DNA of 46,717 bases from Lentisphaeria bacterium (GCA_041690595.1 JAWLHB010000026.1:62001-108717); one strand, 5' to 3'; counted from the stretch's first letter, positions 1-46,717 are shown. Program-made: numbers and translations. The notes: a model not told the origin generated them from the sequence alone.

Positions 1-95
1 CCCAGCAGAAAGGCGAGCATGATCAGGTTAGAAGCCACGCTGTTGCCGGCCATGTAGGCGATGGGGCCGCGCGTGATGGATCCATTGGTGCTCAT
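1..95 (-). CDS. RND efflux permease (AcrB/AcrD/AcrF family), N-terminus only; runs off the window edge
   Basis: Manual translation from ATG at 95 gives MSTNGSITRGPIAYMAGNSVASNLIMLAFLL, the usual start of RND permeases (..I.Y...N.VA.NL.M). It begins 3 bp after the stop of the membrane fusion protein gene. Confidence 0.75.
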   Translation of the reverse strand, partial: MSTNGSITRGPIAYMAGNSVASNLIMLAFLL

Positions 96-98
96 CGC

Positions 99-1691
99 TC
101 AGCCTCCATGCCGATTAGGAAGGGGGGCATCACGATGCGCTTCCACTTCCGCTGGCGGATTCTCGGCGGCGGGGCGGGGAGTCGCGGCGTCTTTGGTGCC
201 GGTTGTATCCTCCACCCGCAATTCCATTCCTTCCAGCGGAGTGGACAGATCGCTGCTTACGATCATCGCACCAGGTGACAAACCGCCCGTCACGTAGATG
301 GAATCGCGATCGCTCCAACCCACGTCAACCTGGCGGATCGCCAGAGTCTTCTCCGGCGTCATTTCCCAGACGGTGTTGTCATCGCGAACGACACCCCGGG
401 AGAGCTTGATTGTGTCGGGGATCCGCGCCCCCAGGATAGTCACGCTCATGTAGCTTCCCAGAATGAGCGACGGCGTACCCGGTTGGACGGTCAACGGGTC
501 GTCAACGGAGATGAGCACCTGCGCAAGCCGGCCACTGGGTTCAAGATCCGTGAGCAGCCCGCTTACCGTGCCGGTGCGCTGCTGGCCCGCCGGCCAGGCC
601 GACTCATCCCTCAGCACCGCGGGTGAACCCGCGCCCGTGGTCGAGTAGCCGGGTACGCTCAGCCAGCGCAATTGGTCGACCGGTACGGATGCCTTCACCC
701 AGTAAACATCGGTGGCCACCAGCGTTGCAAGTGCGCGGCCGCTGGAGACCTGGGTACCTACCCAGGCGTAGCGCTCCTGCACGACCCCGTCGAATGGAGC
801 GAGAATCGTGGTGCGTTGAAGATTCAGCCTGGCCTTGCTCAGGGCCACCTCCGCGGCGGATTTACCGGCTTCGGCCGCTTCGAGCGCTGCCTTGGCGGCT
901 TCCAGACGGGCGATCGCCGACTCCTTCGAGGTCTGTGCCGCTTCCAACTGCGACGCGGCTACATCGCGCGCCGCGACAGCTGCATCATGGCGAGCCTGCG
1001 CTGCTGCCTGCTGCGGCTGCCGCAATACCAGTTGACGATCCTGATCCGCAATCTCCAGCCCAAGGAGTTCGAATTCCTGTTGAGCCAGCGACTGTTGTCC
1101 TTGCTCCAGCTGCAGCGAGCTGGCCATCTGCACGACATCCGCATCGCGCTGGCGAAGCTCGCCCCGTCGCCGTTCGATCTCGGTCTCCGCAAGCTTGATA
1201 TCCAGTTCGCGCTGCTCGATATCGCTGCGGCGCTGCGCACTCTCGGCTTCAAAGCGTCGCAGGGCCGCTTCCTGATCCGCAACGGCAAGCCGGTAATCCT
1301 CTGGATCGATCGTGAGCATGTGCTCCCCCTTGCTGAATCGGCCGCCGGGGATGAACGTCGGGTTGATATCCGTGACCTCGCCGGCGACACGGGCGGAAAG
1401 CTCGATCGACGTGGCGGGCATCACCGTCCCCATGGCCTGCACCGTCACCTGCTGATCGGAGAGCTGCACTGGCTGCACCGTCACCAGGCGTGCCTGGCGG
1501 GGTGGGCGCTGACGCTGCGCCTTGGGCCGATTCTTGAGCATATATCCCGCAATGAGCAAGCCGCCGACGACGAAGATCGTGATCAGGACCACCGAGATGA
1601 GCACCCGCCAAACTGGAGGGAAGAGCATCGGTTCTTTATTGGAGGGAGGAGGCGAATCCTCTGGAGCGGGTAGTGAATCGTGCTCAGTCAT
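99..1691 (-). CDS. RND efflux periplasmic adaptor (membrane fusion protein)
   Basis: N-terminal TM helix, then G-TV-P...LSARVAGEV lipoyl-like half, a long helical hairpin, TTILAPFDGVV and a beta-barrel. Start placed at ATG 1691 (alternative 1703), overlapping the TolC-family gene stop. Confidence 0.9.
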   Translation of the reverse strand: MTEHDSLPAPEDSPPPSNKEPMLFPPVWRVLISVVLITIFVVGGLLIAGYMLKNRPKAQRQRPPRQARLVTVQPVQLSDQQVTVQAMGTVMPATSIELSARVAGEVTDINPTFIPGGRFSKGEHMLTIDPEDYRLAVADQEAALRRFEAESAQRRSDIEQRELDIKLAETEIERRRGELRQRDADVVQMASSLQLEQGQQSLAQQEFELLGLEIADQDRQLVLRQPQQAAAQARHDAAVAARDVAASQLEAAQTSKESAIARLEAAKAALEAAEAGKSAAEVALSKARLNLQRTTILAPFDGVVQERYAWVGTQVSSGRALATLVATDVYWVKASVPVDQLRWLSVPGYSTTGAGSPAVLRDESAWPAGQQRTGTVSGLLTDLEPSGRLAQVLISVDDPLTVQPGTPSLILGSYMSVTILGARIPDTIKLSRGVVRDDNTVWEMTPEKTLAIRQVDVGWSDRDSIYVTGGLSPGAMIVSSDLSTPLEGMELRVEDTTGTKDAATPRPAAENPPAEVEAHRDAPLPNRHGG

Positions 1692-3126
1692 GGGGAGGGG
1701 CATCCGGATATGAAGGTTCGGCTGACGTGAAGGTAAGGGGAAGCGAGTCTGGCCTTGGCGGCTGCCAGGTGCCGCCGAGGGCGCGGGCAAGTCCGATGTA
1801 CTCCTGCAACAGATCGCTGTAAGCAGTCAAACGGCTGCGAGAGAGGCGCTGTTGACTGGTCAGCGAGGTGAGATAGCGGGTGAAGTCGCCGCTTCCCTTG
1901 ATATAGGTCTCGCGTACTTGGTCGCTTGCCTGCCGTGCCAACTCCAGTTGCCGATCGAGGCTCTCCAGGAAACGCTGCTGGTCCCGCACCAGAGCAAGGC
2001 CATCCGCCACTTCGCTCAGCGCGGCGAGCAGATCGCTTCCGTAGTTGGTGACCGCCTGGCGCAGTACCGCTTCGGTGCGCGCTATCTCCGCCTTGCGCTC
2101 ACCGGCGTCGATGATCGGGCCAACCAGATTGGCGGCAAGATTGGCCAGCCAGTTGTCGAGCAGATCGCGCACCTTCTCGGCGCTTGTTTCCACGTTGACG
2201 GTGAGGCTGAGGCGGGGATAACGATCGGCTATCGCCGCGCCGGTGCGCCAGCCCGCCGCTTCTACCAGTGCCCAGGAGGAAAGCAGATCGGGCCGCCGCT
2301 GCACCCATTCCATCGGCAGTCCCGCAGCGGGTAATGCCGGCAGCGGGGGAGGCCGCGGGATGGTGGGCAGCGGTAGAGTACCCGGTGGCTGCCCTACCAG
2401 CACCGCCAGTTGATGCTCCAGCAGGGAAATGGTGCTTTCCACCAGTATCCGGGTGGAGCGGGTATCCTCCAGCAGTTGTCGCTGCTGCAAGACATCCGCC
2501 GCGCCGACACGGCCGCGCTGAAAACTTCCGGTTATCACATCCAGATAGGTAGCATTGGTCTCAAGTTGATCGTCAATCACCTCCAGTTGGGCATGCAGGA
2601 GGACAAGGCGGTACCAGATCTCCGCCACCCGGCCCGTCAGCGAGAGCGCGGCGGCCTGAAGATCGTACGCCGCGACCTGCGTATCGGCATCCTGAGCACG
2701 GTTGCCGGCGCGCACTCGGCCCCACAGATCCACCTCGTAACTGGCTGCCAGACCCAGGGAGTAGGTATCGCTTCCGTGCCACGAACCGCCGCGGCTTCGC
2801 GTCTCGCGCCGCGATGCGCGGGTGCTGCCATCGACGCTGGGAAAGAGGTCCGCCCGCTCGCGATGAGCAATGGCGGCGGCCTGATCCAGGCGATACCACG
2901 CCGACTGAAGTGTCAGGTTGCCGGTCAATGCCTGATCGATCAAGGCATTGAGAGCGGGATCCTGAAACACCTCCCACCAACGCTCGGGCAGCACCATCGC
3001 ACCGGAAGTGCCCGCGAAGGTCGCCGGGGGAAGCGGCGTAGAGGCCGGCATCCGTCGCGACGGTGACTGACAGGAGGTCGCGATCAGCAGGACAATCGGC
3101 AGGCTCAATTTGAGGAGAGTAGTCAT
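1684..3126 (-). CDS. Efflux outer membrane lipoprotein, NodT/TolC family
   Basis: Lipobox-like LLIATSC, WWEVFQDPALNALI, ASYEVDLWGRVR, RRPDL and terminal LARALGG, all typical of OprM/NodT proteins. Confidence 0.92.
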   Translation of the reverse strand: MTTLLKLSLPIVLLIATSCQSPSRRMPASTPLPPATFAGTSGAMVLPERWWEVFQDPALNALIDQALTGNLTLQSAWYRLDQAAAIAHRERADLFPSVDGSTRASRRETRSRGGSWHGSDTYSLGLAASYEVDLWGRVRAGNRAQDADTQVAAYDLQAAALSLTGRVAEIWYRLVLLHAQLEVIDDQLETNATYLDVITGSFQRGRVGAADVLQQRQLLEDTRSTRILVESTISLLEHQLAVLVGQPPGTLPLPTIPRPPPLPALPAAGLPMEWVQRRPDLLSSWALVEAAGWRTGAAIADRYPRLSLTVNVETSAEKVRDLLDNWLANLAANLVGPIIDAGERKAEIARTEAVLRQAVTNYGSDLLAALSEVADGLALVRDQQRFLESLDRQLELARQASDQVRETYIKGSGDFTRYLTSLTSQQRLSRSRLTAYSDLLQEYIGLARALGGTWQPPRPDSLPLTFTSAEPSYPDAPPHD

Positions 3127-3599
3127 TCGTCTGCCAGTGGGCTGAGTGCATCGGTACAGGTGGAATCTTCGAGGATGTGATCCGAGAGATGTTCCTGAAG
3201 GGTGACCAGAAAACGACGCAGTATCACCTCTTCCTCCGGCTGGAAGCAGTCTATCAAGTCACTATTGATGCTTTGCCAGGCCTGCTCGCACCTGGCAAAA
3301 ACCTCGCGGCCGTGCTCTGTCAGGAAGACGCGCAACGCCCGTTCGTCTTCAGGGCCATGGCGCCGCACGATGAGCCTCGCTTCCTCCATCCGCTGGAGCA
3401 TGCAGCAGAGCGTCGCCGGCGACACATGCATCACCTGTGCCAGATCCCGCTGGGCAATCCCTTCATCATAGCCCACGATGCACATGACATGCCCTTGGCC
3501 GCGGTGCAGACCCACCGCATTGAGGTCTTGTCGCAGGCGATCGCGGGTCAGCTTCGCGGTCCGCAACAGCTGATGAATAAGCAGGTCGGGATGTGACAA
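3123..3599 (-). CDS. MarR family transcriptional regulator
   Basis: Winged-HTH segment QRDLAQVMHVSPATLCCMLQRMEEARLIVR...DERALRVFLTEHG. Start placed at TTG 3599 after a GAGG RBS; ATGA overlap with the TolC-family gene. Confidence 0.9.
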   Translation of the reverse strand: MSHPDLLIHQLLRTAKLTRDRLRQDLNAVGLHRGQGHVMCIVGYDEGIAQRDLAQVMHVSPATLCCMLQRMEEARLIVRRHGPEDERALRVFLTEHGREVFARCEQAWQSINSDLIDCFQPEEEVILRRFLVTLQEHLSDHILEDSTCTDALSPLADE

Positions 3600-3620
3600 T
3601 TCTTTCGCGCCTCGCAGGTT

Positions 3621-3663
3621 AATTAGGAAGCGAATAATATAATGAAATCGCACCAACTGTCAA
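3621..3663 (-). promoter_or_regulatory. Putative sigma70 promoter of the marR-efflux operon with a candidate MarR operator
   Basis: Minus strand TTGACA (3658-3663), 16 bp, TATATT (3636-3641). An imperfect inverted repeat ATTAG-N4-CGAAT lies at 3622-3635, just downstream of the -10. Confidence 0.55.
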
Positions 3664-3675
3664 TACCGGTAGATT

Positions 3676-5184
3676 TCACAAGGTCGTGAGTACCGTCAGG
3701 CTCATGCCTGGAACCACCAGCGACAGGTGGTCGCCATCCTGCACGGTATCCAGCGATTCCGGCTCGGGAGCGAACCCCTTGCGGTGGAGGTTCAACGGGC
3801 GCCGCTGCCGTTCCGGCGGCAGGGAGAGCCGGACTTGGATCTTCTCGACCGGATGATCGTTGACGATCCAGACAGTATGTCCGCCATCTGGCAGTGCTAA
3901 GGCAGCGGCGCTGATGAATGACGAGAAATCGGCTCGTCGCGAGGTACACGGGAGTATTGCCGAGCCGGGACGGTGATACCGCATGAGGGTCGAGAAGCCA
4001 TGATAGAGATGCGGCACGGGAGCGAACCCTTGCCGGCGTGAGCCCAGCCAGCCCCATTGCCCGTCGGTCTTACCCGCGCTCAGAAAGGACCAGACCATGG
4101 CGCCTGAGATGCCTTCATTGATGGCTCGCACCAGTTGTTCGATCATCAACAGCACGGCGTCGTGCTGAGTGACCCGTTCGGTTGCGGGCGACTCGTTGAA
4201 GTACATGGCTCCTGCCTCTGTCAGGCTCAATCGCATGCCCATCCGCTTCGCCGCCGAAAGCGTCGGCCGAAGGTAGCGTTCAATTCCTTCACTCAGGGTA
4301 TAGCCTGGCCAGCGCTTGGAAGGCGGATGATAGTCATAGCGCATGCGCCACATGTGCGCATCGAGTTCGCCGAAGGCCTTTCGCACGCGCTCGGTCAGCC
4401 CTTGATCTTCCAGCATCTCGATATGCCGCTGGAAGAGATTGGCGGTGTTCGGTCCGATGAGTCCAATCTCGCGCAGCCCGGCTGCATCCATGCCTGCACG
4501 AAGTCGCTCGTGCAGGTGAACATAGTACTGCAACGGGTCGCGTTCGGTGGCGGGAAAGAAAAGGTAGGGGGTGACATCGGCGTTGAAGGGCTCGTTGTAG
4601 AGGCAGAGTTGGCGGATTGCCGTGCAACGCCGCTCGCGCACCAGGTGCACCAATACGGGAACGAGCAGGTCATTCACGTAGGCATCGATATCTGCCGGCA
4701 CATCGTGAATATCGTCATGGCGCCAGGCAGGTGGGATGTAGCAGAAGTCCAGCATGATCGTCGATCCGCTTTCCGCCGCCCATTGCTGCAGGCGGTCCAG
4801 CCTGGTGAGATAGCGATGGGCGCCATCGATCCGACCATCGACCATGAGGTCGTCCAACTGCAGCCAGTAGCGGACCCAGCGAATACCCGCGCCGTTCATC
4901 ATGTGGAAGATATGCTCCCAGCCCGCGGCATCGTCTTCGGCGGGAAAGGCCTCCTCCCCCTGGTATGCCGGCGGCCAGTTCGCCCCCAGGCCGTTGTCCA
5001 GGGTGCCGATCGGCTCACTCCCGACGCTTATCTCCACGACAGGAGGGCAAAGGCTCGAGGCGAGCAGCGGATAGCGCATATCCTCAACATCCCGGATCAC
5101 CTGATTGGCAAGCTCAGGCGACATCCCCACCAGGCGCTGGCTGTTGGGGTCGATGACACCGTGCTGCCGCGAATTCTCGTTCAT
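3676..5184 (-). CDS. Putative clan GH-A glycoside hydrolase (GH5/GH30/GH39-like TIM barrel plus C-terminal beta-sandwich)
   Basis: GIRWVRYW strand, acid/base motif LYNEP, nucleophile-like SLTEAG, GAMVWS, and a C-terminal VWIVND...LVVPGMSLTVL beta domain. No evident signal peptide. Confidence 0.65.
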   Translation of the reverse strand: MNENSRQHGVIDPNSQRLVGMSPELANQVIRDVEDMRYPLLASSLCPPVVEISVGSEPIGTLDNGLGANWPPAYQGEEAFPAEDDAAGWEHIFHMMNGAGIRWVRYWLQLDDLMVDGRIDGAHRYLTRLDRLQQWAAESGSTIMLDFCYIPPAWRHDDIHDVPADIDAYVNDLLVPVLVHLVRERRCTAIRQLCLYNEPFNADVTPYLFFPATERDPLQYYVHLHERLRAGMDAAGLREIGLIGPNTANLFQRHIEMLEDQGLTERVRKAFGELDAHMWRMRYDYHPPSKRWPGYTLSEGIERYLRPTLSAAKRMGMRLSLTEAGAMYFNESPATERVTQHDAVLLMIEQLVRAINEGISGAMVWSFLSAGKTDGQWGWLGSRRQGFAPVPHLYHGFSTLMRYHRPGSAILPCTSRRADFSSFISAAALALPDGGHTVWIVNDHPVEKIQVRLSLPPERQRRPLNLHRKGFAPEPESLDTVQDGDHLSLVVPGMSLTVLTTL

Positions 5185-5188
5185 GCTT

Positions 5189-6544
5189 CTACCTTGGATT
5201 TGGGTTCAGCACCTGCTGCTCGCCGGTGGCGCCGGGAGAGTAGCCGGTTGCCGGATTGACAATGGTGTTGGGTAAAGGAGGAATGGTGCCACTGATGAAA
5301 GGATCCTGCGTCTTCTTCATCCAGTTGTCGAGTCGCTGGCGCATCTCCTCAAGCCGCTCCGCATAGTCTGGATCCCCCACCAGGTTGGCCGCTTCGTTTG
5401 GATCTAGCATCAGATCGAAGAGGTATTCCGACTGCTGAGGCCGCTGCCGCCAGCCGTGCGCCACCAGAAACTGTTTGCTTATGCTGTCGTCGCAGTTGGT
5501 CAGGACGGGATGCTTGCGCGGCTCGAGGCGGCGTATGTACTTGAAGCGCTCGGTGCGTACGCAGCGTTGTGGTTCATACGCCGCATGAAAATTGACTTCG
5601 GCAAAGATGGCCTCGTGAAGACTCTCGCGGGAGCCGTCCACCAGAGGAAGCATGGAGCTGCCCTGCAACCACTCCGGCCGCTCCAGGCCACACAACTCGC
5701 ACAGGGTGGGGTAGATGTCCAGGTGACTGACCATGGCTGGGATGCATTTTCCCCCGGTGAAGCCGCCGGGGCCTCGCACGATCAGCATCACCCCGATGCC
5801 ATGGTCCGTGAGGTTGCACTTCATGTGTGGGAAAGCGATGCCGTGGTCCGTCGTGCAGATGATCAACGTCTTCTCCCTGAGCCCAGCCCGGTCGACTGCC
5901 GCCACCACCCTGCCCATGAAACTATCGAGCCGCTTGGCCGCGATTTTGAAATCGGCGAAATCTCGGCGGGTTTCGGGTGTATCCGGGAGGGGCGACGGTG
6001 GCTGGCAGTACCGCGGATCCCCAAGCGGCGAGTCGTTGCCGCAATGCCACTGCAGGCTGTCGCTGTCGTGCTGGGTGCGATGGGTGAGTCCATAGCCGCA
6101 CGCGAGAAAGAAGGGTCGGTCATGCTCGCTGGCGATGAACGCTTCGGCCGCGGCGGTGGCCATTTCCGCATTGCCGTCATCGTCGCCGAGTACCTGCTGA
6201 TAGGGTGGCTTGAGGTTGCCGTTGATCACATGCTGCGCGCCCACCCGCACCGTCCGATAGCCGGCGGCATTGAAGCTGGCGGCCATGTGCTGTCCATAGT
6301 CATTGAGCCGACCGCCCCGGTGACTCAGGGCAAGCATGCCGTTGCTGTGCGCCCACATGCCGGTAAGGAGGCAGGCGCGGCTGGGCGAGCAGGTCGGATT
6401 GCCGCAGAATGCCTTGCGGAACAGGACACCCTCTTCCGCCAGTCGTTGCAGATTAGGCGTTTCGACCGCGAAGCCGTAGGGCTGTATGTAGCGGCCCGTG
6501 TCGTGCGAATGCAGATAGATCACATGTGGACGAGAGGAATTCAC
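5189..6544 (-). CDS. Sulfatase (formylglycine-dependent, N-sulfoglucosamine sulfohydrolase-like)
   Basis: PHVIYLHSHD, CSPSRACLLTG (CxPxR), TTDHG and YLFDL..DPNE..NL. GTG start preceded by GGAGG. Confidence 0.92.
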   Translation of the reverse strand: MNSSRPHVIYLHSHDTGRYIQPYGFAVETPNLQRLAEEGVLFRKAFCGNPTCSPSRACLLTGMWAHSNGMLALSHRGGRLNDYGQHMAASFNAAGYRTVRVGAQHVINGNLKPPYQQVLGDDDGNAEMATAAAEAFIASEHDRPFFLACGYGLTHRTQHDSDSLQWHCGNDSPLGDPRYCQPPSPLPDTPETRRDFADFKIAAKRLDSFMGRVVAAVDRAGLREKTLIICTTDHGIAFPHMKCNLTDHGIGVMLIVRGPGGFTGGKCIPAMVSHLDIYPTLCELCGLERPEWLQGSSMLPLVDGSRESLHEAIFAEVNFHAAYEPQRCVRTERFKYIRRLEPRKHPVLTNCDDSISKQFLVAHGWRQRPQQSEYLFDLMLDPNEAANLVGDPDYAERLEEMRQRLDNWMKKTQDPFISGTIPPLPNTIVNPATGYSPGATGEQQVLNPNPR

Positions 6545-6658
6545 AATCGGCCTCCATCAGACGCTGAATGAATGATTCAGCCGCTAATGTACTTCGGCAA
6601 AAGTGGATTTCTCTTCGTCCTCAACCTGAAATCAGGTGAACTGCTGCACGTTTTCGGG

Positions 6659-7393
6659 TCAGCGATCCATCCATTGTGGAATGCCGAGACGCTGCCACTC
6701 CTGTTCGGAGGAAAAGTCGTCAATGTGGCCATCGAGAAAAACGGCATTCAGACGGAGAGTTCCCTGATGGCGAAACCCGAAGTTGGGATGGGTGCTGCCT
6801 AGCGTATACGGGAAGACCCAGCTCGATGTGGCGCCCCGATTGCTGAAGACGCTGTCGTAGTACAGGGGACAGATGTCCGGACGGCGGATGCGATTCGACT
6901 TGGAGGTTCCACCCCGATTGCGCAAGCTCCACCAGGTGTTCTGGATGGCGAAGGCCGTCGAGCAACCGAGCCAGTTGTTGTAGCCATAGTCCGCGTTCTT
7001 GATGCCGGTGTAACGTTGCGCGGCTGGCGTCGTCGGACATCCCAGCGGCCCCTTCAGCGAAACGACCCAATCCGTTTCCGCTGTGCCGCTCCAGACATAG
7101 CTCCCGCCGACATAGCTGCCTTCCACAAGCGCGATCAGGTTCTTCATCCCCGCCCGCGTACCCCTGTACGTATCCGGATAGATGGTAGGATAGAAATAGT
7201 CGTCGGAATCGCCGACATACATGGTCGAGGCCAGACCTATCTGGCGAAGATTGTTCTGACACTCGCTGGCACGCGCCATGGCACGGGCACGACTCAAGGC
7301 AGGTAGCAGCAGGGACGCCAGGACGGCTATGATTGCCACGACTACAAGCAGCTCGATCAACGTGAAGCAACGGTTCGTACCGGATTGTTTCAT
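6659..7393 (-). CDS. Prepilin-type N-terminal cleavage/methylation protein with C-terminal H-X11-DG motif (DUF1559-like)
   Basis: [28 protein letters not shown]...CQNNLRQIG, central GCP, and [15 protein letters not shown]. Confidence 0.9.
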
Positions 7394-7440
7394 GGACTTC
7401 TTTCCTTTTATCAGGATGTGGCTGAAGCTGTGAATACGCT

Positions 7441-7469
7441 AAGGTAGCCGCTCAGATCCGTAGAATCAA
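7441..7469 (-). promoter_or_regulatory. Putative sigma70 promoter for the prepilin/sulfatase/GH unit
   Basis: Minus strand TTGATT (7464-7469), 17 bp, TACCTT (7441-7446). Confidence 0.5.
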
Positions 7470-7519
7470 CACGTGGTAATAGATTGACCGACTAAAATCA
7501 TCGCAAGCCTCATTCCGAC

Positions 7520-8647
7520 TCAGACTTCGTTGCGGAAGTAGTTGTGGATGTTCTCCACCATGAAGTCGAGGTCGTCCTGAGTCAGGAATTGGTGGCACCC
7601 CATGTGCAGACCATTTTCCCCGACATATTCGGCTTCGGGGAAATCGCCGATCTTGTGTCCAATCCAGGCGAACGTCTCATGCTGAGTTGGCAGACTGCCA
7701 AAGTTCAACTTGCACTGGATGCCATGCTCTTCGAGGTAGGCATACATGCGGGTGAAGTTCAGGCTGGGATCCTTCAACGTAATGCTGAAGGCGTGCGGGC
7801 AGAGGACCTCATGTTCCTCTTCCTGGTTGAACCAGGCGAATTCGGACAGATCGGCGCAATTCTCCATCAGGTACCGCAGGTTCTTCTTGCGGGTCGTGAA
7901 GGTCTCCCAGAAGACGTCAATCGCTTCCAGGCCCAGTGAAGCTTCCAGATCGTTCATCTTGGAGTTGAAGCCAAGCCGGACGAAGTCGAAATAGAGTTTG
8001 CCATCGCGCCGACCGTGGGTGCGGGTGGAACGCAGAACCGCGGCAACTTCCGGATTGTTGGTCGAAACCATGCCCCCTTCGCCGCAGCAGATAAGGTGCG
8101 CGACATAGTAGCTGAAGGTGGCGGCATCGCTGTGGCTGCCGACAAAGTCGCCTCTGTACTTCGCTCCATGTGCTTCGCAGGCGTCCTCCAGGACCTTCAG
8201 GCCATGCTCGCGGGCGATTGCAAGGATCATGTCCATCTCGCAGGGTTTCCCCATGGTATGGACCACCTGAATGGCGCGGGTCCTGGGTGTAATGGCCGCT
8301 TCGATGCGGGTCGGGTCGATGTTCATCGTCTCGCGTTCGATATCCACAAAGACCGGCATGAACCCCGCCGCCAGCACCGCATTGCTGCTGGCGACAAAGG
8401 AAAGGGCCGGTACGATGATCTCATCGCCACGCCGCGCGCCAAAGTCGTGCAGCATCGCACAGGCGTTGATGCCGGCATCGGTACCGGAACTCATGGCGAT
8501 ATTCTCACGATAGCCGAAGAGGTTGCCCCATTTTTCCTCAAACTCCCTGACCTTCGGTCCGCCGGTGGCCCAGTTGGTGTCGCAGCAGTGCAGGAGGTTG
8601 GCACGAGCCTTCTCGCCGATGTGCAATTCGCCGAACTTAATCCGCAT
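7520..8647 (-). CDS. DegT/DnrJ/EryC1/StrS-fold PLP enzyme with active-site His (ColD/E1-type NDP-4-keto-sugar 3-dehydratase)
   Basis: SSGTDA, GDEIIVPALSF, VLEDACEAHG. FSYYVAHLICCGEGG has His where aminotransferases carry the Schiff-base Lys. Start placed at ATG 8647. Confidence 0.8.
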   Translation of the reverse strand: MRIKFGELHIGEKARANLLHCCDTNWATGGPKVREFEEKWGNLFGYRENIAMSSGTDAGINACAMLHDFGARRGDEIIVPALSFVASSNAVLAAGFMPVFVDIERETMNIDPTRIEAAITPRTRAIQVVHTMGKPCEMDMILAIAREHGLKVLEDACEAHGAKYRGDFVGSHSDAATFSYYVAHLICCGEGGMVSTNNPEVAAVLRSTRTHGRRDGKLYFDFVRLGFNSKMNDLEASLGLEAIDVFWETFTTRKKNLRYLMENCADLSEFAWFNQEEEHEVLCPHAFSITLKDPSLNFTRMYAYLEEHGIQCKLNFGSLPTQHETFAWIGHKIGDFPEAEYVGENGLHMGCHQFLTQDDLDFMVENIHNYFRNEV

Positions 8648-8712
8648 GAGGTCTTCCAATTATCAAGTGTTTTGTGGGGGAAAACTAAAGGAAACTGCCA
8701 GATGATCCGTCT

Positions 8713-9756
8713 TCAGAACGGGCCGCGAAACTCCATCTCCCGCAGGTCACGCCGCTCTTCCGGCAGCCAGTCGTCCGCGATTCCAGTCACCATTCCCTTT
8801 GCTTTGGCGGCAATGGTGCGTGCATTAGGATAATAGAGATTCTCCAATACCGGCGAAGGCGGACAGGCGGTGGGAGCAAAACCGAGCCTTGCTAGCTTCG
8901 GCAGGCGGTCACTCCACTCCGCTTCGGCCATGCAGGCAAGGATCTCCGCCGCGGCCCCGCAGGTGCTCCAACCATTGTCGATCGCCAGCAGGCGACCCGT
9001 CTTGCGCGCCGATGTGAGGATGGTCTCATGGTCGAGCGGCGACAACCAGATCGGGTCGATGACTTCGGCGCTGATGCCGATATCCTCCAGATACTGCGCC
9101 GCGCGATACGCTTCGAGCGCCATATACGAGACCCCGACGATGGTCACGTCCGTGCCCTCGCGCATGATTCGCGCCTTGCCGAGGGGCAACTCGTACATGG
9201 CTTCCGGTACCGCGGCCTTCGTGAAGTGCAGCAGTCGCTGTTCCACGTAAAGGACGGGATTCGGCTCACGAACAGCTGCGATCAAGGCCCCTTTTGCATC
9301 ATACGGCGTCGTTGGCGCTACCACCCGTATGCCGGGAACATTCATCAGTTGGGCATAAAGCCCCTGCGAATGCTGCGCTCCCTGTCCCCAGCTTTTCCCG
9401 ATCATTGCCCGAATGGTCAGCGGCACGCTGGTCTGACCGCCATACATGTAGTGGGCCTTGGCGCCGAGATTCACCAGCTGGTTCATCGCCAGCATCAGGA
9501 AGTCCATGCGGATGTGCACGTGAATCGGTTTGAGCCCCGCCATGGCCATGCCGATGCCGGCCGCCGTCATCGCATCTTCCGAAAGTGGCGTACCGAAGAC
9601 GCGTCTGGCTCCGTACTTCGCGAGCAGGCCCGCGGTCGTGCCCTGGATGGCTTTGGGGTCATCCACATCGAGACCGTAGATCAGAACATCCGGGTCGCTC
9701 TGCATAAGTTGATCGGTGGCTTCCCGCACGGCTTCCACATAGGTGATTTCGCGCAT
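8713..9756 (-). CDS. TPP-dependent dehydrogenase E1 beta subunit-like (transketolase C-terminal family)
   Basis: RVFGTPLSE, GAQHSQ, PTTPYDAKG, GKARIMREGTDVTIV and EVIDPIWLSPLD. Confidence 0.88.
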   Translation of the reverse strand: MREITYVEAVREATDQLMQSDPDVLIYGLDVDDPKAIQGTTAGLLAKYGARRVFGTPLSEDAMTAAGIGMAMAGLKPIHVHIRMDFLMLAMNQLVNLGAKAHYMYGGQTSVPLTIRAMIGKSWGQGAQHSQGLYAQLMNVPGIRVVAPTTPYDAKGALIAAVREPNPVLYVEQRLLHFTKAAVPEAMYELPLGKARIMREGTDVTIVGVSYMALEAYRAAQYLEDIGISAEVIDPIWLSPLDHETILTSARKTGRLLAIDNGWSTCGAAAEILACMAEAEWSDRLPKLARLGFAPTACPPSPVLENLYYPNARTIAAKAKGMVTGIADDWLPEERRDLREMEFRGPF

Positions 9757-9759
9757 GGT

Positions 9760-10740
9760 TCAGCCCTCCCTCGTCTTGTAGACATCACGCAGCAGTTCAT
9801 CGGCAGGCGGCCACGGGCTGCTCTCGGCAAAATCGATGGCAGCCGCCAGTTCTTCTTCCACCACGGCCTCGAGCCGCTGACGCAGATCGGTATCCACCAG
9901 CGTGGCCAGTTGCCGCACCGGGTCATCCTTCCGCCAGATCTCGGCATCGTCTTCAGTGCGGTAACCAAGGTGGAAATCCTCGCCAGGACCGACATGCTCC
10001 TTGTAGCGATAGCACTGGCATTCGAGCAGCCGCGGCCCATCGCCCGCACGGATGCGCTCGATCGTCGCGCCGGCCACTTCATGCAGCGTCATGACGTTGT
10101 TGCCCACCATTTCCGAGGGGACACCGATGGCAGCCGCGCGTCCGGCAATATCGCATCGGGCCTGTCGCTTGCTCTGATGCGTATGGATCGCGTAGAAGTT
10201 GTTCTCGCAGACGAAAAGGATGGGGAGCTGCTTGAGCGCCGCGAAGTTCATGCTTTCGTAGAAAATGCCCTCCTCGCTGGCGCCATCGCCAAAGAAGCAG
10301 ACCACGATGCCGGGCAACTGCCGGTACTGGTGCGCATAGGCATAGCCAGTCGCATTGCCGATGCCCGTACCCACCACCGCCGAGGTGCCGAGCACATTGG
10401 CGGCGCTGTCCACCAGGTGCATCGAGCCGGCCTTGCCCTTGGCGCAGCCGGTCCCCTTCCCGAACAGCTCGGCCATCATGGCGCGAAGATCGCCCCCCTT
10501 GGCCAGGTAGGCCGCGTGGCTGCGATACGACGAAAAGACCACATCGTCCGGGCGCAGGTGCGCGCAGATCGCCACGGCTACACCTTCCTGCCCGATCGAC
10601 AAATGCACCGGGCTGCGTATCTTGTCCGTCGGATACAGGCGCGCAATCTCCTCTTCGGCTCGCCGGATGCGGTAAGCCTGTGCGTACATCTCTCCTGCAA
10701 CATCCATCATGCAAAGTCCTTCTGGCAAAGCTGCCTCCAC
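9760..10740 (-). CDS. TPP-dependent dehydrogenase E1 alpha subunit-like
   Basis: HLSIGQE, YRSH, GKAGSMH and the TPP motif GDGASEEG...ENN, plus YRYKEH. The true start may be ATG 10710. Confidence 0.88.
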   Translation of the reverse strand: MEAALPEGLCMMDVAGEMYAQAYRIRRAEEEIARLYPTDKIRSPVHLSIGQEGVAVAICAHLRPDDVVFSSYRSHAAYLAKGGDLRAMMAELFGKGTGCAKGKAGSMHLVDSAANVLGTSAVVGTGIGNATGYAYAHQYRQLPGIVVCFFGDGASEEGIFYESMNFAALKQLPILFVCENNFYAIHTHQSKRQARCDIAGRAAAIGVPSEMVGNNVMTLHEVAGATIERIRAGDGPRLLECQCYRYKEHVGPGEDFHLGYRTEDDAEIWRKDDPVRQLATLVDTDLRQRLEAVVEEELAAAIDFAESSPWPPADELLRDVYKTREG

Positions 10741-10743
10741 ACG

Positions 10744-12240
10744 TTAACTGCTGAGCGCGCCGGTCGCTTCTTCGACGATGCGGCGGCGAAGCTTGATCTT
10801 CGTCATTCGTTTGATGTGCTCCACTACCTTGCCGCCAAACTTTCGCTCGACCATCCGCAGATAGCCTTCGCTGGAGAAGTAGTCGTCGAAGGCGCGATCG
10901 CGGAACTGCAGGATCTGCCAGGATTCGAGTGCTTCACTGGAGAGGGGCAGCGAGTCATAACCATGCTGCGAGAAGTGATGCCATTTCTCCGGCAGGCGCA
11001 GTCCCGCCGCGACTGCATCGCGATACAGTTTCGATCCCGGATAGGCCATCGCACAGTAGAAGTTGGCAAATTCGCAGTTCAACTCCTTGGCCATGTCCAG
11101 CGTCTGCTTCATGCTCTCGTTGGTGTCATCCGGCAGACCGAAGATGAAATTGCCGAGAACATGAAGGCCGGCGTTCTGAATGCGGCGGACGGTGTCGATG
11201 ATGTCGTCGTTGCCGTAGCGCTTCTCCGCTCCGTCGCGCACGTACTCGCTGGCGCTCTCGATGCCGAGGCAGATCCAGTTGATGCCCGCCCGCTTGAGTC
11301 GCTCCAGAAACTCGTCCTTCACGGTGTCTACCCGCGCGTAAGCCCAGATATTTACCTCGTAATCGCGCTCTGCCAGCAGGTCACAGATACCATTCACATG
11401 ACGCTTGTTGAGGACGAACATCTCGTCGACGAACTTGATATTCCTGACCCCGTACTGGTAGACAAGCTTGTCGATCTCGGCGATGACTGTCTCAGGTTCC
11501 CAGCGCCGGTAGGTGGCGGGACCGAAGGGCGCGTTGATGCAGCAGAACGAACACTTGTATGGGCAGCCGAGGGTGGTATGAATGGAGGCATACGGCGCGC
11601 GTTGGTCTATGTGGTCGAAGCAGTGCCAGTTGTGCGCGCGATAGAGGCTCATGTCCATCAATTCCCAGGCGATGCCGGGCATCTCCGCATCAAGATCCTT
11701 GATGAGGATCTCTGGAGCCGACGGCGGAACGATACGCTTGCCATCGCGCCACCAGAGGCTGGGAATGTCACCGAAAGAGCCACCGCTCTTGAGCGCCATG
11801 AGCGTTCTGTAGATGGTGACGGGCCCTTCGGCATCGCAGGCGAAATCGATCTCCTCCTCGCGCATGGTGCGCTCAGGCAAGGCGGCAATGTGAGTCCCCG
11901 TCATGAGGATCGGCATGGATGGGGAGCCTGCCTTGACAAAACTGGCGATCTCGCCGGCGGCGGTCATGTTCTGCGTGGAGGCCGATGGCTGATACCCATA
12001 GACGGCCAGTACGACAAGGCGGGGGGAATAGAGCTCCAGGGCAAGCTCGGATACCTGGCGCGTGTTCAGCCCCAGCCCGGGCGCGTCGAGAATGGCGACG
12101 CTGATTCCCTTGCGCATCAGGTAAGTCGCATAGAGCCCCGCGAAGGCAGGTGGCTCGATGCCGCAGAACTCGTCCGCCAGATCCTGGTAGATCTCTTTGC
12201 GGTTGCCCGGATTGATAAAAAGAACATCGACTGATTGCAT
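10744..12240 (-). CDS. B12-binding domain radical SAM protein
   Basis: N-terminal cobalamin-binding Rossmann-like region (EPP..AG...ILMTGTH...EGP), CPYKCSFC (CxxxCxxC), FVDEMF, LGIESAS, FIFGLPDDT and YPGS. Confidence 0.92.
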   Translation of the reverse strand: MQSVDVLFINPGNRKEIYQDLADEFCGIEPPAFAGLYATYLMRKGISVAILDAPGLGLNTRQVSELALELYSPRLVVLAVYGYQPSASTQNMTAAGEIASFVKAGSPSMPILMTGTHIAALPERTMREEEIDFACDAEGPVTIYRTLMALKSGGSFGDIPSLWWRDGKRIVPPSAPEILIKDLDAEMPGIAWELMDMSLYRAHNWHCFDHIDQRAPYASIHTTLGCPYKCSFCCINAPFGPATYRRWEPETVIAEIDKLVYQYGVRNIKFVDEMFVLNKRHVNGICDLLAERDYEVNIWAYARVDTVKDEFLERLKRAGINWICLGIESASEYVRDGAEKRYGNDDIIDTVRRIQNAGLHVLGNFIFGLPDDTNESMKQTLDMAKELNCEFANFYCAMAYPGSKLYRDAVAAGLRLPEKWHHFSQHGYDSLPLSSEALESWQILQFRDRAFDDYFSSEGYLRMVERKFGGKVVEHIKRMTKIKLRRRIVEEATGALSS

Positions 12241-12279
12241 GAGAAGCTCTCCGGATTGAATGCCTTGGTCGCTGAATCG

Positions 12280-13233
12280 TCAGAGTGAAAGAGGCGGTTT
12301 GATCATGTGTGCAAGGTACCAGTCACAGGTGGTGCGCAATGCCTCGTGCAGCTCCCATCGGGGCTGCCAACCCATACCGATCAGTTCCGTGGTATCGAGT
12401 GCCTTGATGGGGGCGCCATCTGGTTTAGTAGAATCGAAGACGAGTCTGCCGCCATAGCCGGTAACCTGTCGGATGGCCTCGGCCAGCTCGCCTATGCTGT
12501 AATGCGTGCCGGAACCGATGTTCACCGGCAATGCATCATTATAGGAATTCAGGAGGTACAAACAAGCATCGGCAACGTCATCCACGTAAATGAAATCCCG
12601 GCGCGCCACGCCTGTGCCCCAGATCTCGACCTGCGAGCTCTTCTCCTGCCGCGCGCGAACCATGCGGCGGATAAGGGCTCCGATAACGTGGGCATTCTCT
12701 TCATCGAAGGAATCCCACGGCCCGAAAGGCCCGGACGGAATCGCACAGATCGCCGGTGTTCCGTACTGGCTGCGGCAGGCTTGGGTCAGGATCATGCCCG
12801 AGCGCTTTGCCTGGGCATAGGGCTCGCTCGTTGGCTCGAGGGGACCGGCCCCCAGAACGGAAGGAGTCATGGGCTGGGCGGCATCACGGGGATACACGCA
12901 GGAGCTGCCAAGGTAGAGGATCTTGCGGATGGGTAGTTGCCGCGCCGCGTCCAGGTAGGCCAGAGCGACGTGAAGGTTGTTCATCATCAGCGTGGCAGGC
13001 TCCCGGCGGTTGCGACCGATGCCGCCACATTCGCCCGCGGCTACCAGGATGTAGTCCGGCCGAAACTGTTTCAGCCTGGCGAATACCGCCGCCGCGTCCG
13101 TCGCCTCCGGGGCGCCGGATTCATCCGACTCCACGGAATAGCCTCCCGCGGCCCGCGCCAGCCGAACCACGGCTCGACCGATCAGATGATCCGCTCCAGC
13201 CACAAACAGTCGTATGGAATGCTCAGTTGACAC
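12280..13233 (-). CDS. GDP-L-fucose synthase-like epimerase/reductase (Fcl/ColC family SDR)
   Basis: GGIGRN, LYLGSSCVYP, LEPTSEPYAQAK (YxxxK), HVIGALI, WGTGVARRDFIYVDD and KPDG. The Rossmann motif is degenerate (GADHLIG). Confidence 0.88.
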   Translation of the reverse strand: MSTEHSIRLFVAGADHLIGRAVVRLARAAGGYSVESDESGAPEATDAAAVFARLKQFRPDYILVAAGECGGIGRNRREPATLMMNNLHVALAYLDAARQLPIRKILYLGSSCVYPRDAAQPMTPSVLGAGPLEPTSEPYAQAKRSGMILTQACRSQYGTPAICAIPSGPFGPWDSFDEENAHVIGALIRRMVRARQEKSSQVEIWGTGVARRDFIYVDDVADACLYLLNSYNDALPVNIGSGTHYSIGELAEAIRQVTGYGGRLVFDSTKPDGAPIKALDTTELIGMGWQPRWELHEALRTTCDWYLAHMIKPPLSL

Positions 13234-14254
13234 TCAGCCGATTCTCCTGCTTGACGGTCGAGTAGTCGATCTCCTCGTCGTAGTAGACGATCTGCGAGCC
13301 ATTGGGCTCGAACTCGAATGGCACGTGCAGGCAGTCGCTCAGTTCGAAGCGGATGCGATCATGCTCTTCGGGCGGGGCAAAGAGAAGCATGAATCCGCCG
13401 CCGCCGGCACCCGCCACCTTGCCGCCGATGGCGCCTGCCTTTCTGGCCCGTTCATAGAGGCTGTCGATGAAGGGCGTCGACACCTGTGCACTCAATGACC
13501 GCTTTACCAGCCAGGCTTCATGCAACAGCTCACCGAAGGCTGTGATGTCGCTTTCGCCGGTGATGATTGCCATGGCCGGATCCACCATCTCCTGCAGGCG
13601 CGTCAGCTGCTCGCTGCACTGGGAGATGTCGGCCACATAGCTGCTCGCCACCTGGGCCGCGGTGCGGGAGATGCCCGTGAAGAAGAGCAGCATGTGGCTC
13701 TCCAGCAGCTTGCGCCGTTTCGCCGTCAACGCCACCGGCGTGACGACAAAACTCTCGTCCGACTTGAACTCGATGCGGTTGAGCCCGCCATAAGCCGCCG
13801 AAACCTGATCCTGCGAACCGACCACCTCGCGTATCACATTCTGTTCCACGTGAATGGCTTCCCGCGCCAGCCGCTCACGACTGATCATCTTGCCATGCAG
13901 AGCATTCAAGGCATTGAGCAGGCCGACGGTAAAGGTGCTGCTGGAGCCGATGCCGCTCCGCGCCGGCAGGTCACCGTCGTGGTGCAGCTCCACCCCGCGC
14001 GTCTCGTGCAGGTGCTGCAGGCACGCTTTTACGGCGGGATGCTGGATCTCGTGGGGCTCTTTGACGGTCTCGATTCTGGACCAGACGATGCGCGAACGGT
14101 GCTCGAAGAAGGGGGGCAGATAGCGGCAGGTAATGTAGCAGTACTTGTCGATGGTGGTTGCCAGAACGGCGCCACCGTGCTGCCGGTACCACTGCGGATA
14201 GTCGGTGCCGCCACCAAAGAAAGATAAACGATATGGGGTACGGCTGATGATCAC
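13223..14254 (-). CDS. hddA: GHMP kinase, D-glycero-alpha-D-manno-heptose-7-phosphate kinase-like
   Basis: IISRTPYRLSFFGGGTDYP, LPARSGIGSSST, GSQDQ and GAGGGGF. GTG start at 14254 in a GTGA overlap with the upstream stop. Confidence 0.85.
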   Translation of the reverse strand: MIISRTPYRLSFFGGGTDYPQWYRQHGGAVLATTIDKYCYITCRYLPPFFEHRSRIVWSRIETVKEPHEIQHPAVKACLQHLHETRGVELHHDGDLPARSGIGSSSTFTVGLLNALNALHGKMISRERLAREAIHVEQNVIREVVGSQDQVSAAYGGLNRIEFKSDESFVVTPVALTAKRRKLLESHMLLFFTGISRTAAQVASSYVADISQCSEQLTRLQEMVDPAMAIITGESDITAFGELLHEAWLVKRSLSAQVSTPFIDSLYERARKAGAIGGKVAGAGGGGFMLLFAPPEEHDRIRFELSDCLHVPFEFEPNGSQIVYYDEEIDYSTVKQENRLSVN

Positions 14255-15006
14255 GTTGAAGCCTCCGGTGTGGTGGCGGGTGCGTCGAAGAAATGCGAGG
14301 CTTGCCGCAGCCGTTCCGGGGTCCCGATATCCAGGAAGCGACCAGCTGCCTGGACACCATGGAGACCGCTGCCGATCCATGCGGGGAAAATATCGCGTTC
14401 AAGCGAGAGCGGTCGCCGCGCGGGTAGACCGGCGAGTGCCTTTCGGGTGAAGAGATAGATGCCGGCGTTGATCCAGCCCGGGCCGCTATGCTCGCCCTTT
14501 TCGCGAAAGTCGGTAATGGCGCCGTCCCGGGCCTGCTCTACCTGGCCGAAGCTGCTGCACTCCTCCACGTGTGTGAGGAGCAGGCTGGCAGGCGCCTCGC
14601 GGGCGATGGCTTCGGTCACGAACGCGGAGAGGTTGGCGGCGATATAGCTGTCGCCATTCATGACCAGGATGTGCTTGCTCTTCAGGTGTGGCAAAGCCAG
14701 CACCAAGGCCCCGCCGGTCCCGGCAGGTTCATCTTCGAAGGAGTATTCGAGGCTGAGGCTGTTGAAGCTGTCGCCCAGAAGCGCACGAACGGCTTCCGCG
14801 CGATAGCCCAACCCCAGCACCACCCGGCTACAGCCATGCTCCTCCACCTGGCGCAGCAGGCGATGGATAAAGGGCTCGCCATGGATCGGGGTCGTCACCT
14901 TCTGCTCGTTGCCGATAGCGGCTTTGAGCCTGGTACCGAGCCCTCCGGCAAGGATGAAGGTGTCGATCTCCTTCAGAGCATGCATGTTGGCATCAGCTTT
15001 AGACAT
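14251..15006 (-). CDS. hddC: Sugar-1-phosphate nucleotidyltransferase, D-glycero-alpha-D-manno-heptose-1-phosphate guanylyltransferase-like
   Basis: ILAGGLGTRL, EDEPAGTGGA, VMNGDS, FREK, INAGIY, SLERDIFP and FLDIGTPE. Coupled to the hddA-like kinase. Confidence 0.8.
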   Translation of the reverse strand: MSKADANMHALKEIDTFILAGGLGTRLKAAIGNEQKVTTPIHGEPFIHRLLRQVEEHGCSRVVLGLGYRAEAVRALLGDSFNSLSLEYSFEDEPAGTGGALVLALPHLKSKHILVMNGDSYIAANLSAFVTEAIAREAPASLLLTHVEECSSFGQVEQARDGAITDFREKGEHSGPGWINAGIYLFTRKALAGLPARRPLSLERDIFPAWIGSGLHGVQAAGRFLDIGTPERLRQASHFFDAPATTPEAST

Positions 15007-15937
15007 TCGTGTACTGCGACCGCACCAGCATCCGGTAGCCCTTGATCAATTCGCCGATGCCGTACCGCAGACTCCGGCGGGCTTCGAAACCGCTCTCGCG
15101 CAGCCGCTGGTTGCTCACAATGTAGTTGCGCTTGTCCGGGTCTTCGCCAATTTCGGCATAGTGAACGAAGAAGGTCGGCACCTGCTCTTTGATGGCTTCG
15201 GCCAGCTCCGCTTTCGAGAGATTGGCATCATCCAGCCCGGCATTGTACGGTCGCCCCTTCATCGCATCACGATTCCGCAGGACATGCTGGAAGGCATCCG
15301 CTACATCGCGCACGTGAATGTAGTTGCGTTTGAAATCTTTCTCGAAGATGACGATATATCCGTCGGTGACGGCGACATACGTGAAATGATTCACCAGCAG
15401 ATCCAAGCGCATGCGGGGGGAGCAGCCGAAGACCGTTGCCAAACGCAGCGTTACGACATTGTCGCTGTCGAGCAGCAGGTTTTCGGCATCGCATTTGGTG
15501 CGTCCGTAGAGGCTGATCGGCTCGAGGGCGGTCTCTTCGGTGCAGAAGGTTTCGCCGGTGTTGGCGCCGTAGCCGCTGTTTGTATTGGGGTAGATGACGA
15601 ACTGGTCACGGCTGCGAAGTCGGTTGAGAAGCTCGATGGCTCCAAAGTTGGTGGTGCGGGCCGCGGTCTGGTCCATGTCACAGGCCTTGGCCCCGACGAT
15701 GGCGGCCAGGGGAATGACGGCGTCTGCTTTGGTCAGGAGAGGCTTGAGGATCCCCTCGTCACGAGCATCGCCTCGAACAAAGTCGAAGGCGTCGTAGTGG
15801 CACAGGTGCAATAGGCTGCTGACCGCATGATGGCCCGCATCGAGCACCGTAACCACATAACCAGACTGCAACAGGTGCTCGCAGAGGATGGAGCCAAGAT
15901 AGCCGGCTCCGCCAGTTATCAGAATCCGTTCGGGCAT
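14999..15937 (-). CDS. NAD-dependent SDR epimerase/dehydrogenase, Cj1427-like GDP-heptose 4-dehydrogenase
   Basis: TGGAGYLGS, IPLAAIVGA, YPNTNSGYG, PISLYGRTK, RLATVFG.SPRMRLDLLVN and IGEDPDKR. These match my recollection of Campylobacter jejuni Cj1427 (not aligned here). Start placed at ATG 15937. Confidence 0.78.
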   Translation of the reverse strand: MPERILITGGAGYLGSILCEHLLQSGYVVTVLDAGHHAVSSLLHLCHYDAFDFVRGDARDEGILKPLLTKADAVIPLAAIVGAKACDMDQTAARTTNFGAIELLNRLRSRDQFVIYPNTNSGYGANTGETFCTEETALEPISLYGRTKCDAENLLLDSDNVVTLRLATVFGCSPRMRLDLLVNHFTYVAVTDGYIVIFEKDFKRNYIHVRDVADAFQHVLRNRDAMKGRPYNAGLDDANLSKAELAEAIKEQVPTFFVHYAEIGEDPDKRNYIVSNQRLRESGFEARRSLRYGIGELIKGYRMLVRSQYTNV

Positions 15938-15995
15938 GATCGATCTACTGGTTAAGTTTGAAAACTGCGACGATTGCGCTCTCAACCGTCAGTCA

Positions 15996-16023
15996 ACTAT
16001 ATTGCCGGCTCAAACAGTTGCAA
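15996..16023 (-). promoter_or_regulatory. Candidate internal sigma70 promoter for the NDP-sugar genes
   Basis: Minus strand TTGCAA (16018-16023), 16 bp, TATAGT (15996-16001), in the only large gap of the operon. Confidence 0.35.
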
Positions 16024-16084
16024 TGACGAATGGCTGGAATCGAACTGATTGCTGATGGCGAGGAGCCTCACCGTTGCTCGCGCA

Positions 16085-16915
16085 TCAGCATGAATTGATA
16101 ACCTTGGTTCTGGCTTGCTCGGACAGGCGAATACTTTGCTCGATTCGTGCCTGGCAGGCGGCTGGATCGGGGGGAGGCAGCGGGTATGCTTTGTCAGGCT
16201 TGGGCCGATAGAATATCTCGCGAAAGGTCTGTACCAGGTAAACGGCTCCCCATCGCCAGATCTGCAGCTTTCGCTCCCCTCCGATGCGATCTGGTTCGTC
16301 ACCGGGTATCTCATCGATCCTGCACTTGTTCGCGGCAGCGCGTATGGATAACAGCGGTTCGCAGCCCGAAACGGTGCCGAAGATCCGCTCCATGGGTTGA
16401 TAGGCCGACTCGCTGAACATATCCAGCTCATAAGCGAGCTGAGTGCGATAGGCGCGATACATGACCATGCAATCCGTGTACCTGCCGCCATGAAACAGGT
16501 TGATCAGGCGGTTGAACATCCAGTTGCCGAAGGCGGTGATGGTATCGTCCTCGTCGCTCTTGGCGTCATCCTTGTACCGAGAGACAATGACCATGTCATA
16601 GCCCTCGCGCATCTTGGCAATGAGCGGGGGCAGGCGATCGGCCAGCGAGCCGCCATCTGGCGCGAAGGTGATGACGATGTCGCCGCGAATGAGAGGCCAA
16701 GCCTCCTCGTAGGCTTTGCGGATGCCTCTTGCCTCCTGAACATAGACATCGTACCCTTGCTCCAGGCAGTATTCGATGGTACCATCGGTCGACCCACCAT
16801 CCACCACGAGGATCTGGTCGATCCACGTGGGATCGATATCCGGCATGGTAGCCTGGAGACCGGGCAGTTCATTCCAGGTCACCAGCATGAGTGTGATTGA
16901 AAGTGGTTTGTCCAT
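16085..16915 (-). CDS. Glycosyltransferase family 2, polyprenol-phosphate glycosyltransferase (DPM1/GtrB-like)
   Basis: TWNE, ILVVDGGSTDGT, GDIVITFAPDG, GYDMVIVSRY, YTDCMVMYRAY and RIGGERK. Start placed at ATG 16915 (ORF extends to 16972). Confidence 0.85.
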   Translation of the reverse strand: MDKPLSITLMLVTWNELPGLQATMPDIDPTWIDQILVVDGGSTDGTIEYCLEQGYDVYVQEARGIRKAYEEAWPLIRGDIVITFAPDGGSLADRLPPLIAKMREGYDMVIVSRYKDDAKSDEDDTITAFGNWMFNRLINLFHGGRYTDCMVMYRAYRTQLAYELDMFSESAYQPMERIFGTVSGCEPLLSIRAAANKCRIDEIPGDEPDRIGGERKLQIWRWGAVYLVQTFREIFYRPKPDKAYPLPPPDPAACQARIEQSIRLSEQARTKVINSC

Positions 16916-16994
16916 GTTCGGCGGTTTGATCCTGTCTGGGGGTGTCGATTGAACCGATAAAATAGGAGTCAAGCGTGAGCTTTCAAGCCGTAGC

Positions 16995-18626
16995 TCAGGA
17001 GCCGCTCTCCGGTTCTGCCGGTCTGTGCTTCACCAGGAACCACTTGCCCCACTGCCACTCCAACTCGTAATCGTTGCGCAGCCACTGCTCCAGATCGAGC
17101 CAGCGGATGATCGATCTGATTGAGGCGTTCTCGATCTCGGTGAAGCTGTGCAGCAGCATCCACTTCGGTGGATTCGTCAGCAGGGCCTGACGGAACTCAT
17201 CGCGTTTCTCTCCTGGAAATGGCAGGACCTCAGTCTGGAAGATGAAGGGCGCGGGGGTAAAGCTCTCCCGCCCTGTCAAGCCATAGATCCACGTGCCGTA
17301 TGGCATGACAAGCAGGGAATCCTCGGTTGGCACGCGCTCATTGACGGCACGAATGGCGCGATCAAGCCCTTCGCCCAACTCCGGATTGCATTTCCAGCCG
17401 CGAAACGCTTTGACTTGAAGTGCATAGGTGCTGTCATTGTTCTGTGGATTCCAGTGCCAGGTGAGCATGCGGCGGCTCCATCCCGTCTCCAATGTCTGCC
17501 AGGCAAGTGCGAGTAACCAGAGCTGGAGGGCAACGGAGAAGGCGAAGGTCCACCGGTTGCGACGCGGTTGCCGCGGCAGATGGCTGCCTAACCGCATGAG
17601 GCAGGCCAGTTGAACGCCCAACATGGCAAGAGCGGCATGGGGAATCATCGAACCCGTCCACGCGGCCAGGAGGCCGGTGAAAAGAAGCCCCCCCGTCATG
17701 ACCACGACATGGCGGTGCTCGTGCACAAATCGCCAGCGTCCGATGGCGCAAAGCACCAGGAAGGTGATGACATAATAGATGTAGGGAGTCACCACCAAGA
17801 GCCAGGCCAGCTTCAGTGTATCGCTGAACCTGCTGCCCGGTGAGTAGGCAAGCAGCGTCTGATAGACGAAGGCGGGTACATCGATCAGGACCAGAAAGAC
17901 GAGTCCGGCCAGAGCGCAGCCCGCGCAATAGGCGATGAATGCGATCTTTGGCCTGGAGCCGACCAGAAAGAGTGCGGCCAGCGTCAAACCGGCGCCACCA
18001 CCCACGTTAGCTTTGGTCATCAGCGATAAGACGGCGAGGATGCCGGCCGTCACCCCAACCAGCGCTGCCGTTCGGTTACTGGCATAGGGCGAGAAGAAGT
18101 CGACGAGCAAGACCGCCATGATCAACCAGAAGAAGGCATTGTTGTCGTACCAGGGATGGCCGATGGTGCAGTAGAAGACCAGCCCGCAGACCACTGTCGG
18201 CACCAGGGCCATCCACCACGGCAGGCGCTTGCGCGCAATCAGATAGGTCGCTGCCACGACCGCGGCATTGACCACTGCGAGGTGACTCAAGACCGCCATT
18301 CTGGTGAAACCAAAGATGGCGAAAGAGAGCGCGTGCATGTACAGGTGCACGGGGCCGGCTATATACATGAAATCGACGTATGGCTCCTGGCCGCGGTAGA
18401 CACGCCAGCCGGCATCGAGGAAGGCCGACATATCGAAAAAGTCAAAACGATTCTGCGCCAGGTAGCACATGTAGAACGAGCTGAGTGCCGCGATGAAGCC
18501 CACGATCACGGTCTCCATGCCAAGGCGCAGCCAGCGTGACTTCGGCTCGAAGGCAGGGAGCTTCAAACCTTCCCGTGGCACGGCAGGCTGATCGGCGGAA
18601 TCGGGTGTGGAAGATGCCTCCGTCAT
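16995..18626 (-). CDS. Multi-pass membrane protein, putative GT-C fold glycosyltransferase
   Basis: About 11-12 hydrophobic segments. The first loop DFFDMSAFLDAGWRVYRGQEPYVDFMYIAGP has acidic residues as in ArnT/PMT-like enzymes, and there is a soluble C-terminal domain. Adjacent to the GT2 gene. Confidence 0.65.
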   Translation of the reverse strand: MTEASSTPDSADQPAVPREGLKLPAFEPKSRWLRLGMETVIVGFIAALSSFYMCYLAQNRFDFFDMSAFLDAGWRVYRGQEPYVDFMYIAGPVHLYMHALSFAIFGFTRMAVLSHLAVVNAAVVAATYLIARKRLPWWMALVPTVVCGLVFYCTIGHPWYDNNAFFWLIMAVLLVDFFSPYASNRTAALVGVTAGILAVLSLMTKANVGGGAGLTLAALFLVGSRPKIAFIAYCAGCALAGLVFLVLIDVPAFVYQTLLAYSPGSRFSDTLKLAWLLVVTPYIYYVITFLVLCAIGRWRFVHEHRHVVVMTGGLLFTGLLAAWTGSMIPHAALAMLGVQLACLMRLGSHLPRQPRRNRWTFAFSVALQLWLLALAWQTLETGWSRRMLTWHWNPQNNDSTYALQVKAFRGWKCNPELGEGLDRAIRAVNERVPTEDSLLVMPYGTWIYGLTGRESFTPAPFIFQTEVLPFPGEKRDEFRQALLTNPPKWMLLHSFTEIENASIRSIIRWLDLEQWLRNDYELEWQWGKWFLVKHRPAEPESGS

Positions 18627-18629
18627 GAT

Positions 18630-20057
18630 CTATGGACTGTCTGCATCGCGCCACGGGATATGGTCTGGATTCTGGATCGGCAGCTTGGCATTCATGCGGG
18701 CGCGCCACGCTTTCAACATGGTGTGCAGCTCGGCCGTGAGCCGCGGTTCCTGCTCGGCGAGGTTCTGTTGCTCGGCAATATCATCCCGCAGATTGTAGAG
18801 CTCCAGGCTGCCGGTTTCGAAGAACTCGATGAGCTTCCAGTCACCGTGGCGAATGGAAGAACCCGGCGTGCCGCCCTGATTGCCGTAATGGGGATAGTGC
18901 CAGTAAATGGCCTCGCGCTCCAGAGCCTCCTCACCCTTCAGCAACGGCATCAGGCTGACGCCGTCCTGGTGTTGGTCCGGCCGCAACGGCAGGCCCGCCA
19001 TTTCCAGAATGGTTGGATAGAAGTCCGGGCTGGTCGTCGGCACCGAACAGGTTGTGCCGGCGGCGACGCGGTGTGGCCATTTGACAATGAGCGGCTCCCG
19101 GACCCCGCCCTCGTACATCCAGCCCTTCCCTTCGGCCAGGGGAGCATTGCTGGTGGGCGATCCTTCGGCTGTGGAGAGCCCACCGTTGTCGCTGGTGAAG
19201 AAAATCGCGGTGTTATCGGCTTGGCCACTCTCCTCGACTGCCTGCAGCAGCTTGCCGATGTTCTGGTCCATGTTGAAGACCATGGCCGCATAAACGGGAT
19301 CGGACTGAATGATGCGGCGCTGGATGCGCTGCGTCTTCTTGTGCAGGCAGGGAAAGTAATCGCCTTCGACGAGTGGCGCGATTCTGTCCAGCCCCAGTTT
19401 CCGGGCCTTGGCGGTGAAGTAGGCGATATCCTCCGGCTTGGCCTGAATGGGCGTATGTACGGCGTAGTGCCAGAGATTGAGGAAGTAAGGCTTACTGCCG
19501 TCATGCTCGCGAATGAGGCGCGCGGCTTCATCGCCGATATGATCGGTCAAGTATGTTCCGGCTGGAAGCTGGTCGCCGGGGAGATTGGGTATGAACCAGG
19601 GTGCAAAATAGCCCTTGAGGGGGCAACCCCATTCACAGCCACCGATATTGATGTCGAAACCATGCGTTTCGGGATAATGCGTGGCGCGGCCGAGGTGCCA
19701 TTTGCCGACGTGCCATGTCGTATAGCCGCCGTCACGCAACGCCGAGGCGATGGTCTGCTCCTCATGGGGGAGGAGGTCGATGTAGGGCGCATCGATGAGC
19801 CGACCCCGGGCGGGATGGCAATGCTTGCCCCAGTCGATCCAATCCGTGACGCCGACATTTGCCGGGTACTTGCCGCTCAAGATGCTGGCGCGAGTAGGGG
19901 AGCATACTGGGCAGGAGGCATAGGCATCGGTGAAGAGTATGCCTTCGGCTGCCAATTTGTCCAGGTTTGGCGTTTCATAAAATTCGCTGCCGTAGCAGCC
20001 GGTATCCCGCCAGCCATAGTCATCGAGCAGGATAAGGATGATATTGGGCTGTCCCAT
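18630..20057 (-). CDS. Sulfatase (arylsulfatase A-like)
   Basis: PNIILILLDD, CSPTRASILSG, HVGKWHLG, SDNGG, GKGWMYEGG and ELYNL..DIAE..NL. No signal peptide. Confidence 0.93.
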   Translation of the reverse strand: MGQPNIILILLDDYGWRDTGCYGSEFYETPNLDKLAAEGILFTDAYASCPVCSPTRASILSGKYPANVGVTDWIDWGKHCHPARGRLIDAPYIDLLPHEEQTIASALRDGGYTTWHVGKWHLGRATHYPETHGFDINIGGCEWGCPLKGYFAPWFIPNLPGDQLPAGTYLTDHIGDEAARLIREHDGSKPYFLNLWHYAVHTPIQAKPEDIAYFTAKARKLGLDRIAPLVEGDYFPCLHKKTQRIQRRIIQSDPVYAAMVFNMDQNIGKLLQAVEESGQADNTAIFFTSDNGGLSTAEGSPTSNAPLAEGKGWMYEGGVREPLIVKWPHRVAAGTTCSVPTTSPDFYPTILEMAGLPLRPDQHQDGVSLMPLLKGEEALEREAIYWHYPHYGNQGGTPGSSIRHGDWKLIEFFETGSLELYNLRDDIAEQQNLAEQEPRLTAELHTMLKAWRARMNAKLPIQNPDHIPWRDADSP

Positions 20058-20150
20058 TCGCGTAGTCCCCCTGAGTTCACGGACAATTCTGCTGCTGGCC
20101 TGTACTCTACACGCTCTTGCTTCATCGTCTACCGCAAATCTTCAATGATG

Positions 20151-21374
20151 TCAGGCAAGTTCTGACTGACGACGCACCGCTTTCATGAAGCTGCGGCGAT
20201 AGACGAGATAGGAGACCAGCGCCATGAGAGGCACGGCCGCTGCACCGGCCAACGGCACAAGCTGCAGCAGTGTCAACGCCAGGAAGAGAAGACGCAGCAT
20301 GATCTTGAGCAGGATGTTGCGGTGGAAGGGCAGATACGCTTTCAGCGGCGCGATCAGTTGGATGCGGGTATAGATGACACCGACCACCAGACCGAGCAGG
20401 GGCACCAGGCTGATCACGGCGCTGACACCGAGGACGTGCGGCAGACGAAGGGCAAGGCGGTTCACATACTGCTCTGCCGTTGCCACATCGTCGAACGGAT
20501 GCGTCGCACAGGCGGTGCATGCCTGTTCAACACGGCTCTTGGAGAGATGCGTGGCGCACAGACGGCAGCGCTTCTTTTCCAGAAGGCGCAGGCGGTGGGA
20601 GGCTCGATCCTCGACTTGCGCCGGCAGGCTCTGGCCAAGCGCCCCGATCTTGTGAGGCTCAGGATTTTCCGCCTGACAGCTGGGACAGGCAAGCGCACTG
20701 AGGTACATCTCGTGACGGCAGGCGGGGCAGGACGTCTTGCTCTTCTCATCCTGGCGGCGGAAGTGACGCTCGATCAGCCAGATCGTGCCCAGGGCGAAAG
20801 CCACGAGTATCGACATGAAGATCGGGACCAGCAGCAGCAGCCAGAAGCCGAAGAATACCCAGGCATCTTCCATCCAGCTGATCAGCTGGCGAAGCCCAAG
20901 TTCATCACTGTCGTCGGCATCGACCAAGTAGCCGATTACCTGCGCGCGAAGGTGGGCGAACCAAAAGACAACAGCACCGTAGATAAATGCCGGCAGCCCC
21001 TCCGCAAAACCGGCCCTGAACTGCTCGTTCAGATACCCGGCATCCTCGGAAGACAAGACGCCGAAGAGGGTCAGCGTGGCGACGATGGGTTTGAGGTACT
21101 CGTCCACAAGGTTGAGTAGCTCCTGCGCCTCGGGAACCTTGTCCGCCACCAATTCGGCGACCGCCAGAATGCCAAGGGCGATGAAGACGTAATCGTGGCT
21201 CATCCATCCCGGTGCGGCCGCGATGTCCTGAATGAGCTGCACCTTGCTGAGCAACGGAATCTGGTCGCCATAGCGCATGACCGCGGAGGTCAGAAAGGCG
21301 GGAAGAAAGGCCCGGGAGGAAAAGAAGCCGGACAGACCCAGCATATAGAGGATCGACGACAGTGAATATTCCAT
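20151..21374 (-). CDS. DUF4126-like membrane protein with four CxxC motifs
   Basis: N-terminal LAVAELVADKVP and SWMED segments resemble DUF4126. CPAC, CPSC, CRLC and CTAC lie between two TM blocks. Confidence 0.6.
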   Translation of the reverse strand: MEYSLSSILYMLGLSGFFSSRAFLPAFLTSAVMRYGDQIPLLSKVQLIQDIAAAPGWMSHDYVFIALGILAVAELVADKVPEAQELLNLVDEYLKPIVATLTLFGVLSSEDAGYLNEQFRAGFAEGLPAFIYGAVVFWFAHLRAQVIGYLVDADDSDELGLRQLISWMEDAWVFFGFWLLLLVPIFMSILVAFALGTIWLIERHFRRQDEKSKTSCPACRHEMYLSALACPSCQAENPEPHKIGALGQSLPAQVEDRASHRLRLLEKKRCRLCATHLSKSRVEQACTACATHPFDDVATAEQYVNRLALRLPHVLGVSAVISLVPLLGLVVGVIYTRIQLIAPLKAYLPFHRNILLKIMLRLLFLALTLLQLVPLAGAAAVPLMALVSYLVYRRSFMKAVRRQSELA

Positions 21375-21444
21375 CGAATGAGCCTGGTCAGAGGGTTAAG
21401 TGGATCGCGCCATACACTACTTCATAACCGCTCTCGCTTCCATG

Positions 21445-22215
21445 TCAACTCTGCTCGGGATCGACGTCGAAAAAGTGCAGGGCGGTCTCGGTGGTTCGCT
21501 CTGCCAGTTCCTCGGCATCCATCTCCAGAATCCTGGCCGCGCCTTCGACCACATGGCGAACAAAGGCAGGTTCGTTGCGCTTGCCGCGGTGCGGCTTGGG
21601 CGCAAGGTAGGGGGAATCCGTCTCGAACATCAGCCTGTCCAGGGGCACCAGGCGGAGCGACTCCCGCACGTTGTCCGCCTTGCCGAAGGTGAGGATGCCG
21701 GTAAACGAAAGATGCCCACCGATGTCAAGGTAGCGTTGGGCCCATTGGGTTGTGCCCGTAAAACAATGAACCACGAACGGGTGCCCTTCCGGCAGGCAGT
21801 CGCGCAGCATGGCATGGCAATCTTCATCGGCCTCGCGGCTGTGGATGACAGCTGGTAACTGCCAGGCAGCGGCAAGCCCCAGAAAGCTCTCCAGAACACG
21901 TCGCTGTCTGCGCCGGTCGGCAAAATCATAGTGATAGTCGAGGCCGATCTCGCCGACGGCCTTCACCTGCTCCTGCTGCAGCAGTTCTTCGTACGGGCCA
22001 AGCTCGCCCTTGAAAACTTCGGCCTCGTGAGGATGAACTCCGGCCGCGGCATAGACGGTTGGATACCGTTCCAGGCGGGCGAGCGTCTCGCTGATATGTT
22101 CGACCGAGGCACCCGCGAGGAGCATCCAGCGCACGTCGGCCAGCCTGGCACGTTCGACCATGCCGGCCAGGTCATCCTCGGGTTCGAGATGGAAATGGGT
22201 ATCGAAAAGTTTCAT
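21445..22215 (-). CDS. tatD: TatD family hydrolase
   Basis: FDTHFH, GVHPH, VGEIGLDY, IHSREA, VHCFTG, ETDSPYLAP and RGKRNEP. Start placed at ATG 22215. Confidence 0.93.
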   Translation of the reverse strand: MKLFDTHFHLEPEDDLAGMVERARLADVRWMLLAGASVEHISETLARLERYPTVYAAAGVHPHEAEVFKGELGPYEELLQQEQVKAVGEIGLDYHYDFADRRRQRRVLESFLGLAAAWQLPAVIHSREADEDCHAMLRDCLPEGHPFVVHCFTGTTQWAQRYLDIGGHLSFTGILTFGKADNVRESLRLVPLDRLMFETDSPYLAPKPHRGKRNEPAFVRHVVEGAARILEMDAEELAERTTETALHFFDVDPEQS

Positions 22216-22264
22216 GGATCCTGTTTGCTGCTTGTCTTTTGCGGCTGAAAACGTAGCATACTGT

Positions 22265-22459
22265 ATGTTCGGATTCAGAAAAAAGCAGAGGCGATCGTCA
22301 AATCCCCAGCAAAAGATGGCGGATCTGCTGACGACGGGGCAGTTCAACGTGCGGAAACGGCGGCGCGCCCACTTTGGCCCGGTGCGATTGCTGCGCACCT
22401 TCTTCATCTTTCTGGCGCTGCTGCTGCTGGCAATGGGTTTGTGGGGGATCTTGCGTTAG
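22265..22459 (+). CDS. Small basic protein with a C-terminal transmembrane helix (64 aa)
   Basis: MFGFRKKQRR...LRTFFIFLALLLLAMGLWGILR fills an otherwise empty region divergent from tatD. Confidence 0.5.
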   Translation: MFGFRKKQRRSSNPQQKMADLLTTGQFNVRKRRRAHFGPVRLLRTFFIFLALLLLAMGLWGILR

Positions 22460-22686
22460 GCCAGTGATGGCGAGGCTACCAGCGGCCATCGTCTGGTCGT
22501 CCCTTTTCTCCTGAAGTGTGGAACTGCTGTTGACATTCGCAATCTAACTGCAATTGTGTACGACTGCACCTCCCCCCGGGCGATACTTCACCCGCCTGTG
22601 GAGAAGGTGTCCGCGGGGGGCATGTGATGCATTCCAGATGCGTGGGCTCCCCTTGTATAGAAACCTGAAGCAAGGACCCAGCACCT

Positions 22687-23646
22687 ATGATCAAGGCCGA
22701 GAATCTGGTCAAGTTCTTTGGTACAAAGCTGGCTGTCGACGGCATTTCGTTCTCCGTGAAAAAGGGCGAGGTGCTAGGCTTCCTGGGACCCAACGGAGCC
22801 GGAAAGTCGACGACGATGCGGTTAATTACGGGCTTTCTGCCTGCCGACCGCGGCCGGGTCACTATTCTCGATAACGACCTCGACTCCAATCCGATCGAGG
22901 TCAAACAGCAGATCGGTTACCTGCCTGAAGATGCGCCACTGTATGGCGAAATGACCGTGGACGGTTTTCTGCGGTTCATCGCTTCGCTGCGCGGGCTGCG
23001 GGGCAAGGCGGGCAAGGATGCCGTGGATCGAGTCATCGCCACCTGCATGCTCGAACCGGTGCGCTTCCAGACGATCGATACACTTTCCAAGGGTTATACC
23101 CATCGAACCTGCTTCGCGCAGGCCATCCTGCATGATCCCAAGGTGTTGATTCTCGACGAACCGACGGACGGCCTGGATCCCAACCAGAAGCAGGAAGTTC
23201 GCCAATTGATCCGGCGGATGAGCGCGGAGAAGGCGATCATCCTCTCGACACACATTCTCGAGGAAGTGGATGCCGTGTGCAGCCGCGTGCTGATCATCAA
23301 CAATGGTCGCATCGTAGCCGACGGTGTGCCGGCCGAACTGCGCGAGCGCGCTGCCGGAGCAAGTCGCATTCATCTGGCGGTTGCCGGTCCCAAGTATCAG
23401 GACCTGCAGAGCGCCTTGCGGAAAGTCAATGGCGTGAAAGAGGTCACCTTGCTCGAAGAGAAGGGCAATCGCACGCGGGTTCTGGTCGACACCGGCAAGC
23501 CGGAGGCACGGGAAGAGGTGCTCAGGCACGTTTCGGATCTGTGCTTGCAGCATCGCTGGCCGATCTTGGAAATGAGAGCGGAACACGGCGATCTGCTGGA
23601 TGTTTTCCGTAGTTGTACTGCCACCACCAAAAAGCAGGAGGCGTAA
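22687..23646 (+). CDS. ABC transporter ATP-binding protein (GldA-like)
   Basis: Walker A GPNGAGKST, signature LSKG, Walker B LILDEPTDGLDP, and STHIL. Confidence 0.93.
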   Translation: MIKAENLVKFFGTKLAVDGISFSVKKGEVLGFLGPNGAGKSTTMRLITGFLPADRGRVTILDNDLDSNPIEVKQQIGYLPEDAPLYGEMTVDGFLRFIASLRGLRGKAGKDAVDRVIATCMLEPVRFQTIDTLSKGYTHRTCFAQAILHDPKVLILDEPTDGLDPNQKQEVRQLIRRMSAEKAIILSTHILEEVDAVCSRVLIINNGRIVADGVPAELRERAAGASRIHLAVAGPKYQDLQSALRKVNGVKEVTLLEEKGNRTRVLVDTGKPEAREEVLRHVSDLCLQHRWPILEMRAEHGDLLDVFRSCTATTKKQEA

Positions 23647-23649
23647 ACG

Positions 23650-26517
23650 ATGCTTTCGGGATGTCGTAAGATCGGGGCAATCGTCAGCCGGGAGCTGTAT
23701 GGTTATCTGGCGTCGCCTGTTGCCTATGTTTTCATCGTTATTTTTTTGGCGATCACCGGTTTCTTCACCTTCATGCTTGGACGCTTCTTTGAGGCCGGCC
23801 AAGCCAGCTTGGAGAGCTTCTTCGTCTGGCATCCGTGGTTGTACATGTTCCTGGTGCCAGCCATCGGCATGCGCCTGTGGGCAGAGGAACGACGAAGCGG
23901 GACCATCGAGCTGCTCTTTACGCTGCCACTGTCGCATTGGCATGCGGTGATCGGCAAATACCTGGCGGGGTGCGTGATCATGGCGCTCTCGCTGCTGCTG
24001 ACCTTCCCCATGGTGATCATGGTCAACCGTCTGGGCCAGCCTGACGTTGGCGCGATTGCGGCAGGGTATCTGGGAAGTCTGCTGGTTGCCATGGCATTTC
24101 TGGCTATCAGCGGCCTCACCTCCGCACTGACGCGCAGTCAGGTAGTCAGCTTCATCATCGCCTGGGCGATCTGCCTGCTGCTGATCCTGTGCGGATGGCC
24201 GCCGGTGACCAACCTGCTGCGCCAGGGTAGCCTCGTGCCGTCGACCATCAACTTCGTCATCTGGTACGGGATCGTCTTCGCCGTGCTGGGCGTGGTGATC
24301 GTCGCCTTCGGAAAAGCTATCCTTCGCATCGGCGAGACGATCAGCATCTGGGTGATGAGCCTGCTGTTCAGCCTGGCAACGATCGCCATCGTGATTGCGA
24401 TGTACATGATGTCGTCTTCCGTCTTCGAGCGGACCTTTTCGGGCGGAACGCCGGAATGGTTGGTGCACATGATCAGCCGCTTCAGCGTGACGCCATACTT
24501 CGAGCAGGTCAAGATCGGCGTGATCGATACACGATCGCTGATCTACTTCCTCTCGATCATCGTCTTCGCGCTCTTCTGCACGGGGCTGGCGCTGCATCGT
24601 CGGCGGCAGGGCTGGGGCGTATCGCTGGTGGGCGTCGGCGTCATGGCGGTGTTGCTGATCTTCGTCAACTATGCCGCGGGTGCGATCCGGCTCAAGGCGG
24701 ACCTGACGGAAGGCAAGCTTTACACACTCTCCGATGGCAGCCGTATGGTCGTTGACAGTATTTCCACGCCAGTCACGATTCGGCTCTACTATTCGCGTAC
24801 CGCCAAGGATCTGCCCTTGCAGATCAAGGAGTATGCCACGCGGGTGGAAGACTTCCTGCGGGAGTACGTCGAAGCGGCCAATGGCGGGATCCTCCTCGAG
24901 CGCGTCGATCCGAAACCGGATACGGAAGATGAGGATAAGGCGCTGAATGCAGGGATGACGCCCATGCCTTTGGGAAATGGCGACTCCTTCTATCTGGGCA
25001 TGGTCGTGCGATGCCTCGATGCGGAGGTTGTCCTGCCGATGTTGGCGCCTTTCCAGCGCGATAATCTGGAATACGACATCACCCATGCCATTCACGGCGT
25101 CATCAAATCCCAGAAGACTGTGCTCGGTTTGATGACCGGCATCAAGGTGACGGGCGACGAGCAGCCAAATCCAATGTTGGGGGCGCAGGGGCAGAGGCCA
25201 CCATGGCAGTTCCTCAGCATGATCAAGAACGACTATGAGGTCCAGGAAATCCCTCTGACCGTGACGGAAATCCCACCCGAGATCGAACACCTGCTGGTCA
25301 TCCATCCAAAGGATATCAGCGATGCCGCGCAGTACGCGCTCGATCAGTTTGTCCTGCGTGGCGGTAAGTTGATCGCGTTGGTGGACGGATTCTGCATGGC
25401 GGACGCGGAGGCAAATCCGCAGATGCCGTGGGCGCCATCCATGCCCGGCAGCTCGTCGCTGCCAAGGCTCTTTGACGCCTGGGGAATCGACTTTGCGCCG
25501 GGCGGCCAGGCGTTGTTCGATCTCGAATATGCCTTCCGCTTTCCGAACCAAATGGGCCAGGACCAGACGCTGGTGGGCTATGTCCATCTGGCGGAAAAGG
25601 GCAACAGCGGACATCGTACTGTCTCGCTTCTGGAGGATATTCTGCTGCCTCTGCCCGGAGCGCTGCGGTTGAGCCCCGTCGATGGGCTGGAGAAGACGCC
25701 GCTGCTGGAAAGCAGCGAACAGGCGGGAATGCTGGACATCGGCAGTATGGGAGGGCAGCAGCTCATGCGCTTGCCCTATGAGCAGATCGCCAAACGCGTA
25801 CGGGAGCAAGGCACGGGCTTGGGAGAACGCATGCCACTGGCGGTGAGGATCGAGGGAAAGTTCACGACCGCGTTCCCAGATGGACAGCCTGACGCAGGCG
25901 ATGAAGACGCTGCATCCGACAGTCATCTGGCAACCTCAGAAGAGGCCACCGCCGTGTATGTCATCGGGGATGTGGACTTCCTCTATGACGATCTCTGGTA
26001 TAACCAGGTCAATTACATGAATCAGCGCGTAGCCATGGTTGTCAGGGACAACTTCTATCTGGTTCAGAACGCCCTGGATGAGCTGACCGGCGGGGTGGAT
26101 CTGATCGGTCTGCGCTCGCGCAGCAGCACGCGTCGCCCGCTGGAGAAGATCGAAGAGATGCAGCGTTTGGCTCAGGAGGCCTTCCAGGCCAAGATTCTGG
26201 AAACCGAAGAGCGGCTCGCGGAAGTCGAACGTGAGATCGGCAGTATTCGGGTGGTTCAGCGTGGCAATCAGCTGGTCTTCAATCTGACGGAAGAGCAACT
26301 GGCAAAGCTGGATGAGCTGAAGGAAAAACGGCTGGAACTGCGCAAGGAGATGCGGCAGATCCGGCGCGAGCAGCGTGAGGATGTGGAAGCTCTGCAGAAC
26401 TTCTGGATCCGCTTCAATATCTTCCTGGTGCCATTCCTGATCGCGCACTTTGGAATCATTCTGGCGCTGTTCCGCATGCGCCGCAAGACCTCTCAAAAGA
26501 CGATTACGGAAGGTTGA
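23650..26517 (+). CDS. Fused ABC-2 permease (GldF-like) and periplasmic auxiliary domain (GldG-like)
   Basis: GldF motifs RELYGYLASPVAYVF, MRLWAEERRSGTIELL and GVIDTR..IYF. GldG motifs DLTEGKLYTLS, LEYDIT, DQFVLRGG and GDVDF, followed by a coiled coil and a TM helix. Confidence 0.88.
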   Translation: MLSGCRKIGAIVSRELYGYLASPVAYVFIVIFLAITGFFTFMLGRFFEAGQASLESFFVWHPWLYMFLVPAIGMRLWAEERRSGTIELLFTLPLSHWHAVIGKYLAGCVIMALSLLLTFPMVIMVNRLGQPDVGAIAAGYLGSLLVAMAFLAISGLTSALTRSQVVSFIIAWAICLLLILCGWPPVTNLLRQGSLVPSTINFVIWYGIVFAVLGVVIVAFGKAILRIGETISIWVMSLLFSLATIAIVIAMYMMSSSVFERTFSGGTPEWLVHMISRFSVTPYFEQVKIGVIDTRSLIYFLSIIVFALFCTGLALHRRRQGWGVSLVGVGVMAVLLIFVNYAAGAIRLKADLTEGKLYTLSDGSRMVVDSISTPVTIRLYYSRTAKDLPLQIKEYATRVEDFLREYVEAANGGILLERVDPKPDTEDEDKALNAGMTPMPLGNGDSFYLGMVVRCLDAEVVLPMLAPFQRDNLEYDITHAIHGVIKSQKTVLGLMTGIKVTGDEQPNPMLGAQGQRPPWQFLSMIKNDYEVQEIPLTVTEIPPEIEHLLVIHPKDISDAAQYALDQFVLRGGKLIALVDGFCMADAEANPQMPWAPSMPGSSSLPRLFDAWGIDFAPGGQALFDLEYAFRFPNQMGQDQTLVGYVHLAEKGNSGHRTVSLLEDILLPLPGALRLSPVDGLEKTPLLESSEQAGMLDIGSMGGQQLMRLPYEQIAKRVREQGTGLGERMPLAVRIEGKFTTAFPDGQPDAGDEDAASDSHLATSEEATAVYVIGDVDFLYDDLWYNQVNYMNQRVAMVVRDNFYLVQNALDELTGGVDLIGLRSRSSTRRPLEKIEEMQRLAQEAFQAKILETEERLAEVEREIGSIRVVQRGNQLVFNLTEEQLAKLDELKEKRLELRKEMRQIRREQREDVEALQNFWIRFNIFLVPFLIAHFGIILALFRMRRKTSQKTITEG

Positions 26518-26521
26518 TACC

Positions 26522-27766
26522 ATGAGAAAGAAGACATTATTCATATTGATCGTGCTCTGTGTGGTTGCCGGCATCGCTGGATGGTGGGTGCGCAATCGCA
26601 CTCAGGAGCGCTGGGAGCAGAGCGCCATGGGAGCGCTGTTTCCCGACCTTTCGGTCACCGAGGTGGATCGACTCCGCGTCAGCAGCGTTAACGATCAGGT
26701 CGACCTCAAGCTCGAGGATGGGATCTGGCGGGTTGCAGGCGCCCATGACTATCCAGCGGATCAGTCCAGGATTCGCGACCTGCTTCTGGCGTTGCGTGAG
26801 CTGAAGCCCATCCAACGAATTCCCGTGGATGCCAAAGATCTGGGGCGGCTGGACCTGAATGCCCCCGAGGAAGGAGAATCTAATACGGGAACCGGGCTCA
26901 AGCTGGTGAAGGGGACGGAGGAGCTCCTCGACCTGCGTATCGGCAAGGAATACATTGCGTCCGGCGAACAGAGCGCCAGTCCCTGGGGCGGCGGGCCGAT
27001 AGCCACTGGTCGCTACATCATGGTTGGCGATACCAGCAGGATCTATCTTGTTTCGGAAACCTTCACCAGAGTCAGCGACGACAGCAATGCGTGGCTGGAT
27101 AAGAGCTTTCTGCGGGCTGACAAGGCCAGGCGCATCGAGGGTCGCGAGGGAGACAAGGTGCTCTGGTCGCTTGAACGTGATTCGGACAGTGCGTCGCTGA
27201 CACTGGAAGGCGATATTCCCGAGGACAAGGAGGTCGACTCCACCAAGCTCAACAGCGTGGGGGCAGTTCTCAGTTACCCGAGCTTCAACAGGGTGGCTCC
27301 ACGAGCGCAGGCCACCAGCTTTGGTCTGGGAGATAACGCCAGAAATCTGCGCGTCTTCGAGTGGGTGACCTTCGAGGGCATCAGCTACAGGGTGACCATG
27401 GGCGAGCGGACCGACAAAGGAGAGACCCCCATCATGCTGGACTTCGACTATACGCCCCCGGCCATGGCTGAAGCTCCGGAAGATGAGAGCGACGAGGCGA
27501 AGCAGGCGCGTGAGGCAGCTCATGAGAAGAAGGTCGCGGAGGCACAAGCCAAGGTCGACGAGATGAAGTCCAGGTACCAGAACTGGATCTACTTCATTCC
27601 GAATTCCACGGCTGACACCATGCTTCGCTCGCGTGATGACCTGCTTAAAGAGAAGCCGAAAGCCGCCGACGAGCCCGAGGAAACGGACGGAGCTGGAGAT
27701 GAAGGCGCCGCCCCGGTTGAAGCCGCGACCGAAGCACCGACTGAAGCCCCGGTTGAAGGCGACTGA
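26522..27766 (+). CDS. DUF4340 family membrane-anchored periplasmic protein
   Basis: N-terminal TM helix, W.V..AHDYPAD, LRIGK...GRY and WLD repeats, and an acidic tail. This is the usual position after gldG-like genes. Start placed at ATG 26522. Confidence 0.8.
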   Translation: MRKKTLFILIVLCVVAGIAGWWVRNRTQERWEQSAMGALFPDLSVTEVDRLRVSSVNDQVDLKLEDGIWRVAGAHDYPADQSRIRDLLLALRELKPIQRIPVDAKDLGRLDLNAPEEGESNTGTGLKLVKGTEELLDLRIGKEYIASGEQSASPWGGGPIATGRYIMVGDTSRIYLVSETFTRVSDDSNAWLDKSFLRADKARRIEGREGDKVLWSLERDSDSASLTLEGDIPEDKEVDSTKLNSVGAVLSYPSFNRVAPRAQATSFGLGDNARNLRVFEWVTFEGISYRVTMGERTDKGETPIMLDFDYTPPAMAEAPEDESDEAKQAREAAHEKKVAEAQAKVDEMKSRYQNWIYFIPNSTADTMLRSRDDLLKEKPKAADEPEETDGAGDEGAAPVEAATEAPTEAPVEGD

Positions 27767-27802
27767 GCGTGAGTTGACGTTGCCCGATCTGGATCGTTTA
27801 TC

Positions 27803-27839
27803 GCACCGGCGACGCATGCTTTCGCATGGTCGCCGGTGC
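27803..27839. terminator. Strong hairpin between convergent genes, probable bidirectional terminator
   Basis: GCACCGGCGAC-g-CATGC-tttc-GCATG-GTCGCCGGTGC: an 11 bp and a 5 bp stem with one bulge. U-tracts are weak. Confidence 0.6.
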
Positions 27840-27856
27840 CATTAACAGACGCAGCA

Positions 27857-29053
27857 TCACGCGTAGGCGAGTACGCGCCGGCGATAGTGAAGGTAGTCGT
27901 CGAGCCGCACCTCCGCGGGGACGCCATGGTCGCAGGTCGGTATGTAACCGCCGCGGGCATGCATGGCGGGCAGGATGTAGTCCAGATGCTTGTCGATAGC
28001 TGCCTTTCCCTGAGCGAGGATACGCTTGTCGATGCCGCCGAGCATGAAGAGATCCGGATACTGGCGGCCGATAGCGACGACGTCGCAGCCGGAGGCGACC
28101 TCGAAGGGGCTCATGGCATCCATGCCGATCTCCTTGTAGACAGGAATGACCGGATTGGCCAGACCATCGGTATCGACCTGGATGTAGAGGTGGCGGTTCT
28201 GGTCGATCTGGCGCGTTCGCAGGTTGGCGATGAGTTGCTGGTAGTAGGGAAAGAGGAATTCTCGCATCATGTCGGGCGAGATCAGGGGGCCGTGATTGTA
28301 GCAGATGTCCTCGGCGAGGAAGAGTTCGTCGAGTGTGACATACTGCTGATGGCGGGCGATGACCGCGTCGGCCAACTCATACCAGGCGCGCATGCAGTCG
28401 TGGATGAGGTCGGGTTGGTCGTAGAAGAAGTAGAGGAGGTCGCCGGGGCCGATCAGGCTGCGCAGGTACATGTAGCCGCCGATCAGATTCTGGGTGACCA
28501 TGTAGCCTCTCGCCGCATCGGCTTGAGCTTTGGCCATGCGCTCTGGCAGATCCGCAAAACGCTCGTCGTTGGTGGGAGCGAGGCGCCACTTCACATTCTC
28601 TTCCCAACTGCGCTGATCCTTGACGGGATGGTCGACATATTCCGGCATGAAGCCGCTGCGGCGCCCCTTGAAGAAGAGGACGTGACGGCCCGCATAGTCC
28701 TGAACCAGCTCATGCTCGCCGCGATCTTCGAGCACCTTGGTTTCGAAAACGGGCTTGAAGGCGGCTTCGCACCAGCCAAGCTGCCCGAGACTGTGCTTGG
28801 CGAAGGGTTCGTAGCCGAAGAGCGCCGAGGTGTCGGCCGCGGGATCGAGCCCGTCGCGCTCCTTCCATTCGTCCAGGCAGTAGAATCCGAATTCGCGCTG
28901 GATCAATGGCGCGCCGGGGGTGATGGCGTATGCCTGGCGGAGCCGCCGGGCATGGAGATCCTGTTCCTCGGCCGGCACCAGCGTATGGACGCCGGGCACG
29001 GGAGGCAGGCTCTTGTTGACAGGTGTTGCTGGTCTTGCGGTTGTCCCACTCAT
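27857..29053 (-). CDS. Uroporphyrinogen decarboxylase (UroD/MtaA-CmuA) family protein
   Basis: FYDQPDLIH, AEDICYNHGPLISP, DTDG, LGGIDKR and GGYIPTCDHGVP. Start placed at ATG 29053, in an ATGA overlap with the upstream stop. Confidence 0.85.
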   Translation of the reverse strand: MSGTTARPATPVNKSLPPVPGVHTLVPAEEQDLHARRLRQAYAITPGAPLIQREFGFYCLDEWKERDGLDPAADTSALFGYEPFAKHSLGQLGWCEAAFKPVFETKVLEDRGEHELVQDYAGRHVLFFKGRRSGFMPEYVDHPVKDQRSWEENVKWRLAPTNDERFADLPERMAKAQADAARGYMVTQNLIGGYMYLRSLIGPGDLLYFFYDQPDLIHDCMRAWYELADAVIARHQQYVTLDELFLAEDICYNHGPLISPDMMREFLFPYYQQLIANLRTRQIDQNRHLYIQVDTDGLANPVIPVYKEIGMDAMSPFEVASGCDVVAIGRQYPDLFMLGGIDKRILAQGKAAIDKHLDYILPAMHARGGYIPTCDHGVPAEVRLDDYLHYRRRVLAYA

Positions 29054-29901
29054 ACTCCCCATTCCTTCTTGGCATCGTCCATGGTTTTGGCGTCTCCCAG
29101 TGGCGGACCACCGGAGTGTCCCGTTCGGTTCGGACCGGCCCAGCGCTGATCGGCAGGGTCGCTGGCCGGCTGAAAGCGGATATCGCAACTGAGTCGGATC
29201 TCGTCGGTCATGTTGCGTGTCGAGCAATGCATGGTGTACATGGGGAAGACCACAATGTCACCCATCTGAAAGTCGCAGCTTTTCCATGTGCCGCCAAACT
29301 TGGTCGTGACCTCGCGCGGATCATGGCTGTACCAGCCGCCATCCTTGAGCTTGTCGCGATCGACATCGTGACGCCCGTAGGTCTCCTGGAGCCTGGCGAA
29401 CTGAGGCATGTGAGAGCCGACGCAGATGGCGAGGGTGCCGAGCTGCATGGGCAGGTCGCCGAAGGGGGTCCACACGGTATGCAGGCGCTGAGAGCCGCGG
29501 CCCATGTAGACGATGTCGTAGTGCAGGCCCGTGTAGGCGCCATGCGGCACTGCTCGCAGCCACTTTTCGTCAAAGGTAAGCGCCCCTTCCCCGAAGTAAC
29601 CGGCAAAGAAATCGAAGAGTGCGGGAGATTCCAGGACAGCCATGACTTCGGGCTCGCAGGCGATCTCCTTCATGCTTCGATGCTGGCCGGATTCGAACTG
29701 ATTCCGCTTCATCTCCTCGAGAATGCGTTCGCGCGCGGCGGCGACGAGGCGGCGGCTGTGGAAACCGCGGAACAGGAGGTAACCATCCTCGGCCATCCGA
29801 TCGCGCAGCTCCTGAGGCTGACCGAGCAAGGCATTGGCATCACGCAGCATACCAAGTTCGGTTGGGAAGTCCATGCTGGTTTTGCAGACTTGAATTTCCA
29901 T
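29050..29901 (-). CDS. Phytanoyl-CoA dioxygenase (PhyH) family Fe(II)/2-oxoglutarate oxygenase
   Basis: DGYLLFRG, HxD motif TGLHYD, TVWTPFGD, GDIVVF...MHCS (distal His) and IRLSCDIRFQ. Start placed at ATG 29901. Confidence 0.85.
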   Translation of the reverse strand: MEIQVCKTSMDFPTELGMLRDANALLGQPQELRDRMAEDGYLLFRGFHSRRLVAAARERILEEMKRNQFESGQHRSMKEIACEPEVMAVLESPALFDFFAGYFGEGALTFDEKWLRAVPHGAYTGLHYDIVYMGRGSQRLHTVWTPFGDLPMQLGTLAICVGSHMPQFARLQETYGRHDVDRDKLKDGGWYSHDPREVTTKFGGTWKSCDFQMGDIVVFPMYTMHCSTRNMTDEIRLSCDIRFQPASDPADQRWAGPNRTGHSGGPPLGDAKTMDDAKKEWGV

Positions 29902-30020
29902 GGGGTAAAAATCCTTGAGCAGATGAAGTATTGGCGATTTGGTATAGAGTATGCCCAAAGAGTGAGGCTGTGAATAGTTAGAATGGGAAAGCTCATGGAT
30001 ATTTTGGTGAAGGTGGGACT

Positions 30021-30848
30021 GTGTCACGAAAACTGAAGGAAGGAATCATCTTCCAGGCATCGGGGGGCTGCGAGCTTGGGCAGATTCATTTTGCGGGGGT
30101 GCAGCGTATAGACTCGGCAATGAAGGAGCCACGCCTCTTCAAGCGTTACGCGCTGGTCTACAGCATGGGTGGGGACGCCATGTACAGCGACGAACGGGGG
30201 CTGAATCAGGCGATCGAGCCTGGCGACATGATCATTGTCTTTCCTGACGTCCGGCACCAGTATGGCGCCGCGCCAGGTCGGCGCTGGGAAAGCATCTACA
30301 TCGTCTTCGACGGGCCGGTCTTCGACCTCTGGTATCAGGAGGGCCTCCTGAACGCGGATCAACCGATACACCACCTTGAGCCGGTGGAGTACTGGTTGCA
30401 TCGATTCGAGCAGCTTCTTGCTGCCGATGCGTTCCCGGAAGATCAGGTCGCACTCGTGCGGGTCAATCACCTGCAGGTGATGCTGGCAGAGATTCTGGCC
30501 AGCAGCGCCGGTGCCATGGTTCCCGCGGATCGAGCCTGGCTATCGCAGGCACGAGCCATGCTGGAGGCTGTACCCGGTATGCAGTTGGACTACGGTCCGA
30601 TCTGCCGGGAGTTGGGGGTCTCGTACGAGACCTTTCGGAAGCGCTTCAGAGAGCTGGCGGGCACATCGCCGGGACGGTATCATGCGCAGAGGCTGATGGA
30701 GCGCGCATGCCAGCTGCTCTACGAGGGGAAGCTGAGCATGGGGCAGATCGCGACCAAACTTGGATTCTGCGATCCGTATCACTTCTCGCGTCGTTTCAAG
30801 CAGGTGACCGGGGTGTCGCCACGCGAATTCCGCGCGCGCCTTCCCTGA
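30021..30848 (+). CDS. AraC family transcriptional regulator
   Basis: N-terminal cupin segment (PGDMIIVFPDVRHQY) and C-terminal double HTH (SYETFRKRF...IATKLGFCDPYHFSRRFKQVTGVSPREFR). Confidence 0.93.
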   Translation: MSRKLKEGIIFQASGGCELGQIHFAGVQRIDSAMKEPRLFKRYALVYSMGGDAMYSDERGLNQAIEPGDMIIVFPDVRHQYGAAPGRRWESIYIVFDGPVFDLWYQEGLLNADQPIHHLEPVEYWLHRFEQLLAADAFPEDQVALVRVNHLQVMLAEILASSAGAMVPADRAWLSQARAMLEAVPGMQLDYGPICRELGVSYETFRKRFRELAGTSPGRYHAQRLMERACQLLYEGKLSMGQIATKLGFCDPYHFSRRFKQVTGVSPREFRARLP

Positions 30849-30849
30849 T

Positions 30850-33800
30850 TTACTGTGTCAGCAAATCGCAGTCGAGAGTGATGAGCTCGGTTCCCTCTGG
30901 GGCGAACTTGACGAGAGCGGCCCGGCCGAAGAAGTCGATGCCGTCGACCTGAGCGGCAAAGGGTTCAGGTCCAAGGAAGAGCAGGTGGCGTCGCTGATCG
31001 GGCCACGAAAGTTCAATGACCCCGGGCTGGAGCTGGCGAATGGCGGGGGGCGTCTCGACGCCGCGCCGGTATGGGAAGAGAACGACGCCGTACTCGGCAG
31101 GGCCGGTTGCACCCATCTGGATCCGAAGCTGATCCTGCGTCATCTTGATGTAGCTGCGGGTCATGTGACGGTGAAAGCCCGTGGAGCGGGGCGGCTCCGG
31201 CGCCTGGCAGACGGCGATCAGCGCGTCGATGTCGTTCTGCCCGGTCACATGAACCGTATACCCATCCATGGCGACACCATCTTCGGCAGCCATCAACCAG
31301 AGATTCCAGCTGTTTGGAGCAGCGCTGCTGACGCGGTCGTGAAAGACGATGTAGGTGGCATCGGCGGGATCGCCGGTATCCTTTACCAGGATTAGCTGGC
31401 GTTGCCAATCGCTGGCGTCCAGATCCTGTTGGCGGAAGGAGAGGGTGCCTTCGGGGAGGCCGGCCTGATGCATGCGCGCGTAATCGGCGCCAGGTTTAAG
31501 CGTGATCAGATCCGGAGAAGGTACGAGCCATGGCGCCACCCTGGGCTGATAATCGACGCGGTTATGCATGGCGGCTTCGTTGGGGCTGTAGTCGATCCAG
31601 TCGAGGGCAAGCGGAGCGCCTTTGGCGAAAAGGGAGACGCTGCCCTGATCTTCATCGTAATGACCATAGGCAAAATTGTTCTGGCGGAGTGTCATGTGCG
31701 TTTCGTGCGGCGTGTCGAAACCATGGCGGAAGATGATGCCGAAGCCGGGAAAAACCTCCGTCTTGCCGCTGATGGGGATCGGGTCGATTGATCCGTCCAG
31801 TACATGCTCCTGGAACATGAGGAGTGCGGCGGCGCCGACGGGGCGCCCCATCTGCTCCCAGGCCCAGATGGCATTGCCGGCGGCAGTGGGGAAACTCTGG
31901 CGGCCGGCATTGGCGAGATAGGTGGGAAAGGTTGCCCAGAAGGGGGTGTTGTCGCCGAGCGCCATGGGTTTGCGCAGACCGTCGAAGCGAGGATCTGGAG
32001 GCGTGAGCAGGTTGGCATAGTAGGTGGAGACCGACATCAGGCGCTCGCCGAAGAAGGTGTCGCGGGTGAGATCGACGATGAGGTGCCTGCGGAGGATGAG
32101 GACGGTCTGGTTGATGGGGGTGTTGCCGGCTCCCTGGTAGCCGGGAGATTCGAGCCAGGCGCCGCGCGGGCCGATCGAGTGGAGGATGTCGGCGCTGACC
32201 AGCCGCCGGCAGAGTTCGAACCAGGAGCGCTGCCGTGGATGATCGGGGACGAGGGCCGCAAGGGTGGCCAGCGCATGAGTGGCGATGCTCATCATGTTGG
32301 GATTTGACGGGCCGCCGCCGTAGGCGTTGTAGCGCCAGTAATCCAGATCGCTGATCTTGTAGGCGAGGAAGGCGGCGCGGGCCAAGGCAAGCTTTTTCTC
32401 TGCTTGACTGAGGTCGGGGCAGGCGAGGCCGACGTCCAGCCGATTGCCATTGGCGCGGACCACTTCCTGAAAACGGTGGGTGTATGTATCTTGCGTATCG
32501 TGCCCGCCATTGAGGAAGGCATCTACGGATGCCCCGAGTTCGGCATCGCCCTGTTTGAAGGCCTGCCGCAACCCCTCTGCGTCCTCGGTCAGCAGGGCGA
32601 GAGCGGGCTTGTCCTGAGCGATCAAGTTGCGGTACTCCTCCGACAATTCGGGAAAATTCTTCCTCATGCGGGCAATGGACGCGGGGCTGTAGTAGAGGCG
32701 GGGATAGTGGGTGTTCGGCGGTAGCTGCCAGGCGAGCGTCCAATCCTTGACCTTGTCCAGCGGTGTCTGGCCATATTTAACCTGAATCTGGCGGATGCGG
32801 GAGAAGATCCCTTTGCCGTGCTGGCCGGCCTTGTCCTCCCCAAGCAGCTCCGGTGTGCCAACCCATAGCCCCCACTGGCGGCTCCCCTCACTGGCCAGAA
32901 AGCGCGCTTCAACTCCCTCGTCCAGCCAAGGCAGTGGGACCCGGCTTTCATTCGTGTTCTTCCAGAGACTCAGGTGGCGCGAAAAAAGACCAAGGACCTT
33001 TTGTTCATCGGCAAAGGTAATGGCGGTCACGCGATTGCCGCGCGCCTGGTAGGGCGTCAGGATCAGTCCGTGCACCCAGTCCGCTTCGCTGGTTTTCAGC
33101 TTCTCGCGGGTGTGGAGTTGCGGCCCCTGCAGGGCATAGCTGACGACTTGCGGATCCGACAGTCCGTGGGTCAACTTGAAGGTGAACTGGGGTAGGGAGG
33201 TATCCTTGACGATGGCTTGCCAACCCATCTGATGATCGATCAGCCACTCGCTGAGCGGTGAGCGCACCCCGACCGCCGGAGTGAGATCGGGAGGCTGAAC
33301 AAAGGTGGCGGTGCCGCGTCGCTCGTTGGAGAGTGTGAAGTTCTCCTTGACCAGAACAACCGGCTGGCGAAGAATAAGCCGCAGGGTCACGTCGTAACGA
33401 GCGCCATCGGCAAAGGCATAGGTATAGTGAAAGTCGCGGAAGAGCGGGCCGTTCACGGTTCCCGGAGTCTGGCGGGCTGTCAGCCGGGCGGGCCCGACCC
33501 CATGCAAGGCTCCATGGCCACTGGTGCCCGGGCTCTTCCTTCCGCCCAGGCTGACAAGGGGCGGCGGCAGATCCATGAACGGCTGGAGGGGATAGGTCCC
33601 GAGTGCCCCCAACTGAACGAGAATGGCGCCATTGTCGACCTGGGTGATCCGGTCGCCTTCGGTAACCTGCCATTCGGCGACGACGGGAGGTTGGCGTTGA
33701 ACCAAAGTATACGTATCCGAGGCAAAGGGCAGAAGATCGATCAGCACGGCAATCTGCCGAAGCTCTTGCGAGGCAACGAATAGCTGGTGCGGCACGACAG

Positions 33801-33996
33801 TGCCGGTGGCGTCGACTACCGCGTAGTGTTGCGGCAGTGTCAGGGACTTGGGCAGCTCGAAGAAGACCAACTCCTGCTGCCAGTGATGGCCCACGTGATC
33901 GCTGATGGTCCATTCCGCCAATGGCGCGGCGCGTCCCCCCATGGCGAACCACAGGCAGAGCAACAGGATTCCTCTAGCAGGCATAGTCAGTACCAT
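30850..33996 (-). CDS. Large secreted heparinase II/III-like polysaccharide lyase (about 1045 aa)
   Basis: Signal peptide-like MPARGILLLCLWFAMGGRAA. An alpha/alpha-toroid region carries NPNM and GAWLESPGY, followed by GHYDEDQGSVSLFAKGAPLALD and HNRV. Start at 33996 or 33984. Confidence 0.62.
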   Translation of the reverse strand: MVLTMPARGILLLCLWFAMGGRAAPLAEWTISDHVGHHWQQELVFFELPKSLTLPQHYAVVDATGTVVPHQLFVASQELRQIAVLIDLLPFASDTYTLVQRQPPVVAEWQVTEGDRITQVDNGAILVQLGALGTYPLQPFMDLPPPLVSLGGRKSPGTSGHGALHGVGPARLTARQTPGTVNGPLFRDFHYTYAFADGARYDVTLRLILRQPVVLVKENFTLSNERRGTATFVQPPDLTPAVGVRSPLSEWLIDHQMGWQAIVKDTSLPQFTFKLTHGLSDPQVVSYALQGPQLHTREKLKTSEADWVHGLILTPYQARGNRVTAITFADEQKVLGLFSRHLSLWKNTNESRVPLPWLDEGVEARFLASEGSRQWGLWVGTPELLGEDKAGQHGKGIFSRIRQIQVKYGQTPLDKVKDWTLAWQLPPNTHYPRLYYSPASIARMRKNFPELSEEYRNLIAQDKPALALLTEDAEGLRQAFKQGDAELGASVDAFLNGGHDTQDTYTHRFQEVVRANGNRLDVGLACPDLSQAEKKLALARAAFLAYKISDLDYWRYNAYGGGPSNPNMMSIATHALATLAALVPDHPRQRSWFELCRRLVSADILHSIGPRGAWLESPGYQGAGNTPINQTVLILRRHLIVDLTRDTFFGERLMSVSTYYANLLTPPDPRFDGLRKPMALGDNTPFWATFPTYLANAGRQSFPTAAGNAIWAWEQMGRPVGAAALLMFQEHVLDGSIDPIPISGKTEVFPGFGIIFRHGFDTPHETHMTLRQNNFAYGHYDEDQGSVSLFAKGAPLALDWIDYSPNEAAMHNRVDYQPRVAPWLVPSPDLITLKPGADYARMHQAGLPEGTLSFRQQDLDASDWQRQLILVKDTGDPADATYIVFHDRVSSAAPNSWNLWLMAAEDGVAMDGYTVHVTGQNDIDALIAVCQAPEPPRSTGFHRHMTRSYIKMTQDQLRIQMGATGPAEYGVVLFPYRRGVETPPAIRQLQPGVIELSWPDQRRHLLFLGPEPFAAQVDGIDFFGRAALVKFAPEGTELITLDCDLLTQ

Positions 33997-35851
33997 TGAC
34001 TTCAAGCGTCTTCTCCTGCTCTCGGATCGATACGGTACGACCGCGGCAGGTGACGGACAGGGCACCGTCGCTCCAGGCGGCGACAGGGGCATCTTCGTCG
34101 GCCCTTCGGGTAGCAAGAACAGCCGTGACCCGGTTGCCTGGGATGGTCACGGCAAGACGCAGAATGCCCCGCGCTTCGCCATCGAGCGGCGAGGTTGCTA
34201 TACTGGCGCCGGCGGGCTCCTGAAGGAAGAAAAGGTAGAGGCTCAGTTCCGGCCGTAGCAGGACCATGTGGCGCCCCTTGCAGCGCCAGCGCGCCTGCCC
34301 GTCGGCATTGTAGCCCTGCGCCAACCAGGTGATTTCATGGCAATCGCCCTCGACGCGATCCCCAAGTACCAGGATGTCGGGGCGGTTGAGGATGGCTCTG
34401 CGGTAGCAGTGAGTGATTCTCTCGTAGCAGGCGCCGGCATCGAAAAGGGCAGTGCTGATGGGACCATGGTCCTGCTGCTCCACCATGCGACCAGCCACTG
34501 GAGCATGATTGTCGCCAATCTGGCCTTGCCCGTCGATCAGCAGAGCGTTGTGCGCCATAGTGTCGATGAAGGATGGGTCGGGCGGCTGCAGGTAGCGGCA
34601 GTCACCGGTATCCACGAGCAGGGGATAACCATCGGCAGCCAGAAAGAAGGAGTTACGATCACGGTGCTGGTGGGCTCCACCATGGACGCCGGACTGGAGG
34701 GCGACAAAGAGGCCGTCGGTGGTGATGTCCGGACGCCAGATGACCGTGCCGGTATGGCGGGTTGCTCGGGTCCTAGGCAGGACCGGTTTCTCGGCGGGCA
34801 ACGATTCGTCAAGCCCGAGGATAAGCAGCCAGCCGGGATCGCTGATATCCTGATCGAGCTCGTCGAGGAGAAGCCCCTGAAGGCGCGGATCGCGGGAGCG
34901 TCGCGCGAGCATGGCCGTGAGCCGCGGAGCAGACTGAGCAGTGAGCTTGGCGTCGTTGAAGTTGGGAGCGATGGCGGAGGAAGCACCAATCATGAAGCCG
35001 CGACGCCACAGGGGCATGCGGTAGAGCGCTTCGCTGAAGAGGTCGATACCGTCGATCCGCTGCATGGCGGTGAGGGCGACGATGAGCGCGTTGCCGCCAT
35101 AGGCAGCATACGAGATGCCTTCGGCATAGTCACCGTCAGGCCCGAGCTGATTACGCATGCCGGTCTCGATACGCTCACGGGCAATGGATTTCCAGCGTGC
35201 AACACGCGCTTCATCCAGATCGTATCCTGTATCGTAGTAATGTCCCCAGACAAGGTCGCTATCCTGAAGATAGGCGCGTTCAGCCAGGCAGGCAATCATA
35301 TAGAGTCCACCGGCGAACCAGAAGTCCCAATTGTTGACCTGTTCGTCGCGGGGATGCAGGCAGAAGGGATCATCGCGGTCGAGTCTCCGGGCGAAGAGCA
35401 GTTGCCCGCGCTGGTCGGACTCATCGCGGATGCCATCGGGCATGCGGCTCAGGTTTTCGGCGCACTTGGCGATGGCGGCGCCGGTTACGGCTTCCCGCTG
35501 GTCGCGGTTGAGCACCGGCCAGAGCCAATCGGCGGCCAGGCAGATGTTGTGTGCGCGATGCATGCCCGAGAGGCTGATGCAGCCCGCATCGCTGTCCACA
35601 AAGGCGGAAATCGGCGCATGGGCAGCGGCGAGAAGGGACTTGAGCGCTGCATCCTGCCAGTGACGTTCGCGCGTGACGGCCGCGGCAAAAGCGAGGCTGG
35701 CACAGTCGGCTTCAGCTCCGAGATGGCGCAGGTAGGCTTGCCAGAGCCCGCGCAGGCGCCCACTGGAAAGTCGTTGGCGAATGCGCGAGAAATCATCGCC
35801 GTCAGCCAGTAGACCGAGCGCGACACTGGAGCCGAGAGAGCCATGGGGCAT
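33974..35851 (-). CDS. Heparinase II/III family protein (oligosaccharide lyase-like)
   Basis: NNW, DGDYAEGISYAAYG, NFND, HQHRDRNSFFL...LLVDTG and AHNALLIDGQGQ. Start placed at ATG 35851, because the longer ORF overlaps the prepilin gene. Confidence 0.8.
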   Translation of the reverse strand: MPHGSLGSSVALGLLADGDDFSRIRQRLSSGRLRGLWQAYLRHLGAEADCASLAFAAAVTRERHWQDAALKSLLAAAHAPISAFVDSDAGCISLSGMHRAHNICLAADWLWPVLNRDQREAVTGAAIAKCAENLSRMPDGIRDESDQRGQLLFARRLDRDDPFCLHPRDEQVNNWDFWFAGGLYMIACLAERAYLQDSDLVWGHYYDTGYDLDEARVARWKSIARERIETGMRNQLGPDGDYAEGISYAAYGGNALIVALTAMQRIDGIDLFSEALYRMPLWRRGFMIGASSAIAPNFNDAKLTAQSAPRLTAMLARRSRDPRLQGLLLDELDQDISDPGWLLILGLDESLPAEKPVLPRTRATRHTGTVIWRPDITTDGLFVALQSGVHGGAHQHRDRNSFFLAADGYPLLVDTGDCRYLQPPDPSFIDTMAHNALLIDGQGQIGDNHAPVAGRMVEQQDHGPISTALFDAGACYERITHCYRRAILNRPDILVLGDRVEGDCHEITWLAQGYNADGQARWRCKGRHMVLLRPELSLYLFFLQEPAGASIATSPLDGEARGILRLAVTIPGNRVTAVLATRRADEDAPVAAWSDGALSVTCRGRTVSIREQEKTLEVNGTDYAC

Positions 35852-35858
35852 AGGATAC

Positions 35859-36689
35859 CTATTTGCTGGGTTTGTTGGTCCAGAAGAGATCGCCAGGCCC
35901 CTTGGCGCCGCTGTAGACGTCGAGGGCAAGGCGTTCGAGTTCCCATTTCCTGTCCAACTTAACATGTCCGTCAAAGAAAAGCGAGTTCCAGGCGAGATCG
36001 TGTTTGACCATGGCGATCCAGCCGCCGCCGCCGGCTTTGCCGCAGATCTCGGGGTCGAGCCAATATGAGGCATAGGTGCTGTTGAAGTTCCAGAAGGCTT
36101 CATACTGGGACCAGTTGCCGACATAGGAGCGGCCGAATTCGGTGGTAGGGCCGCCATTGGGGATCTCGCCGGCAAGCAGAATACTGGCGGCATCGAGAAC
36201 ATGGCTATCCCGCAAGGGGGCGACATACTTGCTGGGATCTGTTGCGGGATTGATGCCCGATTGATCATGCCAGTTGCGCGGCAAGGCGGGGCCGACGCCG
36301 TAGGTGCTGGGTGGTCTGCTCTGGTTGTTGGTGCCGCCCCATGGCGCCCAGGGATTAGCGGGGCAGAAGAGCTGCTTGGGCATATCGGTGAACCAGTAAC
36401 CGCCAAGATGCTCGGAAAGTGCCATGCGCCATGGCCAGTTCATGGCATTGGGCCAGCTCTGAAAGGCTCCCGCAGGATTGGCATAGGGATAGTAGCTATC
36501 CCAGTCCCCGACATACATCGCGAAGGCCAGGCCGATACCTTTCTCGTTGTTGGCGCACGTGGCCATTTTGGCACGCCCCCTTGCCTTCGCCAGCGCCGGC
36601 AGCAGCAGACTGGCAAGAATGGCGATGATGGAGACAACGACCAGCAGTTCGATCAGGGTAAAGACACGAGGGTGGTGGTTCTTGTTCAT
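35859..36689 (-). CDS. Prepilin-type N-terminal cleavage/methylation protein with H-X9-DG motif
   Basis: [28 protein letters not shown]...[12 protein letters not shown], and [14 protein letters not shown]. Start placed at ATG 36689. Confidence 0.9.
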
Positions 36690-36746
36690 GATGTATCTTG
36701 CTCCATGGAGAAGGTTCAGTGGGCTCCACGTCGATGGTCTCAGTTT

Positions 36747-36775
36747 AGGGTACTCAAACATGCTTTCAAATGCAA
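36747..36775 (-). promoter_or_regulatory. Putative sigma70 promoter for the prepilin/lyase/lyase operon
   Basis: Minus strand TTGCAT (36770-36775), 17 bp, TACCCT (36747-36752). Confidence 0.5.
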
Positions 36776-36952
36776 GGTTGTTTTTCCATGGCAGCGTCTG
36801 GCATTCCGGTAGCAGCTTCCGCGCGTGAGGCGGATGGTTGTTTTGTGCAATGTGCGGAAGGGGGAGAGAAGATCTTCCGGAAGGTTGCGCTATATTGTGC
36901 GTGAGAATCGTAGCCGAACTTAGCAGATCAACATATATCGAGGAGATGGACG

Positions 36953-38455
36953 ATGCGGGATGAACGCAGGTTGAATGTCTGGTTTGTGACGGGTAGTCAG
37001 AATCTGTATGGCGAAGAGACGTTGCGGCAGGTGGCGTCGGATGCGCAGGCTGTGGCGAAAGCGCTCGATGCGTCGGAGGCGATCTCGGCGGGAGTGGTTT
37101 TCAAGCCTGTGGTAACGACGCCGGATGCCATCCTGCAGGTATGCCGCGATGCAAACAGCGCCGATGACTGCGTTGGGGTGATCTGCTGGATGCATACCTT
37201 CTCTCCGGCCAAGATGTGGATCGCGGGTCTGCGGACGCTGCAGAAACCAATGCTGCACCTGCACACGCAGTTCAATCGCGATCTCCCTTGGGGAGAGATC
37301 GACATGGACTTCATGAATCTGAATCAGTCGGCGCATGGCGGCCGCGAATTCGGCTTCATGGTCAGCCGGTTGCGCATCGACCGCAAGGTGGTGGTGGGGC
37401 ATTGGGCGGAGGCCGACGTTCAGCAGCAGGTTGACACCTGGGTGCGGGCTGCACGCGGCTGGCACGCATGGCAGCATGCGCGCATCGCACGCTTCGGGGA
37501 CAACATGCGGGAAGTGGCGGTCACAGAAGGAGACAAAGTCGAGGCCCAAATCCAATTTGGCTTCGCGGTTCACGGGTTTGGCGTGGGTGACCTGGCGGCA
37601 CAGATTGCCCAAGTCAACGACAAGGATGTCTCCGCCTTGGTCGATGAGTACCGCGAGTTGTACACCTTCGGCGCCGGCATTGAACAGAACGAGGAGAAGC
37701 TGGCGTCGGTTCGACGTGAGGCGCGCACGGAGCTTGGCACCCGTGCCTTTCTGGAAGAAGGCGGTTTCACGGCGTTCACCAACACGTTCGAAGATCTGCA
37801 CGGCTTCGAGCAGCTTCCGGGTATGGCGACCCAGCGGTTGATGGCCGCGGGGTACGGCTATGGCGCTGAAGGCGATTGGAAGACGGCGGCGCTCCTTCGT
37901 GCCATGAAGGTGATGGGCAGTGGACTGGCCGGCGGCGCCTCCTTCATGGAGGATTATACCTACCATCTTGGCGTTGGAACCAAGGTGTTGGGCGCGCACA
38001 TGCTGGAAGTGTGTCCGACCATTGCCGCTGGGAAACCCGTGATCGATGTGCAGCCTCTGGGCATCGGCGGCAAGAGCGATCCTGTGCGTCTGGTTTTCAC
38101 CGGCTCAACTGGGCCGGCCGTGAATGCCACGGTGATCGACATGGGCAATCGCTTCCGGATGCTCATCAATCTGGTGGAATGCGTAGAACCGGATGCGGAG
38201 CTGCCGAAGCTGCCGGTAGCGCGGGCCGTGTGGCTACCGAAACCCAACCTGGCGACCGCGGCGGCGGCCTGGATTTTGGGCGGCGGCACGCATCACACCG
38301 CCTTCAGCCAGAGCCTGGAGGTCGACCATCTGGTGGATTTCGCGGAGATGGCGGGAATCGAAGCGCTGGTGATCGATGAGGCGAGCACGGTGCGTGAGAT
38401 CAAGAATCAGCTTCGCTGGAATGCCGCGTACTACGGCTTGCGCAGCGGGATATAG
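36953..38455 (+). CDS. araA: L-arabinose isomerase
   Basis: [64 protein letters not shown] and GGTHHT; 500 aa. Confidence 0.97.
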
Positions 38456-38474
38456 GTTGCAATCGGGGCTGGCC

Positions 38475-39260
38475 TCACCAGTGGAGCCAGCCTCCAGCAC
38501 CCTGGTTGTACATGCGCCGCGGACCACCGCGAACCTTCCATTCGCCATGTCCATCGACGAAGGCAACATTCATGCCGTTGAGCATGCCATGATTGTTGCG
38601 GCTGTCGTGCCCCGAGGCATAAGTAGTCCATGTCAACTTGGTGACATGATAACCGTCGATGATCATGGGTTGGCTTTCGGCAGGATTGATATAGACGGTC
38701 TTTTGCGTCAGGGGATCGGTGCGTTTACTGCCGACGAACTCTTCATTGGGGATCATGGGGGCGATGGAATTGGGATTTGGGGTGGCGGAGATGCCATTGA
38801 TGTGCATGCCGTAGAACGTCCATCCGGCCTGGCTGGCAACATACGGTGCACGTGAGGCGATGAAGCGATAGGTGGCAATGCGCCAGCGAAAACCGAACCA
38901 CAGTTGCCTTGGCGGCCTGTAAGCACTGTCAAGGGGGCCGGCGAACTCGCTGTCGGGGCACATCAGGAGCTTCTCGTCCCCGATGATACCGAGGACATCG
39001 CCGGTGGTGTCCTGTCCGATGAGCGCCTGGGAGGTGTAGGTGCTCTGCATGTACCAGCCGTCATGTTCGCTGGCGTAGACCGACAGCCCCAGGGCAAGCT
39101 GGCGTTGATTGGAGCTGCACGTGCTCTTGCGGGCAGCGGCTCTTGCCTTAGCCAGGGCGGGAAGGAGCATCGAGGCGAGAATGGCTATGATCGCCACGAC
39201 CACGAGCAGCTCGATGAGGGTGAAGAGAAGAAGTCGCGCTGTGGGAGTTTTCTTCCGCAC
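38475..39260 (-). CDS. Prepilin-type N-terminal cleavage/methylation protein with H-X11-DG motif
   Basis: [28 protein letters not shown]...[11 protein letters not shown], and [18 protein letters not shown] start at 39260 after a GGAGG RBS. Confidence 0.9.
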
Positions 39261-39313
39261 CTGTCTGTCCTCCGGGTTGTTAAAGAGAATAAAGAGGTAC
39301 ACTACACGTTGGA

Positions 39314-39342
39314 AGTATAGCGTTTAAAATTTATAAAAGCAA
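39314..39342 (-). promoter_or_regulatory. Putative sigma70 promoter of the 38475-39260 prepilin gene
   Basis: Minus strand TTGCTT (39337-39342), a 17 bp AT-rich spacer, TATACT (39314-39319). Confidence 0.55.
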
Positions 39343-39421
39343 GAGTGGTAAGACAACAATCGGTTCCAGGGTGTATAGTGGATTATGTATTATCGGTTAA
39401 ACAACATGCCCGGGATTCAAG

Positions 39422-39688
39422 ATGAAAAAAGTCATTACGCCGCTTGGGGTACTGGTGGTGCTTTACGTGCTCTCCTATCTGCCGGTAAGCCTCATGATGG
39501 GGGCATATGGGGAAACCCGCATTGCCGGGCTGGGGGTTGAACGAACATGGGGTCTCTACACCGATCGCGACCATCTTCTGAAGCGCCGTCGGCAGAAGTC
39601 TCTGGAGGTCATATTCTACCCCATCTATCTGATCGACCGCACCTTGGTGCACGATCCACAACGTGTCGGCATCGAAGTCGACGACTGA
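39422..39688 (+). CDS. Small hypothetical protein with N-terminal TM helix (88 aa)
   Basis: MKKVITPLGVLVVLYVLSYLP...IFYPIYLIDR fills the gap between the prepilin gene and metH. Confidence 0.6.
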   Translation: MKKVITPLGVLVVLYVLSYLPVSLMMGAYGETRIAGLGVERTWGLYTDRDHLLKRRRQKSLEVIFYPIYLIDRTLVHDPQRVGIEVDD

Positions 39689-39697
39689 ACGAGCTGC

Positions 39698-42600
39698 TCA
39701 GTCCGGCATGATGCCGCCGCCAGTGGTGAAGTACTGGGCATTGGGATGATGGAAGACGAGGGCGGAGGTGGAAGCCTCCGGATCCATCATGAACTCATCG
39801 GTGAGTTCACAACCGATGTCTTGCGGCTTCAGCAGTTTCCAGAGGTATTGCTGGTTCTCCAGGTCCGGGCAGGCGGGATAACCGAAGGAATAGCGTTTGC
39901 CCGTATAGTGGGCACGAAAGATGTCGATCATCGGTGTTCCAGGCGAGTCGGGTATGCCCCACATGCGGCGAAGCTGTGCGTGCAGATACTCGGCGTACCC
40001 CTCGGCGGACTCGATGGCCAGTGAGAGCAGAATGTGCGACTTCAGATAACTGCCGCTGGCGCTCAGCTCGTCGGCAAGGTCGCGAACGGCTTGGCCGACA
40101 GTGGTCACGAACATGGCCATGTTGTCAGGCGCTCCGCCAATCGGATTCACCAGATCGGCCAGGCACATGCGGTCGCCACGTGGCTGGCGTGGGAAGTCGA
40201 AAATCACGGCAGGGTCGGCATGCTCGGGGGTCGCGTAGATCATGAGTTTGTTGCCGTCACTGGCGCAGCGGAAGAATTGGTAGACGGCCGCGGGCTGCAT
40301 GATGTGGCTGCCGCGATAGGTGGCCTTCACCTCCTGCACTTCATCCCAGGTCTTGAGCGCTCCTGGATCTTCTGCTTCAAGCTTCGCGCGTGCCTTGCGA
40401 TCGTCCTGTGCCTGCTCGAGCAGGCGGATGGTCGAGTTCTTCATCCCGAGGTGACGCCCGAACAGCATGCGTGGGTTGATATGGGCCCAGATCTGATCAA
40501 TGGGGGTGTTGCGGATGATGTGCCGGTTGAAGTCGGGTGGGGTGGGGGGATTCTCGATTACCGGCAGGGCGCTGCTGCGGATGGCGGGTATGGTGTCGTC
40601 CATCACCTCGACACGCAGGGGGGCCTTGCTCAAGGTCTTGCGTCGCTCGTCCAACTCGAGCTTCAAGTCGGCAAACTTCTTCTTGTCGACGATGCGCTTG
40701 GCCAAGTCGAGCCCACTCATGGCATCCTGTGCATAGATAGCGGTCCCGATGTAGGCCGGGTCGACACGTGTCAGCACGAACTTCTCGGAGAGGGCGGCGC
40801 CACCGCAAAGGAGCGTCACGTCGATCCCTTCTTCGCTGAGATCTTCCGCCGTGACCAGCATCATCTGGGCGGACTTGACGAGTAGACCGGAGAGACCCAG
40901 TATATCGGGTTTGTGTTCGCGCACCGCGGCAATCAGCTGTTCCGGCGGGATCTTGATCCCCAGGTTGATAACCTCGAAGCCGTTGTTGCTGAAGATGATG
41001 TTGACCAGATTCTTGCCGATGTCATGCACATCGCCTTTGACGGTGGCAAGGACGACCTTGCCGCGGCTGCCGCTCTCGTGCTTCTCCATGAGCGGCTCCA
41101 GGTGGGCGACCGCTGCCTTCATCGCTTCGGCGGATTGGAGCACTTCGGCCACGATGAGCTTGTTGTCATTGAAGAGACGGCCGACCTCGTCCATGCCGGC
41201 CATCAGGGGGCCATTGATGATGGCGAGAGGCGGGCTTTCCTCGAGCTTCAGCTGAAGGTCATCGATGAGACCTTCCTTGGTGCCTTCGATGATGTAGCTG
41301 GCGAGCCGATCGTCGAGTGGCAGTTGACTCTTGTCTTTCTTGCCGCGTGGCTTCTGGTCGCGGTAGCGTGCGGCAAAGGCCGCGATGGGATCGTCGCCCC
41401 GATTGAACAAGAGGTTTTCCGCGAGAATGCGCTCGTCCTCGGCGATGGATGCGTAACGTTCCAGCCGTTCCGAGTTGACGATGGCAAGGTCCAGCCCTGC
41501 TTGTACGCAGAGATAGAGAAAGACGGAATTGAGGATTTCCCTGCCGGCGGCGGGGAGACCGAAGCTCACATTGGAGATGCCCAGAATGGTCCTCGTTTCG
41601 GGGAAGCGCTCCTTGATCAAGCGGATTCCTTCGATGGTCTCTTCGGCCGAGCCGATATAGTTCTCATCGCCGGTGGCGCACGGGAAGACGAGTGGGTCCC
41701 AGTAGATGTCTTGCGCCGGGACGCCGAAGTCCTCGGTAAGAATGCGGTAAGCGCGTTCGGCAACCTCCAGTTTGCGCTGGCGCGTGACGGCCATGCCATG
41801 CTGGGGATCGTCATCGATGCAGCCGACCACGAGGGCGGCGCCGAAGCGTCGGGCGATAGGGACAACCTGCTCGAAGCGTTCGAGGCCGTCTTCGAGATTG
41901 ATGGAGTTGATGAGGGACTTACCCTGGCACCAGGTGAGGGCCTGTTCGATCACCTTGGCATCGGTGGAGTCGATCATCAGCGGCACTTTTATCATCTTGG
42001 TTGCCTGCTCCAGGAAGCGCTCCATGTCGGCCATCTCATCGCGATCCGGATTCGCCACGCAGATGTCGACGATCTGGGCGCCGCTCTTTACCTGCGCGCG
42101 GCCGACTTCGGCGGCTTCTTCGAACTTCTCATCACAGATCATCTGCTTGAACTTGCGGCTGCCGATGACGTTGGTGCGCTCGCCCACGATGATGGGGCGC
42201 ATGTCGTCGGCAACTTCCAGAAATTCGATACCACTGACGATGGAGGTGCGTCGCTTGACGGGAAGGTGGGGCTCGATGTCGCAGGCGATTTCCGCAAAGC
42301 GCGCAATGTGTGCGGGCGTCGTGCCGCAGCAACCACCGATAAGATTGAGCCAACCATGCTCGCCGAACCGCCCGAGGACATGGGCCATCATGTCCGGCGA
42401 TTCGAGATAAGTGCCATCTTCATCCGGCAGTCCGGCATTTGGCACGCAGGCGACGGGGAATCTCGATAGCTGAGCAAGCGTACGGATGTGATCGGTCATG
42501 AACTCGGGACCGGTGGCGCAGTTGAGCCCGAGATAGAGAAGATCGACATGGTTGACCGAAGCGAAGAGGGCGTCGACAGTCTGTCCGGCGAGCATGGTTC

Positions 42601-43207
42601 CCATCGGTTCTATCGTGCCGGAGACCGCTACGGGAATGGGCCGTTTCACCTCGGCGAGGAGTCGGTCGATGGCGAGCAATCCTGCCTTGATGTTGCGGGT
42701 GTCCTGGCAGGTTTCCAGGAGAAAATAGTCGACGCCGCCTTCGTAGAGCGCCTTGGCCTGAGCGTGGAAGTGCTCAATGAGCTTTGGGAAGGTGATGCCA
42801 CCGGTGACGGAGATGGCCTTGGTGGTGGGGCCGATGGAGCCGGCGACATAACGGGGACGGTCGGCGGAGGAATACGTATCCGCCAAATCCCTCGCGATGC
42901 GGGCAGCCGCCAGGTTGATATCGCGGGTGCGATCGCCCAGCGCGTATTCGTCGAGGACCAGCGGGGTGGCGCCGAAGGTATTGGTCTCGATGATGTCGCA
43001 TCCAGCCTTGAGATAGCTTTCGTGAATATCGGCGATGATCTGTGGCTGGGTGATGACGAGGTACTCGTTGCAGCCCTCCAGGTCGTCACCGCCGAAATCC
43101 GCGGCGCTGAGGTCCTTCGCCTGGATGGCGGTGCCCATGGCGCCGTCCAGGACCAGCAGTCGGTGGTGCAGAAGATCGGCCAGGAGTGGTCGCTGGGTAG
43201 TGGGCAA
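39698..43207 (-). CDS. metH: Cobalamin-dependent methionine synthase
   Basis: LDGAMGT, LNCATGP, GGCCGT, pterin domain GERTN, B12 motif DVHDIGKN, and activation domain RYSFGYPACP. TTG start at 43207 after GGAGG. Confidence 0.97.
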   Translation of the reverse strand: MPTTQRPLLADLLHHRLLVLDGAMGTAIQAKDLSAADFGGDDLEGCNEYLVITQPQIIADIHESYLKAGCDIIETNTFGATPLVLDEYALGDRTRDINLAAARIARDLADTYSSADRPRYVAGSIGPTTKAISVTGGITFPKLIEHFHAQAKALYEGGVDYFLLETCQDTRNIKAGLLAIDRLLAEVKRPIPVAVSGTIEPMGTMLAGQTVDALFASVNHVDLLYLGLNCATGPEFMTDHIRTLAQLSRFPVACVPNAGLPDEDGTYLESPDMMAHVLGRFGEHGWLNLIGGCCGTTPAHIARFAEIACDIEPHLPVKRRTSIVSGIEFLEVADDMRPIIVGERTNVIGSRKFKQMICDEKFEEAAEVGRAQVKSGAQIVDICVANPDRDEMADMERFLEQATKMIKVPLMIDSTDAKVIEQALTWCQGKSLINSINLEDGLERFEQVVPIARRFGAALVVGCIDDDPQHGMAVTRQRKLEVAERAYRILTEDFGVPAQDIYWDPLVFPCATGDENYIGSAEETIEGIRLIKERFPETRTILGISNVSFGLPAAGREILNSVFLYLCVQAGLDLAIVNSERLERYASIAEDERILAENLLFNRGDDPIAAFAARYRDQKPRGKKDKSQLPLDDRLASYIIEGTKEGLIDDLQLKLEESPPLAIINGPLMAGMDEVGRLFNDNKLIVAEVLQSAEAMKAAVAHLEPLMEKHESGSRGKVVLATVKGDVHDIGKNLVNIIFSNNGFEVINLGIKIPPEQLIAAVREHKPDILGLSGLLVKSAQMMLVTAEDLSEEGIDVTLLCGGAALSEKFVLTRVDPAYIGTAIYAQDAMSGLDLAKRIVDKKKFADLKLELDERRKTLSKAPLRVEVMDDTIPAIRSSALPVIENPPTPPDFNRHIIRNTPIDQIWAHINPRMLFGRHLGMKNSTIRLLEQAQDDRKARAKLEAEDPGALKTWDEVQEVKATYRGSHIMQPAAVYQFFRCASDGNKLMIYATPEHADPAVIFDFPRQPRGDRMCLADLVNPIGGAPDNMAMFVTTVGQAVRDLADELSASGSYLKSHILLSLAIESAEGYAEYLHAQLRRMWGIPDSPGTPMIDIFRAHYTGKRYSFGYPACPDLENQQYLWKLLKPQDIGCELTDEFMMDPEASTSALVFHHPNAQYFTTGGGIMPD

Positions 43208-43444
43208 GTGGGGCCTCCGAGAGTGATGCGGATGCAGGTGCGGCTTGAGTAAATGGTGAACGATTAAGGTAGACTGATTCCGCGAAGGATGCACGGGTTG
43301 AGGTGCAAATAGTTCCGGCGGCTCCAGAAATGAACCTCTGGATAGTTGGCAACATGACGTCACCGGGGCGAATTGGTGGGCTGCGCATTGCTATTCGAAC
43401 GAGGGCGGGTAAACTTCATTCTACACCAGCAGGTAGGACGCGAT

Positions 43445-44362
43445 ATGCCGGTAAACGCCAACTCAACAGGTCGTGATCAGACGATTCGAGCCGTCGTCCA
43501 CAGGGCATTCTTCTCCCTGCTGGAACTGATGGTGATCGTTGGCGTGCTGGCGGTGCTGGTCTCGGTGCTGGTACCTCTGTTGAGCGAGGGACTGCAGCGC
43601 GCGCGCAGCAAGCAGTGCGCGGATAATCTGCGCCGACTCGGGGTCTCCACCTTCACGTACAGCGATCTTTACGATGGCTGGTTCCCATCCACCTATGGGA
43701 CCTTGTCGAGCGAAGAGAGTCGGCCCTGGGCCCACGCGAGCCGCCGTTCCATGGAAACCTTCATCGGGCTGCTGGGGAGCAATCGGGATGCTCTCTCATG
43801 TCCGACAGTATGGCATCAACCCAGGAAGGCCGATGTCGAAGACGGGTTGCTGTGGGGATACAACAAGTGGGCGGGCACGTTGAATACGGCGCCGCTGAAT
43901 GTGCGTTACAACTACTACAGCCGCTATCAGGACATTCGCAATTCGGTCCGCTCCACGGAGCCGGGGCTTGGCCATCCCGGATACCTCAATCTGCGGCGGA
44001 TGAACCAGGCGCTACGGCGCTTCATCGTCTTGGGCAGCAGCCTGGGTACCTCGCTCAGCTGGCAATCCGCCCTGCAGCCTCTGGTGGTGCCAAATCTTGG
44101 CGGAGCGACGCCAATTCCGCCGGCCGAGATCACCCTGTGGGGAGACACCAACAAGGTGAACCGAAGGATGGCCGTCAGCGCCAGTCACAGCCGGATCATC
44201 CAGCAGGCTGACGAGCCGATTGTGCCACCCCAGATTTCCGGACTCAGCGAGTTGCTGGGCGACGGACATGTGCAGTGGTATTCACTCCCTGGAAATTCTC
44301 TCTACTATGTCAGCGACCGGAGCCTTGGAGGTGCCGGCGTCTTTGTGCAGGACAATCGCTGA
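43445..44362 (+). CDS. Divergent prepilin-type protein (H-X24-DG variant)
   Basis: FSLLELMVIVGVLAVLVSVLVP...ARSKQCADNLRRLG, SCP, and SH...ELLGDGHV. Start placed at ATG 43445. A TTGCTA-16bp-TAAACT promoter candidate lies at 43388-43415. Confidence 0.78.
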   Translation: MPVNANSTGRDQTIRAVVHRAFFSLLELMVIVGVLAVLVSVLVPLLSEGLQRARSKQCADNLRRLGVSTFTYSDLYDGWFPSTYGTLSSEESRPWAHASRRSMETFIGLLGSNRDALSCPTVWHQPRKADVEDGLLWGYNKWAGTLNTAPLNVRYNYYSRYQDIRNSVRSTEPGLGHPGYLNLRRMNQALRRFIVLGSSLGTSLSWQSALQPLVVPNLGGATPIPPAEITLWGDTNKVNRRMAVSASHSRIIQQADEPIVPPQISGLSELLGDGHVQWYSLPGNSLYYVSDRSLGGAGVFVQDNR

Positions 44363-44396
44363 CGTATCGTGATTCACTCTCATTGGAGGTGCCGAC

Positions 44397-44861
44397 ATGG
44401 CAACCGCTGAAGCTTTTCTGGCCGTTTACGAACCGTTCTGGCGCACGATTGACGTCACATCTCCCGACCGCCTCGATGCCCATGCGCCGGGGGAAGCATG
44501 GAGCGTGATGGATGTCATCGCGCATCTTCTTGATGCCGAGGTGCAGACCTACACGCGCCTGCGGACCATCCTCGCTGATGAGGAGCCACAACTGGTCAAT
44601 TACGATGAGGCGCGGTGGACCAAGGCACTGCCACGCACCATTGACCTCGCTGAAGCAAGATTGCTGGTCATGGGGTTACGCCGAGCTAACGCGGCGCTGA
44701 TTCAGAGATTGTCGCCGGAAGAGTTGCAGCGCACCGGCCGCCACAATCTGCGCGGTGATATTGTCCTGGGCGAACTGATCGAGATCTACACCAACCACGT
44801 GCGCGTCCATCTGCGGCAGGTCAATCGCATTCTCGAGGCACAAGAAAACGGCAACACCTAA
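44397..44861 (+). CDS. DinB/YfiT family metal-dependent protein
   Basis: [23 protein letters not shown] and NHVRVHLRQ (His triad). GGAGG RBS. Confidence 0.85.
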
Positions 44862-45580
44862 CGCATGGCCATGAAGAAGGAGCTGAGCTTGTAGTTGGTG
44901 TTGTTGCAGAGATCGGCATAGGGCGTGCCGCGAGCCAGGACGTGGTCGACATGGCCGTCAAGAAAGAGCGTGTTGAAGCCATTCCCGTGCTGCAGGTAGG
45001 GCATGTTGTTCTGATTGTAGGTGCGGATCGAGGCATAGTTGCCTTGCAGATAGTTGTAATCATGGGTAGCATCCACCAACCACGCGGTCAGCGTGGGCGT
45101 CGACGCGCGATTATACTTGACGATGGGGCGATTGGCCGTGACGGGGTTGTAGTCGGTGGCGCTTGCCGCATCGATATTGGCGGCATAGGTCGCGAAACGG
45201 AATTCGCTGGCGGGGCGCATGCCAATGGTTGGACACCACATGATCGTCTGCCTGCCGTAGGGACGACTGGTGGAGCCGAAGCCGGTCCCCGTCTGCACGT
45301 AGGGATGAAGCATGTCGATGAAGTGCGCCGTGAAGGCATAGTTGGCTGTCGCGGCGGTCACATACATGGCCTGGACGTAGTCATCGTGTTCCTCGACATA
45401 CAGGAACTGTCCCAGCCCGAGTTGCTTCAGATTGTTTTGACACTGGGAGCGCCTGGCCATCGCACGGGCCTTCCCAAGCGCCGGAAGAAGCATCGACGCA
45501 AGGAGCGCGATTATGGCTACCACGACCAGAAGCTCTATAAGGGTGAAGCGTCGTGAGTAGGGCTTGAGGACGTACGGCAT
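44858..45580 (-). CDS. Prepilin-type N-terminal cleavage/methylation protein with H-X9-DG motif
   Basis: [28 protein letters not shown]...[12 protein letters not shown], and [14 protein letters not shown]. Start at ATG 45580 (alternative GTG 45589). Confidence 0.9.
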
Positions 45581-45607
45581 GTGGGTCACCTGCGATAATG
45601 ATCGTTA

Positions 45608-45656
45608 TGTCAACGTTGACAATTCATAGTGTAGCAACGATTGCAGATCACTTCAA
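45608..45656 (-). promoter_or_regulatory. Sigma70 promoter with a downstream LacI/GalR-type operator palindrome
   Basis: Minus strand TTGAAG (45651-45656), 17 bp, TACACT (45628-45633), then the perfect palindrome TGTCAACGTTGACA (45608-45621). Confidence 0.65.
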
Positions 45657-45722
45657 CAGCTTCCGCGAAAAAAAACTGGCGGAGGCAATCCGTGCTGGGC
45701 GATGCCTTGTCGCACCAGCCAG

Positions 45723-46667
45723 TCAGGGCTGGAAGAGCCAGCTTTGCCAGGGGGTGGAGGTCGCCTTGACGGGAAGAAGAATGCTGATGGTTGTCCCGCG
45801 GTTGGGCCGGGACTGAATCTCGAGGTGTCCGCCGAAGCCTTGCAGGATTGCTTGGGCGATGGGCAGGCCGAGACCAGTGCCACGGTCGGGGCCTTTGGTT
45901 GTGAAAAAAGGCTCAAGGACGCGTTCGAGGGTCTCCGGCTCCATGCCGATACCATCGTCTCTGACCTGGCAGACGATTTCGGCCGACTCGCCATCGCCGT
46001 GAAGCCATGTCCGGATGATCAGTGTACCAGCGTCGCCATGTTCCCCGGTCGAGCGGGCATCATCGATGGCGTCGCGCGCGTTGATGAAGAGGTTGAGCAG
46101 GACTTCCTCCAGAGAATAGACGTTGGCGGTTACTTCGGGAAGCTCTGGAGAGAGTTCGCAATGGATGACTATCCCGCGGGCGTCGAACTGCGTCTGCACC
46201 ATCTCCAGAGTTTGTTTCACCACCTGATTGAGCCGGACCGGCTCGTGCATGTCGAGGTCGGCACCGCTGGCATGTCGGCGGATGTGGCCGATGATGTGCT
46301 CCATCCTGTCTGCCTGCATGATGATGTTGCCAAGCATGTGACGGATGGTTTCGGGCGACTGCGCCCAACCGCGATCCAGGGCAAGAAGGAGATGCTCCGC
46401 CAGTCCGCGAACTCCGGCCAGAGGCTGGTTCAGTTCGTGGGCGATGCTGGCAGCCATCTCGCCAAGGGCACGCAGACGGCTGCTGCGAATCTGCATGGTA
46501 CTGGCCGGAATAGGACCATCGCCCGACAACTCCTTGAGCTGCTGGCGAAGGGCGTGCAACTCCTCCAGGAGCTCCGCGCGGCTTGCTTCATCTGCATCGG
46601 CCATGCCGGTCGGCACCTCTAGCCCAACTTCAGCACTTTTCGATGATTTTGAGGCTGAGTGTTTCAT
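45723..46667 (-). CDS. Sensor histidine kinase (HisKA plus HATPase_c) with no recognisable sensor domain
   Basis: H-box AHELNQPL, N-box NLFINARDA, G1 DDGIGM, F-box PFFTTK and G2 GTGLGL. Confidence 0.9.
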   Translation of the reverse strand: MKHSASKSSKSAEVGLEVPTGMADADEASRAELLEELHALRQQLKELSGDGPIPASTMQIRSSRLRALGEMAASIAHELNQPLAGVRGLAEHLLLALDRGWAQSPETIRHMLGNIIMQADRMEHIIGHIRRHASGADLDMHEPVRLNQVVKQTLEMVQTQFDARGIVIHCELSPELPEVTANVYSLEEVLLNLFINARDAIDDARSTGEHGDAGTLIIRTWLHGDGESAEIVCQVRDDGIGMEPETLERVLEPFFTTKGPDRGTGLGLPIAQAILQGFGGHLEIQSRPNRGTTISILLPVKATSTPWQSWLFQP

Positions 46668-46717
46668 TTTTCGTCACTCCTGGCTCTCTGGGGTATGCCA
46701 GGATCGTTGAGGCTTCA

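Follow-up and report, generated by a model that had tools for sequence, protein, structure and literature searches.

The window analysed here, a 46,717-nt stretch from a Lentisphaeria bacterium (GCA_041690595.1 JAWLHB010000026.1:62001-108717), contains between positions 7520 and 18626 a set of sugar genes in which heptose enzymes lie beside a ThDP enzyme pair and a radical SAM enzyme, raising the question of which sugar is made from them. The earlier note had described ten co-oriented, mostly coupled genes for a branched, caryose-like sugar. Ten ORFs, all on the minus strand and filling the whole interval, bore out the co-orientation, and the gene labels agreed with profile, PDB and fold matches; coupling was found at five of the nine internal junctions (gaps of -11 to +3 nt, using likely starts), whereas the other four were spaced by 39–147 nt. 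Since the sulfatase gene upstream of the cassette was also coupled (3 nt), the transcript may begin earlier than the cassette; a promoter scan gave 5 sites versus 5.7 in shuffles. The ten genes are as follows.

16995..18626, minus strand: GT-C-fold membrane glycosyltransferase of 543 aa, assigned by Foldseek and by PMT_2 in homologues
16085..16915, minus strand: GT2, polyprenyl-phosphate glycosyltransferase-like, matching AglJ, Dol-P-hexose transferase and ArnC; likely start ATG 16915, longest ORF from 16972
14999..15937, minus strand: Cj1427-type GDP-heptose C4 dehydrogenase (SDR), matching PDB 6VO6
14251..15006, minus strand: HddC-like heptose-1-phosphate guanylyltransferase, assigned by profile score and gene context
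13223..14254, minus strand: HddA-like heptose-7-phosphate kinase, likewise assigned; likely start GTG, overlapping the HddC stop
12280..13233, minus strand: Fcl-like SDR whose dinucleotide-binding motif has decayed, a candidate for a C5 epimerase that lacks reductase activity
10744..12240, minus strand: radical SAM enzyme, B12-binding-like domain at the N-terminus, proposed to close a ring
9760..10740, minus strand: ThDP enzyme E1alpha, proposed C4 carboligase, GDG motif at residue 151
8713..9756, minus strand: ThDP enzyme E1beta
7520..8647, minus strand: His-type PLP enzyme, ColD-like C3 dehydratase; likely start ATG 8647, longest ORF from 8659

HddA was the best NCBIfam family for the kinase (135 bits, under the cut-off of 600) and HddC the second best for the guanylyltransferase (113 bits, under the cut-off of 300), and both calls were supported by context with Cj1427, GmhA and heptose 4,6-dehydratase; of 18 long-flank loci, 17 contained HddA. 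In the same genome, tblastn with queries assigned by their motifs and by plasmid annotation gave a GmhA-like match on contig C9 and GmhB-like matches on C13, C19 and C25. The C4 dehydrogenase matched 6VO6, which we take to be Cj1427 (entry name: putative sugar-nucleotide epimerase/dehydratase), over residues 17-327 with an E-value of 1.7e-99, the next PDB match having 2.6e-19. Many related cassettes possessed an L-2-hydroxyglutarate oxidase (LhgO) or a 2-hydroxyacid dehydrogenase; one LhgO query gave no match in the genome of the window.

The PLP enzyme has His188 at the position of the catalytic (Schiff-base) Lys of perosamine synthase, as do 95 of the 98 PLP sequences of the loci in having His there. 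It is closer to perosamine synthase (E 4e-56) than to ColD (E 1e-35), and on these alignments is a member of a separate His-type subfamily to which ColD is not the closest relative. The Fcl-like SDR matched Fcl at 5e-77 (301 bits versus an NCBIfam cut-off of 500), and the middle Gly of its GxxGxxG was lost in all eight members of its clade, versus present in 12 of 12 control Fcls. When aligned to 1E6U and 8DU0, the protein retains the SDR residues (Ser, Tyr and Lys) and the epimerase residues (Cys and His). It is thus a candidate C5 epimerase without reductase activity, although GxxGxxG is intact in the Fcls of other cassettes (L034, L050, L054, L061, L072 and L116), which counts against this reading. 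The capsular heptose pathways of Campylobacter jejuni share these entry steps (HddA/HddC, the Cj1427 C4-dehydrogenase and the HS:5 C3-dehydratase), and, according to the available text of PMC10680097, GDP-3-deoxy-4-keto-heptose was made in vitro with Cj1427 and a C3-dehydratase. There, however, the C4 ketone is reduced by C4-reductases that act alongside epimerases, whereas the cassette carries the ThDP pair, the radical SAM enzyme and an Fcl-like protein with a decayed cofactor motif.

The ThDP pair has features of the alphaKADH2 type: an E1alpha/E1beta pair, a ThDP motif, no E2 or E3 in the cassette, and a keto-sugar cluster around it. Three further E1 pairs are encoded elsewhere in the genome. 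Enzymes of the alphaKADH2 type occur in the aldgamycin, kibdelomycin, paulomycin and avilamycin pathways and split transketolases in those of miharamycin and amipurimycin; as in the cassette, a keto sugar is acylated by an E1-type pair or a split transketolase without E2/E3 in the cases covered by the available text of PMC12247030 and PMC9306805. Those texts place such enzymes in antibiotic pathways with deoxy-keto-sugar acceptors (the word "heptose" has no occurrence in the review text available), whereas in the cassette the acceptor would be a GDP-heptose destined for a surface glycan. Acyl-branched sugars of LPS and LOS also depend on ThDP enzymes (YerE, ErwE and MMAR_2332), but the partner there is a YerF-like reductase instead of a radical SAM enzyme. 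No report of ThDP branching of GDP-heptose for surface glycans was found in the literature searched, mostly without subscription papers.

Linkage between the ThDP and radical SAM genes was strong: they adjoined each other in 75 of 80 long-flank loci, whereas a ThDP enzyme adjoined the Cj1427 orthologue in just 1 of 20 loci from genomes without the radical SAM gene. Four ThDP architectures were observed, namely the E1 pair, a split transketolase, a short pair of 200 + 200 aa, and a decarboxylase type with a PanB-like neighbour, and at least 21 swaps among them were required on a 77-row tree, the least possible number being 7. One protein (P0357) is a natural fusion of the radical SAM enzyme with E1alpha. 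Counting against the best explanation, the radical SAM gene of one viral clade (four loci) had no ThDP enzyme within the flanks seen; a Pfam search of the ORFs of unknown function in this clade gave nothing informative.

The operon had been presented as a local oddity, but it is a mobile cassette, widespread with many variants in several phyla, plasmids and viruses; the same genes come together again in loci from plasmids, metagenomes, genomes and viruses, so that the set is more than a chance assembly. Over 7,900 relatives of the radical SAM protein at E ≤ 1e-50 were obtained among 8,000 candidates scored. Of the 401 genomes sampled from the source phylum, 25 had the family, which also occurred in 206 viral contig stretches and, with four matches (three Azospirillum and one Solidesulfovibrio), in a plasmid collection; the annotated phage collection had none, and among the homologues listed the only cultured species given by name was Herbaspirillum lusitanum. 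A Cj1427 orthologue was encoded by 21 of the 25 phylum genomes with the radical SAM gene versus 36 of the 376 without it, and the remaining four had HddA on the same contig, in two of them with heptose 4,6-dehydratase beside HddA. Thus, C7 and the acyl branch appear to be constant while the C3-OH and C6-OH vary, and the core of the cassette consists of a source of GDP-4-keto-heptose, a ThDP enzyme and the radical SAM family. A 3,6-dideoxyhexose as the substrate of the radical SAM enzyme, suggested by RfbF/G/H adjoining it in L118, was set aside because HddA-like and Cj1427 orthologues were found elsewhere in that genome and in four others without nearby heptose genes.

The following route is proposed. 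GDP-heptose would be oxidised at C4 by the Cj1427 orthologue, as shown for its orthologue, and the C3-OH would be removed by the His-type PLP enzyme, as shown in vitro for the Campylobacter C3-dehydratase on the same intermediate. The Fcl-like protein may then invert C5, leaving C4 unreduced, and E1alpha/E1beta may add a pyruvate-derived acetyl group to C4, as suggested by alphaKADH2 precedent and co-occurrence. The radical SAM enzyme would take a hydrogen from C7, and the C7 radical would add to the branch carbonyl; the resulting C7-C8 bond would close a cyclopentane with mass unchanged, giving the caryose skeleton. Judging from fold and homology, the GT2 would load the sugar onto polyprenyl phosphate and the GT-C protein would transfer it outside the cytoplasm. 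Other loci, too, have a GT2 (51-62% identity) next to the radical SAM gene. The GT-C model (pLDDT 80.6, eight hydrophobic segments by a simple scan) had AglB, STT3, DPY19 and ArnT as top Foldseek matches (E 7e-6 to 5e-5, TM 0.40-0.54), and PMT_2 was found on 5 of 11 homologues, while the protein itself gave no Pfam or NCBIfam match; it probably shifts the sugar from polyprenyl phosphate to an extracytoplasmic acceptor.

The C4-acyl-branched 3-deoxy-heptose foreseen in the earlier note has good support from orthology, from co-occurrence set against controls and from the synthesis of GDP-3-deoxy-4-keto-heptose in the available text of PMC10680097, and it is highly probable that the cassette makes a branched heptose. 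That it makes a carbocycle of any kind is slightly favoured: the ring closure put forward in the same note stays conditional, with the ThDP pairing, the retained context of relatives truncated in the cobalamin domain and the fit of the stereocentres in the caryose name all pointing to it. Our tentative choice of product is caryose itself or a stereoisomer, a carbocyclic C9 sugar sharing its skeleton and destined for a surface glycoconjugate.

Ring closure is proposed as the role of a radical SAM family that is large, unnamed and unstudied, and whose relatives suggest other chemistry as well. The window protein has CxxxCxxC at residues 226-233. AprD4, a 1,2-diol dehydratase, was its best PDB match by sequence and fold (20-22% identity; Z 29.1, rmsd 3.3, 413 aligned, TM 0.71/0.77; next Z 26.1), with 83 bits to the AprD4 profile versus a cut-off of 500, and the best NCBIfam E-value across the family was to HpnJ (TIGR03471; 154.9 bits versus a curated cut-off of 577.6), followed by BchE; the ESM Atlas added nothing further on the protein. 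HpnJ and BchE are described as non-methylases in the available text of PMC9204698. These matches favour a non-methylating tailoring step without the C7-C8 bond, such as AprD4-like dehydration, radical epimerisation, oxidation or an HpnJ/Cds-like pyranose contraction, perhaps on a lipid carrier, giving an open acyl-branched 3-deoxy sugar or a ring-contracted cyclitol, and the viral clade missing the ThDP partner fits the same reading. HpnJ, PtmC and the calditol synthase Cds are, like the cassette enzyme, radical SAM enzymes with a B12 domain, and the reaction proposed for them makes a cyclopentane from a sugar. They are, however, proposed to contract a hexose ring on a lipid or carrier (lipid-linked sugars for HpnJ and Cds), whereas the proposed cassette reaction would give a nucleotide sugar a second ring. 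AprD4 shares the fold and a sugar substrate, yet nine loci pair heptose 4,6-dehydratase with the His-type PLP enzyme and thus would leave no vicinal diol on the heptose ring for AprD4-type chemistry. Such tailoring would need no ThDP partner, yet the two genes are regularly found side by side, and, by homology to the reference set, several compact loci (among them L049, L056, L060 and L068) contain no extra SDR to reduce the branch ketone. We regard it as unlikely. The rankings of HMM matches are weak evidence for the proposed ring closure too, because, in the available text of a 2026 review (PMC12931638), non-methylating B12 radical SAM enzymes are not separable from methylases by structural features.

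The same branched heptose might instead be closed into another ring by the radical SAM enzyme. C7, once oxidised or activated, would be joined to the carbon beside the branch carbonyl, giving an inositol-fused carbocycle with six members like that of bradyrhizose; otherwise, a cyclic ether would be formed. Some viral loci, with a PanB-like hydroxymethyltransferase and the decarboxylase-type ThDP enzyme, could supply a longer hydroxylated branch. Bradyrhizose, however, is of the gluco type at C2, a mismatch with a manno-heptose. The window has an E1 pair as ThDP partner, and only C2 branches of the acetyl type are reported for this class; a methyl group cannot accept a C7 radical. Split transketolases, proposed as hydroxyacetyl donors in the available text of PMC12247030, are the commonest ThDP partner type in genome loci, and the bradyrhizose genes, uncharacterised according to the text available of PMC4743980, include a 4,6-dehydratase. 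On balance, this other ring is distinctly unlikely.

The earlier note had offered C-methylation as its alternative, and a cobalamin-dependent C-methyltransferase, whose product would be an open branched C10 sugar, has become the weaker reading, an improbable one. Methylases make up most annotated B12 radical SAM enzymes in the available text of PMC9204698, the B12-like domain of the window protein is full-length (30.8 bits versus a Pfam cut-off of 32.1) and aligns with those of TsrM, TokK and OxsB, fold matches to MgmA, CysS and TsrM were at Z 25-26, and MetH, encoded in the window, shows that B12 is used in this genome. However, the Trp that, in the same text, follows the Cys motif of TokK-type methylases is absent, and in family members of 372-443 aa the cobalamin domain has lost its C-terminal part while the family motifs are retained. 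The ThDP neighbour was kept in 15 of 17 viral loci with such truncated relatives, and the Gly-x-His motif was also gone in L216, L231, L240/L283 and L243 with the ThDP neighbour still there. This conserved context argues against methylation, although the function of the truncated proteins may have changed. An ordinary unbranched 3-deoxy-heptose, with the Fcl-like protein as C4 reductase and the E1 pair and radical SAM enzyme serving something else, is very improbable: the Fcl-like protein has kept its catalytic positions and such enzymes made GDP-3-deoxy-heptoses in vitro (available text of PMC10680097), but the Cj1427+Fcl+HddA loci without the radical SAM gene, nearly devoid of ThDP enzymes as given above, have Fcls of another clade with the motif intact, and the E1 pair stands without E2/E3 in a genome with other E1 pairs.

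Support for the caryose skeleton comes from the sugar itself. Caryose has the published name L-erythro-D-ido. By nomenclature rules, this denotes a manno-type C2, a D-glycero C6 and an inverted C5, and the name so read fits a manno-heptose start and C5 inversion; thus, both the skeleton and the named stereocentres of caryose, the sugar of caryan in Trinickia (Burkholderia) caryophylli, fit the proposed route. Caryan, however, is a (1->7) homopolymer, whereas the window has single-sugar delivery by GT2 and GT-C. A primer for T. caryophylli (PMC9322674 supplement) gave one match in the genome collection, to a Pirellulaceae MAG, consistent with chance, and no Trinickia was seen among the species-named minority of 240 listed radical SAM homologues. 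By analogy, extending the unifying scheme of PMC9306805, caryose could also be derived from a 4-keto-3,6-dideoxyhexose and a C3 branch. Caryose and the bradyrhizose of photosynthetic Bradyrhizobium are both carbocyclic LPS sugars with pathways stated to be unknown (available text of PMC4743980; for the biosynthetic origin of caryose, the 2022 review PMC9092360).

We suggest, with less than even confidence, that the radical SAM family is a nucleotide-sugar carbocyclase joining C7 of GDP-heptose to an acyl branch installed by the ThDP enzyme, and that the window encodes the caryose route itself. The reaction would be cobalamin-optional and of a radical pinacol type, and swappable ThDP partners together with optional C3/C6 deoxygenation and C5 epimerisation would yield carbocyclic surface sugars as an entire class, with caryose, and perhaps bradyrhizose, as the only examples isolated. 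The route could be reconstituted, its early intermediate having already been made enzymatically. The cassette could explain bacterial ring-shaped surface sugars such as caryose, and, if the proposal is true, the radical SAM superfamily would gain a new reaction and such sugars would be common, not curiosities.

The earlier note had described ten co-oriented genes, and ten open reading frames on the minus strand were found to occupy this part of the window, encoding a GT-C protein, a GT2 glycosyltransferase, a Cj1427-type SDR, HddC, HddA, an Fcl-like SDR, a radical SAM enzyme, E1alpha, E1beta and a His-type PLP enzyme. The genes are mostly coupled, as had also been claimed: five of the nine junctions overlapped or were separated by at most 3 nt when the likeliest starts were taken, the remaining gaps being 39 to 147 nt. 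The features in and around the cassette were:

nt 7520–18626, minus strand: ten-gene cassette
nt 18630–20057, 5189–6544, 6659–7393, 38475–39302 and 44858–45589: sulfatases and three short prepilin-type/DUF1559-like genes
nt 39698–43363: B12-dependent methionine synthase, showing that the host uses cobalamin

The G+C content of the cassette (59.7%) was close to that of the genome (61.5%). The first gene had no family match in profile searches; its product was predicted by modelling to adopt a GT-C fold, and PMT_2 was detected in 5 of 11 homologues. One homologue of 806 aa, P0332, included a GT2 domain and is a GT2/GT-C fusion. The SDR matched PDB entry 6VO6, which we take to be Cj1427, at an E-value of 1.7e-99 (next match, 2.6e-19). 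In the PLP enzyme, His188 occupied the position of the Schiff-base Lys; the E1 pair possessed the motif for the thiamine cofactor ThDP, E2 and E3 were absent, and three further E1 pairs were carried by the genome. HddA and HddC were assigned with scores below the family cut-offs, and GmhA/GmhB-like genes were found elsewhere in the genome, outside the cassette. Sulfatases lay on both sides of the cassette, the upstream one stopping 3 nt ahead of the GT-C start.

The cassette is real and conserved. Among 8,000 candidates scored, 7,929 relatives of the radical SAM protein were obtained at E ≤ 1e-50, and the window protein fell outside every curated family, the best being HpnJ (155 bits, where the cut-off is 577.6). 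Loci around the radical SAM gene (L-numbers) were collected from plasmids (3), metagenomes (80), genomes (20) and viruses (80); the counts that follow are limited to the 80 loci with at least 6–7 kb on either side, near-duplicates being kept in. The complete set, together with LhgO and a GmhA-like gene, was present in a cultured organism, Solidesulfovibrio magneticus, on plasmid pDMC1:

L006, nt 13173–30322 (strain RS-1; cassette enzymes DMR_RS21980–22020): complete cassette, with added genes for NUDIX, LhgO, SIS-domain (GmhA-like), two GT2 and lipid-carrier glycosyltransferase proteins; IS66 elements adjoin

On plasmid p6 of Azospirillum lipoferum 4B (L005, L214) the cassette was split into two blocks about 22 kb apart, close to TPR/GT41 and sulfotransferase genes. 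Herbaspirillum lusitanum is a further cultured carrier of the radical SAM gene. The literature searched, with most subscription journals outside its coverage, held no account of the cassette or of a caryose pathway, and within that coverage the cassette is undescribed.

A Cj1427 orthologue was encoded in 54 of the 80 long-flank loci and a heptose 4,6-dehydratase in 9, with neither in the flanks of 17; the His-type PLP enzyme was present in 59. Of 401 genomes sampled from the phylum, 25 had the radical SAM gene and 57 a Cj1427 orthologue, the latter in 21 of the 25 genomes with the radical SAM gene versus 36 of the 376 without it (Fisher's p = 3e-16, which is overstated since related genomes are not independent). 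The four radical SAM genomes lacking Cj1427 carried HddA on the same contig, and in both of those that were checked a GDP-heptose 4,6-dehydratase adjoined (7US5, E-value 4e-113).

A ThDP enzyme accompanied the radical SAM gene in 75 of the 80 loci (plasmids 2/3, metagenomes 16/16, genomes 15/15 and viruses 42/46), one of which (L117) had a weak pair 8 kb off. The plasmid locus without one in its flanks had an E1 pair at a distance of 22 kb, and the four viral loci without one formed a single clade. As a control, one Cj1427 locus per genus, 20 of 36 in all, was taken from the genomes without the radical SAM gene; a ThDP enzyme was encoded in the region in only one of them, 8 kb off and on the opposite strand. 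Thus, the branching and radical enzymes come paired, and one natural protein joins the radical SAM enzyme to E1alpha. Four kinds of partner were seen: E1 pairs, split transketolases, short pairs (two subunits of about 200 aa with PP and PYR domains only, lacking the transketolase C-terminal domain) and decarboxylase types with a PanB-like neighbour. On a FastTree tree of 77 rows, at least 21 switches between these kinds are needed. Examples were:

L126, nt 8018–9167; L128; L131; most viral loci: short ThDP pair
L178, nt 11514–14231; L198; L203; L212: PanB-like hydroxymethyltransferase and acetolactate-synthase-type ThDP enzyme directly after the radical SAM gene
L165; L195; L204; L209 (viral clade): carbamoyltransferase gene plus several ORFs of about 430 aa without annotation beside the radical SAM gene, no ThDP enzyme in view

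The PanB-like and acetolactate-synthase-type neighbours suggest that the branch is donated by a hydroxymethylated 2-oxo acid. Across cassettes, the 4-keto-heptose and the acyl branch are constant, and the C3-OH, the C6-OH and the donor are variable. The product is very likely a C4-acyl-branched heptose derivative that then undergoes a non-methylating radical step; an ordinary heptose is very improbable.

Read most simply, this pattern means that the radical enzyme would use C7 and the branch carbonyl. Closure of the ring to the skeleton of caryose, the carbocyclic LPS sugar of Trinickia caryophylli, is the best single reading, tentative as it is. Some other radical tailoring is rather unlikely. 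The nearest fold to the radical SAM protein was that of AprD4, a sugar diol dehydratase (Z 29.1, rmsd 3.3, 413 residues aligned), with MgmA, CysS, OxsB and TsrM at Z 25–26; however, nine loci combine 6-deoxygenation with 3-deoxygenation, which leaves the heptose without a vicinal diol and argues against an AprD4-like dehydration. A different closure, giving a six-membered or ether ring, appears slightly less probable again.

Methylation is improbable. Relatives of about 395–450 aa, obtained by a profile search, retained the family motifs and lacked part of the cobalamin domain; forms shorter than 445 aa occurred in 17 of a further set of 73 new viral loci, 15 of them (two duplicate pairs included) with a ThDP neighbour, and the Gly-x-His motif was also lost in L216, L231, L240/L283 and L243. 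A cobalamin methyltransferase should not withstand such a loss, although the short forms could have an altered function. Over 55 aligned members, the best two profiles by lowest E-value were HpnJ and BchE, non-methylases according to PMC9204698; this ranking is given little weight, since structure cannot separate methylating from non-methylating classes, as a later review warns (PMC12931638). Inteins or LAGLIDADG insertions were observed in family members P0343, P0366, P0439 and P0483, and in P0382 the radical SAM and B12 domains were each matched twice.

By the naming rules and Fischer projections, the D-ido configuration of caryose spans C2, C4, C5 and C6. On this assignment C2 would be of the manno type and C6 D-glycero, matching GDP-D,D-manno-heptose, and C5 would be inverted, as by a 5-epimerase; the window carries just these genes together with an acetyl-type ThDP partner. 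This match is modest evidence for the caryose reading. Under the branching reading a C4 reductase is unwanted, as C4 must be branched. The window Fcl-like protein grouped with seven other cassette Fcls in a clade supported at 100/99, all eight members of which lacked the middle Gly of GxxGxxG and kept the Cys, His and Tyr-x3-Lys positions, versus an intact motif in all 12 Fcls of control loci. Six cassette Fcls outside this clade retained the motif and many cassettes had no Fcl, so stereo-variants must exist.

The alphaKADH2 enzymes, E1-type pairs branching keto sugars, are reported to yield C2 branches (PMC12247030), and the 3-deoxy-4-keto-heptose intermediate was made in vitro with Cj1427 and a C3-dehydratase (PMC10680097). 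Caryose could also arise from a GDP-mannose-derived 3,6-dideoxyhexose plus a C3 branch, which is our own extension of a unifying scheme (PMC9306805) and would likewise give a manno C2. Its polymer caryan is a homopolymer (PMC9026286), whereas the window has a GT2/GT-C single-sugar route. A complete T. caryophylli genome exists (CP131477, CP131478; PMC11895463); a scan of the genome collection with a published primer for this species (PMC9322674) matched only an unrelated MAG, as chance would allow, and has no bearing on whether the gene set occurs in the caryose producer.

On viral contigs (L134–L213, L216–L288) a minimal module was observed, consisting of a Cj1427-like enzyme or heptose 4,6-dehydratase, the radical SAM enzyme and the short ThDP pair, often with the His-type PLP enzyme; HddA was nearby in only 8 of the 46 long-flank viral loci. 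This module may serve to glycosylate the virion, the viral DNA or the surface of the host.
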